The translations under genes were made by a program, and so were the position numbers. Below the pieces are notes generated by a model, which saw only the letters and a program-made list of their open reading frames with translations, did no database searches and was not told the DNA's origin. From Actinomycetes bacterium (lineage in GTDB: Bacteria > Actinomycetota > Actinomycetes > JAWWOW01), in assembly GCA_045807285.1 (NCBI GenBank), contig JBJMHR010000021.1, positions 90,612 through 154,611 on the forward strand: a stretch of DNA of 64,000 nt, read 5' to 3'. Position 1 is the stretch's first letter; each line of letters begins with the position of its first letter. Below are positions 1-64,000 of this stretch, one piece after another.

Positions 1-1560
1 GCCTGTCCACCGGCTGACCCGGCCAAGACCGGGCCGAAGACGCTGCCCGCAGCTGACCCGCCGAAGCTGCGACGAGACAAGATCCTCACCGTCGAAGACC
101 AGGACACCGGGCTCAACGTGCTTGCCAACGACGGGTCGAGCGCCGGACCGCTGACCTTGGTGTCGGTCTCCGACCCGCCGCACGGCAGCATCGCGTGGCT
201 GCCGTACGGGTGGGTGACCTACCGACCTGACAACGGGTACGTCGGATTCGACCAGCTGACCTACGCCGCAAAGGATGCGGCCGGTCAGGTCTCGACCGGG
301 GGCATCGTCGGCATCCGAATATGCAACGTGCCGGCGACCGCGGATGCGGTCTCACTTGTCGGCACGTTCAACCACCGGGTGGGCTTCCGATGGCGTGACC
401 ACGCGACGGCGCCGATCGGCGACAAGCTCGGCCTGTGGTCTTTCACGCAGCCGAGCCACGGGCGCACGGGCATCGTCGGGGACCAGCTCGTCTATGAGCC
501 CGCGCGCGGTTTCAGCGGTGTCGACCACTTCACCTACACGGTGACCGACGGCCAAGGATTCTGCTCGACGGCACCGGTCACGGTGCGGATACCAGTCGCC
601 ACCGAGGTCAGTCCGGTGCCACCCATCAGCCGCTCGCCAACGCCAACCCTGCCGGAGACGGGACCGCCGGGTCTCGGTTGGCTCGTCCTCGCGGGGCTCC
701 TATGCGTGGGCCTGGGGAGCAGCGCTGTGGTCGCGGGCCGCATCTGCAAACCGCGGGCGGCGCCGCACTCACGATTGGCGCGGCGGCAGTTCATCCATCG
801 CGGTCAGGATTCGACTGGCCCGCCAGCCGACCAGCACCGAGAGGCCGAACAACACGAGGGGCAACGCGAGAAGCCAGGAAGGTGCGTGAGTGCCGGCAAC
901 CCGCAGGCTCACCACAAGCGCGACCGCCACTGCGGTGATGCGGTGCGCCCACCGCCGCCACGTGGAAGCCGACGTCTCACTCGCCCAGACCCGACCTCGA
1001 ACGGCGGGATCGGCGACGACCTGCCGACGAGTGCGCAACCACGCGATCTCGTCAGCAGCGACCTCGGCACCGGCTTGCTGAAGCTCGTGCACTGCTCGCG
1101 CCGGGTCCCGCGTGCGCAGTCCCATCCCGTCGATGGTGGCTCCTTGCGGCGACAGTGTGTCCCCGCGGGTGAACGGCAAGTCGAGATGGGTGTTGTAGGC
1201 CGCGAGCCGCCGCAGCGGCGGAACCCGGACCGGGTGGTCCAACACGACGAGGATGTTCGGTTCGAGGAAGGTCCAGGTGGTCGGAAACGACGGCAGGGCA
1301 ATCGGTTCTTCGAACAGCTCCGCGTCGTCGTCGAGAGCGCCGGTGCCCAGCGTGTCGTCAAGGCGGACCACCGCGATGCTGCGCGTGGGTACGACGATCG
1401 GCTGATCCCCGAAGTACGCGGGCAGCCGCACCTCGAGGTTCTTGTCCACGATCACCATCGATGGCGGCCGCCGGCTCAGCGCGAAGCGGCGCAGGCCGAG
1501 GTCGCGCGCGTTCTGGTCCCGCCGCAGCCACACCGCGCGACGGGCCGCCAGGTGACGTAG
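1..1560 (+). CDS. LPXTG-anchored surface adhesin, C-terminal part (5' end outside window), with cadherin/Ig-like tandem repeats
   Basis: The frame is open from nt 1. Two ~95-aa repeats are present (NVLANDGSS...PDNGYVGFDQLTYAAKD and VYEPARGFSGVDHFTYTVTDGQG). They are followed by LPETG (nt 649-663), a hydrophobic helix and an RICKPR basic tail, which is a classic sortase sorting signal. There is no in-frame stop until 1560, so the true 3' end is uncertain; the functional end is expected near nt 770. Confidence 0.6.
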   Translation, partial: ACPPADPAKTGPKTLPAADPPKLRRDKILTVEDQDTGLNVLANDGSSAGPLTLVSVSDPPHGSIAWLPYGWVTYRPDNGYVGFDQLTYAAKDAAGQVSTGGIVGIRICNVPATADAVSLVGTFNHRVGFRWRDHATAPIGDKLGLWSFTQPSHGRTGIVGDQLVYEPARGFSGVDHFTYTVTDGQGFCSTAPVTVRIPVATEVSPVPPISRSPTPTLPETGPPGLGWLVLAGLLCVGLGSSAVVAGRICKPRAAPHSRLARRQFIHRGQDSTGPPADQHREAEQHEGQREKPGRCVSAGNPQAHHKRDRHCGDAVRPPPPRGSRRLTRPDPTSNGGIGDDLPTSAQPRDLVSSDLGTGLLKLVHCSRRVPRAQSHPVDGGSLRRQCVPAGERQVEMGVVGREPPQRRNPDRVVQHDEDVRFEEGPGGRKRRQGNRFFEQLRVVVESAGAQRVVKADHRDAARGYDDRLIPEVRGQPHLEVLVHDHHRWRPPAQREAAQAEVARVLVPPQPHRATGRQVT

Positions 1561-2001
1561 GCCGGCAAGGCCGAGCGCGCTGCCAATGGCAGCGATCAGG
1601 GCAACGAGCGCCATCACGGCCACGCCAAACCCGAGCTGCACCGGGTCATTGGCCTCTCGGTCGGTCCGGACGCGTCCATCGTGCGTGATGACCGTGACCG
1701 GGTCTCCGACGTGGTAGTCGCTGACCTCGTTATCGAGCCAAATCGTGGCGCGCTTGGGATGACCGCGGTCGGCGTACGTGACCACGATGCGGCCGCCGTC
1801 GAAGAAGTTCCATGACTGCGGCTGGCGCAGCCCGACGACGGAGCCGACGTGCCGGTCGCCATCCCGCAGGTCCCGGTCACCGCGCACGGTGGTCCAGACG
1901 AAGAAGACGACCGCGACGAGCACGGTGAAAAGCGCTGAGGCAGTGACCAGCCGCAGGAGCCGGGCCGTCCGGGCAGCGTGCGCCGTAGGGGAACCCGACA
2001 C
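769..2001 (-). CDS. Membrane protein with DUF3592-like N-terminal domain, bPH-like region and two C-terminal TM helices
   Basis: The 410-aa ORF has protein-like composition. It has an N-terminal TM followed by a YHVGDPVTVITHDGRV beta-rich motif typical of DUF3592, then VIVDKNLEVRLPAYFGDQPIVV (PH-like), then two hydrophobic helices at the C-terminus. The competing plus-strand frame here is R/Q/H/P-rich junk. Confidence 0.55.
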   Translation of the reverse strand: MSGSPTAHAARTARLLRLVTASALFTVLVAVVFFVWTTVRGDRDLRDGDRHVGSVVGLRQPQSWNFFDGGRIVVTYADRGHPKRATIWLDNEVSDYHVGDPVTVITHDGRVRTDREANDPVQLGFGVAVMALVALIAAIGSALGLAGLRHLAARRAVWLRRDQNARDLGLRRFALSRRPPSMVIVDKNLEVRLPAYFGDQPIVVPTRSIAVVRLDDTLGTGALDDDAELFEEPIALPSFPTTWTFLEPNILVVLDHPVRVPPLRRLAAYNTHLDLPFTRGDTLSPQGATIDGMGLRTRDPARAVHELQQAGAEVAADEIAWLRTRRQVVADPAVRGRVWASETSASTWRRWAHRITAVAVALVVSLRVAGTHAPSWLLALPLVLFGLSVLVGWRASRILTAMDELPPRQS

Positions 2002-2014
2002 AGCCGCCCTCCGG

Positions 2015-3415
2015 TCACCGCAGCGGTTGGAATACCACCGACCGCTTCACAACGTCGACCTCGGCCAGCCGAACCTTGATCTCCTGACCAAGTGGCAGAT
2101 CCGCGCCGTCGATGCGCCCGCGCACGGCCGGCTCGGCCAGCTGCACCTCCCCGGCCCGGCCGCGCGCCTCAACAACGACACCGTCGAAGACCTCGCCCAC
2201 GTGGCCGGACAACAGCAAGGCCTCGGCGAGATCGACCACCGCCCGGTCAACCCGATGGGCGCGCTGGTCACTGCCGGCCATGACCTCTGGGAGCACGGGC
2301 AACGCCGCACGCGCCCAGTCCGGGACTGCATGTCCAGCGCAGATCGCCAGGCACACCTCGCTGACATAGCGGTCGCCGAGACGTCGCAGCGGAGCGGTCG
2401 CATGTGCGTAGGGCGCCGCAACAGCCGAGTGCGTCGTCAGCGCCGGGGCACTGCCGTCGAAGGCGACGTACGCGGCACCGCGGAACAGGACCGACGCCAG
2501 CCGAAGCAGGGCGGCGTCCGCGGGCACATTGGGATCGAGTCGTCGCACGACATCGGCGTACGACGAACCCTCGGGCCACGAGACGCGTAAGGCGCCGGCG
2601 CTGCGACGCAACGAGGCCAGCGTCTCCGGGTCGGGCGGGGGCATCGTGCGCAGCAGCCCCACTTTCGCGGACAGCATGAGCTGTGCCGCAGCCATACCGG
2701 TGAGCAAGGACAGCTGGGCGTTCCAGTCCTCCACCGGCAGTGGCGCGCGGTAGTCCAGTTGCCAGTCGGTCCCGCTGCCGACGACCTGCTGCTCCGGCAC
2801 CGGCAACGAGACGCCACCGCGGGCGCGCTCACGTTGTTGCCGCACGGTGCCGACGTCGCGCAGGAGCCGGAAGGTCTCGCCGGCACGCAGTGACGGGTAG
2901 TCGAGCTGTCCCCGGCTGCGCACCAGAGCACGGCGTACGTCGGTCGCTGTCGGCTCACCGTCGCCGTCAAGCTCGACCCGCCACAGGACGGCAGGCCGGT
3001 CCTCGTTCGGGAGCAGGCTGGCGGCACCTTCCGACAATGACGGCGGATGCAGCGGGATGCGCCCGTCCGGAAGATAGAGCGTCTCTCCACGACGGCGTGC
3101 CTCGGCGTCGACGCACCCATTCGGTGCGACGAACGCGGCGACGTCCGCGATGGCGTACCAGACAACGAACCCGGTGGGGCTGCGCTCCAACGCGAAAGCC
3201 TGGTCGAGGTCGCGCGATCCCGGCGGATCCAGCGTCACGAGCGGCAGGTCGGTCGCGTCGCGACGTTCCGCTCGCCATGCGGTTGCCGTCGCTGCCGCCC
3301 CGGCTTCGGTCAGCACGTCGGCCGGGAAGGCCGCGGGCAACTCGAGCGCCGCCCGCAGTTGGGCGAGTGGCCCGTCGATGTCAGGGCCGCGCAGAGTTGT
3401 GGGTCGCACGTGCAC
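2015..3415 (-). CDS. RNB-domain ribonuclease (RNase II/R family) with C-terminal S1-like domain
   Basis: LVTLDPPGSRDLDQAF...YAIADVAAFV...GETLYLPDGRIPLHP matches RNB catalytic motifs. The C-terminus GEVFDGVVVEARGRAGEVQL...IKVRL is S1-like. Confidence 0.8.
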   Translation of the reverse strand: MHVRPTTLRGPDIDGPLAQLRAALELPAAFPADVLTEAGAAATATAWRAERRDATDLPLVTLDPPGSRDLDQAFALERSPTGFVVWYAIADVAAFVAPNGCVDAEARRRGETLYLPDGRIPLHPPSLSEGAASLLPNEDRPAVLWRVELDGDGEPTATDVRRALVRSRGQLDYPSLRAGETFRLLRDVGTVRQQRERARGGVSLPVPEQQVVGSGTDWQLDYRAPLPVEDWNAQLSLLTGMAAAQLMLSAKVGLLRTMPPPDPETLASLRRSAGALRVSWPEGSSYADVVRRLDPNVPADAALLRLASVLFRGAAYVAFDGSAPALTTHSAVAAPYAHATAPLRRLGDRYVSEVCLAICAGHAVPDWARAALPVLPEVMAGSDQRAHRVDRAVVDLAEALLLSGHVGEVFDGVVVEARGRAGEVQLAEPAVRGRIDGADLPLGQEIKVRLAEVDVVKRSVVFQPLR

Positions 3416-3431
3416 CTCGCGACCTTAGAAG

Positions 3432-4097
3432 TCAGGCGAGAACAGCAGCGGCGCGACCATGGTGCGCCAAGCCTTCGCGACGGGCTACGCGGATCGACCA
3501 GACCACCGTCAACGTGACGGCCAGGCAGGTGAGGCCCGGGTTGAGGACTGTCTTCGCCAGCACGAAGGCGTTGGCGGACAACGTCAGCAACAACGTCAAC
3601 GTGATCGCCGCGTTGACCATGAGAACGCTGGCCCAGAACAGGGTGAGACCGCGGAACAACCGTTGTACGCCGTGCCGGTTGGCATCTTGCTCACGCAGCG
3701 GGCAGAACTGCACGGCGAGCTTGTTGACGAGCGGACGGCCGACCATGACCGAGCCGAAGAACGCCAACGAAACCGCAGCGGTACCGAAGACCGGCTGCAG
3801 GAAGTAGATGAAGGTGCTTCCACTGCCGATGCTGGCGATCGTCCGAGCCGTCAGGCCGAGCATGGCGACCACGACCAGCGTGGGCACCGGCCGCCCGCGT
3901 GCGATGCGTCGAAGGATGAGGGCCGCCGCATAGCCCAAGGCGGCGAACAACGCCGGCCACGCGCCGGCAAAGTGCCAGACGACGAAGAAGATCCCGGACG
4001 GTATGACGGTCGCTTCCACCACACGCGGGATCACATGGTGGGTCACGACCTGTCGGGGCCGAAGGCCGTCCCCGAGCACGGGAAGGTGGGCAGTCAC
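3432..4097 (-). CDS. Integral membrane protein (5-6 TM), function unknown
   Basis: 221 aa and strongly hydrophobic, with several predicted helices. No catalytic motifs were recognised. Confidence 0.5.
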   Translation of the reverse strand: MTAHLPVLGDGLRPRQVVTHHVIPRVVEATVIPSGIFFVVWHFAGAWPALFAALGYAAALILRRIARGRPVPTLVVVAMLGLTARTIASIGSGSTFIYFLQPVFGTAAVSLAFFGSVMVGRPLVNKLAVQFCPLREQDANRHGVQRLFRGLTLFWASVLMVNAAITLTLLLTLSANAFVLAKTVLNPGLTCLAVTLTVVWSIRVARREGLAHHGRAAAVLA

Positions 4098-4482
4098 AGC
4101 GCGAGGCCTCCAGTTCGTGCGGCCGGAGGATGCCGATGTGCTGCATGCTCGGGTATGTCGTGATTCAACGTATGCCCTAGGTATCGGAACGACCAGGCAG
4201 GTGATGAAGTGCCGAGCCGGTCAACTTCGATCAGGCCTCGAAGCGCTAGCTCATCCCCAGGCTCGGTCAGCAAATGTCTCGGGCGGGACGGATCTGGCTC
4301 AAGTTTTCGTCGAAGTTGTCCCATGTACACCCGCGGATAGGTGACACGAGGCGGTAGTTCGCTCCGCGCCCCCCTCGCGAGTGGGATCGTGTCAGTCGGC
4401 GGCGCGAGATCTTTACCGTTTGAACGGAAGACTTCAGTCGACGTGACCTGAGCAGCGACGGGGCCTGAGAGGTACATCTCGC

Positions 4483-5190
4483 ATGAAGGGCGAGCTCGCC
4501 AGAGTCCTCACGGACGCAGCGACCGAGGCGGTGCGTCCGTTGCAGCGAGCGGACGCGATCCGGCCGACGACCGGTGGCCCGGCCGGCAACGCTCGGCTGA
4601 CGGCGTGGGTCGGCACGGCACTGCTCGTCGTATTCCTGCTCGAAGGTGTGACGCTCCTGTCGTTGCACAACATGCTGACGCTGCACATCGTCGTCGGGAC
4701 CGCGCTCGTTCCGCTCGTCTTCCTCAAGACGCTGACCACGGGTTGGCGCATAGTCCGCTATTACGGAGGCGATCCGGACTACCGCCACGCCGGCCCTCCG
4801 TCACTCGCGTTCCGTGTGCTCGGCCCGGTGGTTGTCCTCGCGGGCTTCGCCGTGCTCGGCACGGGTTTGGCACTCATCCCGCTCGGCGCGTCGAGCTTTC
4901 GGTCAATCGTCACGATCCACGGTGCCCGCGTTAGCCCGTTGACCTTGCACAAGGCAGCGTTCATCGGTTGGTTCGCCATCACAGCTCTGCACGTGATCGG
5001 TCGGCTGGTCCGCGCAGGTCAGCTAATGGGAATCGGCGAGCGTTCCCACCGCGTCGTACCTGGCACGTGGGCTCGCGCCGTTGTCGTCATCGTCGCTCTC
5101 GCCGGTGGCCTCGTCGCGGGTGTCGCTGTCAATAGTGCGTCACATACGTGGACGAACGGCTCGCTCACCACGGAAAACGGCAACACCTAG
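4483..5190 (+). CDS. Integral membrane protein, function unknown
   Basis: 235 aa with about 5 hydrophobic helices. It follows a 385-bp non-coding leader. Confidence 0.5.
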   Translation: MKGELARVLTDAATEAVRPLQRADAIRPTTGGPAGNARLTAWVGTALLVVFLLEGVTLLSLHNMLTLHIVVGTALVPLVFLKTLTTGWRIVRYYGGDPDYRHAGPPSLAFRVLGPVVVLAGFAVLGTGLALIPLGASSFRSIVTIHGARVSPLTLHKAAFIGWFAITALHVIGRLVRAGQLMGIGERSHRVVPGTWARAVVVIVALAGGLVAGVAVNSASHTWTNGSLTTENGNT

Positions 5191-5316
5191 GGCCGCTTGC
5201 CCCACGCTTCGGGCCTGTCCACGGCTCCGTGACACCTACTGCGTCCATCACGCGCATTGCCTCGTCGTCGGTGTCCCGTTCTATGAATTACGGGCGGGAG
5301 GGCACATCATCGTTAC

Positions 5317-7035
5317 GTGACGCAAACAGACGCGCCAGCGACGACGGTCCCGACCTCGCCGCTGCTCGAGCGCGTTCGGCAGGGCGTCATCGGCGACCAC
5401 GAGGTGATCGACGGGCCGTACGGCCCACGGCGAGTGACCTACGCCGACTACACCGCGTCCGGGCGCGCACTCGACTTCATCGAGGACTTCATTCGCGACG
5501 AGGTGCTGCCGCGCTACGCGAACACACACACCGAGAGCTCCGGCACCGGGTTGCAGACGACCAGGCTGCGCGAGGACGCCCGTGAGGTGATCCGGGTCGC
5601 CATCGGCGGTGATGAAGACACACTCGTCATCTTCTGCGGCTCCGGTGCCACCGGCGCCGTCGACAAGCTGATCGGCATCCTGAACCTCCGCATCCCCGCC
5701 GACCTCGACGACCGTTACCGGCTCTCCGACGCGATTCCGCCTGACGAACGGCCTGTCGTGTTCATCGGGCCCTACGAGCATCACTCCAACGAGTTGCCCT
5801 GGCGCGAGTCGATCGCTGACGTCATCGAGATCAACGAGGACCCCGACGGGCACGTCGACCTCGCAATGCTTGCGGAGAAGCTGCAGGACTACGCCGAGCG
5901 CCCGCTGCTCATCGGCAGTTTCTCCGCGGCGTCCAACGTCACGGGCATCCGCACCGACACGGCCGCCATCTCCGCGTTGTTGCATCAGCACGGTGCGCTG
6001 TCGTTCTGGGACTACGCCGCGGCTGCGCCGTACATCCCGATCACGATGGGCTCACCGGCGACCGGTCCGGACTACATGGACGCGGTGTTCATCTCGCCGC
6101 ACAAGTTCATCGGTGGTCCGGGCTCACCCGGCGTACTCGTCGTACGACGCGACCTGGTGGGTAACCGCGTGCCGACGGTTCCGGGTGGCGGGACCGTTGC
6201 CTATGTGAACCCGAGCGAGCAGCAGTACCTCGCCGACCCGGTGCTGCGCGAGGAAGGCGGCACGCCGAACATCATCGGCTCGATCCGCGCCGGACTGGTC
6301 TTCCAGCTGAAGGAAGCCGTCGGCACGGACCTCATCCAGGCGCGCGAGGAACGGTTCTGGCAACGCGCTCTGTCGGCATGGCGCAACCACCCCAACATCG
6401 TCCTGCTCGGTGACACCAAAGCCGCGCGCCTGTCCATCGTGTCCTTCGTGGTGGGCTACGGCCGCGGATACCTGCATCACAACTTCGTCGTCGCGCTGCT
6501 CAATGACGTCTTCGGGATCCAGGCCCGTGGCGGCTGCTCGTGCGCTGGGCCGTACGGGCACCGACTGTTGGGCATCGACCTCGACCGGTCGCATGCTTTT
6601 CAACGTGAAATCACGAACGGCTGCGAGGGCATCAAGCCGGGCTGGACACGCGTCAACTTCAACTACTTCATCTCGGACGCGGTCTGCGACTACGTGGTCG
6701 ACGCCGTACAGCTCATCGCCGAGCACGGGTGGAAGTTGCTCACCGACTACACCTTCGACCCGACCACAGGACTCTGGCATCACCGCGCCGCGCCGACAGA
6801 GCCGCCGATCCGGCTCACCCAGCTTGGGTACGACGACGCCGGGCAGCTGCGGTATCCAACACACCACAGCCGCGCCGACGAGAGTGCGCTGGCGGGATAC
6901 CTAGACGCAGCCCGACGGTTGTTCGCGCAGCGGGCAGACACCGCGGTGTGGAACGACAACGAAGCGAGTGCACTGGGCGATGATTTCGAGACGTTGCGCT
7001 GGTTCCCGCTTCCGGCCAGGTGCCTGCAGCCCTGA
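5317..7035 (+). CDS. Aminotransferase class V-fold PLP-dependent enzyme (cysteine desulfurase-like, long form)
   Basis: Contains the ISPHKFIGGPGSPGVLVV PLP-lysine motif, plus ANTHTESSGTG and GGCSCAGPYGHRLLG. The 572-aa length with a C-terminal extension is typical of the actinobacterial long NifS-like family. Confidence 0.85.
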   Translation: MTQTDAPATTVPTSPLLERVRQGVIGDHEVIDGPYGPRRVTYADYTASGRALDFIEDFIRDEVLPRYANTHTESSGTGLQTTRLREDAREVIRVAIGGDEDTLVIFCGSGATGAVDKLIGILNLRIPADLDDRYRLSDAIPPDERPVVFIGPYEHHSNELPWRESIADVIEINEDPDGHVDLAMLAEKLQDYAERPLLIGSFSAASNVTGIRTDTAAISALLHQHGALSFWDYAAAAPYIPITMGSPATGPDYMDAVFISPHKFIGGPGSPGVLVVRRDLVGNRVPTVPGGGTVAYVNPSEQQYLADPVLREEGGTPNIIGSIRAGLVFQLKEAVGTDLIQAREERFWQRALSAWRNHPNIVLLGDTKAARLSIVSFVVGYGRGYLHHNFVVALLNDVFGIQARGGCSCAGPYGHRLLGIDLDRSHAFQREITNGCEGIKPGWTRVNFNYFISDAVCDYVVDAVQLIAEHGWKLLTDYTFDPTTGLWHHRAAPTEPPIRLTQLGYDDAGQLRYPTHHSRADESALAGYLDAARRLFAQRADTAVWNDNEASALGDDFETLRWFPLPARCLQP

Positions 7036-7264
7036 TCGCCGCCGCATCACACCCGTGCAGGATCTGTCACCAGGCGAGAGCAGTGCGGACAGGCGGCAAT
7101 CCCGTCCGGATCGAACTCGCCTTCGGCCGGCAGCACGATTCGGCCGGCACCACAAAGGGCGCGCCGTTGCAGCCGCTTGCGGATGACCGCGTGCCGCCTG
7201 CCGTCGGTGCATATGCCCACTTTGTAGGCCGCTCGCGTCACTAAAAGGACACCGCCTCTTCTTG

Positions 7265-7316
7265 CTTGCCGACCGGCTAGCAACGATTCTTGGGTAGGTT
7301 ACCCGGTGTCGGCAAG
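7265..7316. promoter_or_regulatory. Inverted repeat CTTGCCGAC-N34-GTCGGCAAG (inner GCTAGC palindrome) immediately upstream of tetR start
   Basis: Read directly: 7265-7273 is the reverse complement of 7308-7316. It lies 12 nt upstream of the TetR ATG, so it is a candidate operator or leader hairpin. Confidence 0.35.
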
Positions 7317-7327
7317 CGGGAGGTGGA

Positions 7328-7963
7328 ATGCCGGAATCCCCGTCAGTTGTCTCGCTGACGCCCAACCCGGGGACCCGGCTGGCGATCCTTGCCGCCGCGA
7401 GGGAGCTGTTCGAGGAGCGCGGCTACGACGCCACCTCACTCCGATTGATCGCCGAGAAGGTCGGGACGACCAAAGCGGCGGTGTACTACCACTTTCCGGC
7501 CAAGGAACAGATGCTGCTGGAGCTCACCCGGCCCATGCTCGATGCGTTCGCGGATCTGGTGGCGCGATTTCGCTACGCCGGTGCTGGCCGATCGGAACCG
7601 CTGTCGGTCCTCGAGTCCTATCTGGATCTGTTCCTCGATCACATGGGTGTCGTCGGGTTGCTGGCGCGCGAACCGGCGACGCAGCACCACCCCGACATCG
7701 GTCGGCGGCTGCGACTGCTCGCAGAGGCGGTTCAGCAGCACATGGCGGGCGACGAACCCACAGATGAGAGCCTGACGCGCGCCGCATGCGCCATGGGTGT
7801 CATCCACGCGGTCTCGAGCCTCACGCCGGGCACGGCGAGCTCGCAACGGTCAATCGTGCTCGCCGCCGCAGCCGCCGCACTCTCGGCTACGTCGGCTGCG
7901 TCCCCAACCACCGGTCCGAGGCGGAAGCGACCCCCAGCCCGCACAGCTGTCCGACGCTCATGA
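7328..7963 (+). CDS. TetR/AcrR family transcriptional regulator
   Basis: N-terminal HTH LAILAAARELFEERGYDATSLRLIAEKVGTTKAAVYYHFPAKE. Confidence 0.85.
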   Translation: MPESPSVVSLTPNPGTRLAILAAARELFEERGYDATSLRLIAEKVGTTKAAVYYHFPAKEQMLLELTRPMLDAFADLVARFRYAGAGRSEPLSVLESYLDLFLDHMGVVGLLAREPATQHHPDIGRRLRLLAEAVQQHMAGDEPTDESLTRAACAMGVIHAVSSLTPGTASSQRSIVLAAAAAALSATSAASPTTGPRRKRPPARTAVRRS

Positions 7964-7966
7964 GCA

Positions 7967-9355
7967 TCAGCTGGCGCGCCGGATCGGCCTGACGACAAGG
8001 AAACCGCCGGCAACAAGGAGAACCACTCCCCCGGCCAGCAGGCCGAGCGCCACCCACTTCAACGCAGGGAACGTTGCACCGATGTCGCCGCGGAAGTGCA
8101 CGCCTGGTGCCGCGTTGGCGTTCATCACCACGACCGACCAGTCACCACTCTGGGCATGCCACGCGATCGACTGCCGGTCGGAGCCCGCTGCACTGGCGGC
8201 CCAGATTCCGGCCGCCGCCGGCGGCACCGGCGGCGTGCGGTTCCCCACCAGCGTCGTCGAGCTGTGACCGGCGAAGTCATGCAGCGTCGTGTGCGGCACG
8301 CCGGCGAGGTAACCGTCGACCTGGTCGCTGCGGCCGATCCCGACGAATGTCGGAGTCGCACCGGTGCCCGTGACGCGAACGCGCACAGTGCCGAGAATGC
8401 GGCCCTGCCAGCCCGAGTCGAATCCCCTGTTCCCGAAGCTCACGCGCTCGCTGGTCACGGCGTACCCGCCGCTGTTGAAGCTCGATGTGTTCGACGTGAC
8501 GTAACCGTCCGTCCGCGTCGTCTGCGCCCACAGGGCAACGCCACCGCCTGCAAGCAGGCCGAGGGACAACAGGGTGATTAACACACCAACGACCACGCTG
8601 ACGATGCGACCGGCGGTCCAGCCTCCGCGCGGTTGGCCAGACCCGGGCACAGCATCGGGTGCGGCGGCCGGCCCGGCCGCGGGCATCGTCAACGTTGCGC
8701 CCGGCTCGTGTCCCCCCATGTCGAGCCGGAACGGCGGATATTCGTCGGTCATCAAGGCGGCGTACGACGCGACCCGCAATGCCCACCTGTTCATGCCGAG
8801 CACGAAGTCGAAGATGGATGTCGGATACCGGCCGGTGAACAGCAACGCGACGCCAGCGAACAAGGCGAGCAGGCCGACGAGACCACCGGGAACACCGGCT
8901 GTGTGAGCGTCATGCGTCGCCACCCACACCCCGCCGCCGAGAAACACACCGACGATGAGGTAGTGCGGGATCGCGAGCAGCCACCACTTCACCAGCGCAA
9001 GCCCGCGCGACAAATGCTCCGGATAGGCAATCTCGAGTCGCGCCGAGTAGTCGGGTACGTCCTTCAGCGTGAACGGCGGATAGCGGTCGGTCGCCAGCGC
9101 ACCGAACGTGTAGTAGTGCACCCGCCACGTCCACCGAAGCACGCCCACATTGAAATCGAAGATCCCCCGCGGATAGCGCCCGGTGAACAGGATGCCGAAG
9201 AACGCGACGATGCTCGACAGCACGAAGGCGACCCACAAGAACACGAGCAGGACGTAGTGCGGAATCGCCATCAGCCACTTGACCAGCCAGAGCCCTCGCG
9301 ACAGTTCTGGGTCCAGCGTCGCCTCGACGCGAACCGGATATGTGCCCACACTCAT
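7967..9355 (-). CDS. DUF4389 domain-containing membrane protein (two DUF4389 repeats)
   Basis: The motif LVKWLMAIPHYVLL...FFGILFTGRYPRGIFDFNVGVLRW is duplicated (second copy LVKWWLLAIPHYLIV...LFTGRYPTSIFDFVLGMNRW). The C-terminal region carries a TM helix. Confidence 0.75.
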   Translation of the reverse strand: MSVGTYPVRVEATLDPELSRGLWLVKWLMAIPHYVLLVFLWVAFVLSSIVAFFGILFTGRYPRGIFDFNVGVLRWTWRVHYYTFGALATDRYPPFTLKDVPDYSARLEIAYPEHLSRGLALVKWWLLAIPHYLIVGVFLGGGVWVATHDAHTAGVPGGLVGLLALFAGVALLFTGRYPTSIFDFVLGMNRWALRVASYAALMTDEYPPFRLDMGGHEPGATLTMPAAGPAAAPDAVPGSGQPRGGWTAGRIVSVVVGVLITLLSLGLLAGGGVALWAQTTRTDGYVTSNTSSFNSGGYAVTSERVSFGNRGFDSGWQGRILGTVRVRVTGTGATPTFVGIGRSDQVDGYLAGVPHTTLHDFAGHSSTTLVGNRTPPVPPAAAGIWAASAAGSDRQSIAWHAQSGDWSVVVMNANAAPGVHFRGDIGATFPALKWVALGLLAGGVVLLVAGGFLVVRPIRRAS

Positions 9356-9521
9356 GAGACTCGCCTCCCTGCGCTACCACGTTCTCGCGGCAACGACGTA
9401 CCGACTAGAGGCCTTTCGTCAGCAGTTACGTACGACGGCGCCGGGTCCTCCACGCTGCAAGCGGTGAGTTTGCGCCCCCGCAACCGTCTGTACTTCGAAC
9501 CTGTCTTCCGGAGGTACGCCG

Positions 9522-9773
9522 GTGCCCAGCGACGCTCAGTCCCCAGTAGGGGCGACCCGCGTCGAGTTGATGGACGGCGCGGCGTGCGTGGTCACCTGGC
9601 CGCTCGGCGGGGCGAAGCGCGACCTGGCACTGGTCGACCTGCTCGCCCGGCTCCAGCTCGGCGCCGGCCGGCTCGGCTGGCGCATCCAAGTGCGCGACGT
9701 GGATGAGCAGCTCCGCGCCTTGCTGGAGATGGTCGGGCTGACCGAAGTCCTAACCCTCGAGCCGAGGCGGTAG
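9522..9773 (+). CDS. Small hypothetical protein (83 aa)
   Basis: GTG start at 9522 preceded by a GGAGG SD at 9509-9513. Composition is protein-like. It is convergent with the sigma factor gene with a 24-bp overlap. Confidence 0.3.
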   Translation: MPSDAQSPVGATRVELMDGAACVVTWPLGGAKRDLALVDLLARLQLGAGRLGWRIQVRDVDEQLRALLEMVGLTEVLTLEPRR

Positions 9774-10715
9774 CCCGAACGCGGCGAACAGCCGCGTGTC
9801 GAGGAAGTGATGCAGCCCGATGAGTTTCTCGCCGTCGGTCTCGATCACTTGGATCGCAAACGGGTCCCATGTGTTCGGGCCGCTCACTTTGTACGCACCG
9901 AACGCGGCACAACCGTTCGCGTACGTCGGGATGAGTCGCGATCCCTCGCAGGCAGCACCCTGCCCGGTGTACCACTTCGCGATGTCCTCGAGTGTGTTCA
10001 GCCACAGCGGGAACGGCGGCATGTCGAACACTGCATCGTCACGGATCAACGCAACCAGGCTCTCGATGTCGTAACGCTGAAAAGCGTCGACATACTTCGC
10101 CAGCAGCTCCTGCTGGTGGGCGTCAATCCGACCCGGCGACTCTGTCGTCACGTCGCTCTCCGCGAGGGTCGCCCTCGCCCGCTGCAACGCGCTGTTCACC
10201 GATGCGACGCTCGTCTCGAGGAGCTCGGCCACCTCGGTCGCCTGCCAGCGAAGCACCTCACGGAGGATGAGCACAGCGCGCTGCTTCGGCGGAAGATGTT
10301 GCAGGGCCGCGACGAAGGCCAGCCGCACCGTGTCACGTTGGGTGGCCAGCTCGGCCGGATCGGCCTCGATCGGGAGCACGCGCTCATCGGCGATCGGTGA
10401 GACCCAGGTGCTCTCCGGGCTTGCGGCAGGCAGCGGTGTGTCCGCCGACCACGGGCTGGAGAGGTCGACCGGCTGTGCGCGCCGGCCGGAGCTCCGCAGC
10501 ATGTCGAGGCAGACGTTGGTCGCTATCCGGTAGAGCCACGAACGGAATGCAGCGCGTCCCTCGAACTGGTCGATGCTCTTCCACGCGCGCAACAGCGTTT
10601 CCTGCACGCCGTCCTCGGCCTCGAAGCCGGAGCCCAACATGCGATAGCAGTAGCCGGTCAGCTCGCGTCGATGCGCCTCGAGCTCGCGCTCGAGGTCGAA
10701 TTCCGTCGTCGTCAT
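9750..10715 (-). CDS. RNA polymerase ECF sigma factor, ECF41 (SigJ-like) with C-terminal SnoaL-like extension
   Basis: Sigma region 2 (LTGYCYRMLGSGFEAEDGVQETLLRAW) and region 4 (LPPKQRAVLILREVLRWQATEVAELLETSVASVNSALQRAR) are present. The C-terminal ~120 aa has an NTF2/SnoaL-like fold (YVDAFQRYD...NGCAAFGAY), as in the ECF41 family. The ORF extends to 10745; an ATG at 10715 (MTTTEF) is the alternative start used here. Confidence 0.85.
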   Translation of the reverse strand: MTTTEFDLERELEAHRRELTGYCYRMLGSGFEAEDGVQETLLRAWKSIDQFEGRAAFRSWLYRIATNVCLDMLRSSGRRAQPVDLSSPWSADTPLPAASPESTWVSPIADERVLPIEADPAELATQRDTVRLAFVAALQHLPPKQRAVLILREVLRWQATEVAELLETSVASVNSALQRARATLAESDVTTESPGRIDAHQQELLAKYVDAFQRYDIESLVALIRDDAVFDMPPFPLWLNTLEDIAKWYTGQGAACEGSRLIPTYANGCAAFGAYKVSGPNTWDPFAIQVIETDGEKLIGLHHFLDTRLFAAFGLPPRLEG

Positions 10716-10773
10716 GGGCCGACAGCGTACGTCGAGTTCGGTCACCGATGACTCCTTGCGCCGCGAGTTGGGG

Positions 10774-12255
10774 TCAGGCTGTTTCGCAGTACGCCGGACG
10801 CATTCCGGCGGCCGGGGCGGTGGCGGGCGCGGCGGCAGCGGTGTGCTTCGGACGCGGGGTGCGGAACATCAGCGCCCCGACCGCGATGGCGGCAAGCACC
10901 AAGCCGGCCCCAACGAGGAAGGCGAGGTGGTATCCGCCGGTCAAGGCAGCCGCTGTGGGGTGACCGGCGCCGAGCAGGTGTCCGGCTCGCGCGGTCGACA
11001 GGGTCGCCAGCACGGCCAAGCCCAACGCGCCGCCGGCCTCGGCCGTCGTGTTGACCAGACCGGATGCGAGCCCCGCCTCCTCCGGTGCAACGCCCTGCAT
11101 CGCAAGACCCATCAAGGCGGGGAAGCAGACACCGGCACCGAGACCCATGAGCGCGGTCGCCGGGAGCACGTCGCGCACGTAGTTGCCGGCAACCGGAGCC
11201 TGCGCGAACAGCACCATCGCCAACGCGATGACCGCGAGGCCTGCCAGGACCGATGCCTTTGCACCGAAGCGCGTGATCAGCCGCTCGGAGTAGCGCAACG
11301 ACAAGACACCCATGACGACGCAGGTCGGCAGGAATGCGAGCCCTATCTGCAGCGCGCCGTACCCGAGAACACTCTGCAGGTAGAGCGAGCCCAGGAAGAA
11401 CATCCCGAACATCCCCGCAGTGCCGAGTGTCTGGACGATGTTGGCTCCTGCCACGGTGCCGAGCTTGAAGATGCGCAACGGCATGAGCGGCGTCGTGGCT
11501 GTTGCCTCGCGTACAACGAATCCAGCCACGAGCACGACCGTGCACGCCAGGCCAGCAATCGTCGTCAGGGACGTCCAACCGCTTTCTGCTGCCGGCTTCA
11601 CGATCGTGAACACGCCCACCATCAGCGCGCCGGTGACGAGCAATGCCCCCGGTACGTCGGCACCGGCGCGCATCCCGATGCCTGTGTCGTTGTCGATGTA
11701 GCGCGTCGCGAGCACAGCAGTGACCAACCCGATCGGGACGTTGACGAAGAAGATCCAGTGCCAGTTGATCGACTGCGTCAGCGCGCCACCGGCGAGCAGA
11801 CCGACCGAGCCGCCGGCAGAGGCCACGAAGCCATAGACGCCGATCGCCTTCGCCTGCTCCCGCGGCTCCGGGAACATGGTGACGATCATCCCCAGGATGA
11901 CCGCTGACGTCATTGCACCGCCCACACCCTGCAGGAAACGAGCGCCGACCAGGACCGACTGGCTCTGCGCCAACCCACACAGCAGTGAGGCGCCCGTGAA
12001 AAGCGCGAGACCGGCGAGGAAGACGCGCCGGCGGCCGACGAGGTCCCCCAACCTGCCGGCAAGCAGGAGCAGCCCACCGAACGAGATGAGGTAGGCATTC
12101 ACGACCCAGGCGAGACTGGAAGTGGAGAAGCCGAGATCCGCCTGGATCGAGGGCAGCGCGACATTCACCACGGTGACGTCCAGGACGATCATCAGCATCC
12201 CGATGCAGAGCACGTACAGCGCGACCCAGCGACTGCGGTCCGAGTTCGTCGTCAT
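10774..12255 (-). CDS. MFS transporter, DHA2 (EmrB/QacA, 14-TMS) drug:H+ antiporter family
   Basis: Contains VLDVTVVNVALPSIQADL and the GRLGDLVGRRRVF motif, with 14 hydrophobic segments over 493 aa. Confidence 0.85.
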   Translation of the reverse strand: MTTNSDRSRWVALYVLCIGMLMIVLDVTVVNVALPSIQADLGFSTSSLAWVVNAYLISFGGLLLLAGRLGDLVGRRRVFLAGLALFTGASLLCGLAQSQSVLVGARFLQGVGGAMTSAVILGMIVTMFPEPREQAKAIGVYGFVASAGGSVGLLAGGALTQSINWHWIFFVNVPIGLVTAVLATRYIDNDTGIGMRAGADVPGALLVTGALMVGVFTIVKPAAESGWTSLTTIAGLACTVVLVAGFVVREATATTPLMPLRIFKLGTVAGANIVQTLGTAGMFGMFFLGSLYLQSVLGYGALQIGLAFLPTCVVMGVLSLRYSERLITRFGAKASVLAGLAVIALAMVLFAQAPVAGNYVRDVLPATALMGLGAGVCFPALMGLAMQGVAPEEAGLASGLVNTTAEAGGALGLAVLATLSTARAGHLLGAGHPTAAALTGGYHLAFLVGAGLVLAAIAVGALMFRTPRPKHTAAAAPATAPAAGMRPAYCETA

Positions 12256-12324
12256 ACCGCATCAGACGAGTCGGCCGCGGGAAACTCATCGCCAGGGGCG
12301 GACCGTCGTACGATCGCGGACCGG

Positions 12325-12843
12325 ATGAAGTTCTCGTTCGCCACTGAGGCCGACCTCGCGGCCGTGCACGCGCTGGTGGAGTCCGCATACCGTGGCGAGA
12401 GCAGCCGGGCGGGTTGGACGACGGAAGCTGATCTGGTCGATGGGCCGCGGACGAGCGTCGACGAGCTACGGGCCATCATCACGGCCCCCGACAACGCCTT
12501 TCTGCTCGCAAGGGACGGCGCCGGGAGTCTCCTCGCGTGTTGCCACCTGCAGCGTCGAGGTGACGCGCTGTACTTCGGGATGTTCGCCGTCGACCCCACC
12601 CGGCAAGCCGACGGCGTCGGCACGGCGATGCTCGCGGAAGCCGAGCGGATCGCTCGCGACCTGTGGCGGCTCCCCCGTGTGACGATGCAGGTCATCGAAG
12701 CGCGCACCGAGCTGATCGACTGGTACGCACGCCGCGGCTACCACCAGACCGGCAACGCGTTGCCGTTCCCGTACGACGTGCAGGCGCGCACCGGTCCGCG
12801 GATCGCGGGGCTTCGGTTGGTCATGTTGGAGAAGGCGCTCTAG
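12325..12843 (+). CDS. GNAT family N-acetyltransferase
   Basis: 172 aa. The acetyl-CoA motif RQADGVGTAMLAEAE is present together with the GNAT fold pattern. Confidence 0.85.
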   Translation: MKFSFATEADLAAVHALVESAYRGESSRAGWTTEADLVDGPRTSVDELRAIITAPDNAFLLARDGAGSLLACCHLQRRGDALYFGMFAVDPTRQADGVGTAMLAEAERIARDLWRLPRVTMQVIEARTELIDWYARRGYHQTGNALPFPYDVQARTGPRIAGLRLVMLEKAL

Positions 12844-13634
12844 GGCAGCAACTTGGCGCGGAGCCGCTCGACGTCGCTGTCGTCGTACCCGTGAGCCTTC
12901 AACCAGCTGAGGACCCCGTCATACCGCGCGTCGAGCTGCTGCAAGAACGCCAGCATCGTCTCCGCGCGTGGCTTGTGCACGTCAGCCGGCATCTTGTCCA
13001 GATCCGCGGCGTAGGTCTGGGACGCCGCCAACCGCGCCATGATCGCGTCGATGCGTTCGCCACTCGCGACGTAGTCCTCGACGATCGCCTCGGGGAGCAC
13101 GTTCACGACTGACAACGCCAACGCGATGACGACACCGGTGCGGTCCTTGCCTGCAGCGCAATGCACGATCGCTGCTCCCGGTGCACCGGCGATAGCGCGC
13201 AAGGCACCGACAACGCTGTCGGGCCGATCAGTGACGTAGCCGAGGTAGTACGCGCAGACCGGATCATCCGGGTAGTGCGCCAAGACGTGCTCGCGACGTT
13301 CAGCCAACCCGAGCAGCCCGTCGGCGGCAGCGTCGGTGGCGCGGCCGGCCTCGGGGATGACGGACTGATGGACGAAGGTCAGCGAGCCGACGTGGGTCAG
13401 TGGCCCCGGTCCCTCCAGCTCGACCTCACCCGAGCTGCGGAGGTCGACCACGGTCGAGACGCGGAGATCTTCGACCAGGTGGCGGACGTCGCCGGGGGTC
13501 AGCCCTTGCAGGTTGTCCGCGCGCACGACACGACGGTGCGCGGTCTGCCCACCATCACGGGTTGGCAAGCCGCCGACGTCGCGAACATTGACCGCGCCCT
13601 GCAGATCCACCCAACTCATGCGCTCCATCCTCAC
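12840..13634 (-). CDS. Protein-tyrosine phosphatase (low-MW atypical/dual-specificity type, CX5R)
   Basis: Contains the active-site motif HCAAGKDRTG (CX5R P-loop) and an N-terminal DLRS...E region, as in the Tyr/Ser phosphatase family. Confidence 0.85.
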   Translation of the reverse strand: MRMERMSWVDLQGAVNVRDVGGLPTRDGGQTAHRRVVRADNLQGLTPGDVRHLVEDLRVSTVVDLRSSGEVELEGPGPLTHVGSLTFVHQSVIPEAGRATDAAADGLLGLAERREHVLAHYPDDPVCAYYLGYVTDRPDSVVGALRAIAGAPGAAIVHCAAGKDRTGVVIALALSVVNVLPEAIVEDYVASGERIDAIMARLAASQTYAADLDKMPADVHKPRAETMLAFLQQLDARYDGVLSWLKAHGYDDSDVERLRAKLLP

Positions 13635-13742
13635 AGCAGATCAATTGCCACAGCGCCGGTGAACGATTAAGGTTCGAATTACTAGATTTCCCCCTTCCGG
13701 GGTGGCGCTCCGGTCCCTGGCGACGCTCCCGTCCGAGAGACG

Positions 13743-14144
13743 GTGAGGCCAGTGGGACCGACGAAGCAGTCGGAGATTCCGACGGACACTCATATGGCGC
13801 GTCTCACTGCCGACGCTATTGACGGCGACGTAACCGGCGACGCGCTGCCCGTCGTCTGGCTCATGCTTGGCCACGTCGACTACGCGCGCCTTGGCGATCT
13901 GCGTTGGCAACTCCACGATCTGCTCACTCGCGAACCCTGTCGAGTCGTCGTCGACCTCACCGACCTCGACGGCGAGAGCGAACTGACCGTGTTCGCAGTG
14001 CTCGTCAACGCGGACCGGCTGACACATATGCGGGCAAGTGAGTTGATGGTCGTCAAACCCCCGGCACGATTTCGACGAGCGATGGGTGTGTCCGGTTTGC
14101 GCGAGCTACGAGCACAACCAGCGGAGCAGTGTCCGCCCACCTAA
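13743..14144 (+). CDS. STAS-domain protein (anti-sigma-factor antagonist-like)
   Basis: VVDLTDLDGESELTVFAVLVNADRL resembles STAS/SpoIIAA. The start is uncertain (GTG at 13743 or ATG at 13794). Confidence 0.5.
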   Translation: MRPVGPTKQSEIPTDTHMARLTADAIDGDVTGDALPVVWLMLGHVDYARLGDLRWQLHDLLTREPCRVVVDLTDLDGESELTVFAVLVNADRLTHMRASELMVVKPPARFRRAMGVSGLRELRAQPAEQCPPT

Positions 14145-14149
14145 CAAAA

Positions 14150-14312
14150 GCAACCTATTAAGCGATGACCTTGGGGTAAGGTCGACGAGGAAAAGAAACG
14201 ATGCATTCCAGCGTGTGCTCGACGCTCTTACCAACGTTCTATACGTAACGGTTTCGGACGAGCGGCTGCACCAGACCCCGGCGGCCCTCCCTCAAGCGAG
14301 GGGCCACCCCCC
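14150..14312. promoter_or_regulatory. AT-rich (~50% GC) island upstream of atypical LuxR gene
   Basis: This is the lowest-GC stretch in the window (aacctattaagcgatgacc...gaaaagaaacgatgcattcc...ttctatacgtaacgg). Confidence 0.3.
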
Positions 14313-14996
14313 ATGCACGTTGTGAATGGAAATCCCACGAAGACGCTGAGCACACCGACCGAAGCAACAGGCCGGGGCGGTACTCGACGCACCCGAGTTG
14401 CCGTGGTCAGCCGTCAGGTTCTCGTGAGCGGCATGCTGCGCCCAGCGCTGGAACAACATGACGGCATTGACGTCGTGCTCGACATTGAAGACCCGTTCGA
14501 CGGCTTTCCCTTGCTGGAAGCAGCAAACCCGGACGTCGTGCTCCTGTGGACCGGGTCGGGCCACGTGCAGACGGTGATCCGCGCGTTGGCCGAGCGACTG
14601 GAAAACGTGAAAGTGATCGTGCTCAGCGGATCGACAACGAACGAGTTGGTCGCCCAGGCGTTCGACGCGGGCGCCAGCGGCTGCATATCGCTTCGGCTGC
14701 CGCTCTCCGCCGTGGTCGAGGCCATCGCCGCCGGCGGCCGGCCGCGGTCACGCCCAAGCACCGCGGTGCCCACACCTCGGCGTACCAGAGAACCGGACCG
14801 AAGCCAGTACCTGACCAACCGTGAACGCGAAGTGCTCAGCCGCATCGCTGATGGGGAATCGACCCGCGGCATTGCCTCCGACTTCGGTGTATCACTCGCC
14901 ACCGTGCGCACGCACACGCAAAACATTCTCATGAAGCTAGGCGTTCACTCGAAAGTCGAGGCGGCCGCGTACGCGGTGCGTAACAACCTGAGTTGA
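14313..14996 (+). CDS. LuxR/NarL-family DNA-binding protein with atypical (pseudo-)receiver domain
   Basis: The C-terminal HTH LTNREREVLSRIADGESTRGIASDFGVSLATVRTHTQNILMKL is LuxR type. The N-terminal region has an REC-like fold but lacks the acidic pocket: VVSRQ replaces the DD pair, and W sits at the phospho-acceptor position (PDVVLLWTGSG). Confidence 0.8.
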   Translation: MHVVNGNPTKTLSTPTEATGRGGTRRTRVAVVSRQVLVSGMLRPALEQHDGIDVVLDIEDPFDGFPLLEAANPDVVLLWTGSGHVQTVIRALAERLENVKVIVLSGSTTNELVAQAFDAGASGCISLRLPLSAVVEAIAAGGRPRSRPSTAVPTPRRTREPDRSQYLTNREREVLSRIADGESTRGIASDFGVSLATVRTHTQNILMKLGVHSKVEAAAYAVRNNLS

Positions 14997-15769
14997 GGCA
15001 TATGTTGGCCGATGCCGAGAAACGGCGTCGCGGGAGCTCCGAGCTCCCTGGCCCGATCCTGCTCGCGCACGAGCTGCGCTCGCACCTCGCCGCGATCATG
15101 CTTGCCTCCTCACATCTGCGCCACCTGACCGCGAGCGCTGCGGACGAAGACGTCACGCGCGCATTGACGACGATCGACAACGCGGTAGGACGCGCGACGG
15201 AGCTCACGACCTGGGTGACGGATTCGGTGGCGGATCTCCTCGAGCCGGTATCCGATGGACAGTCCGCGCTTCCTGGCGTGCCCCGTAACTCTCACGTCGA
15301 CCTTGTCAAGACCGTCACGGACGTCGTTTCGGATCTTCGGCGGATCATTCCCCAGCAGGACGTCCGCGTCGCCGTGTCAGATCACGTGGCCGCGTTGGGC
15401 GACGAGGTCCGCATCCGCGCAATTCTGACGATCGTGATCCTGAACACCGCGCGCCGTTCCACCAACGGCACTGCGATCGATGTCACCGTGTACCGGGAGA
15501 AAGCAACCGCGCAGGTGGTCATTGCGTCGGCGTCCTGGCGACCCGGTCAGGCCGAGATCGACGCACTGTTGCTGCCGTTCAGCGCCATGGAGTCGACGAT
15601 CTCCCTCGACCTCGGGTCCCCGCCGAAACGAGTGGCGACCGGATCGAGCGCAAGTACCGGCTCGGTTCGCGCGGCAAGCATCGATGGTCATGTCGGCGTC
15701 ATCGTGCGCATGCCACTGGGGCGTCTCGCAGTGCCGGATGTGCCCCGGCCCAGCAGCCCGGCGTTATGA
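14993..15769 (+). CDS. Histidine-kinase-like protein without transmembrane sensor (HisKA H-box, degenerate ATPase)
   Basis: H-box LLAHELRSHLAAIM followed by an N-box-like ILTIVILNTARRS. No hydrophobic segments. The start overlaps the upstream stop (TTG at 14993, or ATG at 15002, in the same frame). Confidence 0.6.
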   Translation: MRHMLADAEKRRRGSSELPGPILLAHELRSHLAAIMLASSHLRHLTASAADEDVTRALTTIDNAVGRATELTTWVTDSVADLLEPVSDGQSALPGVPRNSHVDLVKTVTDVVSDLRRIIPQQDVRVAVSDHVAALGDEVRIRAILTIVILNTARRSTNGTAIDVTVYREKATAQVVIASASWRPGQAEIDALLLPFSAMESTISLDLGSPPKRVATGSSASTGSVRAASIDGHVGVIVRMPLGRLAVPDVPRPSSPAL

Positions 15770-15866
15770 CCCCCCTCGTCTCGTTCATCTGACGGATGCT
15801 GCCGCCACGACTGCGGCCGTAGCCTCGGCGAAGAGCCAACCCGCCCATTGCAAGTGAGGAGTTGGG

Positions 15867-16121
15867 ATGGATCTCTCAGCGAGCGACGACGTCACTGACC
15901 TCAGCGTCAACTCTGGTGAGCGGCGGCGATACAACCGCCGTCGGCCCGAGTCACAACCATCTCCGCCGTACTTCGCCGTGTTCGAGCGTATGGCTGAGTC
16001 GTTGGAAGCGATCGTCAGCTTGCTGGACATCGGCATCAGCGAGGCGAGAGAGCGTCAAGCGGAGCAGCTGCCAAGGGTCGAGCGCCCGAACCTGCCAAGT
16101 CAATCCGGACCCGGGCGATAA
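15867..16121 (+). CDS. Small hypothetical protein (84 aa), acidic Ser/Asp-rich N-terminus
   Basis: ATG with a near-perfect SD (GAGGAG, 7 nt upstream). It sits directly upstream of the first sulfotransferase gene. Confidence 0.4.
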   Translation: MDLSASDDVTDLSVNSGERRRYNRRRPESQPSPPYFAVFERMAESLEAIVSLLDIGISEARERQAEQLPRVERPNLPSQSGPGR

Positions 16122-16193
16122 CCGCCCGCTTGAACGTCCGTAACCGGGCATTCGGCGCTCTGCGCTAGGAGACGCTCATCCGGGGAGGACCTC

Positions 16194-17111
16194 GTGCTGC
16201 CCAACTTGCTCGTCATCGGTGCAGCGAAGGCCGGCACGACAAGCTTGTGGGCGTATCTGGACGCGCACCCGGACGTGTTCATGGCGCCGGACAAGGAACT
16301 GCACTTCTTCGACCTCGACAGCAACTGGAGTCGCGGCGTCGATTGGTACGCCGGTCACTTCGACGGCAGCGACGGCTACGCGATCGTTGGCGAAGCCACC
16401 CCGGCCTACGCCCGGTACCCCCACCGGCCGAATGCAGCGGAACGTGCCGCAGCCGTGGTACCGGATGCGCGGCTCATCTATCTCGTCCGCGACCCGGTGG
16501 AGCGTGCGCGTTCCCACGTCGTACACGAGATGCGTCACGGCCGCGAGCGGCTCGACCTCGCCGCTGCGTTGTCGGCGAACCCGATGTATCTCGACACCAG
16601 TCGCTATGCCATGCAGCTACGGCAATGGCTGGCTCACTACCGGCGCGAAGCCGTGCTCGTGGTCGAGAGCGAGAGATTGCGTTCTGACCCGGAGACCACG
16701 CTGCGCAGCATCTACCGCTTCCTGTGTGTCGAGGAGCTCGTGCTGCCGGACACGATCGTCGTGAACGAGTCGGCGCAGGCGCTTCGGAGCAGCCCGCGGT
16801 CCCAGCGACTACGCACCAGGAGCGGTGTCCGCACCCTGGCTGCGGTCACCCCTCGCACCTTGCGAGCGGGCCTGAAGGATCGCATCAGGAAGCGCGAACA
16901 CGCACGCGCCCTCGGCGCCGCGATATCACCAGAGCTGCGCGCACAGCTGCTCGAACAGCTTCGACCGGATATCGAAGCACTGGCCGCATTACTGCCGCCG
17001 ACGTTCACCGGCTGGGGCTTGCTCGGCGAACAAAGGACGGCAACAACCGGCGCATTTGTATCAGGGGGAGCCGTTCGAGGCTCCTCGTTAAGCAGCGAGG
17101 AGGCGAGCTGA
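16194..17111 (+). CDS. Sulfotransferase family protein (PAPS-dependent, Sulfotransfer_3-like)
   Basis: 5'-phosphosulfate-binding loop LLVIGAAKAGTTSL. KELHFFD...NWSRGVDWY block. 3'-phosphate-binding motif LIYLVRDPVERARS. Confidence 0.8.
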   Translation: MLPNLLVIGAAKAGTTSLWAYLDAHPDVFMAPDKELHFFDLDSNWSRGVDWYAGHFDGSDGYAIVGEATPAYARYPHRPNAAERAAAVVPDARLIYLVRDPVERARSHVVHEMRHGRERLDLAAALSANPMYLDTSRYAMQLRQWLAHYRREAVLVVESERLRSDPETTLRSIYRFLCVEELVLPDTIVVNESAQALRSSPRSQRLRTRSGVRTLAAVTPRTLRAGLKDRIRKREHARALGAAISPELRAQLLEQLRPDIEALAALLPPTFTGWGLLGEQRTATTGAFVSGGAVRGSSLSSEEAS

Positions 17112-18076
17112 TGAGCGCTACACGGATCAAGAGCCGTCGGGCGGCGGCCGTCTGCCGAGCCGTGGCACCGCTCAGCGTGGCTGCGACCGTTTTCGCCATG
17201 GCAGCACCAGCGCATGCCACCTCAGCTGCACATAGCGACGGGTTCGACCCTGGCCTCCCGGAGCCGGTTGCCGTCGCGACGAGTGGCGACAGCCCCGGAA
17301 CCGGATCCGCCTCGGACCCGGGGAACGGGCTGTCGTCCACCGCCGCTCCGGCGGCGACGCCGACGCCTGGCAGCGGTCGCTGGGCGCATCGACAGCAGGA
17401 GCAGAGTCCGGGGCAACAAACCGTGTCGCACCCCGCGCCGGCTGGCCACGTGCCTGCACCCGCGCCGGCCGCCACACCATCGCCGCAGCCGTGCCCGCCT
17501 CCGCCACCGCAGCACCACGACAACGGTGACCACGGCTTCTTCACGGTCAAGATCACAAATCAGCCCAGCCACCACTTCCTCGTGACGCTGACGTTCCAGT
17601 GCTATGACAAGAACGAGACGCAACACGCAAAGGTGGGCTTCACCGGTGTCAGCCCCACGGGCGACGGCGTACCGGTCAAGATCCTGAGCGGTACGACGAC
17701 CTTCAGCTTCGTCGGTCACCGGTCGACGGCCATTGTCGACGCGGTCCAGGCCTATGTGCTCGATCCCACGGTGCTTGGTCCTTCGGTTGCCAACCAGTGG
17801 CATGTCCGCATCAACGTGCCGATCACGCCGGACGAAAGCGCATCACGTGCTGCTCTCGTCGTACTCGGCACCGGACCCGAGCCGACGCCTACCGTGCTCC
17901 CGTTCCACCGCATCCTCGGGGAGCAGCAGGTCCCACCGCCCAGCGGCAGCAGCCTTCCCTCTACCGGCTTGTCGTCAGTGCCTGCGTACGGCATCGGCGC
18001 CGTGGCCATCTCGACGGGCTTGTTCTTCCTGGTCGTCGGCGCCCGGCCCACCCGCAAGTACAAGCACCGGAGGTAG
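17111..18076 (+). CDS. LPXTG-type cell-wall-anchored surface protein with Pro/Ser/Thr-rich linker
   Basis: The ATG overlaps the stop of the upstream gene (TGATG), and AGGAGG lies upstream. Sec signal peptide ...AMAAPAHA/TS. A ~110-aa P/S/T/G-rich low-complexity region. A beta-rich domain. C-terminal LPSTG + hydrophobic helix + RPTRKYKHRR tail. Confidence 0.7.
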   Translation: MSATRIKSRRAAAVCRAVAPLSVAATVFAMAAPAHATSAAHSDGFDPGLPEPVAVATSGDSPGTGSASDPGNGLSSTAAPAATPTPGSGRWAHRQQEQSPGQQTVSHPAPAGHVPAPAPAATPSPQPCPPPPPQHHDNGDHGFFTVKITNQPSHHFLVTLTFQCYDKNETQHAKVGFTGVSPTGDGVPVKILSGTTTFSFVGHRSTAIVDAVQAYVLDPTVLGPSVANQWHVRINVPITPDESASRAALVVLGTGPEPTPTVLPFHRILGEQQVPPPSGSSLPSTGLSSVPAYGIGAVAISTGLFFLVVGARPTRKYKHRR

Positions 18077-18082
18077 CCCGGG

Positions 18083-18928
18083 ATGACCCCGGGCCGCCTG
18101 CCCACCTTCTACGTGGTCGGGGCCATGAAGAGCGGGACGAGCAGCCTGCACCGGGCGATCGCCGCGCATCCGGACGTGTTCATGTCCACGCCCAAAGAGC
18201 TGCATTACTTCGTCGAAGATCGCAACTGGCAACGTGGCGTGCAGTGGTACGCCGAGCAGTTCGCGCCTGCAGACGGGGCCCTCGCTATTGGCGAAGCATC
18301 GGTGACCTACACGCAGATGCCCTACCGCCCAGGCGTGCCCGAACGGATGGCCGCGCTCACCCCGGAGGCGCGCATCATCTATCTCGTTCGACACCCCGTC
18401 GAACGGATGCTGTCGCATTACCGACACAACCTCGCGTGTGGCCGGGAGAGCCGCGAGCCGGACGCGGCGTTCGAGCGACGCGGCAACTACCTTGCCTTCA
18501 GCCGGTATGGCACGCAGCTCCGCTATTACCAGGACCGGTTTCCACCCGAGCAACTGCTCGTCCTGCCGGCGGAGCGCTTCTTTACCGATCCGGTCCGCGT
18601 GGTGCGTCGAATCTGGACATTTTTGGGCCTCCCGCCGAGCGACGTGGACGTGCCATCGGTTCTCATCAACGCGACGAAAGACCGCCCCGCCCCAGTCGCA
18701 GCGGCTCGGCGATTACGGCACTCCAAAGGTGTCGCCGGCGCCTGGAATGTCTTACCGAAAACTGTGCGCGCCCGTGTGAAGAAGGCTGTTCCGCGCAGCG
18801 CAATGGGCACCCAGCAACTCACGCTGAGTGTCGCCGAGCGACAGCGCATCCAGGATCTCCTCCGCCCCGAAGTGGCGATGATTGCGCCGTACGTCGACGG
18901 GCCGTTCGACCGCTGGGAACTGGTGTAG
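18083..18928 (+). CDS. Sulfotransferase family protein (paralog 2)
   Basis: FYVVGAMKSGTSSL P-loop. KELHYFVEDRNWQRGVQWY. IIYLVRHPVERMLSHY. Confidence 0.8.
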   Translation: MTPGRLPTFYVVGAMKSGTSSLHRAIAAHPDVFMSTPKELHYFVEDRNWQRGVQWYAEQFAPADGALAIGEASVTYTQMPYRPGVPERMAALTPEARIIYLVRHPVERMLSHYRHNLACGRESREPDAAFERRGNYLAFSRYGTQLRYYQDRFPPEQLLVLPAERFFTDPVRVVRRIWTFLGLPPSDVDVPSVLINATKDRPAPVAAARRLRHSKGVAGAWNVLPKTVRARVKKAVPRSAMGTQQLTLSVAERQRIQDLLRPEVAMIAPYVDGPFDRWELV

Positions 18929-19010
18929 CAAGCCGCGTTACGGGTTAGACTCACACCGACGACGAGGCCATGTCCGGTCCCTGCATCCTCGGCAATTTCC
19001 CGCCTGAAGG

Positions 19011-19457
19011 ATGACCGCCATGAGACCTGGCTCACCAGATTCACCATGCTTACGCGATGGCAACCTATTGCTGACCATCGGCCTCCCGGCTCTTCTCGTG
19101 TCGGTTCCCACCGCACGAGGGTTTGCCGCCCACGCGTGCGAAGAGTTCGGCGTGAGCACTGACTCGACGGAACGCGTCGAGCTCGTTGTATCCGAACTGT
19201 CGGCGAACGCTGTCAAGCATGCGGGTGGCGCCTTTCACCTCGCGCTGATCAAGACGTCCGCCGGAGTGCTCGTGGAGGTCGAAGACCCGCTCACCTGTGC
19301 TCCCCCGGTCGCCAGCCGTCCGGATGCAGATGCCGAGACCGGTCGAGGGCTGCAGGTTGTCGAGCAGCTATCCGACGACTGGGGCTGCGAGGCGCTGCCG
19401 GACGGCAAGCGCATGTGGGCACAGGTGCGGGATCAACCGCTCGTGACGACGACCTGA
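19011..19457 (+). CDS. Anti-sigma regulatory factor-like Ser/Thr kinase (RsbW-like HATPase_c)
   Basis: ELVVSELSANAVKHAGG (N-box) and GRGLQVVEQLSDDWG (G-box), about 148 aa. Confidence 0.65.
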   Translation: MTAMRPGSPDSPCLRDGNLLLTIGLPALLVSVPTARGFAAHACEEFGVSTDSTERVELVVSELSANAVKHAGGAFHLALIKTSAGVLVEVEDPLTCAPPVASRPDADAETGRGLQVVEQLSDDWGCEALPDGKRMWAQVRDQPLVTTT

Positions 19458-22243
19458 TCCATCTTCCCGGTGTACTGATCGCCGCCGTCGTCCGCACCGG
19501 ACGGGTCGAACTTCGCGGAAATCGACATCGGTGACTTGTTGGCAATGGCCCCGATGGAGGTGTTCTTGGCCTTGACCGAGCCACCGTCCACCTGAACGCT
19601 CACCGACGAAGTGCTAAACGTGCAGACGATCGTGTGCCAACTGCCCTTGGAGAGACTGTTCGCGCTCAACAGGTCGCCGGGACCGGCCTTCCCGTTGGTG
19701 TAGCAGCGCGCGTGGCCGTCTTCCATGATCTCGATCTTCCAGTCCTGGTCGTCGCTGCCCAGGCCTTTGCGGAGCAGGTCGAAGTCACCGACGGCAGCGG
19801 AGGGCCACGCGTCGAACCTCAGGTGCAGGCTGACGGTGAACTTCTTGGTTCCCGGGTTGAGGCTCGAGGAGTGCGGAACGAGCACTCGTGACATCGACCC
19901 GTCGACCTTCGGAAACCCATATGCAATCGCGGCCGAGTGGTCGGCCTGACCGATGGCGACGTTGCGCAGCGTGCCGTCGTTCCCGTAGCCGCTCGAGTCA
20001 TGCATCGTCCCGTCTGCGCCGTCCGCCATGGACCAGTTGGCCACTGTGACGGCACCCGGGCTGCCCACGACCGTGCCGGTGGGCTGCGACATCGCGGACG
20101 TCGAGCTCTGCCCGTACTTGTCCGTCACAGTGACACTGACGGAGATCGTGGTGGCGTCGTCGTACGTTCGCACGAGATAACTCGGGGCCGTGCTCCCGGA
20201 CTCTTCCGGTGCGCATGTGTTGGCATCGGTGCATTGCTGCCACAGATACTGGAACGTCAAGTCGCCAGGCTGGTATGTGTAGCCGTTGTCACTCGGCGCC
20301 CAGCCTCCGGGCGTCGCCGACAGCGTGTCCCCAACCTCAGCAGTTCCCTGTATCGCCGGCAAAGCTGTGTTCACCGGTCCGGTCCCAACGACGACTCCGC
20401 TGGGCGCGGTGTACGCCGTCACCGTGTTGACCGTGTTCGACCTCGTGACGGCGACGACGACGACGCTGTCGCGGTCGGCGTCCACCAACGTGTACTGGGC
20501 CGGTGTTCCGGAGTTCGCGAACACGCCGGTACAGGTGGAGACGTCGGGCGGTACGACGCCTTGCGGGCAGCGCAGCCAGGTGTACGCCGGATCACTGACG
20601 TTCGTCCCGGACCAGGTGCCGGGCGAGACCGTCAACGTCGACTGCACCGCCGTGGCACCGCTGACCGACGGGTTGACGACCACGGCAACAGGTGCGGGCG
20701 CCACCGGCCCTTGCGACGGTGCCGGCGCCGACCCGGTCGAGCTGGCGTCATTGTGACCGGTGACGACGACACGCACGTAGTCGCCGACATCACCGGGACC
20801 GAGGGTGTAGGTGTCGAGCGTCGCGCCCGTGAGATCCGTCCAAGCGGCGTTGTCCGGCGAGGTCTGCCACTGGTAGGTGAACGTCACAGTCGGCGTACCG
20901 CTCCAGGTCCCCGGAGTGGAGGTCAATGTCGCCCCGTCGACCAGCGCGCCGCTCATCGACGGCACTGCGGTGTTGACGGGAGCCGCTGCGCGGGCGACGT
21001 TCGTGCTCGCAGAGGGCGTCGACGCGCTGCCGTCAGCGTTCGTCGAGGTCTCGAGTACCCGGATCGTGTGTCCGACGTCCCCCGACACGAGCGTGTAGCT
21101 CGAGCCGGTTGCCCCGGCGATCGACGTACAAGCAGCGCCGGTGCTATCGCATTGCTGCCAGTTGTGCAGCAACGGCCCCTGGTTGGTCCAGGTACCGACG
21201 GTGACGTGCAGGACGGTGCCGTCAAAGGGCGACGGTTTGTCGATCGTCGGGGGCGCGTTGTTGACCGGCGGGTTAGGGCCGGTGACGACGACGGCACTCA
21301 AGGCGCTGTTCGCCGCCCCGGCGGGGTTCGTCCCGTTCGAGGCGGTGACCGAGAGAACGAGCGTGTCCCCGATGTCGGCGGCCGCAGGGGTGTAGGACGC
21401 CTTCGTCGCGCCGGAGATCGGCTGGCAGTTCGCCCCGACCGAGTCACAACCGTTCCATTGGTAGGCGTAGGTGAACGGAGGCGTGCCGTTCCAGGACCCG
21501 GGCGTCGATGACAACGACTGGCCTGATGTCGGTGTGCCAACGGTAGTGGGGAGCGAGTTGTTCGTCGGCGGCGCGGCTGCGATCAATGCGGTCGACGCCG
21601 ACGTTGCGTTCGAGCTGCCGGCCGTGTTGGTGCCGGTGACCCGAAGCTGGACCGTCTTACCCACATCTGCGTGTGCGAGCTGGTAGGTCGACGCCTTGGC
21701 ACCGCTGATCGAGGAACAGGTCCCGTTGAGGCAGCGCTGCCACACATACGTGAACGTGATCGGGGTCTGCCCGGTCCACGTCCCGTTCGTCGAGGACAGC
21801 AACGCGCCGTCAGTCGGCGTACCGGACACCGTCGGGGCAGCCGTGTTGGCCGGCGCCGCGCCGGCGGTCACAGCGGTGCTCCGGGCGGAGAACGCGGTCT
21901 TGCTGCCCGCCGAGTTCGTCGCGATCACGCGAGACCGCAGCTGCTTGCCTTTGTCCGCGGCGACCACCACATAGGTCGTCGCCGCGGAACCCGAGATGTT
22001 GCTGCACGACCCACCGACAACGCAGCGCTGCCACAGGTAGGTGAACGTCGGCGCGGGACTGCCGGACCACGTGCCGGCTGTCGTCGCCATCGCCTGGCCG
22101 ACCGTCGGCTGGCCGCTCAACACAGGCGCCGTCGTCAACTTCGGCGCTGTCGCGGCATGTGCCTGCCCGGCGGGGATCGCAATGGCGACGGCAATGACGG
22201 CAGGCGAGAGAACGCGTGCCCACTTTCGGCTCGCGTCAGCCAT
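19433..22243 (-). CDS. Secreted protein with seven ~88-aa Ig-like repeats and C-terminal LamG (concanavalin-A-like) domain
   Basis: Signal peptide MADASRKWARVLSPAVIAVAIAIPAGQAHA. Seven repeats with a conserved T.GxWxG.P..TFTY.WQRC...C..I.GA motif. The C-terminal ~200 aa has the Laminin_G_3 pattern (SGYGNDGTL...FTVSLHLRFDAW). Confidence 0.7.
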   Translation of the reverse strand: MADASRKWARVLSPAVIAVAIAIPAGQAHAATAPKLTTAPVLSGQPTVGQAMATTAGTWSGSPAPTFTYLWQRCVVGGSCSNISGSAATTYVVVAADKGKQLRSRVIATNSAGSKTAFSARSTAVTAGAAPANTAAPTVSGTPTDGALLSSTNGTWTGQTPITFTYVWQRCLNGTCSSISGAKASTYQLAHADVGKTVQLRVTGTNTAGSSNATSASTALIAAAPPTNNSLPTTVGTPTSGQSLSSTPGSWNGTPPFTYAYQWNGCDSVGANCQPISGATKASYTPAAADIGDTLVLSVTASNGTNPAGAANSALSAVVVTGPNPPVNNAPPTIDKPSPFDGTVLHVTVGTWTNQGPLLHNWQQCDSTGAACTSIAGATGSSYTLVSGDVGHTIRVLETSTNADGSASTPSASTNVARAAAPVNTAVPSMSGALVDGATLTSTPGTWSGTPTVTFTYQWQTSPDNAAWTDLTGATLDTYTLGPGDVGDYVRVVVTGHNDASSTGSAPAPSQGPVAPAPVAVVVNPSVSGATAVQSTLTVSPGTWSGTNVSDPAYTWLRCPQGVVPPDVSTCTGVFANSGTPAQYTLVDADRDSVVVVAVTRSNTVNTVTAYTAPSGVVVGTGPVNTALPAIQGTAEVGDTLSATPGGWAPSDNGYTYQPGDLTFQYLWQQCTDANTCAPEESGSTAPSYLVRTYDDATTISVSVTVTDKYGQSSTSAMSQPTGTVVGSPGAVTVANWSMADGADGTMHDSSGYGNDGTLRNVAIGQADHSAAIAYGFPKVDGSMSRVLVPHSSSLNPGTKKFTVSLHLRFDAWPSAAVGDFDLLRKGLGSDDQDWKIEIMEDGHARCYTNGKAGPGDLLSANSLSKGSWHTIVCTFSTSSVSVQVDGGSVKAKNTSIGAIANKSPMSISAKFDPSGADDGGDQYTGKMDQVVVTSG

Positions 22244-24509
22244 CGAGTCCTCGCGTTTCAGTTGGGTCTCGACTTGACAGAGTGGTCAGGCGCCGGATTC
22301 GTACGACGAGGCGCCCAGCAATCCGGACAGCACGGCGCCGCTGGAGCCCGGCCCCGTCACCGAGCAACCGAGGCCAGCTGACGCTCAGCCGGTGCTGCGT
22401 CCGGAGCAGGTGCTGCCGCCACCGCGGCAGCCGGCGGAGTTGGTCGAAGCTCAGCCCGACGTAGGGCTGCCAGGCAGTCCGGTATCCCAGGCCGTACGCG
22501 TTGACAGGCAGGTCGCCGGGGAAGCCCGGGGGGGGTCCCGCGATGTCGTAGGAGTCGCGGAAGCCGCGCGGCGGGTCGGCGTACCGGTGCAGGAACTCGA
22601 AGTCGACGACGTAGACGCGGCCAGTGGCCGTAACGATCAGGTTGCCCGGCGTGAAGTCGATGAGCGCGACCCCCTGCGCGAACAGGTACTCCGCGACGGC
22701 CATCGCCTCGTGCACCACGCTCAGGGGCAGCAGACGTGGATGCCTACGGTCGAAGCGCAGCGTGTTCTCGCGGTACGGAAGTACGACGGAGTCCGCGTCC
22801 GCACTCACGAGCGGAAGGAGCTGGCGGCTACCGGGCGCAAGCTGCTCGGCAACGAACCGCTCGCGGGCGGCGAACCGCTCACATCCCGGTCGAAATCGCT
22901 TCCGCACCTGCAAGTCACCATCGTGCGCAACAAGCTCGATGCGGGCCCGTCGCCCGTGCGCCGTGAGCTCACGGATGCAGTCCGGCGCGGGGGCAAATGC
23001 CGCCGTCAGCTGTTCGGTTCGGCTGATCAGCCGGCGCGCGAGCCGCGGCAGCGCGCACTTCAGATAGTCGACGGCCTCATCGGCGTTGTCGCTCGAATGC
23101 AGGATGTTGCACTGCTCGGAGGCGGCCCGGGTCGCGTTGAACTCATCGCGGATCTCGCGCTTCACGAGCAAGCGAGCGTTGCCGAGCGCGGGCCACGTCT
23201 GCCGCCTGCGCGCGTCCACCGGAGCCGGCATGACGTCGACGGCGACGACGACGATCGCTGGCGGGCCGCCCGAGATGGGATACGGCCCGCGTTCCCAGTT
23301 CCCACCGCGAACCGCGGTGGCGACACGATCTCTCGCCGCGCAGTCGAGCGGGCTCGTGTGCAGCACGGTGAAGCCCTCGGCTGCGATGCGCGCGACGATG
23401 CCGTCGACCGCACCGGCAGCCACCGCCTGCTCGCGGATGAAGAAGACGGCGAGACCGTCAACCGCGTCTCCCGTCGGCCGGCTCGCGAGCTGCGCCGCCC
23501 ACGGGTTGATGACGGCCAGCCGATGCAGCACGTCCCGTGACGGTCGCAGGCCGTGCTCGCTCAGGACTGCGTCGAGTTCCTGCAGCGATCGAGGCGGCTC
23601 GATGCCGGCAACCGTCGCCGTTCGAGCCAGCGCGGTGAGGTAGTCGTGGTCGCGGCACTGCTCTGGCGCGTCACCGCGGTGCACGGGCAAGCCGCTCGCT
23701 GCCCCCTTGTGGTAGGCGACGTGGTAGGCGAGCGCCAGAAACGCGTCATGCGGGTTCGGCACCGGAAAGCGGCCGCGGAGCAGCTCGGCGCGCGCCACGA
23801 TGCGCTGCGCGAGCCGCGGCGGAAAGTAGGCCATTGCCTGGAAGTCGGTGCCGGGTAGCCCGGACACCGAGTAGACGTCGCATGGTTCGGTGCCGGGCCG
23901 CTCCGCGAGCACTGCGTCGACCAGCGGAAGGTCCTGATCGCGCACGAGCAGGTCGAGGTCCTCCCCCGGCGGCAGGTCCGGTAGGTCGTCGTACCACCGA
24001 AGGACGACGAACTGCGCGCCCGCCGCCGTCAACCGGTCGAGGAACCCGCCGGGGCCGTCCGCGGCGGAGTACCACCGTCGCGCCGTCGGCTCGCGTTGAC
24101 GCACCACAGAGAACAGGTCGGCGCGCACCGCCGAGTCGGCAAGGTTCACCTGACCGCATGCCTGCAACCTGCCGCGGGCGAGGTCGCGGCGGATTCGGAC
24201 GATGCCCGCTGGCCGGGCGCGGGTGCGCAGGACCGCGACGTGCGCTGCACCGCTGAGGTCACGGAACCGCAGGCCGGCCACGTTGACTCGTGGATCGAGC
24301 AGTACGACGTCCGTGCTCGAGCGCCGTACCCGAGCGGGCCAGTCGGCATCCGGAGGCACCACTAAGCAACGCTCGCCCCATGTCCGCAGCAGCAGTCCGG
24401 ATACGCGGTCGTCCGCCGTCACGGCGATCAACCGCCCGCGGCCGCTGGCGGCGGCAGCAAGAGCGCCGGTCCGCGCCGGTTCTGCGACAGCAGTGCTCAT
24501 ACGAGACAC
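22236..24509 (-). CDS. Large cytoplasmic protein: N-terminal NTP_transf_5-like nucleotidyltransferase domain fused to C-terminal Kdo/WaaP-like kinase-fold domain
   Basis: N-terminal AGAQFVVLRWYDDLPDLPPGEDLDLLVRDQD matches the uncharacterised nucleotidyltransferase (hhLKG...DhDLLV) pattern. C-terminal LIDFTPGNLIVTATGRVYVVDFEFLHRY matches the protein-kinase-like HGD..PGN...hDFE catalytic/Mg loops. Confidence 0.55.
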   Translation of the reverse strand: MSRMSTAVAEPARTGALAAAASGRGRLIAVTADDRVSGLLLRTWGERCLVVPPDADWPARVRRSSTDVVLLDPRVNVAGLRFRDLSGAAHVAVLRTRARPAGIVRIRRDLARGRLQACGQVNLADSAVRADLFSVVRQREPTARRWYSAADGPGGFLDRLTAAGAQFVVLRWYDDLPDLPPGEDLDLLVRDQDLPLVDAVLAERPGTEPCDVYSVSGLPGTDFQAMAYFPPRLAQRIVARAELLRGRFPVPNPHDAFLALAYHVAYHKGAASGLPVHRGDAPEQCRDHDYLTALARTATVAGIEPPRSLQELDAVLSEHGLRPSRDVLHRLAVINPWAAQLASRPTGDAVDGLAVFFIREQAVAAGAVDGIVARIAAEGFTVLHTSPLDCAARDRVATAVRGGNWERGPYPISGGPPAIVVVAVDVMPAPVDARRRQTWPALGNARLLVKREIRDEFNATRAASEQCNILHSSDNADEAVDYLKCALPRLARRLISRTEQLTAAFAPAPDCIRELTAHGRRARIELVAHDGDLQVRKRFRPGCERFAARERFVAEQLAPGSRQLLPLVSADADSVVLPYRENTLRFDRRHPRLLPLSVVHEAMAVAEYLFAQGVALIDFTPGNLIVTATGRVYVVDFEFLHRYADPPRGFRDSYDIAGPPPGFPGDLPVNAYGLGYRTAWQPYVGLSFDQLRRLPRWRQHLLRTQHRLSVSWPRLLGDGAGLQRRRAVRIAGRLVVRIRRLTTLSSRDPTETRGLDG

Positions 24510-25240
24510 GGCGCGAGGGCGGCTTGCTTGACCGCTTGCTTCGCGCTGTCTGCTGTTTTGTTCGCTGCCGTCACCACGCCGGAGGCCTGCCGAACGACAT
24601 CGGAGGTGACCTTGTCGTTGGCGGCGATCGACGCGTGCACCGAGTCGACGACCTTCGAGGGCCCGGTGACCAGTGGGTGCGCAGCGACCGCGTTGTACAG
24701 CACTTCCAAGGCCTGCAACGCACGGATGCGTGCCTTGCCATAGTCGGCGCGGGCGCTCCGCACACCCGTCACGGCGTGCGCGATCGAGGCGAGCTGAGCG
24801 CGGGTCGGTCGAAGCGCCTTGTCAGCAGCACGGGAGGCAGCGAAGGACGCGGCACAGTCGCCGGCCTGGCCGGCTGAGTAGGCCCGCCCGATCTGACGTT
24901 GGACCGCAGCGATCTCGGCCGTGAAGCGGCCCATGGCGGGACCCAGCCCGGACTGTGAGCCCCGCGCGCGCACCGCTGCCGCGGCGGCGTCGAGCGCGCC
25001 GAGGGCATCTTCGACCGATGCCTGCGCCCGCACGAGATCCGGCGGGCGGCCGGCGTTTCGCCGCACTGAGCCGATCGTGCCGGGCGCCGGCGGTGCCGGG
25101 GCCGGTGCCGTCGTGCGAGTGGTCGGGGCGGCCTGTGGCTTCAGGGCATGCCCGCTCGATCCGCTGCCGGCACCACATGCCGTCACGCCGAGGGCGATTC
25201 CCGCGACCACAGCTGCAGCGCTGCGGGTGAGGGTGCTCAC
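24497..25240 (-). CDS. Ala-rich secreted lipoprotein, function unknown
   Basis: The GTG start at 25240 overlaps the epimerase stop (GTGA). The lipobox is LGVTAC. The rest is alpha-helical and Ala-rich. The ORF-track N-terminal extension to 25522 is rejected as R/H-rich junk. Confidence 0.5.
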   Translation of the reverse strand: MSTLTRSAAAVVAGIALGVTACGAGSGSSGHALKPQAAPTTRTTAPAPAPPAPGTIGSVRRNAGRPPDLVRAQASVEDALGALDAAAAAVRARGSQSGLGPAMGRFTAEIAAVQRQIGRAYSAGQAGDCAASFAASRAADKALRPTRAQLASIAHAVTGVRSARADYGKARIRALQALEVLYNAVAAHPLVTGPSKVVDSVHASIAANDKVTSDVVRQASGVVTAANKTADSAKQAVKQAALAPCLV

Positions 25241-26265
25241 TTGTCCCTGACCTGAGGTGTCGTGATGTCGACGCTCTGGGCGCCGACCATGCGTTCGGGC
25301 TTGGCCAACCACCGGACGTCGCGGCGGTGCCGATGCCAATGCACCTGCTCGGCGATGCCGGCGCGCAGTGAGACGTGCGGCGTCCAGCCCAACAACTGTG
25401 CAGCTCGACTGATGTCGGCGGCTGTCTTGTCCACGTCGCCCGCTTGCGCAGAGACGGTTTCGCTGTCCACCGCCAGGCCAACGGCCTGCGAGATGATCCG
25501 TAGCAGTTCGTTCACCGTGCATGCGCCGCCGCCTGCGATGTTGACGGTGGTGCCTGGCGGCAGGTCGGTCGCCTCGCCCGCACGGATCGTGGCAGCGACG
25601 GCATCGAGCACGAAGGTGAAGTCGCGGACCTGCTCCCCGTCACCGAAAACCATGGCCGGGTGCCCGTCGAGTGCCGACTCGATGAACCGGTGGATGCCCA
25701 TGTCCGGCCGCTGCCGCGGTCCATAAACGGTGAAGTAGCGCAACGAAGTTGTCGGGACGCCGTAGTTGGCGGCGTACAGATGACACAGGTGTTCGGCCGC
25801 GAGCTTGGTCACGCCGTAGGGGCTGTGCGGTGCCGGTAAAGCGTGCTCGTGGGTCGGGTAACCAGCGGCGTTGCCGTACACCGACGAGCTCGACGCGTAG
25901 ACGAACCGCGTCAGGGAGTCAATGTGCCGGCACTCTTCGAGGAGGCGTTGCGTGACCATCACGTTCTGTTCGACGTAGCCCCTGAACCCTCGCTCCCACG
26001 ACGGCCGCACACCGGGTTGGCCGGCCAGGTGGAAGACGACCTCGGCCCCGGACAGGATCGAGCGCAGTTCGCTGCGACCGAGGTCGCGAGCGAGGAACTG
26101 GAAACGTTGGTGCGTGAGGTACGGCGCGATGTTCTCCTGCTTCTGCGCCGGGTCGTAATAGGGGGTCAGCGCGTCCACGCCGACGACATCGTGCCCGGCG
26201 CCGAGCAGCCGCTCGACCAGAAAGCTCCCGATGAAACCGGCCGCCCCCGTGACGACGACTCTCAT
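25237..26265 (-). CDS. NAD-dependent epimerase/dehydratase (UDP-sugar 4-epimerase-like, extended SDR)
   Basis: VVTGAAGFIGSFLVERL Rossmann motif. YASSSSVYG and the YGVTK catalytic YxxxK. Confidence 0.85.
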   Translation of the reverse strand: MRVVVTGAAGFIGSFLVERLLGAGHDVVGVDALTPYYDPAQKQENIAPYLTHQRFQFLARDLGRSELRSILSGAEVVFHLAGQPGVRPSWERGFRGYVEQNVMVTQRLLEECRHIDSLTRFVYASSSSVYGNAAGYPTHEHALPAPHSPYGVTKLAAEHLCHLYAANYGVPTTSLRYFTVYGPRQRPDMGIHRFIESALDGHPAMVFGDGEQVRDFTFVLDAVAATIRAGEATDLPPGTTVNIAGGGACTVNELLRIISQAVGLAVDSETVSAQAGDVDKTAADISRAAQLLGWTPHVSLRAGIAEQVHWHRHRRDVRWLAKPERMVGAQSVDITTPQVRDK

Positions 26266-26280
26266 GTCGGTTCCCCCGGC

Positions 26281-28008
26281 CTACTCGGCCCGCACGCGGC
26301 GCGTACTGCTCGTCGCCGGTGGCAGCCGTCGCAGCTTTGCGGCGGCGGACCGCCCGGTCGGCTGCTCCTCCTCCTGCTCGACCGCTCGCGGACGAGGTAC
26401 GCCCGCGTCGAGGTCGATGGACACCCGTGGGCCGAGCGGTGCCCAACCCTTCTCGCCCAGGCCGACCAGACCCATGCAGGGCAGGTTCAGCCGGCGAAGA
26501 TCGAGCACCGATGCATGCAGTCCGGCACGCGTTGCGTGCCCGACCCGGGCCACGACAACGCTCGAGTCGGCGGCGCTCACGAGCGGGATGACCTCGCCGG
26601 AGCTCATCATCGGCGGGCTGTCGACGATGACGATGCCGACCTCAGCCAGCTGCGCGAAGATCCCGGTCAGTGTTGCCCGCATGAACGACTCCGCGGGGTT
26701 ACGGTCCGAGCCGCCCGATGGCAACAGGTAGCTGTTCGGACCCACCTCGACGAGGAGCTCGCGCGCATCGTGCGCCGTACCGTCAACGAGCTCAGCGAGC
26801 CCCGGGCGTGCCAACGTCCGGTGCACCCGGTCGAGCGTGCGATCGCGGAGGTTCGCCGAGACGACGACGACCGTTCGTCCCTGGTTCGCGAGCGACTGTG
26901 CGAGGTTCAACACAAAGGTCGTCTTGCCGCCGCCGTCCTCGGGACTCAGGATGGCGAGCACCTTGACCGACGTACCGAGGCCCGCGAGCTGCAACGCGCT
27001 GCGGGTCCGTTGGATCGCTTCGGCCGCAGGGCTGTGCGGCTTGGCGTTGACGGCGATACGGCCACCTCGAACGCTGGCCATGGTCGGAATCACGCCGAGC
27101 AGCGGCAACCCGGTGAGGGCTTCCGCCTCGGCCGAGGACGCGAGCCGCCGACGCAACGCCTCGACCACGCACGCGGTACCAACGCCGACGAGCAGTCCGA
27201 GCACGAGCCCGGCAACGAGCAGCACACGGCGGCTCGTCGGGTGCTGCACGGTGCGCACGATGACCGGGCCGGCGACGGAGGTCGGCAGGCCCTTCAGCGA
27301 CTGCTGTGCCCGCGCGCTGCTGAGTGCGGAAACGGTGGACTCGTACGCCTTGGTGGCGACCTGTAGCTGCGCAGCGGTGAGCGCGCTCGTGACATGGCCG
27401 GCGCTGGCCTGGCGCTCTGCGTCAGCCTGACGCGACCAGGCAGCGACCTCCTTGAAGTCGCTGTTGGACTGCGCCGTGAGCGTTGCCACCAGCGACGCTT
27501 GTGCCGCCGTTGCCGCCTTGTTCCGACTGGCGACGTACGTCGCGACGTACGCGCGGATCACCCGACCGGTCAACCCGGCATCGTGATCAGTGAAGGTCAG
27601 GTCGACCCACGTCGTCCCGGTGACAGGCTTGGCGCTGAGCTTCGACAGGCCGCTCACACCTGAGTTCGCCTTGTTTGTCTGGTCGAGGTGACCGGCACGT
27701 GCGCCCAGTGACTTCAGCGCAGCCGCCATCACCGTCGGGTCGGCGTACCGGGCGACACCGTTGCCGCTGTTGCCGCTTCGCGTGGTCGACGTACCGGCGG
27801 AGGCCGCCTTCTCCGAGCCGAACGCCTTGATGTCCACGCGTTGCGAGGCGGCGTAGGTGCGCGTGTTCGTCGTGACCAGCGGGACCACAAGGGCACCGAG
27901 CAGGCCGCCCAGGGCCACCGAGACCAGCACGATGACGCGATGGCGCCAGGCCGCACCGAGGTAGTCGCCGAGCGCCGGCGTGGGATTCATCGACTCATAG
28001 GTCGCCAT
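26281..28008 (-). CDS. Polysaccharide co-polymerase / BY-kinase (Wzc/CpsD-like) homolog lacking C-terminal Tyr cluster
   Basis: N-terminal TM + Wzz-like periplasmic region + second TM. P-loop LSPEDGGGKTTFVLNLA and Walker B VIVDSPP. The C-terminal 60 aa contain no Tyr. Confidence 0.8.
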   Translation of the reverse strand: MATYESMNPTPALGDYLGAAWRHRVIVLVSVALGGLLGALVVPLVTTNTRTYAASQRVDIKAFGSEKAASAGTSTTRSGNSGNGVARYADPTVMAAALKSLGARAGHLDQTNKANSGVSGLSKLSAKPVTGTTWVDLTFTDHDAGLTGRVIRAYVATYVASRNKAATAAQASLVATLTAQSNSDFKEVAAWSRQADAERQASAGHVTSALTAAQLQVATKAYESTVSALSSARAQQSLKGLPTSVAGPVIVRTVQHPTSRRVLLVAGLVLGLLVGVGTACVVEALRRRLASSAEAEALTGLPLLGVIPTMASVRGGRIAVNAKPHSPAAEAIQRTRSALQLAGLGTSVKVLAILSPEDGGGKTTFVLNLAQSLANQGRTVVVVSANLRDRTLDRVHRTLARPGLAELVDGTAHDARELLVEVGPNSYLLPSGGSDRNPAESFMRATLTGIFAQLAEVGIVIVDSPPMMSSGEVIPLVSAADSSVVVARVGHATRAGLHASVLDLRRLNLPCMGLVGLGEKGWAPLGPRVSIDLDAGVPRPRAVEQEEEQPTGRSAAAKLRRLPPATSSTRRVRAE

Positions 28009-28029
28009 GGTTCCTCCATGTGGACGAAG

Positions 28030-28932
28030 TCATGCGATGCCCCACCCGTCGAACGGGCCGCGCACGTAGGGACGGATACGTCGGACGTCAACGGCCAGCC
28101 GGGACTGCAACTCGGCACGTACGTCCGGGGAGATCTCCACCATGTCTTGCAAGTCCGGTTGCAGCGCTTCGCGCCGTCGCAATCGGGTCTTGACGGTGCC
28201 TGGGAGCGCCCGCGCTACGCCTTGCAACACGGGATGACCGACAGCGCGTGGTCGGGTACGGAAGCGCGTCGCTCGGTTCAGGTGTGGTACGTCGTTGCGG
28301 GGCACCCATGACGTGTCGACGCCCAGGAAGCCGAACACTTCCCGCATCGCCGCGCGTGGCTCCTGCCAGAGCCATTCCGACGTGATCACGCAGACCCGAC
28401 CGGCCGGGTAGTGCTCCAACCACTGATCGAGCTGCAGCGCGTAGGAGCTTGCGTCCACGTACTTCGGTTGGCCGAGCAGCGCGCCGCCCGCGGAGCCGTA
28501 CCGGCCGATCCGCGACCAGCCCGCCGGCGGCGTGCCGACCACCGCGCGGCGCACGTCGTGCTCGTATTGCGACCGCATGCGCTCGATCGGCTCGCGTACG
28601 ACGTACACCAGGCGCGCTTGCGGAACGACCGACGCGGCACGCCCGGCGACGCCGGCGAGCTGCGGGCTCTGCGTGTACGTGACGGAGGCCTCACCGCGAA
28701 CCGCTTTATGTGCGCCCTTGGTGAACTGCTGCGCGTACCACGGCACGCCCTGGCGCCAGTTGCGCTCAGCGACGAAGAAGTGCAGCTCCTTCGGCTGGGA
28801 CATGAAGATCTCGGGGTGCTCGGACAGGGCCTGGTGCAGGCTCGTCGACCCGGCACGCATCGCGCCGATCACAAGGAGGTTGGGCAACGTGGTTGCGCTT
28901 GCGGCGGCGGTCATAGCTTGCTGGACTGCCAT
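28030..28932 (-). CDS. Sulfotransferase family protein (paralog 3)
   Basis: LLVIGAMRAGSTSL. KELHFFVAERNWRQGVPWY. LVYVVREPIERMRSQY. Confidence 0.8.
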   Translation of the reverse strand: MAVQQAMTAAASATTLPNLLVIGAMRAGSTSLHQALSEHPEIFMSQPKELHFFVAERNWRQGVPWYAQQFTKGAHKAVRGEASVTYTQSPQLAGVAGRAASVVPQARLVYVVREPIERMRSQYEHDVRRAVVGTPPAGWSRIGRYGSAGGALLGQPKYVDASSYALQLDQWLEHYPAGRVCVITSEWLWQEPRAAMREVFGFLGVDTSWVPRNDVPHLNRATRFRTRPRAVGHPVLQGVARALPGTVKTRLRRREALQPDLQDMVEISPDVRAELQSRLAVDVRRIRPYVRGPFDGWGIA

Positions 28933-30092
28933 TTCGTGTCCACGTGCAACGGCGCGAGACGCACGATCGCCTTGGGCACCGACTGCAGGGCCGGCCCGGT
29001 CACCTCGAACCGCCGCGCTGGGTGCCAGGGAAGGATGTCGCGCTTGCGGTCGAATACGCCGACCCAGAGGCAGTAGCTGCCGCGCGGCAGCGGCAGGTGG
29101 TCGATCACGCAGGAGATCTCTGTCTCGCCTGCGGCGAGCTGCTCATCGCGTCGGACGACGAAGATCGGGGTGGCCGTTCCTTGGCTGACGCCGATCACGA
29201 CGTTGGCCTGCGTGGCCCACGGTGCCTCGACGATGAGTGACACTGTTAGTGATTTGCCCGTCGTGGGCACGCTGCGTCCGGGACCGCTGACCTGCGCCTT
29301 GAGCAGCTGCAGCAGACCGTCGACCGGGATGTTGAGCTCGGCCGCCTCCTCCACCGAACGGCGGTAGTGCCCGAGCACCTCGGAGACCGGCCCGTCCTGC
29401 TGCACCTCGCCCTGGTCGAGCCAGATCCCCCTGGTGCAGGTCGCCTCCACCGCTGCGAGGTCGTGGCTGACAAACACCAACGTCGTACCGGTGGACAGCA
29501 CTTCGCGCATCCGGGTGAGGCACTTCTGCTGGAAGGACGCGTCGCCCACGGCGAGCACCTCGTCGACGAGCAAGATGTCCGGCTCGAGGAAGGCCGCAAC
29601 GGCGAAACCGAGCCGCATCTGCATACCGCTCGAGTAGAACTTCACCTGCCGGTCGATGGCCTCGGGGATCTCCGAGAAGTCCACGATCTCGTCGAACCGG
29701 CGCGCGACCTCCTTGCGCGGCAGCCCGAGCAGCGAGCCGTAGACGTAGATGTTCTCCCGACCGCTCAGGTCAGGAGAGATGCCGGCCCGCACCTCGATGA
29801 GCGCGCCTACCCGCCCAGCGGCCGCGACACTGCCGGCGTACGGGTACATCACGCGCGTGAGCAGCTTCAACAACGTGGACTTGCCGGAGCCGTTCGCGCC
29901 GAACAGGCCCACTGACTCGCCGGGCTCGGCCCGTAGGTTGATGTCGCGCAGCACCATGCGGTAGCGCGTGTCCAGCTCGCCCTTCATCTTGCGCGACATC
30001 CGGTCGACGTGGTCGCGCAGCAACATGCGATGACGGTCAGCCCGGAATCGCTTCCACACGTGGTCAGCGCGGATTTCGCCCTCACGCAACAT
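28911..30092 (-). CDS. wzt: ABC transporter ATP-binding protein, O-antigen/teichoic-acid export type (Wzt-like) with C-terminal carbohydrate-binding extension
   Basis: Walker A GANGSGKSTL. Signature YSSGMQMRLGFA. Walker B ILLVDEVLAVGD. About 150 aa beyond the NBD resembles Wzt_C. Confidence 0.85.
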   Translation of the reverse strand: MLREGEIRADHVWKRFRADRHRMLLRDHVDRMSRKMKGELDTRYRMVLRDINLRAEPGESVGLFGANGSGKSTLLKLLTRVMYPYAGSVAAAGRVGALIEVRAGISPDLSGRENIYVYGSLLGLPRKEVARRFDEIVDFSEIPEAIDRQVKFYSSGMQMRLGFAVAAFLEPDILLVDEVLAVGDASFQQKCLTRMREVLSTGTTLVFVSHDLAAVEATCTRGIWLDQGEVQQDGPVSEVLGHYRRSVEEAAELNIPVDGLLQLLKAQVSGPGRSVPTTGKSLTVSLIVEAPWATQANVVIGVSQGTATPIFVVRRDEQLAAGETEISCVIDHLPLPRGSYCLWVGVFDRKRDILPWHPARRFEVTGPALQSVPKAIVRLAPLHVDTKWQSSKL

Positions 30093-30936
30093 CGGCGATG
30101 CCGCCTTCGAGCCGTTTGAAGAGCCAGTAGCCCACGACGAACAGCGAGCTTGAGACCAGGGTGGCCACGCCGAGCATCGGCCAGTCGGGCGCTTGGTTGT
30201 ACAGAACCGTCCTGCGGTAGCCGTCGATGACCACCGCGAGCGGGTTGATCACCTGGTAGAGCGTTCGCATGCTCGCAGGGACGTCGGCCAGGCTGTAGGC
30301 GACAGGGGTGGCGAACAGGCCCAGCTGCAGAAAGACCGGCAATGCGTACCGCAGGTCACGCAGGTACACGATGGTGATTGCCGCGAACAGCGTCAGCCCG
30401 AGCGTCAGCAGGACTTGCACGATCATGAACAACGGCACATACACCGAGGCGGGCTGCGGCGAGGTCTGGAAGATGAAGAACAGCGCCACGAGTCCGCTCA
30501 GCGCCATAGTCGTGTCGACGGCCGCCACCAGCATGGACCCGATCGGGAAGACCTCCCGCGGGCAGTAGACCTTGTTCAGCACCGGCACGTTGTTGACCAG
30601 GCTGAGACCGCCGACGTTCAGGCTGCTCGAGAAGAACGTCCACGGCAGCAGACCGAGGTACGAGAAGAGCGCATAGTGAGTGGTGCCGTGGTTGACGTGT
30701 GCAATGCGCTGAAAGAACAAGGTGAAGACGAGCATCAGAGCTACCGGCGTCAGTAGCGCCCAGGCAACGCCCAAGAAGGCCTGCTTGTAGCGCACCCGGT
30801 AGTCGCGTTCGGCCAACGTCCAGATGAGCTCGCGCGATTTCCAGAGCTCACGAACGGACGTGACGACGCCCGTGCGACGTCGAAATCGCAGGGATGCGGG
30901 CGGGCCGTCGAGGAGAGTGGCCGCGGCGGTGGTCAC
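30082..30936 (-). CDS. wzm: ABC-2 type transporter permease (Wzm-like)
   Basis: Six TM segments. The LAERDYRVRYKQAFLGVAWALL ABC-2 N-terminal motif is present. It overlaps the wzt start by 11 nt. Confidence 0.85.
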   Translation of the reverse strand: MTTAAATLLDGPPASLRFRRRTGVVTSVRELWKSRELIWTLAERDYRVRYKQAFLGVAWALLTPVALMLVFTLFFQRIAHVNHGTTHYALFSYLGLLPWTFFSSSLNVGGLSLVNNVPVLNKVYCPREVFPIGSMLVAAVDTTMALSGLVALFFIFQTSPQPASVYVPLFMIVQVLLTLGLTLFAAITIVYLRDLRYALPVFLQLGLFATPVAYSLADVPASMRTLYQVINPLAVVIDGYRRTVLYNQAPDWPMLGVATLVSSSLFVVGYWLFKRLEGGIADVA

Positions 30937-31048
30937 GCTCGAACAGAGACAGGGCGGTCTGCCCTGATACGTCGCAGCCGGCGTGTATCACTCAGTGGCT
31001 GTCTCGGCTCTAGTCGGCGCTGACACAAGTGCACGACCAGGAGGCGAG
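30937..31048. promoter_or_regulatory. Divergent intergenic control region between wzm-led minus operon and pqqD-like-led plus operon
   Basis: 112 bp. Perfect hairpin/palindrome CAGGGC-ggtct-GCCCTG at 30950-30966. AGGAGG SD at 31038-31043. Confidence 0.4.
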
Positions 31049-31447
31049 ATGCTGCGGCCGCGCAAGTTCTTCGGATCGACGCAGTCCGCTCGCAACCGAC
31101 GCGCAGAAGAGCCGGCGGCACGACGCTGCTGGGCTACGCCGTCGGTGCACACCTTGATGGACATCGCGAAACTTCCTCGTGCCGGCGACTACGACCTCGA
31201 GCGGCGTACACCTGTCGTGCGCGAGTGGGACCTCCTGGGTTACGGCGTCCTCATGACGCTCGACGGTGTACTGCACGCGCTCGACCCGATCGCGTACCGC
31301 GCCTGGCAGCTGCACAAGCAGCACCGCCCGGACGATGAAGTCGCTTTCGCACTCACGGCCGAGTGGGAGGTCGACTACGACCTCGCGCACCGGGGCGTCA
31401 CCGCCGTGCTGAGCAGACTGGGCGAACCCGCTGCAGCTGGTGTTTGA
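31049..31447 (+). CDS. PqqD-family (RRE) peptide-chaperone-like protein
   Basis: ATG at 31049 with an AGGAGG SD at 31038-31043. The C-terminal 80 aa (WDLLGYGVLMTLDGVLHALDPIAYRAWQL...DDEVAFALTAEWEVDYDLAHRGVTAVLSRL) fit the PqqD fold pattern. The ORF-track start at 30983 lacks an SD. Confidence 0.6.
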   Translation: MLRPRKFFGSTQSARNRRAEEPAARRCWATPSVHTLMDIAKLPRAGDYDLERRTPVVREWDLLGYGVLMTLDGVLHALDPIAYRAWQLHKQHRPDDEVAFALTAEWEVDYDLAHRGVTAVLSRLGEPAAAGV

Positions 31448-32321
31448 CGTGATCGAGCTCACCGGCATACCGACCCAACGGGGCCAGCTCGAGGACCTCT
31501 GGCTGGAAGTCATGTTCGACTTTCTGGGCACCACCGTCTGTCTGGTCTCAGCGAACATCGAGCACATCCAGCACTGGTGCGCGGTCTACTCCGAGTTCCG
31601 CGTCCCCCGGCGCTCCGCCGACGTCACGGTCCGGGTGAGCGATCGCGTCTCGAAGATCGCGCCGCGTGGTGTGACACTGGAAACCGGCGAAAGCATCTCG
31701 GTCTGGGACGGACGGGCACCGTTGATGCCGCCGCTGCGCGCACCGGGACTGGACCGCTACATCTACCTGCAGGGTGCCGCAACCGGCCGGGCCGGGCATG
31801 CAGCACTGATGATCGGCGGCCCCCGCTCGGGCCGTACGACGCTCGCCACCTCATCTGCCGCACGCGGGGCGCGGCTGCTCGCCGACGACCTGATCCCGCT
31901 CGACCCCGACGACCTCCTCGCCATGCCGTGGCCCAAGGCGCTTGCGCTCCCCAGCGACGTGCTCGTACAGCTCGGCGTGGACCCCAGCCTGCCCGGCCTG
32001 GTTCCCTTCGTCACCCGGGCCGGTGACCTGCGCTGGCGGATCGCACCGTCCGCACTCTTCGGCAAACAACTCGCGCGGGTGCCAACCGACGTTGCGGCCG
32101 TCGTGTTCATGGAGCCGACCGGGCAGGAGCCAACCGGACTGAGCGACGTCTCCCCCGGCGAGGCCTTCGAACGGCTCGTGCGGCATCTCGAGGTCCGGCC
32201 GGTCGACCGCGAGCGGACCACCGACGCGCTCGTGCGGCTCTGCCGGCGCGTGCCCACGCTCGCGTTGCGGCCCAGCACGCCTGCAGACGACGCCGCGCTC
32301 ATCGATGCGCTGCTCCGCTGA
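31440..32321 (+). CDS. HprK-related kinase-like protein (HPr kinase C-terminal domain homolog)
   Basis: MIGGPRSGRTTLATSSAARGARLLADDLIPLD matches the HprK P-loop/GxRLVADD signature (GDSGVGKSE...GHRLVADD). An 8-nt overlap with the upstream PqqD-like gene indicates translational coupling. Confidence 0.6.
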   Translation: MFDVIELTGIPTQRGQLEDLWLEVMFDFLGTTVCLVSANIEHIQHWCAVYSEFRVPRRSADVTVRVSDRVSKIAPRGVTLETGESISVWDGRAPLMPPLRAPGLDRYIYLQGAATGRAGHAALMIGGPRSGRTTLATSSAARGARLLADDLIPLDPDDLLAMPWPKALALPSDVLVQLGVDPSLPGLVPFVTRAGDLRWRIAPSALFGKQLARVPTDVAAVVFMEPTGQEPTGLSDVSPGEAFERLVRHLEVRPVDRERTTDALVRLCRRVPTLALRPSTPADDAALIDALLR

Positions 32322-32340
32322 CGGGTGACGAGGAGGTGAC

Positions 32341-33528
32341 GTGACACAGACCGTCGCACCTGCGACATCGCGTGTGCAGGGCGCTGCACGCGTCCGGGTC
32401 CTACACGTCATCACACACCTCGACCACGGCGGCGCCCAGGACAACACCCTGCTGACGGTCGCCGGGCTCGACCACTCGGCATACGTCGTCGACGTCGCCG
32501 CCGGACCGGGCGAGCTCGAGGCTTATGCCCGGACCATCGCGCACGACGTGCGCATCCTGCACAGCCTCAAGCGCCCGCTGCTCGATCCCGGCGCCATCCA
32601 GACATTTCAGCAGCTCGCCGCCATGAGCCGCGACTACGACATCGTTCACACGCACGGCTCCAAGGCCGGCGTGCTCGGTCGGCTGGCCGCGCGTATGTTG
32701 CACGTGCCTGTCGTCGTACACACGGTGCACGGGATGCCGGTGAACGACTTCATGGGCCGAACACAGCGACGGATACTGCTGGCAGCCGAACGTACAGCGG
32801 CTCGGTGCGCCGACGCGATCATCTGCGTCTGCGAGGAGAACCGGCAGGAAGCGCTCGACCTTCGGATCGCGAAGCCACGGCAACTGCGCGTCGTCGTCAG
32901 CGGCATCGACGAACGATCGGTCACCGCGGGCGTCGGGGCGCGCGTGCGGGCTGAGCTCCGCATACCGCCAGACGCGCCCGTCGTCGGCAGTGTCACGCGG
33001 CTGATGGAGCAGAAGGCACCCCTCGACCTGATTGCGGCGATGCGCACGGTCGTCGAGGAGCGCGGCGATGCGCACTGCATGGTCGCGGGCGAGGGGCCGT
33101 TGTACGACGCCGTCATAGCGGCCGCCCGGGACCACGCCCGCATCCATGTGCTCGGTTACCGCGATGACATCGCGGACATCATCGCTGCGACCGACGTGGC
33201 GGTGTACAGCTCGCTATGGGAGGGCCTCGGGCGCGCGCTGACCGAGTCCGTCCTAGCCGGCCGCCCGGTGGTCGCTACCGCCGTAAACGGCGTGCCGGAC
33301 CTCGTGCGCGACGGCGTGACGGGATATCTCGTGCCACCCCGTGACCCCGCGCTGCTCGCGCGTCGCACCCTGGATGTGCTTGCGCTACCGGACCGTGGCG
33401 TGGCGATGGGCGCGGCCGGCGCGGCGAGCGTCCGGGGCAAGTACGGCGTCGAACAGATGGTTGCCGGGATCGATGCGACCTACCGCGAGCTACTGGAAAC
33501 CAAGAACGTTCGGGTGCCGCCATGTTGA
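32341..33528 (+). CDS. Glycosyltransferase family 4 (GT-B, retaining)
   Basis: GTG start with a GAGGAGG SD. GGAQ N-terminal motif and the E-x7-E region (EGLGRALTESVLAGRPVVATAVNG). 395 aa. Confidence 0.85.
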   Translation: MTQTVAPATSRVQGAARVRVLHVITHLDHGGAQDNTLLTVAGLDHSAYVVDVAAGPGELEAYARTIAHDVRILHSLKRPLLDPGAIQTFQQLAAMSRDYDIVHTHGSKAGVLGRLAARMLHVPVVVHTVHGMPVNDFMGRTQRRILLAAERTAARCADAIICVCEENRQEALDLRIAKPRQLRVVVSGIDERSVTAGVGARVRAELRIPPDAPVVGSVTRLMEQKAPLDLIAAMRTVVEERGDAHCMVAGEGPLYDAVIAAARDHARIHVLGYRDDIADIIAATDVAVYSSLWEGLGRALTESVLAGRPVVATAVNGVPDLVRDGVTGYLVPPRDPALLARRTLDVLALPDRGVAMGAAGAASVRGKYGVEQMVAGIDATYRELLETKNVRVPPC

Positions 33529-34829
33529 TGACGCTCCTCGCCGCAACGACGGCAGCGCTGCCGCTGCTCGTGCCACGTGGGCCCGGCAACACCGCGCCGG
33601 TCGACATCTTCGCGGCGCTTTTCGTGCTCGCAGTCGTTGTGCAGACCCTGCTGTCACGTCGGCGCGGCATCGTCGTGCCCGCCGCCGGCCCGCTGTTGCT
33701 GATCGCGCTCGTCAGCGCCAGCGCAGTGCTCTTCAGCGTCGCCCCCGGCACCGGGCTGCTGAACCTGCTGATCGAGGCATACCTCGTCGCACTGCTCTGG
33801 GCGGCGTGCAGTGAGCTTCGTGGCCGACCGGACCGGATGGCCGTGATCACCTCGGTCTGGGCGGTCGCCGCCGTCTTCTGGGCCTTCCTGCTGGTAGGAA
33901 CGCAGTGGCATCTGTTGCCCGGGGGCCTGCAGCACCTGCTGCTCGAGAACGACAGCTCAGGACGTGCCGCAGCCGCCGCGCGCAATCCCAACCTCGCCGC
34001 GAGCTTCCTCGTCACCTCTGTCTTCGTTGTAATGGCCTCGCCCTGGCCGCGATCGCGCCTCGTCCGCGGCGGTATCTACGCCTGGCTGATGACAGCGGTC
34101 GTGGTGTCGGGCTCCAACGGCGCGCTGCTGGGAGCCGCCGCGGGCGGCGTACTTCTGCTGGCCTTGCGGATCATCCGCCGGTCGTCACGGATCGGTCGGT
34201 CGCTCGTGCGCGCCTCGGTCGCAGTTGCCGCCGGCATCGCGATCTTCGCCGTGGCTGAGGCATCGCCCACCGTCAACCAGGCGACAGCGGACAAGATCGC
34301 GCAGAGCAGTCACAGCAACGGCGCCTTGCGCGACAACGTCGGGCGCATCAACAACAGCGTGTCGACACGGGTGTCCATCTGGTCGTCAGCGCTGCACGGC
34401 GGCTTCGACCACAGTGCGCTCGGCGTCGGGGTCGGCGAGGCGCAGACGATCCAGGTCGGCGGCCAGGCGCTCGGCAAGAGTCTGCACAACGACGTGCTCG
34501 CCTTCCTGCTCGAGCGCGGCGTCGTCGGACTTGCTGCTCTCCTGCTTCTCGTCGCCGTCGTGCTGCGGTGGAGCAGCCGACTCGCGCGGGCCGGACCCGT
34601 GCGCATCGACGGCCGACTGTGGCGCCTGCAAGGGCTGGCGGCAGCAGTCACCGCGAACCTCGTGATCTCGCTGACCCACGAGTCATACCACTTCCGGCAC
34701 CTGTGGCTGTTGCTCGCTCTCGTGTGGGCCGCTTCCGATCTCGTCGCGGTGAGGTCACCGGCACGAGTCCCCGCACCGGCGCGATCGTTCGTGCCGGTGC
34801 CGATGCGGAGCATCCGTGTACCGGCCTGA
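33522..34829 (+). CDS. O-antigen ligase/polymerase (Wzy_C) family membrane protein
   Basis: About 11 TM helices. Wzy_C loop with GSNGALLG...SLHNDVLAFLLERGVVG. A 7-nt overlap with the upstream GT4 gene. Confidence 0.7.
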   Translation: MLMTLLAATTAALPLLVPRGPGNTAPVDIFAALFVLAVVVQTLLSRRRGIVVPAAGPLLLIALVSASAVLFSVAPGTGLLNLLIEAYLVALLWAACSELRGRPDRMAVITSVWAVAAVFWAFLLVGTQWHLLPGGLQHLLLENDSSGRAAAAARNPNLAASFLVTSVFVVMASPWPRSRLVRGGIYAWLMTAVVVSGSNGALLGAAAGGVLLLALRIIRRSSRIGRSLVRASVAVAAGIAIFAVAEASPTVNQATADKIAQSSHSNGALRDNVGRINNSVSTRVSIWSSALHGGFDHSALGVGVGEAQTIQVGGQALGKSLHNDVLAFLLERGVVGLAALLLLVAVVLRWSSRLARAGPVRIDGRLWRLQGLAAAVTANLVISLTHESYHFRHLWLLLALVWAASDLVAVRSPARVPAPARSFVPVPMRSIRVPA

Positions 34830-35724
34830 CCGCAAAGTCGGCTTGCTCACCGGTGCGGACGGGCCGGCGTTCGCGATCGACCAGGCCACGCTCGACGACA
34901 TCGGCCTCGAGGTTGTCGAGACGAACGGAGCCCTGCCATTGCAGCTGCCGCGACGACAGGTCGTCGTCAGCGAAAGCGCGCTCGAAGACACCAAGACAGC
35001 CGACCGGCTGGCGTCGTTAGCCCTCGGCGGCCTGCACGTCATCCGGTTCGCGGACTACTACGAGCGGCGGCAACGCCGCGTGCTGCTGGATGCGGTGGAC
35101 GAACGCTGGTTCTTCTTCGACACGCCCCTGCGGGCGCGACCGGCGTACTCCATCTTCAAATCGGTGACGGACCTGGTCGCGGGTCTCGTCGGCTCGTTGC
35201 TCGTGCTGTTGGTGATCCCGTTCGTCTGGGTTGCCGTCCGGCTCGACGACGGCGGCCCGATGCTGTTCCGGCAGGAACGCGTCGGCCTTCGCGGCCACAC
35301 CTTCGACATCTGGAAGTTCCGCACGATGCACGTCGACGCCGAGGCCGCCGGTCCATCGTGGGCAAGCGCAGCCGACGAACGCATCACTCGCGTGGGTCGG
35401 TTGCTGCGACTCAGCCGGCTCGACGAGCTGCCGCAATTCTTCAACGTCATCGCGGGCCAGATGAGCCTGATCGGACCGCGGCCGGAACGCCCCGTTTTCG
35501 TCCGTACGCTCGGTCGAGCCATCGCGTACTACGACCGGCGGCACATGACCAGGCCCGGGATCACGGGCTGGGCCACCGTGCGGTTCGGGTACGGCGACAG
35601 CGTCAACGACAAGTGGCGCTCACACGCCTACGACCTGTACTACCTGAAGCACCGGTCGATCCGGCTCGACCTCGAGATCCTCGCCCGCACCGCCATCGTG
35701 ATGCTGCTCCGGCGCGGGCAATGA
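34816..35724 (+). CDS. Polyprenyl-phosphate glycosyl-1-phosphate transferase (bacterial sugar transferase, WbaP C-terminal-domain type)
   Basis: One TM. Contains PMLFRQERVGL, FDIWKFRTM, DELPQFFNVIAGQMSLIGPRP and RPGITGWA motifs (PF02397). Confidence 0.85.
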   Translation: MYRPDRKVGLLTGADGPAFAIDQATLDDIGLEVVETNGALPLQLPRRQVVVSESALEDTKTADRLASLALGGLHVIRFADYYERRQRRVLLDAVDERWFFFDTPLRARPAYSIFKSVTDLVAGLVGSLLVLLVIPFVWVAVRLDDGGPMLFRQERVGLRGHTFDIWKFRTMHVDAEAAGPSWASAADERITRVGRLLRLSRLDELPQFFNVIAGQMSLIGPRPERPVFVRTLGRAIAYYDRRHMTRPGITGWATVRFGYGDSVNDKWRSHAYDLYYLKHRSIRLDLEILARTAIVMLLRRGQ

Positions 35725-36578
35725 TCGCCACACGTGCGGAAACGCCGCGGATCTCCGTCGTCATGACGGTCTACAACGGCGAGCGTTACATTTCCGACGC
35801 CATCGAGAGCATCCAGCAACAGAGTCTGCGCGACTTCGAGCTCATCGTGGTGAACGACGGCTCGACCGACCAAACCACGGGGATCCTCGCTGCTCTCGAC
35901 GACCCGCGCGTGCACGTCATCCAGCGCCCGCACGTGGGGCGGGTGCCGGCGCTGAACGAGGCACTGTCGCGGTGTCGCGCGCCGTACGTCGCGAACCTGG
36001 ACGCCGATGACGTGGCCCTACCGGGTCGGCTCGAATGGACCACGGAGTTCCTCGACGCACACCCCGACACAGTCGCGATCGGTTCGGGTTGGGAGCCCTA
36101 CGTGCAGTCGCCCAGCCGGGCCCCGCGACGGCTGCCGCGCAGTGACCGCGCGATCCGGTGGAGCTTCTTGTTGCGCAACCCGATGTTCAACAGCTCGGTC
36201 ACATATCGCACCGACGCACTACGCGCGATCGGTGGATTCTCGATGGCGTACGCCGACCGCCTGCACGACGCCGATGCGGTGTTGCGCATCGCAAGCCACG
36301 GCCGGCTGCGCAACCTCGATCAGGCACTGTCGGCGCGCCGGCTGCATGAGCTCCAGCACTTCGCCCGAGTCGACGCCGGTCGCCGGGCCGCGCTGCACGC
36401 TCAGATGCGGTGGCGGGCGGCAAGCCTGCTCGGCTTTCCGCCGTACCTCCGACCGCTGGCCTACACCGTCGCGACCGTGGCAGCGACCCGGTCGCTATTC
36501 GTCATCGGCGTGCTCGGTCGCAACGGCCGGGTCGACCGACGGCGGGCGGTCCGGCCGGCACCTGCCGAGGCGCGGTGA
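35721..36578 (+). CDS. Glycosyltransferase family 2 (GT-A)
   Basis: ATGA overlap start. ISVVMTVYNGERYISDAIESI...ELIVVNDGSTD and DADD motifs. Confidence 0.85.
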   Translation: MIATRAETPRISVVMTVYNGERYISDAIESIQQQSLRDFELIVVNDGSTDQTTGILAALDDPRVHVIQRPHVGRVPALNEALSRCRAPYVANLDADDVALPGRLEWTTEFLDAHPDTVAIGSGWEPYVQSPSRAPRRLPRSDRAIRWSFLLRNPMFNSSVTYRTDALRAIGGFSMAYADRLHDADAVLRIASHGRLRNLDQALSARRLHELQHFARVDAGRRAALHAQMRWRAASLLGFPPYLRPLAYTVATVAATRSLFVIGVLGRNGRVDRRRAVRPAPAEAR

Positions 36579-37762
36579 AAGTTCTCTACGTCTGCCTCGA
36601 CCCGGGCATCCCGGTGGGGTCGGCAAAAGGTGCATCGGTGCACGTCTGCGAGATGATCCGGGCGCTTGCGCAAGAGGGTCATGAGACGGCGCTGATCGCC
36701 CGTGAGGTCGTGGCCACCCCTGTCGCGCCGAGCCTGGTCACCGAGCTCGGCCCGCCGCCGCACGGTCGTCGCCTGCCACTCATCGGGGCGGCGGTCATGC
36801 GGTACGACGACAGGCGGGTTCGCCGTGCAGTGTCGGCAGCACTACGCCGGTTCGGACCTGACCTCGTCTACGAGCGGTACGCCCTCGGGCGCTCGGCGGT
36901 TGGCTCCATCGCGCGCAGGCACGGCGCCCGCCGGCTGCTCGAGGTCAACGCGCCGCTCGTGGCCGAACGCGCGCTCGTTGCCGGACGGAACCCGAGTGCG
37001 GCTGCAACCGCTGCAGAACAGGCGACGTGGCGTAGCGCCGACCTCGTCGTCGTGCCGTCCCATCCACTCGCCGACCTCGTCCGCAGTGCGGGGCAGCGAA
37101 ACGTCGTCGTCGCGCCGAACGCCGTCGACCCAGATCTGTTCACGCCTACGACCGGCTCGTCGACCGCGCTGCGCGAAAGGCTCGGACTGACCGACCGGCT
37201 CGTGGTCGGCTTCGCCGGTAGCGCCCGGATCTGGCACGACCTGCCGACGCTGGTTGCCGCGGTCGCGATGCTGCCAGCGCGGATGCGCGCCGCTCTGCTG
37301 GTGATCGGCGCGTCCCCACCCGAGGACGTCGTGTCCGATGCGACGCGTCGCGGCGTTGTACTCATCGCGACCGGGCCACTGCCCCATCAGGCCGTACCCG
37401 CACATCTGGGTTGCGTCGACGTCGCGGTCGCAAGCCTGCGGCCGGATCCGAACCTGTCCTACTTCTCGCCGTTGAAGGCCCTCGAATACCTCGCGTCCGG
37501 TTGCCCGACGGTGGTCGCAGACGTCGGCGACCTGCGCGCGCTCGCCGAATGCGGTGTCGCGATGTCCTATCGTGCCGGCGAAGCTGCGAGCCTGGCAGCG
37601 GCAGTGACCAGAGTCGCCAGCGATGCGAGTCTCCAACAACGGCTCCGCGAGGCGGGCCGTGCGTATGCGTTGACGCGCACATGGCGCAACGTCGCTGCGA
37701 TGGTGGTACGGGCGAGGAACGACTCCATCGCCCGCACCGATGAGCCAGTGAGCACCTCATGA
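36575..37762 (+). CDS. Glycosyltransferase family 4 (second copy)
   Basis: GTGA overlap start. MKVLYVCLDPGIPVGSAKGASVHVCEMIRAL N-terminus. C-terminal EX7E-like region (SPLKALEYLASGCPTVVADVG). Confidence 0.8.
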   Translation: MKVLYVCLDPGIPVGSAKGASVHVCEMIRALAQEGHETALIAREVVATPVAPSLVTELGPPPHGRRLPLIGAAVMRYDDRRVRRAVSAALRRFGPDLVYERYALGRSAVGSIARRHGARRLLEVNAPLVAERALVAGRNPSAAATAAEQATWRSADLVVVPSHPLADLVRSAGQRNVVVAPNAVDPDLFTPTTGSSTALRERLGLTDRLVVGFAGSARIWHDLPTLVAAVAMLPARMRAALLVIGASPPEDVVSDATRRGVVLIATGPLPHQAVPAHLGCVDVAVASLRPDPNLSYFSPLKALEYLASGCPTVVADVGDLRALAECGVAMSYRAGEAASLAAAVTRVASDASLQQRLREAGRAYALTRTWRNVAAMVVRARNDSIARTDEPVSTS

Positions 37763-38895
37763 GCTCCGCAAGGCCGTCAAAGGTCGCGGCTGTCGCCATG
37801 TCCGCCGGTGTGCTGTTCGGGCTCATCGGCTGCGCAGGCTCGCCGCACCCGAAAGCGCCGGTCGTGACGACACCGCCCACGGCGTCCGCGTCGCCGACAC
37901 CGTTGCGGACTGCGGGCTTCGCGTTCGGCTTCTACTCGGCCGGGTTGCGGCTCGTGGACTGTTACGGCACCTGCCGGCCCGGCACGAAGGAGTACGCCGA
38001 GCAGCAGGCCAACCGGCAACGGATGGCGGACCTGCAGGCAAAGCACGTCACGTTCGTGACGAACAACGAGAGCCTCGTGAAGGTGTACCGCCACTACCCG
38101 GATGCGGTGCTGACCTACCTCAACGAGCTCCATGCGCACCACATCCGGGTGTCGTACTCCGCCGCCTCGGGCGCCGGCATGTGGTTCACGCATGGTGTGT
38201 TCGATCCGACCGCCGCGCGAACGGCATTCGCCCGGACCGACCTGAACCACGACGGGGTGTCCGACCTCGACGGCCGACTGGACTTGCTCTACCAAGGCCA
38301 CGAGGTGCTGGAGTGGGCCACACACGCGCAACGCGTGCAGATCTACCGCGTGGCCAAGAAGTGGTTCCCGCACACGCCGGTGGCCTTCTACTACGCCGGC
38401 ATGTACCGGCCGTTCGACCCTGCCTGGGCGAACCGGTCACATGCCGGTGGCCCCGGCGGCGTCTGGCGTGACTACGCGTACGGCCCTGGCGAGGCCGACG
38501 TCGTCCTCGTCAACGTGCGCCGCAATGCAACACCGGACACGCTCGACAACGTGGACGAGGGGGGCGGCGGCTTCAATGCGGCCGCCTTCGCCGCAGCCGC
38601 ACGCAAGACTGTGGACGTCGTGCACCGCAGCACACCGAGTGTGCCGATCTTCGTCTCGACGAACATCGCGAGCGACACTGCGATGGCGAGCAATCCGGCG
38701 GCGATGTGGAGTGCCACCGATCTCACCTCGTGGTACCACGCGCTTGCTGCCATTCCGGGTGTCGCCGGAGTGCAGCTGCGCAGCTACGGGCGCTTCACGT
38801 ATGACCTCGCGAATCCGCGCTACTCCGGTCAACAGGCCACCTGGAGCAGCCTCGGCGCGCTCGCCGCGCGGCACCCGACCAAAGGATCGCTATGA
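37759..38895 (+). CDS. Secreted lipoprotein of unknown function (possible glycan-processing enzyme)
   Basis: ATGA overlap start. Lipobox LIGC. 378 aa with a globular W/Y-rich domain. No motif recognised. Confidence 0.55.
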   Translation: MSSARPSKVAAVAMSAGVLFGLIGCAGSPHPKAPVVTTPPTASASPTPLRTAGFAFGFYSAGLRLVDCYGTCRPGTKEYAEQQANRQRMADLQAKHVTFVTNNESLVKVYRHYPDAVLTYLNELHAHHIRVSYSAASGAGMWFTHGVFDPTAARTAFARTDLNHDGVSDLDGRLDLLYQGHEVLEWATHAQRVQIYRVAKKWFPHTPVAFYYAGMYRPFDPAWANRSHAGGPGGVWRDYAYGPGEADVVLVNVRRNATPDTLDNVDEGGGGFNAAAFAAAARKTVDVVHRSTPSVPIFVSTNIASDTAMASNPAAMWSATDLTSWYHALAAIPGVAGVQLRSYGRFTYDLANPRYSGQQATWSSLGALAARHPTKGSL

Positions 38896-40118
38896 CGATG
38901 GTCTACGTGCTCGGGGCCTTTCCCAAAGTCTCCGAGACATTCATCTCCGGAGAAATCGCCGAGCTACGGCGCCGGGGCGTAGACGTCACGGTCTTCTCGC
39001 TGAGACACCCCCTGGAGCCGGGGCCGGCGCAGCCGGAGGACGCCGCGATCCTCGACTGCACCACCTACCTACCGGTCGGGCGGCGCGGGACGTTGTGCAT
39101 GGCGGCCGAGGTGATGCGACTGTTCGCTGAGCATCCCGGTCGTGCCACCGGCACAGCGTGGTGGGCGCTACGCCGCGCGATGACCGCGATGAGCAGGGGC
39201 GACCTGCTTCGATTCGCGCAGGCCGCCTACATCAGCCGCCGACTGCCCGAGTCAGCGGAACACCTGCACGCGCACTTCGCGCACGGTCCGGCCACGTGCG
39301 CGGCCATGGTGTCCCGGCTCTGCGGCGTGCCCTACTCGTTCACCGCACATGCGCGGGACATCTTCGAGTACGCCGACAAAAGGTCCGTGCGCGACAAGGT
39401 AGCCACGGCACGAGTTGTCATCGCGATCAGCGAGCACGGTGGTCGTCGCGTTGTGGAGCTCGCAGGTGACCGCCATGCCGACCGCGTTCAGATCGTGCCC
39501 AACGGCATCGACTTGACCCGGTTCGCGCGGCGAGCGACCGAACCGACCGGGCCACCCCGCGTGCTGTGCGTGGGTCGCTTGGTGGAGAAGAAGGGCCAGG
39601 ACACGCTGCTGCGCGCAATCGGGATGCTCGCCGACGAAGGGCGCATGGTGCAGTGCGAGCTCATCGGTGCGGGTCCGCTCCGGGCCGAGTTGGAGCGGAC
39701 TGTCCACTGGCTCGGCATCGGCGCCCACGTGAGCTTCCGTGGTTCGCTCGATGCCATCGGAGTGCGGGCGGCGTACGACGCAGCAACCGTGTTCGCGCTG
39801 CCTTGTCAGACCGACTCTCACGGCGACCAGGACGGCCTGCCGGTGAGCCTCGTCGAGGCCATGGCGGTGGGCGTCCCGGTGATCAGCACCGGGATCGCTG
39901 GGATCCCGGAGCTCATCACCGACGGCGTCTCCGGGTTGCTCGTCGAGCCACACGACGCGCGCGGGTTGGCGGACGCGATTGCGCGCGTGATCGACGAGCC
40001 CGCCCTGCGCCGCTCGTTGACACATGCAGCACGGCAGGTCGCCGAGGCATACGACCGGACCCTGACCACCCAGCGCCTGCTGCAGGCCACCGGGATGGAG
40101 TACGCCCGTGCCCAGTAA
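38892..40118 (+). CDS. Glycosyltransferase family 4 (third copy, WcaL-like architecture)
   Basis: ATGA overlap start. N-terminal FPKVSETFISGEIAELRRRG. C-terminal DGLPVSLVEAMAVGVPVISTGIAGIPE. Confidence 0.8.
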   Translation: MTMVYVLGAFPKVSETFISGEIAELRRRGVDVTVFSLRHPLEPGPAQPEDAAILDCTTYLPVGRRGTLCMAAEVMRLFAEHPGRATGTAWWALRRAMTAMSRGDLLRFAQAAYISRRLPESAEHLHAHFAHGPATCAAMVSRLCGVPYSFTAHARDIFEYADKRSVRDKVATARVVIAISEHGGRRVVELAGDRHADRVQIVPNGIDLTRFARRATEPTGPPRVLCVGRLVEKKGQDTLLRAIGMLADEGRMVQCELIGAGPLRAELERTVHWLGIGAHVSFRGSLDAIGVRAAYDAATVFALPCQTDSHGDQDGLPVSLVEAMAVGVPVISTGIAGIPELITDGVSGLLVEPHDARGLADAIARVIDEPALRRSLTHAARQVAEAYDRTLTTQRLLQATGMEYARAQ

Positions 40119-41028
40119 CCGGAGCCGTGACCGGTCGGAACCGGTCGTCACGTTCTGCGTCGTCGGCGCGGGCAAGGCCGGGACGACGTGGCTGTTCGAG
40201 GTGCTGAGAGCGCATCCGGACGTCGTCATGGCGCGGGCCAAGGAAACGATGTACTTCGACGCGCAGTACGGCCGCGGCGTCGAGTGGTACCACTCGATGT
40301 TCCCTGCTGATGCGGTCGCGCCGACCGGTGAGGTCTCGAACACCTACCTCACTGCACCGTCCGCGCCCGCGCGAATAGCGGCGTACAACCCGCAAATGCA
40401 GCTCATCGCCTTGCTGCGTGACCCAGTGGACCGGGCGATGTCCAACTACCTCTTCTTCCTGCGCAACGGGCAGGTGCGCGGTTCGTTCGAGGAGGCGCTG
40501 GAGGCTCGGCCGGACCTGCTCGACCACGGCTTTTACGGACGCCACCTGCAGAACTACCTCGGGCACTTCCCAATGTCAGCCGTGCATCTCGAAGCGTTCG
40601 ACGACTTGGCGGCCGACCCGCACTCCGTTGCCGCGCGCGTGCTCACTCATCTGGGCTTGCCGGACACAGAGATACCGGCCGTCGCGGGCAGCCAGGTGCT
40701 TGCCGCGAGCGCACCGCGCAGCCGCGCAGTCGCGGCAGTGATGAAGAGCGGCGCCGTCATGGTCCGGCAGCTCGGTGCACCTGGCTTTGTCACCCGCGTC
40801 AAACGCGGGTCGCTGCCGCGGTATCTGTACCGGCCGCTCTCCGCCCGTCCCACGATGTCGCCGGAGACATCGGCCCGCTTGCGCGAGCTCTACACCGATG
40901 ACGTCGAGCTGCTCACGACATTGACGGGCCGCCACTGGGCGGACCTGTGGTGGGAACGCGAGCACGGAAAAGCCCTCGGGCGGAGCGACGGTCTCCCGTC
41001 CGCCCCGCCCGAGGGTGTCAGGCTCTAG
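40108..41028 (+). CDS. Sulfotransferase family protein (paralog 4)
   Basis: FCVVGAGKAGTTWL. KETMYFD...GRGVEWY. LIALLRDPVDRAMSNY. Confidence 0.8.
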   Translation: MPSNRSRDRSEPVVTFCVVGAGKAGTTWLFEVLRAHPDVVMARAKETMYFDAQYGRGVEWYHSMFPADAVAPTGEVSNTYLTAPSAPARIAAYNPQMQLIALLRDPVDRAMSNYLFFLRNGQVRGSFEEALEARPDLLDHGFYGRHLQNYLGHFPMSAVHLEAFDDLAADPHSVAARVLTHLGLPDTEIPAVAGSQVLAASAPRSRAVAAVMKSGAVMVRQLGAPGFVTRVKRGSLPRYLYRPLSARPTMSPETSARLRELYTDDVELLTTLTGRHWADLWWEREHGKALGRSDGLPSAPPEGVRL

Positions 41029-42857
41029 TAGCCGTGCCCTGAAAGCCAGGCCGACTTCGCACTGTTCCAGACGTTGATGTCGTTGGTCATCGTGACGCCC
41101 GCCGGCAGCTTGCCCGGGTAAGGCTTGCTGCTGGTCCACACGAACTTCACATTGGTGAACGTGCCGGTCGGCCAGCTGTCGGCGCACTCATGGTTGCCGT
41201 AGTCCTGCCGGATGACGACGTTCTTGAGGTTGACCGGGCCGTGGAAACCGTCCATCTTCCACATCGGGCCGTTGGCCTTGCCGTTGATGACCCACTGCGT
41301 GCAGCTGCCGCCGGAGGTGCTTCCCGGCTCGGGCTGCACGTAGAACAGCGAGTCCTGGATGTCGACCTTGAACGCCTTGGTGCTGCCGTTGGAGGACCGC
41401 CACGAGATACCGGTGTGGCAACCGTCGAACAGGCTGTCCCGCACGATCAGATCTCCGTGCGTGATGTCGGAGATGCAGTCGTCGCGCGTGTACGTCTCGT
41501 ACACACCGTCGTACGTCACCGGCGCAGAGTTCCAGGTGCGAATACCGTCGACGCCAGCGTTGTCGATCCGGACGTCCTTCAGGTACGCCGACCCGTTGAG
41601 CGTGACGCCGGCACCGTTGCAGCACTGCTTCATCTGCCACCACTTGATCGTGCGGTCGATGTTGCTGTTCACGGTGACACCGACCAGGCAGTTGCTGGAT
41701 CCGTTGAGCGTGACCGGGGTCAGGCTGCTCGTGGTCTCCGTGTACGTCGCACCACGACCGTCGTACGTCGTGCTGCTTGCGCCATCGCTGAACGTCGAGC
41801 CGCTGTGCATGGTCACGGTGTGCGTCGGGCAGGTGGTCGGCACTGTGCCACCGGAGGTGGGCGGCGACTGACCGGGCACCGGGCTACCACTCGGCGACGG
41901 CTGCGGACTCGGGCCACCACTTGGCGGCGGAGTCGGCTGACCGGTCGGGCTCGTCGACGGCTGCGGGGACGGATTGGAACCACCGGAGTGCGCCGCAGTC
42001 CAGCGAGCCTTCGCGTTGTCCCACACGCTGACGTCGCGGGTCATCGTGACACCGGCCGGCAGCTTGCCCGGGTACGGCTTCGAGTTGTTCCAGACCAGCC
42101 AGACGTTGTTGTACGTGCCGCTGGGCCACGTGTCGACGCACTGGTAGTTGGCAAGGTCCATGCGGATCACGACGTTGGTGACGGTGACGCCCTTCTGGAC
42201 GCCGTCCATCTTCCACATCGTGCCGTTGTCCTTGCCACCTTGGACCCACGACTTGCAGTTGCCGCCGCCGCCGTGGTCAGTCATCGGCTTGATGTAGAAC
42301 AGGCTGTTCTGCACGTTGACGGCGAACGGGGTGTGGTTGTTGTTGTTCGTCGACCGCCACGAGATGCCCGTGTGGCAACCATCGAACAAGCTCCCGCGCA
42401 CATCAAGGGCCCCGTGCGTGATGTCGGAGATGCAGTCATCACGAGTGTCCGTCGAATGGGCACCGATGATGGTCGTCGCGGCATGGTTCCAGGTACGGAT
42501 GCCGTCCACGGCGATGTTCTGGGTCCGCGCGTTCACCAAGGTGACGTTTCCGGAATCGACCGTTATGGCAGCGCCGTTGCAACACTGCTTCAGCTGCCAC
42601 CAGGTCTGGCTCGCCGGGAAGTTACCGGTGACGCTGACGCCGGCATAACACTGGTTGTTGCCGGAGACCCGGATGGGGGTCAGGTTGCTTTTGCTCTGCT
42701 GGTAGGTGCCGCCGTTATGCGCACTCGTTCCAGCTGGGCAGGCTGCGCTCGGTGACGACGTCGTCGCGTTCGAGTGCGCCAACAACACCGCGGCCGGGCC
42801 AACGATTGGCGCCGTCAGCGCCAGCGCGCTTACCGCCTTGACCAACCCGATTCGCAT
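41025..42857 (-). CDS. Secreted protein with two tandem homologous Cys-rich ~240-aa domains separated by a Pro/Ser/Thr linker
   Basis: Signal peptide. Domain 1 (aa ~35-285) and domain 2 (aa ~345-610) share WWQ.KQCCNGA...VDGIRTWN...RDDCISDITHG.L.VR.SLFDGCHTGISWRS...GKLPAGVTMT. The linker is PSPQPSTSPTGQPTPPPSGGPSPQPSPSGSPVPGQSPPTSGG. Confidence 0.6.
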   Translation of the reverse strand: MRIGLVKAVSALALTAPIVGPAAVLLAHSNATTSSPSAACPAGTSAHNGGTYQQSKSNLTPIRVSGNNQCYAGVSVTGNFPASQTWWQLKQCCNGAAITVDSGNVTLVNARTQNIAVDGIRTWNHAATTIIGAHSTDTRDDCISDITHGALDVRGSLFDGCHTGISWRSTNNNNHTPFAVNVQNSLFYIKPMTDHGGGGNCKSWVQGGKDNGTMWKMDGVQKGVTVTNVVIRMDLANYQCVDTWPSGTYNNVWLVWNNSKPYPGKLPAGVTMTRDVSVWDNAKARWTAAHSGGSNPSPQPSTSPTGQPTPPPSGGPSPQPSPSGSPVPGQSPPTSGGTVPTTCPTHTVTMHSGSTFSDGASSTTYDGRGATYTETTSSLTPVTLNGSSNCLVGVTVNSNIDRTIKWWQMKQCCNGAGVTLNGSAYLKDVRIDNAGVDGIRTWNSAPVTYDGVYETYTRDDCISDITHGDLIVRDSLFDGCHTGISWRSSNGSTKAFKVDIQDSLFYVQPEPGSTSGGSCTQWVINGKANGPMWKMDGFHGPVNLKNVVIRQDYGNHECADSWPTGTFTNVKFVWTSSKPYPGKLPAGVTMTNDINVWNSAKSAWLSGHGY

Positions 42858-42891
42858 GATGACTAGTCCCTTCCGATGGGGTGCTTGGGCC

Positions 42892-42946
42892 TAGTGGGCT
42901 ATACGACGCGTGCGCAAAATTGCTTTAGTGGGTGTACGCAAGTGAC
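42892..42946. repeat. Direct repeat TAGTGGG-N2/4-TACG...CGCA (two copies, 34 bp apart) in divergent promoter
   Basis: tagtgggctatacgacgcgtgcgca at 42892-42916 and tagtgggtgtacgca at 42926-42940, read directly. Confidence 0.3.
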
Positions 42947-43151
42947 CCGAACGGCCTAACTCATGGACGACATGCAGCGCGTATCCGGCATAACGACGCG
43001 TCCTAGGTGCCCAAAGTCGCGAACTACGTCACGCCCGTAAAGCACTACCGCTCTTGTGGTCATTTGGGTGAGTGCGTCCACCGACGTTTCTATGACGACG
43101 CAGCGTCACCACTCTCTTAATCTGCTCGCTCAGCACTTGGAAAGGCGAGCA

Positions 43152-43511
43152 ATGTCCGTTCCACGTCGGGGTTACCCGGTCCACGGCGACCAGCCGCGGA
43201 TCGTCGACGTACCAGCCCCTCGCGACCGTCAGCTCAACCACCGGCGGTGGACGGAACTGGTCAACCAGCTGTTACCCCCGTTGTGGAGTGCTCTCAGCAC
43301 TGAGCGTGCTCCGGTGGAGATGCGGCACGAGGCCTGCGTGGTCGCTTGGTTGCGGCTCACGCAACAGCCGGAGGTCGTGACTGAGGCAGACACGGCAACG
43401 TGGCTGCTCACGACCGCACGCATCGAGCTGGGCCGGGTGCTTGCTCGCTACGAAATGGTTGCCCGCGAGGTTCTCAGGAACCCGCGCGGAGACAAAGGAG
43501 CCCTGCCGTGA
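43152..43511 (+). CDS. Sigma-70 region-2-like small protein (truncated ECF-sigma-like)
   Basis: RWTELVNQLLPPLWSAL...HEACVVAWLRL resembles sigma regions 2.1-2.2 only. Its stop overlaps the start of the downstream ECF sigma gene (GTGA). The ORF-track start at 43056 is an alternative. Confidence 0.4.
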   Translation: MSVPRRGYPVHGDQPRIVDVPAPRDRQLNHRRWTELVNQLLPPLWSALSTERAPVEMRHEACVVAWLRLTQQPEVVTEADTATWLLTTARIELGRVLARYEMVAREVLRNPRGDKGALP

Positions 43512-44113
43512 CCGTTGTGACCGTCGACGCTGAAGACCTCGTACGACGTGCTGGGACCGGAGACCGGACCGCGTGGACGGGCCTCGTCGACGCCTACGCC
43601 GGGATGATCTTCAGCATCGCCCGCTCGCACCGGCTCAGCGAGGCAGACGCGACGGACGTCAGCCAGACCACGTGGTTGCGCCTGATAGAGCATCTCGACC
43701 GGATCAACGACCCGTCGCGCGTGGGTGCCTGGCTCGCGACGACGGCCCGGCGCGAGAGCCTGCGCGTCATCGGCATCTCCTCACGCCAACTGCCGACCGG
43801 CGAGAGCACCGAGCTCGAGCCACGCATCCGTTCTGACGTCGAGCTCGACGCAGCGTTGCTCGCCAGCGAACGCGACGCTCGGCTGCAGAAGGCGCTCGCG
43901 CAGCTGCCGGCACGCTGCGTCACGATGCTCCTGCTGCTCACGGGCGATGACGCGCTGAGCTACCAGGAGATCTCCGAACGCCTGGGCATGCCGGTCGGAT
44001 CGATCGGCCCGACCAGGGCCCGGTGCCTGCAGAAGCTGCGGGTAATCCTCGACGAGATGGATGCCGAAGACGCCGAACCGGCAGCCCACGTAGGAGTACG
44101 TGTGCAAGCATGA
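43508..44113 (+). CDS. RNA polymerase ECF-type sigma factor
   Basis: Region 2 (WTGLVDAYAGMIFSIARSHRLSEADATDVSQTTWLRLIEH) and region 4 (LPARCVTMLLLLTGDDALSYQEISERLGMPVGSIGPTRARCLQKLR). GTG start at 43508; the ORF track gives 43400. Confidence 0.75.
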   Translation: MTVVTVDAEDLVRRAGTGDRTAWTGLVDAYAGMIFSIARSHRLSEADATDVSQTTWLRLIEHLDRINDPSRVGAWLATTARRESLRVIGISSRQLPTGESTELEPRIRSDVELDAALLASERDARLQKALAQLPARCVTMLLLLTGDDALSYQEISERLGMPVGSIGPTRARCLQKLRVILDEMDAEDAEPAAHVGVRVQA

Positions 44114-44167
44114 GCCCCACCGCTAGGACCGCACCACAGACCAACCACCCAGCAGTGCCCAGTCCAC

Positions 44168-44584
44168 GTGTCGAGGGGTGACCGAACGGTCATGGAACCC
44201 GTGCCGGAGGTCGTGCGCCAAGCGGCGTTGCAGGCTTTCGACTTGCGTGTCCCCGATGCAGAGCTCGCCGAGCTCATCTACGACCCCCTGCTGGACGCCG
44301 ACGGCTCGCAGCTGCACGGGGGCGAACGGGTACTGCACTTCTCGACGGGTCAGGACAGCGTGATGGTTGGCGTCACGCACCTGCAAAGCGGCTTGCGCCT
44401 CACGGTCGCGCTCGTCCCACCCTCGACCGCTCGGGTCGAGCTACGGAACCCGACCGACAGCTGGCATCTCGTCGCCAACGAACTCGGTCGGCTCTGTGTC
44501 GACTCGGTCCCGTCCGGCCCGGTCAGCCTCGTCATCCGCCGCGAGGGCGTCCGACCGATCCAGACCTCGTGGGTGCGCATCTAG
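44168..44584 (+). CDS. Hypothetical protein (138 aa)
   Basis: Protein-like composition downstream of the ECF sigma gene. It overlaps the convergent LuxR gene by 144 nt, so one of the two 3' ends is probably over-extended. Confidence 0.35.
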   Translation: MSRGDRTVMEPVPEVVRQAALQAFDLRVPDAELAELIYDPLLDADGSQLHGGERVLHFSTGQDSVMVGVTHLQSGLRLTVALVPPSTARVELRNPTDSWHLVANELGRLCVDSVPSGPVSLVIRREGVRPIQTSWVRI

Positions 44585-45328
44585 GTCGATGGTCCGGTCC
44601 TCGTCCGAGTAGCCGGGCGAACCGTCGGTGAACAGCCGTCGCCCCTCGGCTGCTGCTTGCAGCTGGCTGTGCACGTCCAGCTTCCCCATGATGTGTTGAA
44701 GGTGCGTGCGCACAGTGTGCTGTGACAGACCGAGCGTGCCGGCGATGTGTCGGCTGCTCCGACCGTTCGACAGCAGCCGCAGGACCTCTTGCTCGCGCGG
44801 TGTCAGCCGGGCCATCTCGAGCGCTTGAGCTGACGCGACCGCCTGGCTCAGATGCAGCTGGGCGAGAACGGGTTGGGCAAGGTGGCTGGGCAGCACGAAT
44901 CCCCCGGCCAAGACCTGGCGGATCGCGGACAGCAACGTCTCCGGCTTGGCGTCCTTACCGCAGAAGCCGTGCGCGCCGAGCTGGAGCGCACGCGCGATCG
45001 TCGCCACGTCCTCGCTGCCACTCAGGATCAGAACTTTGACCGCCAGCCCCATGTGGCTGAGCGCCTCCACAACGGTGAGACCGTCACCACGGACGTCATC
45101 CAGCCCCAGATCGAGGACCAGCAGATCCGCACCCTTCCGGACCAGCCGCAGCGCCTCGTCCGCGTCGTACACCGCCTCGACGCTGCCGACCTCGGGCAGG
45201 TCGATCAGGTAGGGCACGAGCGCGTCCGTGAAGACCCGGTGATCGTCACAGACGACCACTCTCAGGCCAGATGACAGCACGCTTGACTCCGAGCATCGGG
45301 ACGGCGCGAATCGCACCAGGACACGCAC
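44441..45328 (-). CDS. LuxR/NarL-family response regulator (canonical receiver) with ~70-aa C-terminal tail
   Basis: Receiver motifs VVVCDDHRVF, DLLVLDLGLDD and KVLILSGSED. HTH LTPREQEVLRLLSNGRSSRHIAGTLGLSQHTVRTHLQHIMGKL. Confidence 0.7.
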   Translation of the reverse strand: MRVLVRFAPSRCSESSVLSSGLRVVVCDDHRVFTDALVPYLIDLPEVGSVEAVYDADEALRLVRKGADLLVLDLGLDDVRGDGLTVVEALSHMGLAVKVLILSGSEDVATIARALQLGAHGFCGKDAKPETLLSAIRQVLAGGFVLPSHLAQPVLAQLHLSQAVASAQALEMARLTPREQEVLRLLSNGRSSRHIAGTLGLSQHTVRTHLQHIMGKLDVHSQLQAAAEGRRLFTDGSPGYSDEDRTIDLDAHPRGLDRSDALAADDEADRAGRDRVDTEPTEFVGDEMPAVGRVP

Positions 45329-45394
45329 CGTCGCACGTTTCCGGCAGATCGGTGTACTGCATCTGCACTAGATGGGGCCTCGTATTCGCGGTGC

Positions 45395-46246
45395 ATGACG
45401 TATCTGGCCGAGCGGTCACGTTCTCTCCGAGGCGTGCTCCCGACGTTCGCAGTGATCGGCGCCATGAAGGCCGGCACAACGGCTGTTTACCGCGGGCTGA
45501 GCGACCATCCCGACGTTTTCATGTGTACGCCGAAGGAACCGCAGTTCTTCACCACGCGGTGGGAGCGCGGTTTGCATTGGTACGAAGGTCTGTTCGCCGC
45601 CGCGGGCAACGCGCTCGCCCGCGGGGACGCATCTACCAGTTATACGGACTTTCCTCGCAAATCGGATGCGGCTCGGCGGATGGCGCTGATCGTGCCGGAC
45701 ATCCGGCTGGTGTACGTCGTACGCGACCCGGTCGCACGGATGCGGTCGCACTACCGCCACCGGGTGGCCCAGGGGGTGGAGACACGTCCCATCGAGCGCG
45801 CGTTGCTGGACGAGCGTTACCTGCTACGCAGCAGCTACGCCTTGCAGATCGAGCAGTACGCCGCAAAGTTTCCGCGGTCGCAATTACTGGTCCTTGACGC
45901 AGCTGACCTCCTGGCCGGCGGCACGAGTTGGTCGCGCTTGTTCGAGTTCATCGGCGTTGGCGCGCTCGACGCTGCACCGCTTCTGCCGCGCGCAAACGAA
46001 ACGGCCGCGCGGCTAGAGATGCGCCCGGCCGCAAGAGCGCTGCGGCAACGGGCCAAGGGGACGACGCTCTATCGCCTGGCGCCGGCACGCGCGCGCACCG
46101 TTGCGCGCAGGTTCGGCCGCAGGCCGCCTTCCGAGCACGACGATGCGACGATCAGCGCGGATCTATGTGCAGAGATCCGCGCGCGGTTGCACGACGACGT
46201 CGAGCAGTTCGCGGAGATGACCGGAATCCGGTTCAAGGAGACCTGA
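45395..46246 (+). CDS. Sulfotransferase family protein (paralog 5)
   Basis: FAVIGAMKAGTTAV. KEPQFFTTRWERGLHWY. LVYVVRDPVARMRSHY. Confidence 0.8.
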   Translation: MTYLAERSRSLRGVLPTFAVIGAMKAGTTAVYRGLSDHPDVFMCTPKEPQFFTTRWERGLHWYEGLFAAAGNALARGDASTSYTDFPRKSDAARRMALIVPDIRLVYVVRDPVARMRSHYRHRVAQGVETRPIERALLDERYLLRSSYALQIEQYAAKFPRSQLLVLDAADLLAGGTSWSRLFEFIGVGALDAAPLLPRANETAARLEMRPAARALRQRAKGTTLYRLAPARARTVARRFGRRPPSEHDDATISADLCAEIRARLHDDVEQFAEMTGIRFKET

Positions 46247-47090
46247 ACCGACGCTGCAACACGAGCTGCGTCACAGCCAGACCGACGACGAGCCCGGCGG
46301 CCAGCACCCAGATAAGCGCCTCGGAGGCGTGCCGCCCGGTGGTCGTCACCTGCGAGTCGACCGCGTTGGCCGCGTTCACCTCGCGGAAGCGCTGCTGTTT
46401 CCACACCGCCTGCTGCGTGTGCACCACAGCAGCGGGCGCTGCTGAGATGCGACGTGCCGGCTGGGAGGGCGCATGCGCAACAGCTCGCTTCGCCGCGGGT
46501 CGCTTTGCCGCGGTCGTTTGCGTTGCGCGCACGTGTCTCGTCGCGCCCGGACCTGTTTTCACCGAAGCGTGCCCGGATGTGGCGGCGCTGCCATATCGGT
46601 CCACGAAGTCCATCGTGTTCCAGGCCCAGCTGCCCGCGTCGTCCACTGCGATACCGAGGTAACGCAGATGTCTGTCCAAGATGTTCGCGCGATGCTCGGC
46701 CGAGTTCATGTACGCCTTGAACAAGCCGTCCGGATCGTTCGGCAGACCCTGGCCGACGTTCTCGGCCACGTCGGTCGCGCTCGCCGAGCCGTGACGTTGC
46801 AGCTCAGGAATGAGATCCGGGTTGTGACTGAGCGCGCGCTGTCGCGCCAGCTGCGCCGTCCATCCTGCGGCGACCGTCGTCGTACCGGAGACGATGCGGA
46901 GCGGCGCGACGCCATGTTGGGCGCGGGCGCTGTTGACGAGCTGTGCGAGCCGCGAGGCGTAGGCCGAAGCGGTGTACGTCGACGACGCGGAGGCAGTCGC
47001 CGCGCCCGCAACGGATCCGAGCAACGTGACCAGCAAGAGCACGCCGGCGGTGGTCGTGAAGCGACGGAAGAAGCGTGCGGAGGCTGCCAT
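46233..47090 (-). CDS. CAP (SCP/PR-1-like) domain protein, secreted with C-terminal membrane anchor
   Basis: Signal peptide. YASRLAQLVNSARAQHGVAPL...HNPDL...GENVGQG...YMNSAEHRANIL CAP motifs. A C-terminal hydrophobic helix. Confidence 0.7.
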   Translation of the reverse strand: MAASARFFRRFTTTAGVLLLVTLLGSVAGAATASASSTYTASAYASRLAQLVNSARAQHGVAPLRIVSGTTTVAAGWTAQLARQRALSHNPDLIPELQRHGSASATDVAENVGQGLPNDPDGLFKAYMNSAEHRANILDRHLRYLGIAVDDAGSWAWNTMDFVDRYGSAATSGHASVKTGPGATRHVRATQTTAAKRPAAKRAVAHAPSQPARRISAAPAAVVHTQQAVWKQQRFREVNAANAVDSQVTTTGRHASEALIWVLAAGLVVGLAVTQLVLQRRFRSP

Positions 47091-47153
47091 GCCTTCGGGC
47101 CTCGACGAGGATGCACTACTTCTTAACTAGTCGCTCCCTAGTCATTCACTGAA

Positions 47154-47960
47154 GTGCGGGCCGACAAAACCCGACATACGGGAAAGCCGGGCGTAAGGTT
47201 CCGCGACGTGGCGCGGGTTCTTGTCACGGGCGGCACGGGGACGCTCGGCCGCGAGCTCGTCCCGCGCTTGCTCGCCGAGGGCCACGATGTGCAGGTCCTG
47301 TCGCGCAGTAGCCATCCGGAGATCGACCGCCGCGCCGCGGCCGTCCAAGGTGACGTTCTGTCGCCCGAGCAAGTACTGCGCGCGGTGACCGGTTCCGACG
47401 CCGTCGTACATGCCGCAACGGGTCGACGGCACGTTCGGGCCACCGAAGTCGAAGGCACACGCCACGTGGCCGAAGCGGCGCGCCGCTGCAACGCACATGT
47501 CATCTATGTCTCGATCGTGGGCGTCGACCGGCACCGCTTCCCCTACTACCGCTATAAGTACGCCGCTGAGCAGGAGCTGGTCGCCTCAGGAGCGGCTTGC
47601 ACTGTCCTTCGCGCGACGCAGTTCCACCCGCTAATCGCCGCGTTCCTGTCGCGCGGGCTGTTCATCCGTACGCCGAGGCTCGCGTTCCAGCCGGTCGACC
47701 CGGCTGAGGTTGCCGCCCGGCTGACCCAGCTGGTCTCCGCCAGGCCGGCCGGATATGCGCCGGACTTCGGTGGGCCCGAGGTGCTTTCGATCAGGAACAT
47801 CGTAAGGACGCGAGCCGACATCACGGGCCGCCGGGCACGACTGGTGCCGACGCCGGGTGTCGGTTTTCTCCGCGACTTCGACGCCGGGACACAGCTCTGC
47901 CCAGATCACCGCGAGGGAACGGTGACCTGGGCAGAGTGGCTGGCGAGAGTTACTGGTTGA
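47154..47960 (+). CDS. NAD(P)H-binding SDR-family protein (NmrA/atypical SDR-like)
   Basis: VLVTGGTGTLGRELVPRLLAEGHDVQVLSR Rossmann motif. Confidence 0.75.
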   Translation: MRADKTRHTGKPGVRFRDVARVLVTGGTGTLGRELVPRLLAEGHDVQVLSRSSHPEIDRRAAAVQGDVLSPEQVLRAVTGSDAVVHAATGRRHVRATEVEGTRHVAEAARRCNAHVIYVSIVGVDRHRFPYYRYKYAAEQELVASGAACTVLRATQFHPLIAAFLSRGLFIRTPRLAFQPVDPAEVAARLTQLVSARPAGYAPDFGGPEVLSIRNIVRTRADITGRRARLVPTPGVGFLRDFDAGTQLCPDHREGTVTWAEWLARVTG

Positions 47961-48513
47961 GCACGGCCTCGACTTCGAGGAGCAGCGTGACCTTGTCGGA
48001 GACGACGACGCCGCCGGCCTCGATGGCGCCATTCCAGCTGATGCCGAAGTCCTGCCGGTTGATCTCACCGGTGGCGGTGAAGCCGGCCCGGATGCCGCCG
48101 AACGCGTCCGGCGCGAAGCCGCCCAGCTCGAGGCGCAGCGGCACCTCGCGTGTGACGCCGTGCAGGGTCAGCTCGCCATCGACGATGTAGTTGTCGCCGT
48201 CCTTGCGGATGCCGGTCGAGCGGTAGGTCATCTTCGGGTGCGTCGTCACGTCGAAGAAGTCAGCGGAGCGCAAGTGGTCATCGCGCTGTTGGTTGCCGGT
48301 GTCGATCGAGCTCAGGTCGATCTCCGCCGTCGCCACGGAGTCCAATGGGTTGGCCGCCGTGACAATCTCACCGGTAAACGTGCCGAACTTGCCCCGAACC
48401 TTGCTCACCATCATGTGCCGGACCGAAAAGCCAACCTCGGTGTGCACCGGGTCGATCGTCCAGGTCCCCGCCACATAGCCCGGAATCCCAGTCTCCAGAA
48501 CCGTCGTGGTCAT
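47950..48513 (-). CDS. YceI family protein
   Basis: WTIDPVHTEVGFSVRHMMVSKVRGKF...TGEINRQDFGISWN YceI-like beta-barrel motifs. The start is taken at MTTTVLE (ATG 48513). Confidence 0.85.
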   Translation of the reverse strand: MTTTVLETGIPGYVAGTWTIDPVHTEVGFSVRHMMVSKVRGKFGTFTGEIVTAANPLDSVATAEIDLSSIDTGNQQRDDHLRSADFFDVTTHPKMTYRSTGIRKDGDNYIVDGELTLHGVTREVPLRLELGGFAPDAFGGIRAGFTATGEINRQDFGISWNGAIEAGGVVVSDKVTLLLEVEAVLNQ

Positions 48514-48539
48514 TGCCTTCTCCCTTTGCCGTGGCCTTG

Positions 48540-48597
48540 TTGGTTGAACTCTCAACCAGTGCCGTCACCCTAGCCGAACCTGCTTGAAGGTTCAACT
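48540..48597. promoter_or_regulatory. Two palindromes (TGGTTGA-actc-TCAACCA and TTGAA-gg-TTCAA) in yceI/marR divergent intergenic region
   Basis: Read directly at 48540-48559 and 48585-48596. This is a candidate MarR operator. Confidence 0.35.
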
Positions 48598-48616
48598 ATT
48601 CCCGTAGACTGGGTCC

Positions 48617-49099
48617 GTGGCCAGGCAGCAGAAGCACACAAGGTGGCTCTCCCACGAGGAGCAGCGAGCCTGGCGCGCCTTCCTGACGGCCCACCGCCTG
48701 CTGTACGGCGCCATCGAGGCCCAGCTGCAGAGCGCCGCTGACATGCCGCACAACTATTACGAGATCTTGGTCCGGCTCTCCGAGGCCCCGGACCGAGAAC
48801 TCCGGATGAGCGAACTGGCCGAGGCCTCTATCTCCAGCAAGAGCCGGATCTCCCACGCCGTGGCCCGGCTGGAGGAGCGAGGCTGGGTCCGTCGCACCGA
48901 CTGCGCCAGTGACCGCCGGGGGCAGCTCGCCCAGCTCACGGCCAAGGGCTTCGCCGCTCTCGAGGAGATCGCCCCCGGACACGTGGAGTGCGTGCGCTCC
49001 TCTTTGTTCGACGCGCTCACCCCGGCGCAGGTCAAGCAGCTTCGTGCCATCAGCGAGGCTGTCGTCGAGCAGCTGAACGACGCCGAGCCCTGCGACTGA
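48617..49099 (+). CDS. MarR family transcriptional regulator
   Basis: Winged-HTH region YYEILVRLSEAPDRELRMSELAEASISSKSRISHAVARLEERGWVRR. Confidence 0.85.
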   Translation: MARQQKHTRWLSHEEQRAWRAFLTAHRLLYGAIEAQLQSAADMPHNYYEILVRLSEAPDRELRMSELAEASISSKSRISHAVARLEERGWVRRTDCASDRRGQLAQLTAKGFAALEEIAPGHVECVRSSLFDALTPAQVKQLRAISEAVVEQLNDAEPCD

Positions 49100-49199
49100 C
49101 GGCAATTCGTCAGCACACGCACAGGGGCTGCCCAGATTCGACGCGCACCCTCCTCGTCAAGCGCCGCTACCGCAGGCGGCACCAGATGAAGGAGTGATC

Positions 49200-49631
49200 A
49201 TGGAACGGAAACGAATTCTCGGGGCGACCGGCCTGCTCGCGGCCGGTGCTGTGGCCGGCGGCATCGTGGCCAGCACGCTGTCGGCGTCGGCCGCCGATAG
49301 CGCGGCCACGGCCAAGACGGCGACAACGACCACGACGGCTGCCGCACCGGTCCGCTCCGACGAGACCCAGCTCACCGGTAGCAGTGCGGCGAAGGCCAAG
49401 GCTGCAGCCCTCGCCGCGGTGCCGGGTGGCACCGTCTACCGCGTCGAAACCGACGCCGGCGATGCGGCGTACGAGGCACACATGCAGAAGGCGGACGGCA
49501 CGCCCGTGACAGTGAAGCTCGACAAGAACTTCACGCTCGTGCGGGCCGAGACCGGCATGGGTCTCGGCGACCCACGGCCTGCCAACGCGCCAGAGCCCCC
49601 GCCGCCGCCGAAGCAAAGCGGCAGCGCCTGA
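49200..49631 (+). CDS. PepSY domain-containing secreted protein
   Basis: ATG at 49200 with a GAAGGAG SD. Signal peptide. AKAKAAALAAVPGGTVYRVETDAGDAAYEAHMQKADGTPVTVKLDKNFTLV fits the PepSY pattern. Confidence 0.65.
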   Translation: MERKRILGATGLLAAGAVAGGIVASTLSASAADSAATAKTATTTTTAAAPVRSDETQLTGSSAAKAKAAALAAVPGGTVYRVETDAGDAAYEAHMQKADGTPVTVKLDKNFTLVRAETGMGLGDPRPANAPEPPPPPKQSGSA

Positions 49632-49725
49632 ACAAACGGGCGGTCTCGGTCGTTATAGACGGAAGGGGCGGTCGCTCGCGTATCCCCCGGCGCGGCGACC
49701 GCCTTCTTTCTGATATGCCACTGCC

Positions 49726-50196
49726 ATGTCCGAACCGGGGTCGAATCTGCGATTCAGCCGGGCCGAGCTGGACGAGGCGTTCCAGCACTTCCAAGACGTC
49801 TCCGCGCGCTGCGCGAAGGACCAGCAGTGGCGCGAGTGGTCGGAGCTGTTCACCGAGGACGCGACCTACATCGAGCACCACTTCGGTGAGTTCCACGGTC
49901 GCGAGGAGATCTACAACTGGATCCAGACCGTGATGAACCAGCCATTGTCCAAGGAGATGACCGAGTTCCCGATCGAGTGGTATGTGATCGACGAGGACCG
50001 CGGGTGGGTCATCTGCCAGGTCTGGAACCGCATGAACGACCCCGGCGACGGCTCGGTGCACCAGGCCTACAACTTCACATTGCTGAAGTACGCCGGCGAC
50101 AACCAGTGGTGCTACGAAGAGGACGTCTACAACCCGCTCAAGTTCGAGGAGATGATCCGCGGCTGGGCCGAGGTGCGGGCGCAGCACTCGGCCTGA
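49726..50196 (+). CDS. NTF2-like (SnoaL-like) family protein
   Basis: 156 aa. Contains WSELFTEDATYIEH and the hydrophobic-core pattern of the NTF2 superfamily. Confidence 0.7.
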   Translation: MSEPGSNLRFSRAELDEAFQHFQDVSARCAKDQQWREWSELFTEDATYIEHHFGEFHGREEIYNWIQTVMNQPLSKEMTEFPIEWYVIDEDRGWVICQVWNRMNDPGDGSVHQAYNFTLLKYAGDNQWCYEEDVYNPLKFEEMIRGWAEVRAQHSA

Positions 50197-50298
50197 GCCG
50201 ATCAGGGGACGCCCAACCGGATTAGCCTCTGTTCGCTACGTGGGAAATGATCAAAAGGTCCGATTCAGCGGGTCGCTCGGCACGTCGACTTAGTACGA

Positions 50299-52302
50299 GT
50301 GACGGACGAGACTGCGCGCGGGCAGGACATCGGGAAAAGGCGCGCAGGCGACACCGGCTGGGCAGCCCGAATCTGGGCCGAGCTGCCCCGCGGGCGCACC
50401 TTGCCCGAGGCCTCGTGGCGAGTGCGGCATCGCGCCGTCGTTGCTCTCCTCATCGCCCATGCCGTGGTCCTCGGCATCGTGGTCGTCGCGATACACGCCC
50501 CGGCCTTCTCCGCCGTCGTCGACGTCGCCGTTCCGGCTGTCGGGGCTTACACCGCTTCGCGCCGGAACTTGTCGCGCAACGTACGCAGCTCAATCGCAGC
50601 AGTCAGCCTGATGTTGACCTCGACCGTCGTCGTACATCTCATGCACGGCCTGATCGAAGCCCACTTCCACTTCTTCGCGATGATCCCGATCGTCGCGCTG
50701 TACGAGGACTGGGTGCCGTTCGGTCTCGCGGCGGCGATCGTGCTCCTGCATCACGGAGTGATGGGGACGATCGACCCGCAGTCCGTCTACAACCATGCAT
50801 CGGCAACCGGACATCCCTGGCGCTACGCGTTCATCCACGCAGCCTTCTTCGCGGCCGCATGCATCGGCAGCGTCATCAACTGGCGCCTGCACGAGAAGTC
50901 ACGGGAGGTGGAAAAGGATCTGGCCGCGCAGATGCGTTATCGCGCGCTGCACGACTCACTGACGGGGCTGCCGAATCGTGCGCAGCTGTTGCAGCACGCG
51001 CAGACCCTGCTCGAAGATGCCGCCGCGGACCGGATCGCCGTGCTGATGGTCGACCTTGACCGATTCAAAGAGATCAACGACGCGCTCGGGCATGCGGCCG
51101 GCGACAAGCTGCTCGCAGAGATCGGCCCCCGCCTTGCCGGTGCGGTGCGCAGCGGCGACCTGTTCGCCAGGTTGGGCGGCGACGAGTTCGCTGCCGTGTT
51201 GGGCGGCGCCAACGCAAATGTCGCCATCGACGTGGCCCAGCGCTTGCTGAACGTGCTCGAAGAACCCGTCGAGGTCGACGGAGTGCGCTTCAACGTCGAC
51301 GCGAGCGTTGGCATCGCGGTGATCCACGCGAGCGAGTGTGAGGACATCAGCACGCTGTTCCGGCAAGCCGACATCGCGATGTACACGGCCAAGCGCGAGC
51401 GAAGCGGCTTCGCGCTCTACCACACCGACCAGGACACGCTGACCCGCGAAGGCCTGATGCTGCTCGCGGAGCTGCGCCAGGCGATGGCACGCGACGAGAT
51501 CGTTCTTCACTACCAGCCCAGGGTGATGCTGCCCGGCGGCGAGCTCGACGGCGTCGAAGCGCTCGCCCGTTGGCAGCACCCGACGCGTGGGCTGCTCGCT
51601 CCGAGCGAGTTCATCCCGATGGCGGAGAGCACCGGGCTCATCGTGCCGCTGACCCTCCACATCCTCGACGTCGCAGTGGACCAGATGTGCGCCTGGCAAG
51701 CGGCCGGGCACGAGTTCACCGTTGCGGTGAACCTCTCGCCGCGGTGCCTGGCCGACCCGGATCTGCCCCGGCAGATTCTGTCGCGCATCCACGACCTCGA
51801 CCTGCCCTCGGACTGGTTGCGCCTCGAGATCACCGAGAACACCCTCGCCCACAACCCGGAGCGTGCGCAGGCAACGCTCACTGCGCTGGCCGCATCAGGC
51901 ATCCGGATCTCCATCGACGACTTCGGTACCGGTTACTCGTCGATGGCCTACCTCAAGCGGCTTCCCGTGGACGAGCTGAAGGTGGACCGGTCGTTCGTTG
52001 CCGGCATGCTCGTCCACGTCGACGACGAAGTGATCGTGCGGTCGGTCGTCGACCTCGGCCACAACCTCGGCCTCACCGTCGTCGCCGAAGGAGTCGAGGA
52101 CCAGGCGACCCAAGACGCACTGACAGCGATCGGCTGCGACGTGGTGCAGGGCTTCTACACGGGACGGCCGATGACGGTCGACTTCTTCAACGCCTGGTTG
52201 GCCGAGCGATCCGCCGCCACGGAGGCCGCCGAACTGAGCCCGAGAGCCGCGCTCCCCCGACCGCGGCAGGGCGTGCACCGCTACGCGGCGGTTGTCGGTT
52301 GA
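50299..52302 (+). CDS. Membrane-associated GGDEF/EAL domain protein (c-di-GMP cyclase/phosphodiesterase)
   Basis: N-terminal ~6-TM sensor. GGDEF (RLGGDEFAAVL). EAL (LHYQP..., EITENT, DDFGTGYSS, KVDRSF). Confidence 0.9.
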   Translation: MTDETARGQDIGKRRAGDTGWAARIWAELPRGRTLPEASWRVRHRAVVALLIAHAVVLGIVVVAIHAPAFSAVVDVAVPAVGAYTASRRNLSRNVRSSIAAVSLMLTSTVVVHLMHGLIEAHFHFFAMIPIVALYEDWVPFGLAAAIVLLHHGVMGTIDPQSVYNHASATGHPWRYAFIHAAFFAAACIGSVINWRLHEKSREVEKDLAAQMRYRALHDSLTGLPNRAQLLQHAQTLLEDAAADRIAVLMVDLDRFKEINDALGHAAGDKLLAEIGPRLAGAVRSGDLFARLGGDEFAAVLGGANANVAIDVAQRLLNVLEEPVEVDGVRFNVDASVGIAVIHASECEDISTLFRQADIAMYTAKRERSGFALYHTDQDTLTREGLMLLAELRQAMARDEIVLHYQPRVMLPGGELDGVEALARWQHPTRGLLAPSEFIPMAESTGLIVPLTLHILDVAVDQMCAWQAAGHEFTVAVNLSPRCLADPDLPRQILSRIHDLDLPSDWLRLEITENTLAHNPERAQATLTALAASGIRISIDDFGTGYSSMAYLKRLPVDELKVDRSFVAGMLVHVDDEVIVRSVVDLGHNLGLTVVAEGVEDQATQDALTAIGCDVVQGFYTGRPMTVDFFNAWLAERSAATEAAELSPRAALPRPRQGVHRYAAVVG

Positions 52303-52841
52303 TGCTCGGCGTGGCAGCTACAGCGCACGCAACCTGGTTGTCGCGACACGCAGCGCATCTCGCGCTCCTCGGCGTACCGACCGCGCTGATCGGCGCGATC
52401 GGGCTACGCGCCGATCTGCAGGAACGGCTGCGGCGTCGTTCGCCTGCACGACGGCGCGGCCGCATGCTCGTGCTGTTCGCCTGTCTGTGCTCACTAGGCG
52501 CAGCGAGTGTGCACGCCGTCGTCTGCCCGCAGCACTTCGACGAGGCCACGATCTACGGCTTGTTCTTCCTCTGCGCGGCGTCGGTGCAAGTCGCCTGGGC
52601 TGTGTGGACCTGGCTGCGCCCCTCGCGCTGGCTGCTCGTCTCGGGCGCGGTGGGAAATGCGCTCGTCGTCGCATTGTGGGCGTTCACGCGGACGTCCGGC
52701 GTTCCGCTCGGGCCAGGGCGCGGTGAGGTCGAGGCGACCGGGGCACTCGACATGTTCGCCACGACCTTTGAGATCGGCCTGATCGTCTGTGCCGTGGTTG
52801 CGCTGCGCCCCAGCTTTCAGCGAGTCGGCCGCCCGGTGTGA
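52302..52841 (+). CDS. Small integral membrane protein (4 TM)
   Basis: The ATG overlaps the GGDEF-EAL stop (TGATG). It is hydrophobic and 179 aa. The ORF-track 5' extension to 51570 is rejected. Confidence 0.5.
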   Translation: MLGVAATAHATWLSRHAAHLALLGVPTALIGAIGLRADLQERLRRRSPARRRGRMLVLFACLCSLGAASVHAVVCPQHFDEATIYGLFFLCAASVQVAWAVWTWLRPSRWLLVSGAVGNALVVALWAFTRTSGVPLGPGRGEVEATGALDMFATTFEIGLIVCAVVALRPSFQRVGRPV

Positions 52842-52872
52842 CACGGCCAGTTCGCGCGGCCAGACTGACCGG

Positions 52873-53805
52873 ATGAGCGGTCCGGTCTCCAAGCGTGACG
52901 TGCCCGACGAGCCGGAGGCCGCGAAACCCGCTACGTCGCCGGTCCTGGAGCTATCACCCAGCCGCGAGGCGACCGTCGGCGTCACGACGGTGCGCCGCGC
53001 CTTGCCCCAACGACCTCGGCGCACGGTCGGTGCCTGGTGCTTCGCGGACCACTTCGGCCCGGCCGGGCCGGGTCGTTCGATGGCAATCGGTCCGCACCCG
53101 CACATCGGGCTGCAGACCGTGACCTGGCTGATGGCCGGCGAGCTCCTGCATAGGGACAGCCTTGGGTCCGAACAGCTCATCCGGGCCGGACAGCTGAACC
53201 TCATGACCGCCGGCCGCGGCGTGGCGCACGCCGAAGAGCACCCGCCGAGCTACGACGGCGCTATGCACGGCGTACAACTCTGGGTGGCACAACCTGAGTC
53301 GACGCGACACGGTTCCGCCGCGTTCGAGCATCATGCAGACCTGCCCCAAGTCGACATCGGTGCTGGCTTTGCAACTGTGCTGCTCGGGGGGTACGCCGGC
53401 GCCCTCTCTGCGGCGCGTACGGACACTCCAATCGTCGGTGTCGTCCTCGAACTCGCTGCGGGTAGCGCCGAGCTGCCGCTTCACCGCGCCTTCGAGCACG
53501 CGTTCGTGGTCACCGAAGGCGCGCTACACCTCGCCGATCGAGTCGCACCGCCCGGCGTACTCGCCTATGTGGGCCAAGGTCGCGACAACATCGACATCAG
53601 GGTGCGAGAGCCGACTCGGGCCTTGTTGCTCGGCGGCGAGCCGTTCCCCGACCACGTGCTCATGTGGTGGAACTTCGTCGCACGAACGCGAGACGAAGTC
53701 GACCTCGCCACCAAGGAGTGGAACGCAGAAAGCGAGCGGTTCGGCATCGTTCCATCAGTATTGGAGCGCCTCGCAGCGCCGCCGACGCCTTGGCGAACCG
53801 CCTGA
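52873..53805 (+). CDS. Pirin family protein (bicupin)
   Basis: Metal-binding motif GPHPHIGLQTVTWLMAGE...HRD. The start is taken at MSGPVSK (ATG 52873). Confidence 0.85.
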   Translation: MSGPVSKRDVPDEPEAAKPATSPVLELSPSREATVGVTTVRRALPQRPRRTVGAWCFADHFGPAGPGRSMAIGPHPHIGLQTVTWLMAGELLHRDSLGSEQLIRAGQLNLMTAGRGVAHAEEHPPSYDGAMHGVQLWVAQPESTRHGSAAFEHHADLPQVDIGAGFATVLLGGYAGALSAARTDTPIVGVVLELAAGSAELPLHRAFEHAFVVTEGALHLADRVAPPGVLAYVGQGRDNIDIRVREPTRALLLGGEPFPDHVLMWWNFVARTRDEVDLATKEWNAESERFGIVPSVLERLAAPPTPWRTA

Positions 53806-53810
53806 CGAAG

Positions 53811-54371
53811 TCAGGACGGACCGGCGAAGTCGACCGCCTTCGTCTCGACCGTCCCGCCAACACGGCCGGGCGCGGTCTGGTCCTTCCAGTAGAGGTTCGT
53901 GTGCGCGATGACCTGGTCGGGCGGCGGCGCGCCCCAGTCGCTCAGGTCCTCCGTCGTGTGCGCATCACTCACAAGCGTCGCGTCGTACCCCCGCACCATT
54001 GCGCCGTGCAACGTCGAGCGGATGCAGGCGTCGGTCTGCGCGCCCACGACGACGAGCCGCCCGACCCCGAGCCCCGACAACACGTTCTCGAGGTCGGTGG
54101 CCTCGAACGAGTCGCCATAGTTCTTCTGCACCATCGGTTCGGCGTCGTCGGGACCGAGCTCGGGCACGATCCGCCACTCGTCGCTTCCCTGTTCTAGTTG
54201 CCCGTCAGAGTGCTGGACCCAGATCACCGGCACCTGTTCACGCCGCGCCCTGTCGACCAGGTTGTCGATGTTCGCGACGACCGAGTCACGTTCGTGGGCC
54301 CCGGCGACGACGCCGTTCTGTACATCGATGACGAGGAGTGCGGTGTTCGGGCGGTTCTCGAGCGTTGTCAT
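53811..54371 (-). CDS. Isochorismatase-family cysteine hydrolase
   Basis: ALLVIDVQNG...VVVGAQTDACIRSTL catalytic Cys motif. ATG at 54371 with a GAGGAAAGG SD. Confidence 0.85.
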   Translation of the reverse strand: MTTLENRPNTALLVIDVQNGVVAGAHERDSVVANIDNLVDRARREQVPVIWVQHSDGQLEQGSDEWRIVPELGPDDAEPMVQKNYGDSFEATDLENVLSGLGVGRLVVVGAQTDACIRSTLHGAMVRGYDATLVSDAHTTEDLSDWGAPPPDQVIAHTNLYWKDQTAPGRVGGTVETKAVDFAGPS

Positions 54372-54385
54372 GACCTTTCCTCTTG

Positions 54386-54682
54386 TCAGGAAGCGAGCAA
54401 TGGTGCGTATTCGTCGTGCTCGTTGATGAAGTCCTCGATGAACGGGCAGGTCGGTGTCACGGACCAACCACGGTCGCGGGCCATGTCGAGAGCTGCCGCG
54501 GCCAGCCGGCTACCGAGACCGTGACCCTCGAACTCGTCGCGCACCTCGGTATGGATGAACTCGATCCGGCCGGGGCGCAGCCGGTACGTCACGAACCCGG
54601 CGAGCGCACCGTCCATACGCACTTCGTACTGATGTGCTTCTGCGTTGTCAACGAACTCGACGTGCTGCTCCGGCGTACTCAT
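54386..54682 (-). CDS. Small GNAT-fold N-acetyltransferase (YjdJ-like)
   Basis: 98 aa. Contains HTEVRDEFEGHGLGSRLAAAALDMARDRG. Confidence 0.75.
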   Translation of the reverse strand: MSTPEQHVEFVDNAEAHQYEVRMDGALAGFVTYRLRPGRIEFIHTEVRDEFEGHGLGSRLAAAALDMARDRGWSVTPTCPFIEDFINEHDEYAPLLAS

Positions 54683-54690
54683 GCGAGGTC

Positions 54691-55590
54691 CTAACGATTG
54701 AGACGAGGAACGACTTCTTCGGCCAACAACTGCAACGTCGATCGGCTTACCCGGTCATGCAGGAAGAACACGAAGAACGTGACGCCCTTGTCGACGGCCT
54801 CCAACAGCCGAGGTACGACGGCGTCAGGCGTGCCGATGTGTTCGCTCGCGTGCAGACCCCAGGCATCCCCACCGAAGCGCCGCTCCGCGAGCTTCGTCAC
54901 CTCGGCGACCTCGGCCTCAGTCCGTGCCAAGGCGAGTACCGACTCGGTCGACAACCGGATCGTTGCGGGGTCGCGTCCGACACCGGCACAAGCCTTGTGC
55001 AGTAGCGCGATCTTCTCGTCGAGCTCGGCCAGTGAGTACGTCGGACAGTTCCACCAGTCGGCGTAGGTCGCCACCAGTTCGAGCGTCCGCGCTCCCCCGC
55101 CACCGACGACGATGGGCGGGCGGGTCGGCGTACGGGGATTGTTCGGTACGTCGTGCGTCCCGGCGAACATCCGCGTCACGACATCGAGCGTGCCTTCGAG
55201 GCGCTCTGTTCGTTCGGCGAAGCTTCCCCACGGAAGGCCGCCGGCGCGGTGCTCATCCTCAACCGATCCGCTACCGACCCCCAGGAGCAACCGACCGCGC
55301 GAGACCGCGTCGAGCGTGCTCGCCATCTTCCCGAGCAGCACCGGGTGGCGGAAGTTTGCGCACAGAACGAGATGGCCCACGTGCAACGTCGATGTCTGGG
55401 CGAGCAACGCGGTAGCGAGGGTCCAGCCCTCGAACGTCGGCAGATCCATGCCTTCGAAGTAGAGATGGTCGAACAACCACATCGAATGAAAGCCGAACTC
55501 CTCGACCCAGAGCGCGCGTTCGAGGATCTCGTCGTAGCCGAAGCCGATCTGCGGCAGGTAGATGCCGACTTCGACCCGATTGTCAGTCAT
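54691..55590 (-). CDS. LLM-class flavin/F420-dependent oxidoreductase
   Basis: VGIYLPQIGFGYDEILERALWVEEFGFHSMWLFDHL luciferase-like TIM-barrel N-terminus. ATG at 55590 (MTDNRVE) overlaps the amidase stop. Confidence 0.85.
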   Translation of the reverse strand: MTDNRVEVGIYLPQIGFGYDEILERALWVEEFGFHSMWLFDHLYFEGMDLPTFEGWTLATALLAQTSTLHVGHLVLCANFRHPVLLGKMASTLDAVSRGRLLLGVGSGSVEDEHRAGGLPWGSFAERTERLEGTLDVVTRMFAGTHDVPNNPRTPTRPPIVVGGGGARTLELVATYADWWNCPTYSLAELDEKIALLHKACAGVGRDPATIRLSTESVLALARTEAEVAEVTKLAERRFGGDAWGLHASEHIGTPDAVVPRLLEAVDKGVTFFVFFLHDRVSRSTLQLLAEEVVPRLNR

Positions 55591-56932
55591 CGAAACCGGG
55601 TGCATGCCGCTGCCACGGTGCGAGCCGCTCGAGCTGCCCGGCCAACGCGAGCAACGCCGCCTCACCCCCCGCCGGTGCTGCGATCTGGACCGACAACGGC
55701 ACACCAGCTGTCGAGTGCATGCCCATCGGTACCACGATCGCCGGGTAACCAGCGAGGTTCCAGGCGTTCGTGAACGGCGCATACCGCGCGTTCGCGTTGA
55801 CGTTGCGCAGCCAGCTTCGTTCACCCCAGCGCACCGCGGCGATCGGTGGTCGCGCCAAAGCGGGCGTCACAACCACGTCATACGACGCGAAGAACTTCCC
55901 CAGGTGAGCACGCCATCGTTCACGGGCGTCGTTGCTCGGCCAACCGCGTCGCTTCATGAACCGGCCCACCGCCGCATGCCGGCGAATGCTCGCCTGCAAC
56001 TTGGCGCGGTCGCCGAGGTTGGCATCGTCGTCGGTGCCCGCCGTCCAACGCACGATGGCTGCGGTGCCGAAGCGGGTGGTGTAGGGCATCCGCGCGGCCG
56101 TGACGGTGTGACCGGCCGACGAGAGCAGCTCTCCCGCCCGGCACGCAGCACCGACGTAGTCCTTGTCCGTCACCAGCCCGACAAGTGGCGAGTTGGTCGC
56201 GATCGCAACCCGTAGCGACGGCACCTTGTCAGTGGTCGCCAGCTCGGGCGTGGCGGCCAGCACGGAGAGCACCAACGCTGCGTCGGCGACGGTTGTCGCC
56301 AGCACACCGTTCTCCGCCATCCCGTACCACCCGTTGGCACCGAGGTCGACCGGCACGAGACCCGCCCCTGGCTTGATGCCGACAAGACCGCAACACGCAG
56401 CCGGGATCCGGACCGATCCCATGCCGTCGTTGCCATGCGCCACCGGCACCATGCCGGCCGCCACTGCCGCTGCGCTTCCACCGGAGGAGCCACCCGGCGT
56501 GCGCTCCGTGTTCCACGGGTTGCGGCTCACGCCGAACGGCGAGTCGGTGGCGCCGAAGACACACAGCTCCGGCACCCGCGTCTTCCCCACGACGACCGCG
56601 CCGGCCGCGCGCAGCCGCCGAACGACTTCGTGGTCGGCTGGTTGCGGCTGCTCCGGTGTCGACAAGCTGCCGTCGCGGGTCGGCTCACCGGCAACGTCGA
56701 CGTTGTCCTTGATCGCAATCGGTACGCCGGCTAAGGGCAGTCCTGCCCCGACGTCCACCATCTCGGCCTCGGCCGGTGCACGGTCGCCGCGGACGAGCTG
56801 GAAGGCGTGGGTCCCGTCGTCGTGCTTCTCGATCCGTCGTAGTGCTTCCTCGGTCAGCTCGCGGGGTGACACGTCGCGCCGCCGGACTGCGTCGGCGATG
56901 GCGGTCGCGGTCCACTCCACGGGCACAGGCAT
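55583..56932 (-). CDS. Amidase (amidase-signature family)
   Basis: GGSSGGSAAAVAAGMVPVAHGNDGMGSVRIPAACCG AS signature with Ser-cisSer-Lys. Confidence 0.9.
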   Translation of the reverse strand: MPVPVEWTATAIADAVRRRDVSPRELTEEALRRIEKHDDGTHAFQLVRGDRAPAEAEMVDVGAGLPLAGVPIAIKDNVDVAGEPTRDGSLSTPEQPQPADHEVVRRLRAAGAVVVGKTRVPELCVFGATDSPFGVSRNPWNTERTPGGSSGGSAAAVAAGMVPVAHGNDGMGSVRIPAACCGLVGIKPGAGLVPVDLGANGWYGMAENGVLATTVADAALVLSVLAATPELATTDKVPSLRVAIATNSPLVGLVTDKDYVGAACRAGELLSSAGHTVTAARMPYTTRFGTAAIVRWTAGTDDDANLGDRAKLQASIRRHAAVGRFMKRRGWPSNDARERWRAHLGKFFASYDVVVTPALARPPIAAVRWGERSWLRNVNANARYAPFTNAWNLAGYPAIVVPMGMHSTAGVPLSVQIAAPAGGEAALLALAGQLERLAPWQRHAPGFDD

Positions 56933-57142
56933 GTCGCGGACTATGCCAAACCGGTTTGATCGTTATCGTTGCCGGCATGCGAGGGGACCGGGTCGAGATC
57001 GTCGTCGACGCCGGAGGCGAAACCCGCACCTACACGATCGCCGCGACGAAGGCCGGCCGCCGCGTCGAGATCACGACCGCCCGCGGCCAGGTCCAGGTTG
57101 CCGAAGTGACGCGCGGCGGTACCGCCGTGCGCACCGGCTATT

Positions 57143-58432
57143 TCATGGCTGCCCGGGTGATCGCGCTGGTCGAGCATCCGGCCGAGCAACCGGACGCCGG
57201 CTAGCCACGTCGGTCCGCACGGCCGGCAGGTGTACGACGAAAACCGCACCGACGGCGGAGTCGGCAACCTCGACCGAACCACCATGCGCGTTCGCCACAT
57301 CACGAACAATCGCGAGTCCCAGCCCGGCTCCGCCCACAGTCCGAGTACGCGCGTCGTCGAGCCGCGTGAACCGATCGAAGATCCGCACCCGGTCACCGGC
57401 CGGCACGCCCGCCCCGTCATCACCAACAGTGAGAACGGCCATGCCGTCCACAACGTGCAGGGTCACCGTCACAGCGCGCTCGGCATGCCTCGCGGCGTTG
57501 TCGAGCAGGTTGCGGACGAGCCGTGCCACAGCTGGCGCGTCACCACTCACCTGCGCCGCAGAGACACCGCGCGAGTCAACGCTGACACCGGTGACCGACC
57601 GCAGCCGGGTGACCTCGGAGAAGACCACGTCGTCGAGGTCGAAGACGCGGCGCGTGAGCGGACGACCGTCCTCCAGTCGTGCCAGCTGCAACAGATCGTC
57701 GGCGAGCCGGGCGACGCGGTCGACACCGGCGATCAGCATCGGCGCGGTCTCGCGCCAAAGACCGTCGTCCGGTTGCGCGGCTGCGACCTCGATCTGCGTG
57801 CGCAACGTTGCAAGCGGGCTGCGCAGCTCGTGGGCGGCGTCGGCGACGAACTCGCGCTGCCGCCGTGCTGCGACCTCGACCGGCCGCAGCGCGCGGCCGA
57901 CCAAGACCCAGGTCGTGACCACGAGGATTCCGATGATGACCGGCAGCCCGCCGACGACGGCGAGCTGCAGCCGCCGCAAGACAGCGCGTTGGTCGTCATC
58001 CGGCACGGCGGCGTAGACCAGTCGACCATCAGCTGCCGCCACAACGGCGACGCGGTAAGAGTCGGCGGCATCCGGCACCGGTACACGACGCACGGAGTGC
58101 ACCGGCGTTCCGCCCCGCGGCACGAATGTGAACAGGCGGCCCACGCCTTGCAGGTTCGGCGTACCCGCCACCGGAGTTCCGGTCGCGTTGACGATCTGGA
58201 CGATGTTGTCCGCCTCGCCCGTCGTCGGCAGCACACCATTCACCGCAGGAAGGCGCGCGACCTCGCGTGCCCGCTCTCGTGCGGTCGTGTCGACCGATCC
58301 GCGCAAACTGTGCCCGACGCTCCAGACCAACAAGCCGGCGGCAATGCACAACGCGACCGTCATGACCAGCGACGCAGCAAGCGTCAGGCGGGCGCGTACG
58401 GACCGGAGACCCGGCCACTCCCGCACGTTCAC
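57143..58432 (-). CDS. Two-component sensor histidine kinase (periplasmic sensor, HAMP, HisKA, HATPase_c)
   Basis: Two TM helices. H-box AHELRSPLATL. N-box LVRNLLDNAARHA. G-boxes DDGAGVP and GGAGLGLAIV. Confidence 0.9.
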   Translation of the reverse strand: MNVREWPGLRSVRARLTLAASLVMTVALCIAAGLLVWSVGHSLRGSVDTTARERAREVARLPAVNGVLPTTGEADNIVQIVNATGTPVAGTPNLQGVGRLFTFVPRGGTPVHSVRRVPVPDAADSYRVAVVAAADGRLVYAAVPDDDQRAVLRRLQLAVVGGLPVIIGILVVTTWVLVGRALRPVEVAARRQREFVADAAHELRSPLATLRTQIEVAAAQPDDGLWRETAPMLIAGVDRVARLADDLLQLARLEDGRPLTRRVFDLDDVVFSEVTRLRSVTGVSVDSRGVSAAQVSGDAPAVARLVRNLLDNAARHAERAVTVTLHVVDGMAVLTVGDDGAGVPAGDRVRIFDRFTRLDDARTRTVGGAGLGLAIVRDVANAHGGSVEVADSAVGAVFVVHLPAVRTDVASRRPVARPDARPARSPGQP

Positions 58433-59110
58433 CTAACCACCGTCCGCACGCATGCGGTAGCCACCGCCGCGGACCGTCTCGATGGACTGCCGGCCGAACG
58501 GCACGTCGATCTTGCGTCGCAGGTAACCGACGTACACCTCGACGATGTTCGGGTCGCCGTCGTAGTACTCGTCCCACACGTGTTCGAGCATCTCGGTCTT
58601 GCTGATCACGCGGTCCGGACTGCGCATCAGATACTCGAGTACGGCGAACTCGCGACTCGTCAGCTCGATCAGGCTCTCCCCGCGCGTGCAGCGCCTGGTT
58701 GCCGGATCGACACACAGATCACCTGCGGCCAGCCGAGCGGGTCGTTCCGGCGCGCCGCGACGTAACAGCGCGCGCAACCGGGCGACGAGCACGACGAACG
58801 AGAACGGCTTGACGAGGTAGTCGTCGGCGCCGAGGTCCAGCGCATCCGCGATGTCGTGCTCGCCGTCCTTCGCCGTCAGCATGAGAACGGGCGTCCACAC
58901 GCCGGCGCGGCGCAGCCGGCGCAGGACCTCGTAGCCGGACAGCCCCGGCACCATGATGTCGAGCAGGATCGCGTCGTAGCACGGGTCGCTCGCGCGGATC
59001 AGCCCTTCGGTGCCGTCGGGCACCACGTCGACGGCGAAGTTTTCGTCCGCCAGCCCGCGCGCGATCGCAGCAGCGAGCGCGGTCTCGTCTTCGACGACGA
59101 GTACGCGCAT
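58433..59110 (-). CDS. OmpR-family response regulator
   Basis: Receiver VLVVEDE...LDIMVPGLSG...K. Winged helix EFAVLEYLMRSPDRVISKTEMLEHVW...YVGYLRRKID. Confidence 0.9.
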   Translation of the reverse strand: MRVLVVEDETALAAAIARGLADENFAVDVVPDGTEGLIRASDPCYDAILLDIMVPGLSGYEVLRRLRRAGVWTPVLMLTAKDGEHDIADALDLGADDYLVKPFSFVVLVARLRALLRRGAPERPARLAAGDLCVDPATRRCTRGESLIELTSREFAVLEYLMRSPDRVISKTEMLEHVWDEYYDGDPNIVEVYVGYLRRKIDVPFGRQSIETVRGGGYRMRADGG

Positions 59111-59198
59111 CCGACCCCCTGAGTCAACGTCTCCAGGGTGTCACGATGCGCGACGAGCGCTGAAGCTGCGCTGAGAACGGCGCCGTGGAGTTGCCGGG

Positions 59199-60101
59199 CT
59201 AGTTGAAGCCCGGCGAGGGGCAAGGGTTGAACTCGACGAGGCAGTACTGGATCAGCCGTCGCAGCTCAGGCATGTTCCATGTGTTCCAGAAGTCCCCGTG
59301 CAACGTGTAGACCGAGCCGGACGACAACGTGATCGCTTCGTCGTAGTAGCCGGCCGTGCCGCCTGGGTCCGGCGGACCCGGAACCGTTGGTACGTCGAGC
59401 TTCGCGGTCATCGCGATCTCGGGGATGTGGACGGGGAAGCCGGCCGGGCAGACACCCTGATGGCTGCTGTACGCGACATGCGACTGATGGTCCGGCGAGT
59501 CCAGGTCAGTGCCGTTCCAGCAGTCGGGGAACCACACCTTCATCACCAACTTGTAGCCGTTGGTGCAGACCGGCGGCTTCGCTGACCACGCGCCCTTGTG
59601 GCCGTCGTGCGGGATCCGACAGGCCCACTCGACGACTTTGAGCGACTGCGCCGATGTCGCCTTGGGGTTGCCCGCCAGCATCTTGAAGCCGAGCGGGTAC
59701 GCGCGGATGTCCTTGTGTCGTCCGATGTTGCGGTAGTAGATGGTCTCCGCGTAGACGTGCACCTTCTTGCCGTTGCGATAGACCGTCGGCGTCCAGTAAC
59801 CGGCAGTGTCGAGCGGACGGTCGCACGACGTTGTCGACGCCTGCATCGAGCGCACTGTCGAGTCGGCGTCCGTCGAGTCAGATCCGTAGAAGTCATGCAG
59901 GTGGCTGTCGCCCGGCTCACCCGGGTGCGCGATCGGATCGTCGGGCAGCCGATGGCTCAGGTGGCACGTGACGATGAACTCCGGACCGTACGGGTCGTCA
60001 GGGCTTGCCTTGGCCGTCCCACCTGCCAACAAGCCCAGAACAGCGGTGGCAGCACTACCGGCAGCCGCCAGCCGCCAGGCATTCCGGATCCCACGACGCA
60101 T
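59199..60101 (-). CDS. DUF1996 domain-containing secreted protein
   Basis: Signal peptide. SHLHDFYG motif and the Cys pattern typical of DUF1996. Confidence 0.7.
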   Translation of the reverse strand: MRRGIRNAWRLAAAGSAATAVLGLLAGGTAKASPDDPYGPEFIVTCHLSHRLPDDPIAHPGEPGDSHLHDFYGSDSTDADSTVRSMQASTTSCDRPLDTAGYWTPTVYRNGKKVHVYAETIYYRNIGRHKDIRAYPLGFKMLAGNPKATSAQSLKVVEWACRIPHDGHKGAWSAKPPVCTNGYKLVMKVWFPDCWNGTDLDSPDHQSHVAYSSHQGVCPAGFPVHIPEIAMTAKLDVPTVPGPPDPGGTAGYYDEAITLSSGSVYTLHGDFWNTWNMPELRRLIQYCLVEFNPCPSPGFN

Positions 60102-60263
60102 ACCAACCTCCCCCGGTGGATATCGCCCAGGAGGCTAGCGCAATCAGGCGGTAACCACCCGGAACCTTCCAATAGCGGTCAGCACCGCGGCGAGGACCGC
60201 CGCGAGGGCGAGCCTGGGGAAACGCTGGGAGTCCGCTGTGAAGTGATCTGGTTGGCTTTGTCC

Positions 60264-60743
60264 ATGACCTATCCCCCACCGGGCTATGGCGGCGACAGCG
60301 GTGAGATCAACGCGACATACCGCCCGGTGGGCACAGCGCCGGAGCTGGTGTACGGCGGTGGCAACCTCGCGCACTACCTCGCGACCGGCGCATCGACGGA
60401 CGGGCGCTTCGGGTTGTATCGGTGGGAGATGGGAGCTGACCCGGTCGGCCCCGCGCCCCACTTTCACCGCGCGATCTCGGAGTCGTTCTACGTCCTCGTC
60501 GGCAATGTGCGGATCTTCAACGGCAACGAGTGGATCGACGCGGAGCCGGGAGATTTCGTGCACGTGCCGGAGGGCGGCGTGCACGCGTTCCGCAACGAGT
60601 CCGGTGCGCCCGCAACCATGCTGCTGCACTTCGCGCCCGGCGCGCCGCGCGAAGGCTATTTCGAAGGGCTCCCCAAACTCGGCGAGATGACCGACGACGA
60701 GCGCGAGGCGTTCTTCATCTTCCACGACACGTTCTGGGTATAG
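60264..60743 (+). CDS. Cupin domain protein
   Basis: PHFHRAISESFYVLVG...GDFVHVPEGGVHAF cupin motifs 1 and 2. The long ORF-track N-terminus (from 59598) is antisense to the DUF1996 gene and is rejected. Confidence 0.7.
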   Translation: MTYPPPGYGGDSGEINATYRPVGTAPELVYGGGNLAHYLATGASTDGRFGLYRWEMGADPVGPAPHFHRAISESFYVLVGNVRIFNGNEWIDAEPGDFVHVPEGGVHAFRNESGAPATMLLHFAPGAPREGYFEGLPKLGEMTDDEREAFFIFHDTFWV

Positions 60744-60751
60744 GCCCGGGG

Positions 60752-60919
60752 ATGCCACTGAGTCCGCAGGACGTGCGGAACGTCCGCTTCACCACGACCC
60801 GCTTCCGGCCCGGGTACGACGAGGACGAGGTCGATGCGTTCCTCGACAAAGTCCTGGCGGAGCTCGAACGGTTGCGACGGCGCATCGATGAACTCGAACG
60901 CACTCAACGGGACAGGTAG
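60752..60919 (+). CDS. Mini DivIVA-domain protein (55 aa)
   Basis: MPLSPQDVRNVRFTTTRFRPGYDEDEVDAFLDKVLAELERL is a classic DivIVA N-terminal domain. Confidence 0.65.
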   Translation: MPLSPQDVRNVRFTTTRFRPGYDEDEVDAFLDKVLAELERLRRRIDELERTQRDR

Positions 60920-62028
60920 CGACGAGCGCCGGCGTAGTACCGGAACGAGGAAATACGAACGATCCTGATCGCTGCGCCCGTGTGTGGTGCGTCGAGCACC
61001 GAGTCGTTGGCGAGGTAAAGCCCGACGTGCGCGACCGGTCCGTCGGCCGCTTCACGGAAGAACACGAGGTCGCCGGGCATGAGGAGCGAACGTTGAATCG
61101 GGATGCCATGCGCGCCTTGTTGGCTTGCGTCGCGCGGGAGCGTCGTACCAAAAGCGGCGTAGACCGCGTAGGTGAGCCCCGAGCAGTCGAAGCCGAAGCC
61201 CGAAGTCCCTCCCCAGAGGTACGGCAGGCCCATGAACCGCTCCGCCTCGTTCACGATGTCTTTCCCAGTGACCGTTGATGACCCGCGACCCGTGGGCGCG
61301 ACCATGAGCGAAGCGGGGTCCACTGCTGCCCGGCGACCCCCGAGCAGGCCGACGACGATGTACGCCGGGGCGGCCCGAAGAACCGGCAGCCGCGTGTCGT
61401 AAGAGAGCTCCATGAGGCGGGTCCCTGCGGGCCCGTGCCGCGTCCAACCACTCCACGCCCATGTTGTGGCGGAACGCACGACGACGGACCTCGCCGAGCG
61501 GACTGGCGCGCTACCGGTGAGCTGACGAGAAGGCAGCCAGCCCGGGTACCCGCGCGGATCCAGGTTGGTGGGTTGGCTCGGAACGACGACCTTGCGCCAC
61601 GATCCGCTGCGACCCACTACCCGTACTTCGGTCCCGTAGATCGCCTGCGTCGGCTCCCTGCCGGTCAACCATCGTTTCTCCGGCACCGTCATGCCCCGGA
61701 TCCAGGCCCGTGGGTTCGCCGGCGCACCGATGGCCGAGCCGTCCAACGGACGGGGAAAAGACGGGTTCGACCACAACGGCGCAACGCTGACAGCGATCCA
61801 GCAGGTGCCGCCGCGGCACGGCAGCGGTGCGCCAGCCGGTTGCGCGGCTGCGCGACGCGAAGGTGGTGACGGCGCGGACGCCGATGCTCCAGCGCGATGG
61901 TGGTCTAGCGAGGCGCCCGCATCGACGGTCCCCGCGCGGGAGCCGCAGCCGGCAACAGCGACCGCGACGGCTATCGAGATAACGGCGCGCACAGGCCCAC
62001 CGTGCACGCCCGCGGGCGCCGTCGACAA
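60904..62028 (-). CDS. NlpC/P60 (C40) family peptidoglycan endopeptidase lipoprotein
   Basis: Lipobox VAGC. SH3-like middle region. C-terminal FDCSGLTYAVY...HVGLYL Cys-His catalytic motifs. Confidence 0.85.
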   Translation of the reverse strand: MSTAPAGVHGGPVRAVISIAVAVAVAGCGSRAGTVDAGASLDHHRAGASASAPSPPSRRAAAQPAGAPLPCRGGTCWIAVSVAPLWSNPSFPRPLDGSAIGAPANPRAWIRGMTVPEKRWLTGREPTQAIYGTEVRVVGRSGSWRKVVVPSQPTNLDPRGYPGWLPSRQLTGSAPVRSARSVVVRSATTWAWSGWTRHGPAGTRLMELSYDTRLPVLRAAPAYIVVGLLGGRRAAVDPASLMVAPTGRGSSTVTGKDIVNEAERFMGLPYLWGGTSGFGFDCSGLTYAVYAAFGTTLPRDASQQGAHGIPIQRSLLMPGDLVFFREAADGPVAHVGLYLANDSVLDAPHTGAAIRIVRISSFRYYAGARRYLSR

Positions 62029-62055
62029 GAACCCTGCGGACAGCTCCGCAAGCCC

Positions 62056-63702
62056 TTACCCGGGTGAGTTCGACGGTGGGCTGCCGGCGCGACAGCGCAC
62101 TGCGGCGTACGCGCCGAAGCCGGTAACCAGCGTGAAGACCGCGAGCAACGCCCAGTAGGTGACGGCCGCCGAAGCACCCAGACCGGCGTAGGGCGATGCG
62201 GACGTGGTGAGCGCGGAGACATGCAGGTGCCGTGCGATCGCCTCGAAGGCCCACCGGTCCGACATCACGGCGGAGATGGCTCGGCCGGCGCCCGCCATGA
62301 CCGGGATCGGAACCATCGCGCCCGAGAAGAGGACGGCCGGGAAGCACAGCATGGGAAGCGCGAGTGCGGCCTGGGCCGTGGAGGTGACCGCCGCCGAGGC
62401 GAGCAAACCGAGACACAGCGCGGCCACAGCGTTGACGCCCATCGTGAGGTTCAGTCCGAGGAACGCGCCCGCCGACAGCTCGGGGATCCGGTCGAGCGCT
62501 CGCAGTACGCCGATCATCGTGACGTTGACGAGAAGCAGGATCGGAGTGAGCAGCGCCACTTTCGACCCGAGGTAGGCCCCTATGCGCATGCCGGCGTACC
62601 GCTCCCGACGCAGCACGGACACTTCGGTGGTCACTTGGAGCAGTCCGAAGGTCAGGCCGAAGAAGAAGCCGGAGAAAGACAGCCAGTAGGCAACTTGGAT
62701 CGCTCCTGTCGGGTCGGCACCGGCGTCGAAGGCGCCGGGCCGGAACAAGACCGCGAACATTCCGATAACAGCCGCCGGTGACCCCAACAGGATCGCGAGC
62801 GTCAGTCGGTTCCGGGTCAGGATCTCCCCGGCGCGTCGGGTGAGCGTCCACCATTGCCGCAAAGCACTGGGCCGATCGGCAACGCGACGACGCCGCGGCG
62901 TCGACGGCGGACGAACGGCAGACTGCGTGATGTCAGAGCGGGATACGACGGGCTCGACCTCGGCCAGCCATTGGAACAGCGCCATGAACGTGCGCTGCCC
63001 GAGTTGGTCGAGCACTTCGCCGGGCGACCCGACGGCGACGACCCGGCCCCCTGGCGCGACAACGATGGCGCGGTCACTTCGCTCGATGTCAATCATGTTG
63101 TGTGTTGTGAAAACGACGGTGCTCCCTGCGGCACTCATCCGGTGCAGGTAGTCGATGAGGTCCGCGGCGACGGCAGGGTCGAGCCCGCTCGTCGGTTCGT
63201 CGAGAAAGCAGACCTCGGGACGGGCGAGGATCTCGACGGCAATGTTCGCCCGCTTACGCTGCCCGCCGCTCAGCGAATGCACCGGGACACCACCGTGCGC
63301 GGTGAGTCCAAGAATGTGCATCGCGTCGTCGACCGCCGCGTCGATCATCGCGGGCGGTGCCGCCATACGCAGGCTGGCTGCGTATCGGAGCGTACGACGC
63401 AGCGGCAGCTCGCCATGAAGGATGTCATCTTGCGGGACGAACGCGACACCGATGGGACTGATCGCGCCGTCGATGTCGAAGGTGACCGTCCCGTGTTGCG
63501 CCGGCGCGATACCGGCGAGGGCAGCGAGCAGTGTCGTCTTGCCGGCACCGCTGGGCCCGATGACCGCAGTCAGCTGCCCGGGCGCGATCTGCAGCGAGAT
63601 GTTGTCGAGGGCAACGCCCCCGCCACGATGGCGCGTCGTGAGGCCGCTCGCAGTGATCCGGGCGCCCTGTCCGCTCGGCGCCACGGTTTCCAGTGTGGTC
63701 AC
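62056..63702 (-). CDS. ABC transporter fused ATP-binding/permease protein (ABC-2 type)
   Basis: N-terminal NBD with GPSGAGKTTL, LSGGQRKR and FLDEPTSGLD. C-terminal 6-TM ABC-2 permease. Confidence 0.85.
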   Translation of the reverse strand: MTTLETVAPSGQGARITASGLTTRHRGGGVALDNISLQIAPGQLTAVIGPSGAGKTTLLAALAGIAPAQHGTVTFDIDGAISPIGVAFVPQDDILHGELPLRRTLRYAASLRMAAPPAMIDAAVDDAMHILGLTAHGGVPVHSLSGGQRKRANIAVEILARPEVCFLDEPTSGLDPAVAADLIDYLHRMSAAGSTVVFTTHNMIDIERSDRAIVVAPGGRVVAVGSPGEVLDQLGQRTFMALFQWLAEVEPVVSRSDITQSAVRPPSTPRRRRVADRPSALRQWWTLTRRAGEILTRNRLTLAILLGSPAAVIGMFAVLFRPGAFDAGADPTGAIQVAYWLSFSGFFFGLTFGLLQVTTEVSVLRRERYAGMRIGAYLGSKVALLTPILLLVNVTMIGVLRALDRIPELSAGAFLGLNLTMGVNAVAALCLGLLASAAVTSTAQAALALPMLCFPAVLFSGAMVPIPVMAGAGRAISAVMSDRWAFEAIARHLHVSALTTSASPYAGLGASAAVTYWALLAVFTLVTGFGAYAAVRCRAGSPPSNSPG

Positions 63703-64000
63703 TTCGTGCCTCCCAAGGTCAGCACTGTCTCGAGGTAGGTGGACTGGATGGCGACGTCACCTGTTCGGTGCGTGTCGTGAGCTCGGGCGAGGTCGGCGAG
63801 GTCGGCGGCGAGCTTGCGCTGGTCGGCCGGGCCGAGGGCGTCGAAAGCCTTCAACGTCGGCCCGTACCAGCGGCGGAAGAACGCGACGAACGCCTCCGCC
63901 GACTCGTACCGGAACGTGCACACGCGCTCGGTCGAGTTGGCCTTAGCGACATGAGAGCCGAACAGCGTCGCCAGATGGTCGGTGCTTCCCCACAGCAGCG
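63699..64000 (-). CDS. Class I SAM-dependent methyltransferase-like protein, C-terminal fragment (5' end beyond window)
   Basis: The frame is open to the window edge. The FRYESAEAFVAFFRRWYGPTLKAF pattern resembles the C-terminus of small-molecule SAM methyltransferases. ATGA overlap with the ABC gene start. Confidence 0.4.
   Translation of the reverse strand, partial: LLWGSTDHLATLFGSHVAKANSTERVCTFRYESAEAFVAFFRRWYGPTLKAFDALGPADQRKLAADLADLARAHDTHRTGDVAIQSTYLETVLTLGGTK

Follow-up and report, generated by a model that had tools for sequence, protein, structure and literature searches.

A protein of 610 aa with two homologous halves is encoded on the minus strand of the window, i.e., the whole stretch of 64,000 nt of actinomycete DNA analyzed here, in the midst of genes for glycan synthesis and sulfation. 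A sequence-only reading of this DNA had described it as a secreted, Cys-rich protein of an unrecognised family that might act on a glycan. The locus raises the question of what such a protein does outside the cell and on which polymer it acts.

Protein architecture and fold

The ORF has an ATG start codon that is preceded by a Shine-Dalgarno-like motif (Table 1), and its GC3 of 0.87 lies within the norm for real genes of the window. An exact-sequence protein lookup returned 0 records of the 610-aa protein, and its N-terminus is retained in homologs (P0001–P0005 show the same N-terminal pattern). In the sequence, a positively charged n-region is followed by a hydrophobic core and by S-N-A as the cleavage motif and, judged by these signal peptide features, the protein is predicted to be Sec-secreted, which fits the secretion claimed earlier. 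Inspection of the sequence revealed neither a cell-wall anchor or an LPXTG motif nor a transmembrane segment. The homologs found in the search cover at most 69% of the query; therefore, there is no orthologous two-domain protein for comparison.

Table 1. Positions (in the window) of the target gene, its parts, the candidate active-site codons and the neighboring genes discussed in the text.
Feature	Position	Strand	Remarks
Whole ORF: signal peptide, beta-helix domain A, linker, beta-helix domain B	41025..42857	(-)	610 aa + stop
Shine-Dalgarno-like GGAAGGG	42868..42874	(-)	10 nt upstream of ATG, read from sequence
Predicted Sec-type signal peptide, residues 1-31 (MRIGLVKAV...LLAHSNA/TT)	42765..42857	(-)	Sequence reading; cleavage predicted after SNA (slash)
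Domain A, residues 37-290, right-handed parallel beta-helix	41988..42749	(-)	AF2 model, residue map; nearest relative is the L004 paralog
Codons R139-D140-D141, domain A	42435..42443	(-)	RDD of the RDDC motif; DD family-invariant
Codon K216, domain A	42210..42212	(-)	Family-invariant Lys
Candidate active-site residues, domain A			D118, R139, D140, D141, D159, R168, K216
Interdomain linker, residues 291-337	41847..41987	(-)	47 aa, Pro/Ser/Gly/Thr-rich (composition)
Domain B, residues 338-610, right-handed parallel beta-helix	41028..41846	(-)	
Codons R458-D459-D460, domain B	41478..41486	(-)	RDD of the RDDC motif
Codon K534, domain B	41256..41258	(-)	Family-invariant Lys
Candidate active-site residues, domain B			D437, R458, D459, D460, D478, R487, K534
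Convergent sulfotransferase gene (PF00685/PF13469)	40108..41028	(+)	Stop overlaps the target gene's stop in a shared CTAG
ECF sigma factor gene, divergently transcribed	43400..44113	(+)	Same neighbor in syntenic L003

The two domains are 51% identical over 276 columns (E 2e-101; 54% by global alignment), which is far above the chance level. All long identical blocks quoted in the sequence-only reading occur in both halves, that is, WWQ[LM]KQCCNGA, VDGIRTWN, RDDCISDITHG.L.VR.SLFDGCHTGISWRS, MWKMDG and KPYPGKLPAGVTMT. The proposed tandem of homologous Cys-rich domains was thus confirmed, with corrections in three details: the alignment of A and B contains 8 Cys per domain and not about 7, the linker (16 Pro, 12 Ser and 9 Gly) comprises 47 aa according to the residue map and not 45 aa, and domain A, thought to have about 240 aa, has about 254 aa. 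An N-terminal segment that is present in domain B and in all close homologs, about 18 aa in length, is missing from domain A. This segment includes an Asp that is conserved at 87% in the family and, given its loss, domain A may be functionally altered. No extra copies of the domain, beyond A and B, were found within the window.

Both domains were modelled with AF2 as compact right-handed parallel beta-helices of about 8 rungs each, with pLDDT values of 93.9 and 92.5, the latter being that of domain A (pTM 0.91). The stacked rungs of a three-stranded right-handed parallel beta-helix are the hallmark of the pectin-lyase-fold superfamily. A Foldseek search with an AlphaFold-type model, which had been suggested along with the sequence-only reading, was run against the PDB and BFVD and yielded weak, generic beta-helix matches (E>=1.7e-3, TM<=0.47); without exception, the PDB and viral matches were beta-helix carbohydrate-active enzymes or tailspikes. 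At the sequence level, neither the protein nor its domains had a significant match in Pfam, NCBIfam or PHROGs. The Pfam and NCBIfam beta-helix models, including PF13229 (Beta_helix), did not match the window protein even at E<=10, PF13229 being touched by just 2–3 distant family members (E 7e-4 to 2e-6), and the family alignment, used as a sequence profile against the PDB, returned 0 matches at E<=10. These searches agree with the earlier statement that no recognisable enzyme signature is present. At 50% identity, the sequence family to which the domains belong falls into about 1,500 clusters, nearly all of them derived from MAGs; the models place this uncharacterised family in the pectin-lyase-fold superfamily. 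Thus, the notion of an unrecognised family holds for the sequence, which matched no named family, but not for the fold: the fold is well known, and the family is new at the sequence level only.

Age and origin of the two domains

The proposal of a recent internal duplication is rejected because A and B share 54% identity as proteins and just 72–82% at the DNA level in the blocks that match best, and because of the phylogeny. Domain B is closer to the single-domain gene L003 (66% identity) than to domain A, and domain A is closer to the single-domain gene L004 (59% identity) than to domain B. In the tree, these separate affinities, A with L004 and B with L003, were recovered with bootstrap values of 0.73–0.74. 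Both single-domain genes come from a Frankiaceae MAG, in which the ortholog of domain B is syntenic with the window gene; domain A groups with the other paralog. Clustered paralogs of the domain are present in 18 of the 68 loci, and two-copy ORFs have arisen independently in L033 and P0123. Because of the phylogeny, the clustered paralogs and the independent two-copy ORFs, an origin by fusion is favored, that is, the two heads are old paralogs that were probably joined into one gene.

Conserved residues and fusion partners

Across 194 family representatives, D122, D123 and K197 (numbered as in domain B) show 100% invariance, and D100 (96%), D141 (93%), R121 (85%) and R150 (82%) are conserved to a lesser degree. 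According to the residue map, both domains of the window protein retain every one of the D-DD-K residues as well as the other conserved candidate residues. In the clade of the window protein, E126 is replaced by Ser, and the next residue is an Asp (RDDCISD).

The order of an acid, an acid pair and a Lys, with a spacing of about one rung, matches, by sequence position, the Ca2+ ligands and the Lys base reported for two lyase families. These are Asp63, Glu83, Asp84 and Lys107 in PL3, and Asp209, Asp233, Asp237 and Lys273 in PL9 (PMC10992409); in RbmB, K227 has the same role as the Lys base (PMC12993940). The invariant D-DD, a conserved D/E and the invariant K, in compatible order and spacing, may resemble the Ca2+ site and base of a beta-helix lyase, a likeness read from the sequence. 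The PL3 pectate lyases (Bacillus Pel-15, PDB 1EE6, and C. bescii PL3) and Pel9A of PL9 (PDB 1RU4) are among the nearest counterparts; Pel9A has no detectable sequence homology to the family. As to membership in PL3, PL9, PL1, PL6 or PL31, Pfam lyase models matched neither the window protein nor the beta-helix region in the relatives scanned (55 and 87), and no Pfam GH or CE model matched.

GH28 polygalacturonases were also considered, owing to a likeness in motifs (DDC and GHTGIS). This candidate was rejected: hhalign of the family profile against the verified PGII sequence gave a probability of 0.45%, and PF00295 had no match in the window protein or in the relatives scanned. An Asp, a His and a Lys do occupy analogous positions in the sequence, and a DD is present, but the GH28 motifs NTD and RIK are absent. 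Unlike in A. niger PGII (PDB 1CZF), the catalytic GHG is missing, the sole GHG being located in the C-terminal tail (residue 607), and most family members carry Tyr or Phe at the position of the His.

The fusion partners of the domain in 93 multidomain relatives include CBM96, PKD/Ig modules, a polysaccharide lyase (PF14099), CBM9, SLH and CWB2. CBM96 is the most common partner (20 members), often without any other catalytic domain, and the founding CBM96 binds alginate (PMC9971899). Furthermore, at least 11 family members are fused to phosphatases, which belong to three unrelated folds. Judged by the partners CBM96, PF14099 lyase and phosphatases, the domain would be a module that acts catalytically on anionic glycopolymers; it is probably a cutter of acidic sugar polymers. 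Because of the beta-helix fold and the fusions to CBM96 and to a polysaccharide lyase domain, a glycan-acting enzyme, as had been suspected, is favored over a simple adhesin repeat. The genomic contexts of distant family members are unrelated to that of the window, and some relatives have a phage-like context. Because of these unrelated contexts and the phosphatase fusions, sulfated EPS may not be the substrate across the whole family.

Gene island, proposed function and known systems

In addition to the convergent partner of the target gene, three further sulfotransferase genes are present in the window (four in total, at 18.1, 28.0, 40.1 and 45.4 kb). They flank the target gene on both sides, which does not support a location at the edge of the island. 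The convergent pair of target gene and sulfotransferase gene was found in four loci (the window, L001, L002 and L003), so the claimed link to glycan sulfation is recurrent. It does not extend to the whole family: a sulfotransferase gene is located within 10 kb of the domain gene in only 7 of the 68 loci, mostly in the close clade. The divergent arrangement with a sigma factor gene was also as described. We can only infer a regulatory link between this ECF sigma factor and the target gene; the aligned upstream regions of the window and L003 showed no meaningful conservation of a promoter or an ECF-type element. The island also encodes GT4 and GT2 glycosyltransferases, Wzy_C, Bac_transf, an ABC-2 exporter and a BY-kinase. 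Thus, the predicted secreted enzyme is encoded within an EPS biosynthetic locus, as is typical of the class that includes RbmB, VexL and WpsE, and the synteny is retained in L003. An SDR epimerase is also encoded in the window. Genes for the synthesis of uronic acids or PAPS were looked for in the window, and none were found.

For the window protein, the reading that we favor, with a probability of about 0.5, is that of a secreted, double-headed depolymerase for the sulfated glycan of the island. The disulfide-rich protein would leave the cell by the Sec pathway and carry two independent catalytic heads on a flexible Pro/Ser linker. In each head, a conserved acidic cluster would be arranged on consecutive rungs (D437, D459-D460 and D478 in domain B; D118, D140-D141 and D159 in domain A), and each head would also present the invariant Lys (K534 and K216, respectively) and conserved Arg residues (R458 and R487). 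We infer that a groove lined by these residues could bind and cleave an anionic polysaccharide. Cleavage might proceed either by Ca2+-assisted beta-elimination with the Lys as the base, as in PL3, PL9 and RbmB, or by inverting hydrolysis through an Asp triad, as in GH28. We lean slightly toward a lyase over a hydrolase; however, the window ORFs that were scanned did not include a UDP-glucose dehydrogenase, so the uronic acid that a lyase requires lacks support. The most likely substrate would be the sulfated surface polysaccharide or exopolysaccharide of the surrounding island, which could be trimmed, released or remodelled outside the cell, and the two heads would recognise different linkages or sulfation patterns on one polymer.

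The phosphatase fusions in relatives would also fit a scavenger that does not process the cell's own EPS. Such an enzyme would depolymerise foreign or necromass glycopolymers with phosphate or sulfate esters (teichoic-acid-like polymers or phosphoglycans), the beta-helix cutting the backbone and partner phosphatases freeing the ester group. This is rather unlikely for the window protein, which has no phosphatase domain and whose gene lies inside a biosynthetic island, with the convergent sulfotransferase conserved in four loci; moreover, the most common fusion partner is CBM96 and not a phosphatase. Less likely still is an extracellular modifier of the nascent glycan, such as an AlgG/AlgE-type C5-epimerase or a CE8-type esterase that takes off or remodels its substituents. 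The catalytic motifs of CE8 are QDT and DFIFG. Both are absent, as is the DPHD motif of the mannuronan C5-epimerases, no Pfam model of these families (PF01095 for the CE8 pectin methylesterases) matched, and the fusions to CBM and lyase domains as well as the phage-like context of relatives suit degradation better. There is also little to recommend a non-catalytic bivalent lectin or matrix cross-linker, both heads of which would bind the sulfated glycan and tether or bundle surface chains like beta-helix adhesins: the strict D-DD-K invariance in diverse representatives is more typical of a catalytic center, relatives that consist of CBM96 and this domain alone would be left without a catalytic module, and surface anchors of any of the kinds sought are absent. 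A sulfatase activity, also suggested previously, was rejected on account of the beta-helix, which differs from the alkaline-phosphatase/sulfatase fold, and of the lack of a PF00884 match. Taken together, the sequence-only interpretation is partly supported: it stands with respect to secretion, homologous modules and glycan sulfation, whereas the recent duplication, the island edge and the sulfatase find no support.

If the depolymerase were just another pectate-lyase-like enzyme, the finding would be ordinary. A bolder view, which we hold to be improbable at present, sees in the domain the founder of a new CAZy-type family, either PL or GH, of beta-helix enzymes that specialise in ester-decorated (sulfated or phosphorylated) bacterial glycopolymers. 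Within a single clade of actinomycetes, the domain and a dedicated sulfotransferase would have co-evolved into a "write and cut" pair for a sulfated surface polysaccharide, and elsewhere the domain would have been joined to phosphatases of three folds, mining phosphate from phosphoglycans. To our knowledge, sulfated polysaccharides have, among bacteria, long been held to be nearly exclusive to cyanobacteria. In actinomycetes, they were predicted in a 2026 study (PMC13390465). If the reading as a new family is true, the window protein would be the first endo-enzyme with two heads that is specific for a bacterial sulfated EPS outside cyanobacteria. The window, with its four-sulfotransferase island and a putative dedicated secreted enzyme, represents a compact, testable module; relatives of the enzyme keep the same sulfotransferase partner. 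Should the beta-helix family cleave sulfated or phosphorylated bacterial glycans, its sequence clusters, about 1,500 in number and nearly all from soil and sediment bacteria that have not been cultured, would make up a new enzyme family. Such enzymes could serve as tools to analyze and tailor sulfated polysaccharides of industrial and biomedical interest, and the recurrent fusion to secreted phosphatases would be explained as nutrient mining.

Among the known systems, RbmB (the Vibrio cholerae VPS lyase, PDB 9OZD) sets a precedent for a depolymerase that is encoded in an EPS locus and acts on the producer's own polymer. Sequence identity to RbmB and to the Vi-antigen depolymerase VexL (6FI2) is 8% and, in contrast to the window protein, both have a single catalytic domain, Gram-negative hosts, non-sulfated substrates and no sulfotransferase partner. 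To the two-domain PL6 alginate lyases, no sequence relationship was found; the window protein keeps the full set of candidate residues in both of its domains. Further precedents are secreted hydrolases of an actinomycete, Actinoplanes missouriensis, that are tied to EPS clusters as well. WpsE is a GH26 enzyme encoded in a predicted sulfated-EPS cluster of Actinoplanes together with two sulfotransferases (PMC13390465), and the paralogs GimA and GimB (GH5) differ in the positions at which they cleave one and the same matrix polymer of their own producer (PMC12691653). These enzymes, however, are TIM barrels, and the paralogs are separate proteins, whereas in the window protein the two heads are united in one fused polypeptide.

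The protein and its family

The gene analyzed here encodes a 610-aa protein. Its third-position GC of 0.87 is typical for real genes in the window (GC 64–70%), a GGAAGGG motif lies 10 nt ahead of the ATG, and the first residues of the protein are kept in homologs. Residues 1–31 read as a Sec signal peptide, and a sequence scan revealed no lipobox, LPXTG motif, or C-terminal membrane segment. The two halves, domain A (residues 37–290) and domain B (residues 338–610), are 51% identical (E 2e-101; 54% by global alignment). The sequence-only reading had described two homologous halves with shared blocks, and all blocks quoted there were found in both halves; small corrections concern the aligned cysteines, of which there are 8 per half, and the linker of Pro, Ser, Gly, and Thr, which comprises 47 aa.

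Neither Pfam nor NCBIfam contained a match to the domain, and searching the PDB sequences with a profile returned nothing. AlphaFold2 models, built on a 55-sequence alignment, were of very high confidence, with pLDDT values of 93.9 and 92.5 and pTM values of 0.92 and 0.91 for domains B and A, respectively, and both predict numerous short strands that recur about every 22 residues, plus a C-terminal helix. The beta-helix models and the empty searches show that the fold is well known but that the domain cannot be assigned to any existing family; its own sequence family has been neither named nor characterised. Membership in GH28, considered because of a DDC...GHxGIS resemblance, was rejected, as the family profile, aligned by hhalign with a verified PGII sequence, gave a probability of 0.45%.

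A word-indexed search yielded 55 relatives of the domain, and an exhaustive profile search 1,503 representative clusters at 50% identity (E<=1e-3), 768 of which reach E<=1e-30. In species-representative genomes, the matches stem almost exclusively from MAGs, with a single cultured isolate; the hosts belong to Actinomycetota, Acidimicrobiia, Binatia/'Deltaproteobacteria', Polyangiaceae, Chloroflexota, and CPR groups. Across 194 representatives (positions counted within domain B), D122, D123, and K197 are 100% conserved, followed by D100 (96%), D141 (93%), C53, C124, and C143 (>92%), R121 (85%), and R150 (82%). All conserved residues are present in both window domains, the equivalents being D118, R139, D140, D141, D159, R168, and K216 in domain A and D437, R458, D459, D460, D478, R487, and K534 in domain B. 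Judged from the strand pattern of the domain B model, not from coordinates, D100, D122, and position 144 appear to start the equivalent strand on three successive rungs, and K197 would follow one rung and a long loop further on.

The sulfated-glycan island

The gene had been placed at the edge of the island of sulfated surface polysaccharide genes (about 18–47 kb). In fact, sulfotransferase and exopolysaccharide (EPS) genes surround it, and thus it is located within the island. The four sulfotransferases are scattered over about 28 kb, together with EPS biosynthesis and export genes; three of them were compared and showed mutual identities of 28–36%. This richness in sulfation is unusual for an actinomycete. 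The island also encodes GT4 and GT2 glycosyltransferases, a Wzy_C protein, a priming Bac_transf, an ABC-2 exporter pair, a BY-kinase-like protein, and SDR epimerases.

Features of the window around the beta-helix gene
Feature	Position	Strand	Remark
Sulfotransferase (PF00685/PF13469)	18083-18928	+	
936-aa protein	19433-22243	-	Ig-like repeats, C-terminal LamG/ConA-like domain
757-aa protein	22236-24509	-	no family match; left part of island, adjoins 936-aa protein
Sulfotransferase (PF00685/PF13469)	28030-28932	-	
Weak TIGR04352 match (HprK-related kinase A)	31440-32321	+	start of plus-strand GT operon; E 6e-9, below curated cutoff
Island protein	37759-38895	+	no Pfam or NCBIfam match
Sulfotransferase (PF00685/PF13469)	40108-41028	+	convergent with beta-helix gene
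Convergent overlap	41025-41028		4 nt
Beta-helix gene	41025-42857	-	domain A, 41988-42749
ORF of no known family	43056-43511	+	overlaps start of ECF sigma gene
ECF sigma gene	43400-44113	+	divergent, upstream of beta-helix gene
LuxR-type response regulator	44441-45328	-	
Sulfotransferase (PF00685/PF13469)	45395-46246	+	
GGDEF-EAL protein	50299-52302	+	

Both stop codons of the convergent pair lie in one palindromic CTAG, which leaves no space for a terminator between the two genes. The arrangement is syntenic in a Frankiaceae MAG (locus L003), where an ECF sigma gene, a single-domain homolog, a convergent sulfotransferase, and GT4 follow one another, and the coordinates again indicate a 4-nt overlap of sulfotransferase and homolog (10801-10804). 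In loci L001 and L002, fusions of the homolog with PF04185 are convergent with sulfotransferases that are only about 31% identical to that of the window and L003, and GT2 is also present. Regulatory genes flank the window gene (ECF sigma, LuxR-type, GGDEF-EAL), and an ECF sigma gene neighbours homologs in L003 and L065 as well. A sulfotransferase was found within 10 kb in 7 of the 68 fetched loci; therefore, the link is a trait of the close clade and not family-wide, and distant members have varied gene contexts. Proteins without a Pfam or NCBIfam match are also encoded in the sulfotransferase loci L003 (12913-13893, minus strand), L001 (11950-13320, minus), and L002 (245-1714, minus).

Origin of the tandem architecture

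The suggestion of a recent duplication did not hold: domain B shares 66% identity with the L003 protein and domain A 59% with L004, another single-domain paralog of the same MAG, versus 54% between A and B. Neighbor joining grouped B with L003 (bootstrap 0.74) and A with L004 (0.73), and at the DNA level the best blocks of the halves are 72–82% identical. The most plausible account of the protein is that two old paralogs were fused. After the fusion, about 18 aa were lost from the N-terminal part of domain A; the missing segment is present in domain B, L003, L004, and the relatives P0001–P0008 and includes the family T[YW]D aspartate (87% conserved); despite this, domain A is still modeled as a complete, confident beta-helix. 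A collection of 5.8 billion sequences contained no protein spanning both window domains.

Paralogs of the family frequently cluster: more than one copy occurs in 18 of the 68 loci, including five consecutive paralogous genes in a Gemmatimonadetes MAG (L050, 3948-12261). Single ORFs with two copies were found in a Bifidobacteriaceae MAG (L033, 4696-6747; 77% identity between copies) and in P0123 from a low-GC lineage (71%, with Big_7/FN3 modules between the copies), and these are of independent origin.

Fusion partners and probable activity

Among 195 representatives, the domain stands alone in 91 and is accompanied by extra regions in 104. Scanning of 93 multidomain proteins revealed CBM96, the founding member of which is an alginate-specific module (PMC9971899), in 20, often without another catalytic domain, PKD or Ig modules in many, and one example each of a PF14099 polysaccharide lyase, CBM9, SLH, and CWB2. 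Such partners mark a catalytic module that works on polysaccharides, probably of the anionic kind. The contig of the PF14099-fused protein P0041 (L067) encodes RecA, PDDEXK, and MazG-like proteins and many small ORFs, and these phage-like surroundings suggest that P0041 is used as a phage depolymerase.

The note's 'candidate glycan-modifying enzyme' was broadly right, and the best-supported reading is now more specific, namely a secreted depolymerase with two heads that acts on an anionic glycan, the likeliest candidate being the sulfated polysaccharide of the island itself. A scavenging enzyme for foreign polymers bearing phosphate or sulfate is unlikely, though it draws on the digestion of teichoic acid by phi29 gp12 and on fusions of the domain to phosphatases of three unrelated folds. 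These are PF04185 (at least seven: P0001–P0005, P0007, and P0128, among which are the six proteins most closely related to that of the window), PF00149 (P0060 and P0068), and the beta-propeller phytase PF02333 (two members, P0093 among them). The fusions arose independently and suggest a family-level tie to phosphate-ester-bearing polymers or P scavenging; together with the sulfotransferase coupling, they are the points of interest here. A modifying enzyme is improbable, as epimerase and esterase motifs are absent from the protein, and a bivalent lectin is slightly less probable still.

For the depolymerase, the acidic ladder would supply Ca2+ ligands and the invariant Lys the base, as in PL3, PL9, and RbmB lyases; an inverting hydrolase with an Asp triad would be equally possible, and both chemistries are kept because the window showed no gene of a uronic-acid pathway. 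PL3 and PL9 employ Ca2+ ligands and a Lys base (PMC10992409), the order and spacing of which appear to match the family residues, and the Lys that serves as base in RbmB (PMC12993940) likewise seems to correspond to the invariant Lys. Functional precedents are RbmB and VexL, beta-helix depolymerases encoded with the locus of their polymer, and, in actinomycetes, WpsE, from a cluster predicted to make a sulfated EPS, and the paralogous pair GimA/GimB, whose members cleave the same matrix polymer at distinct sites.
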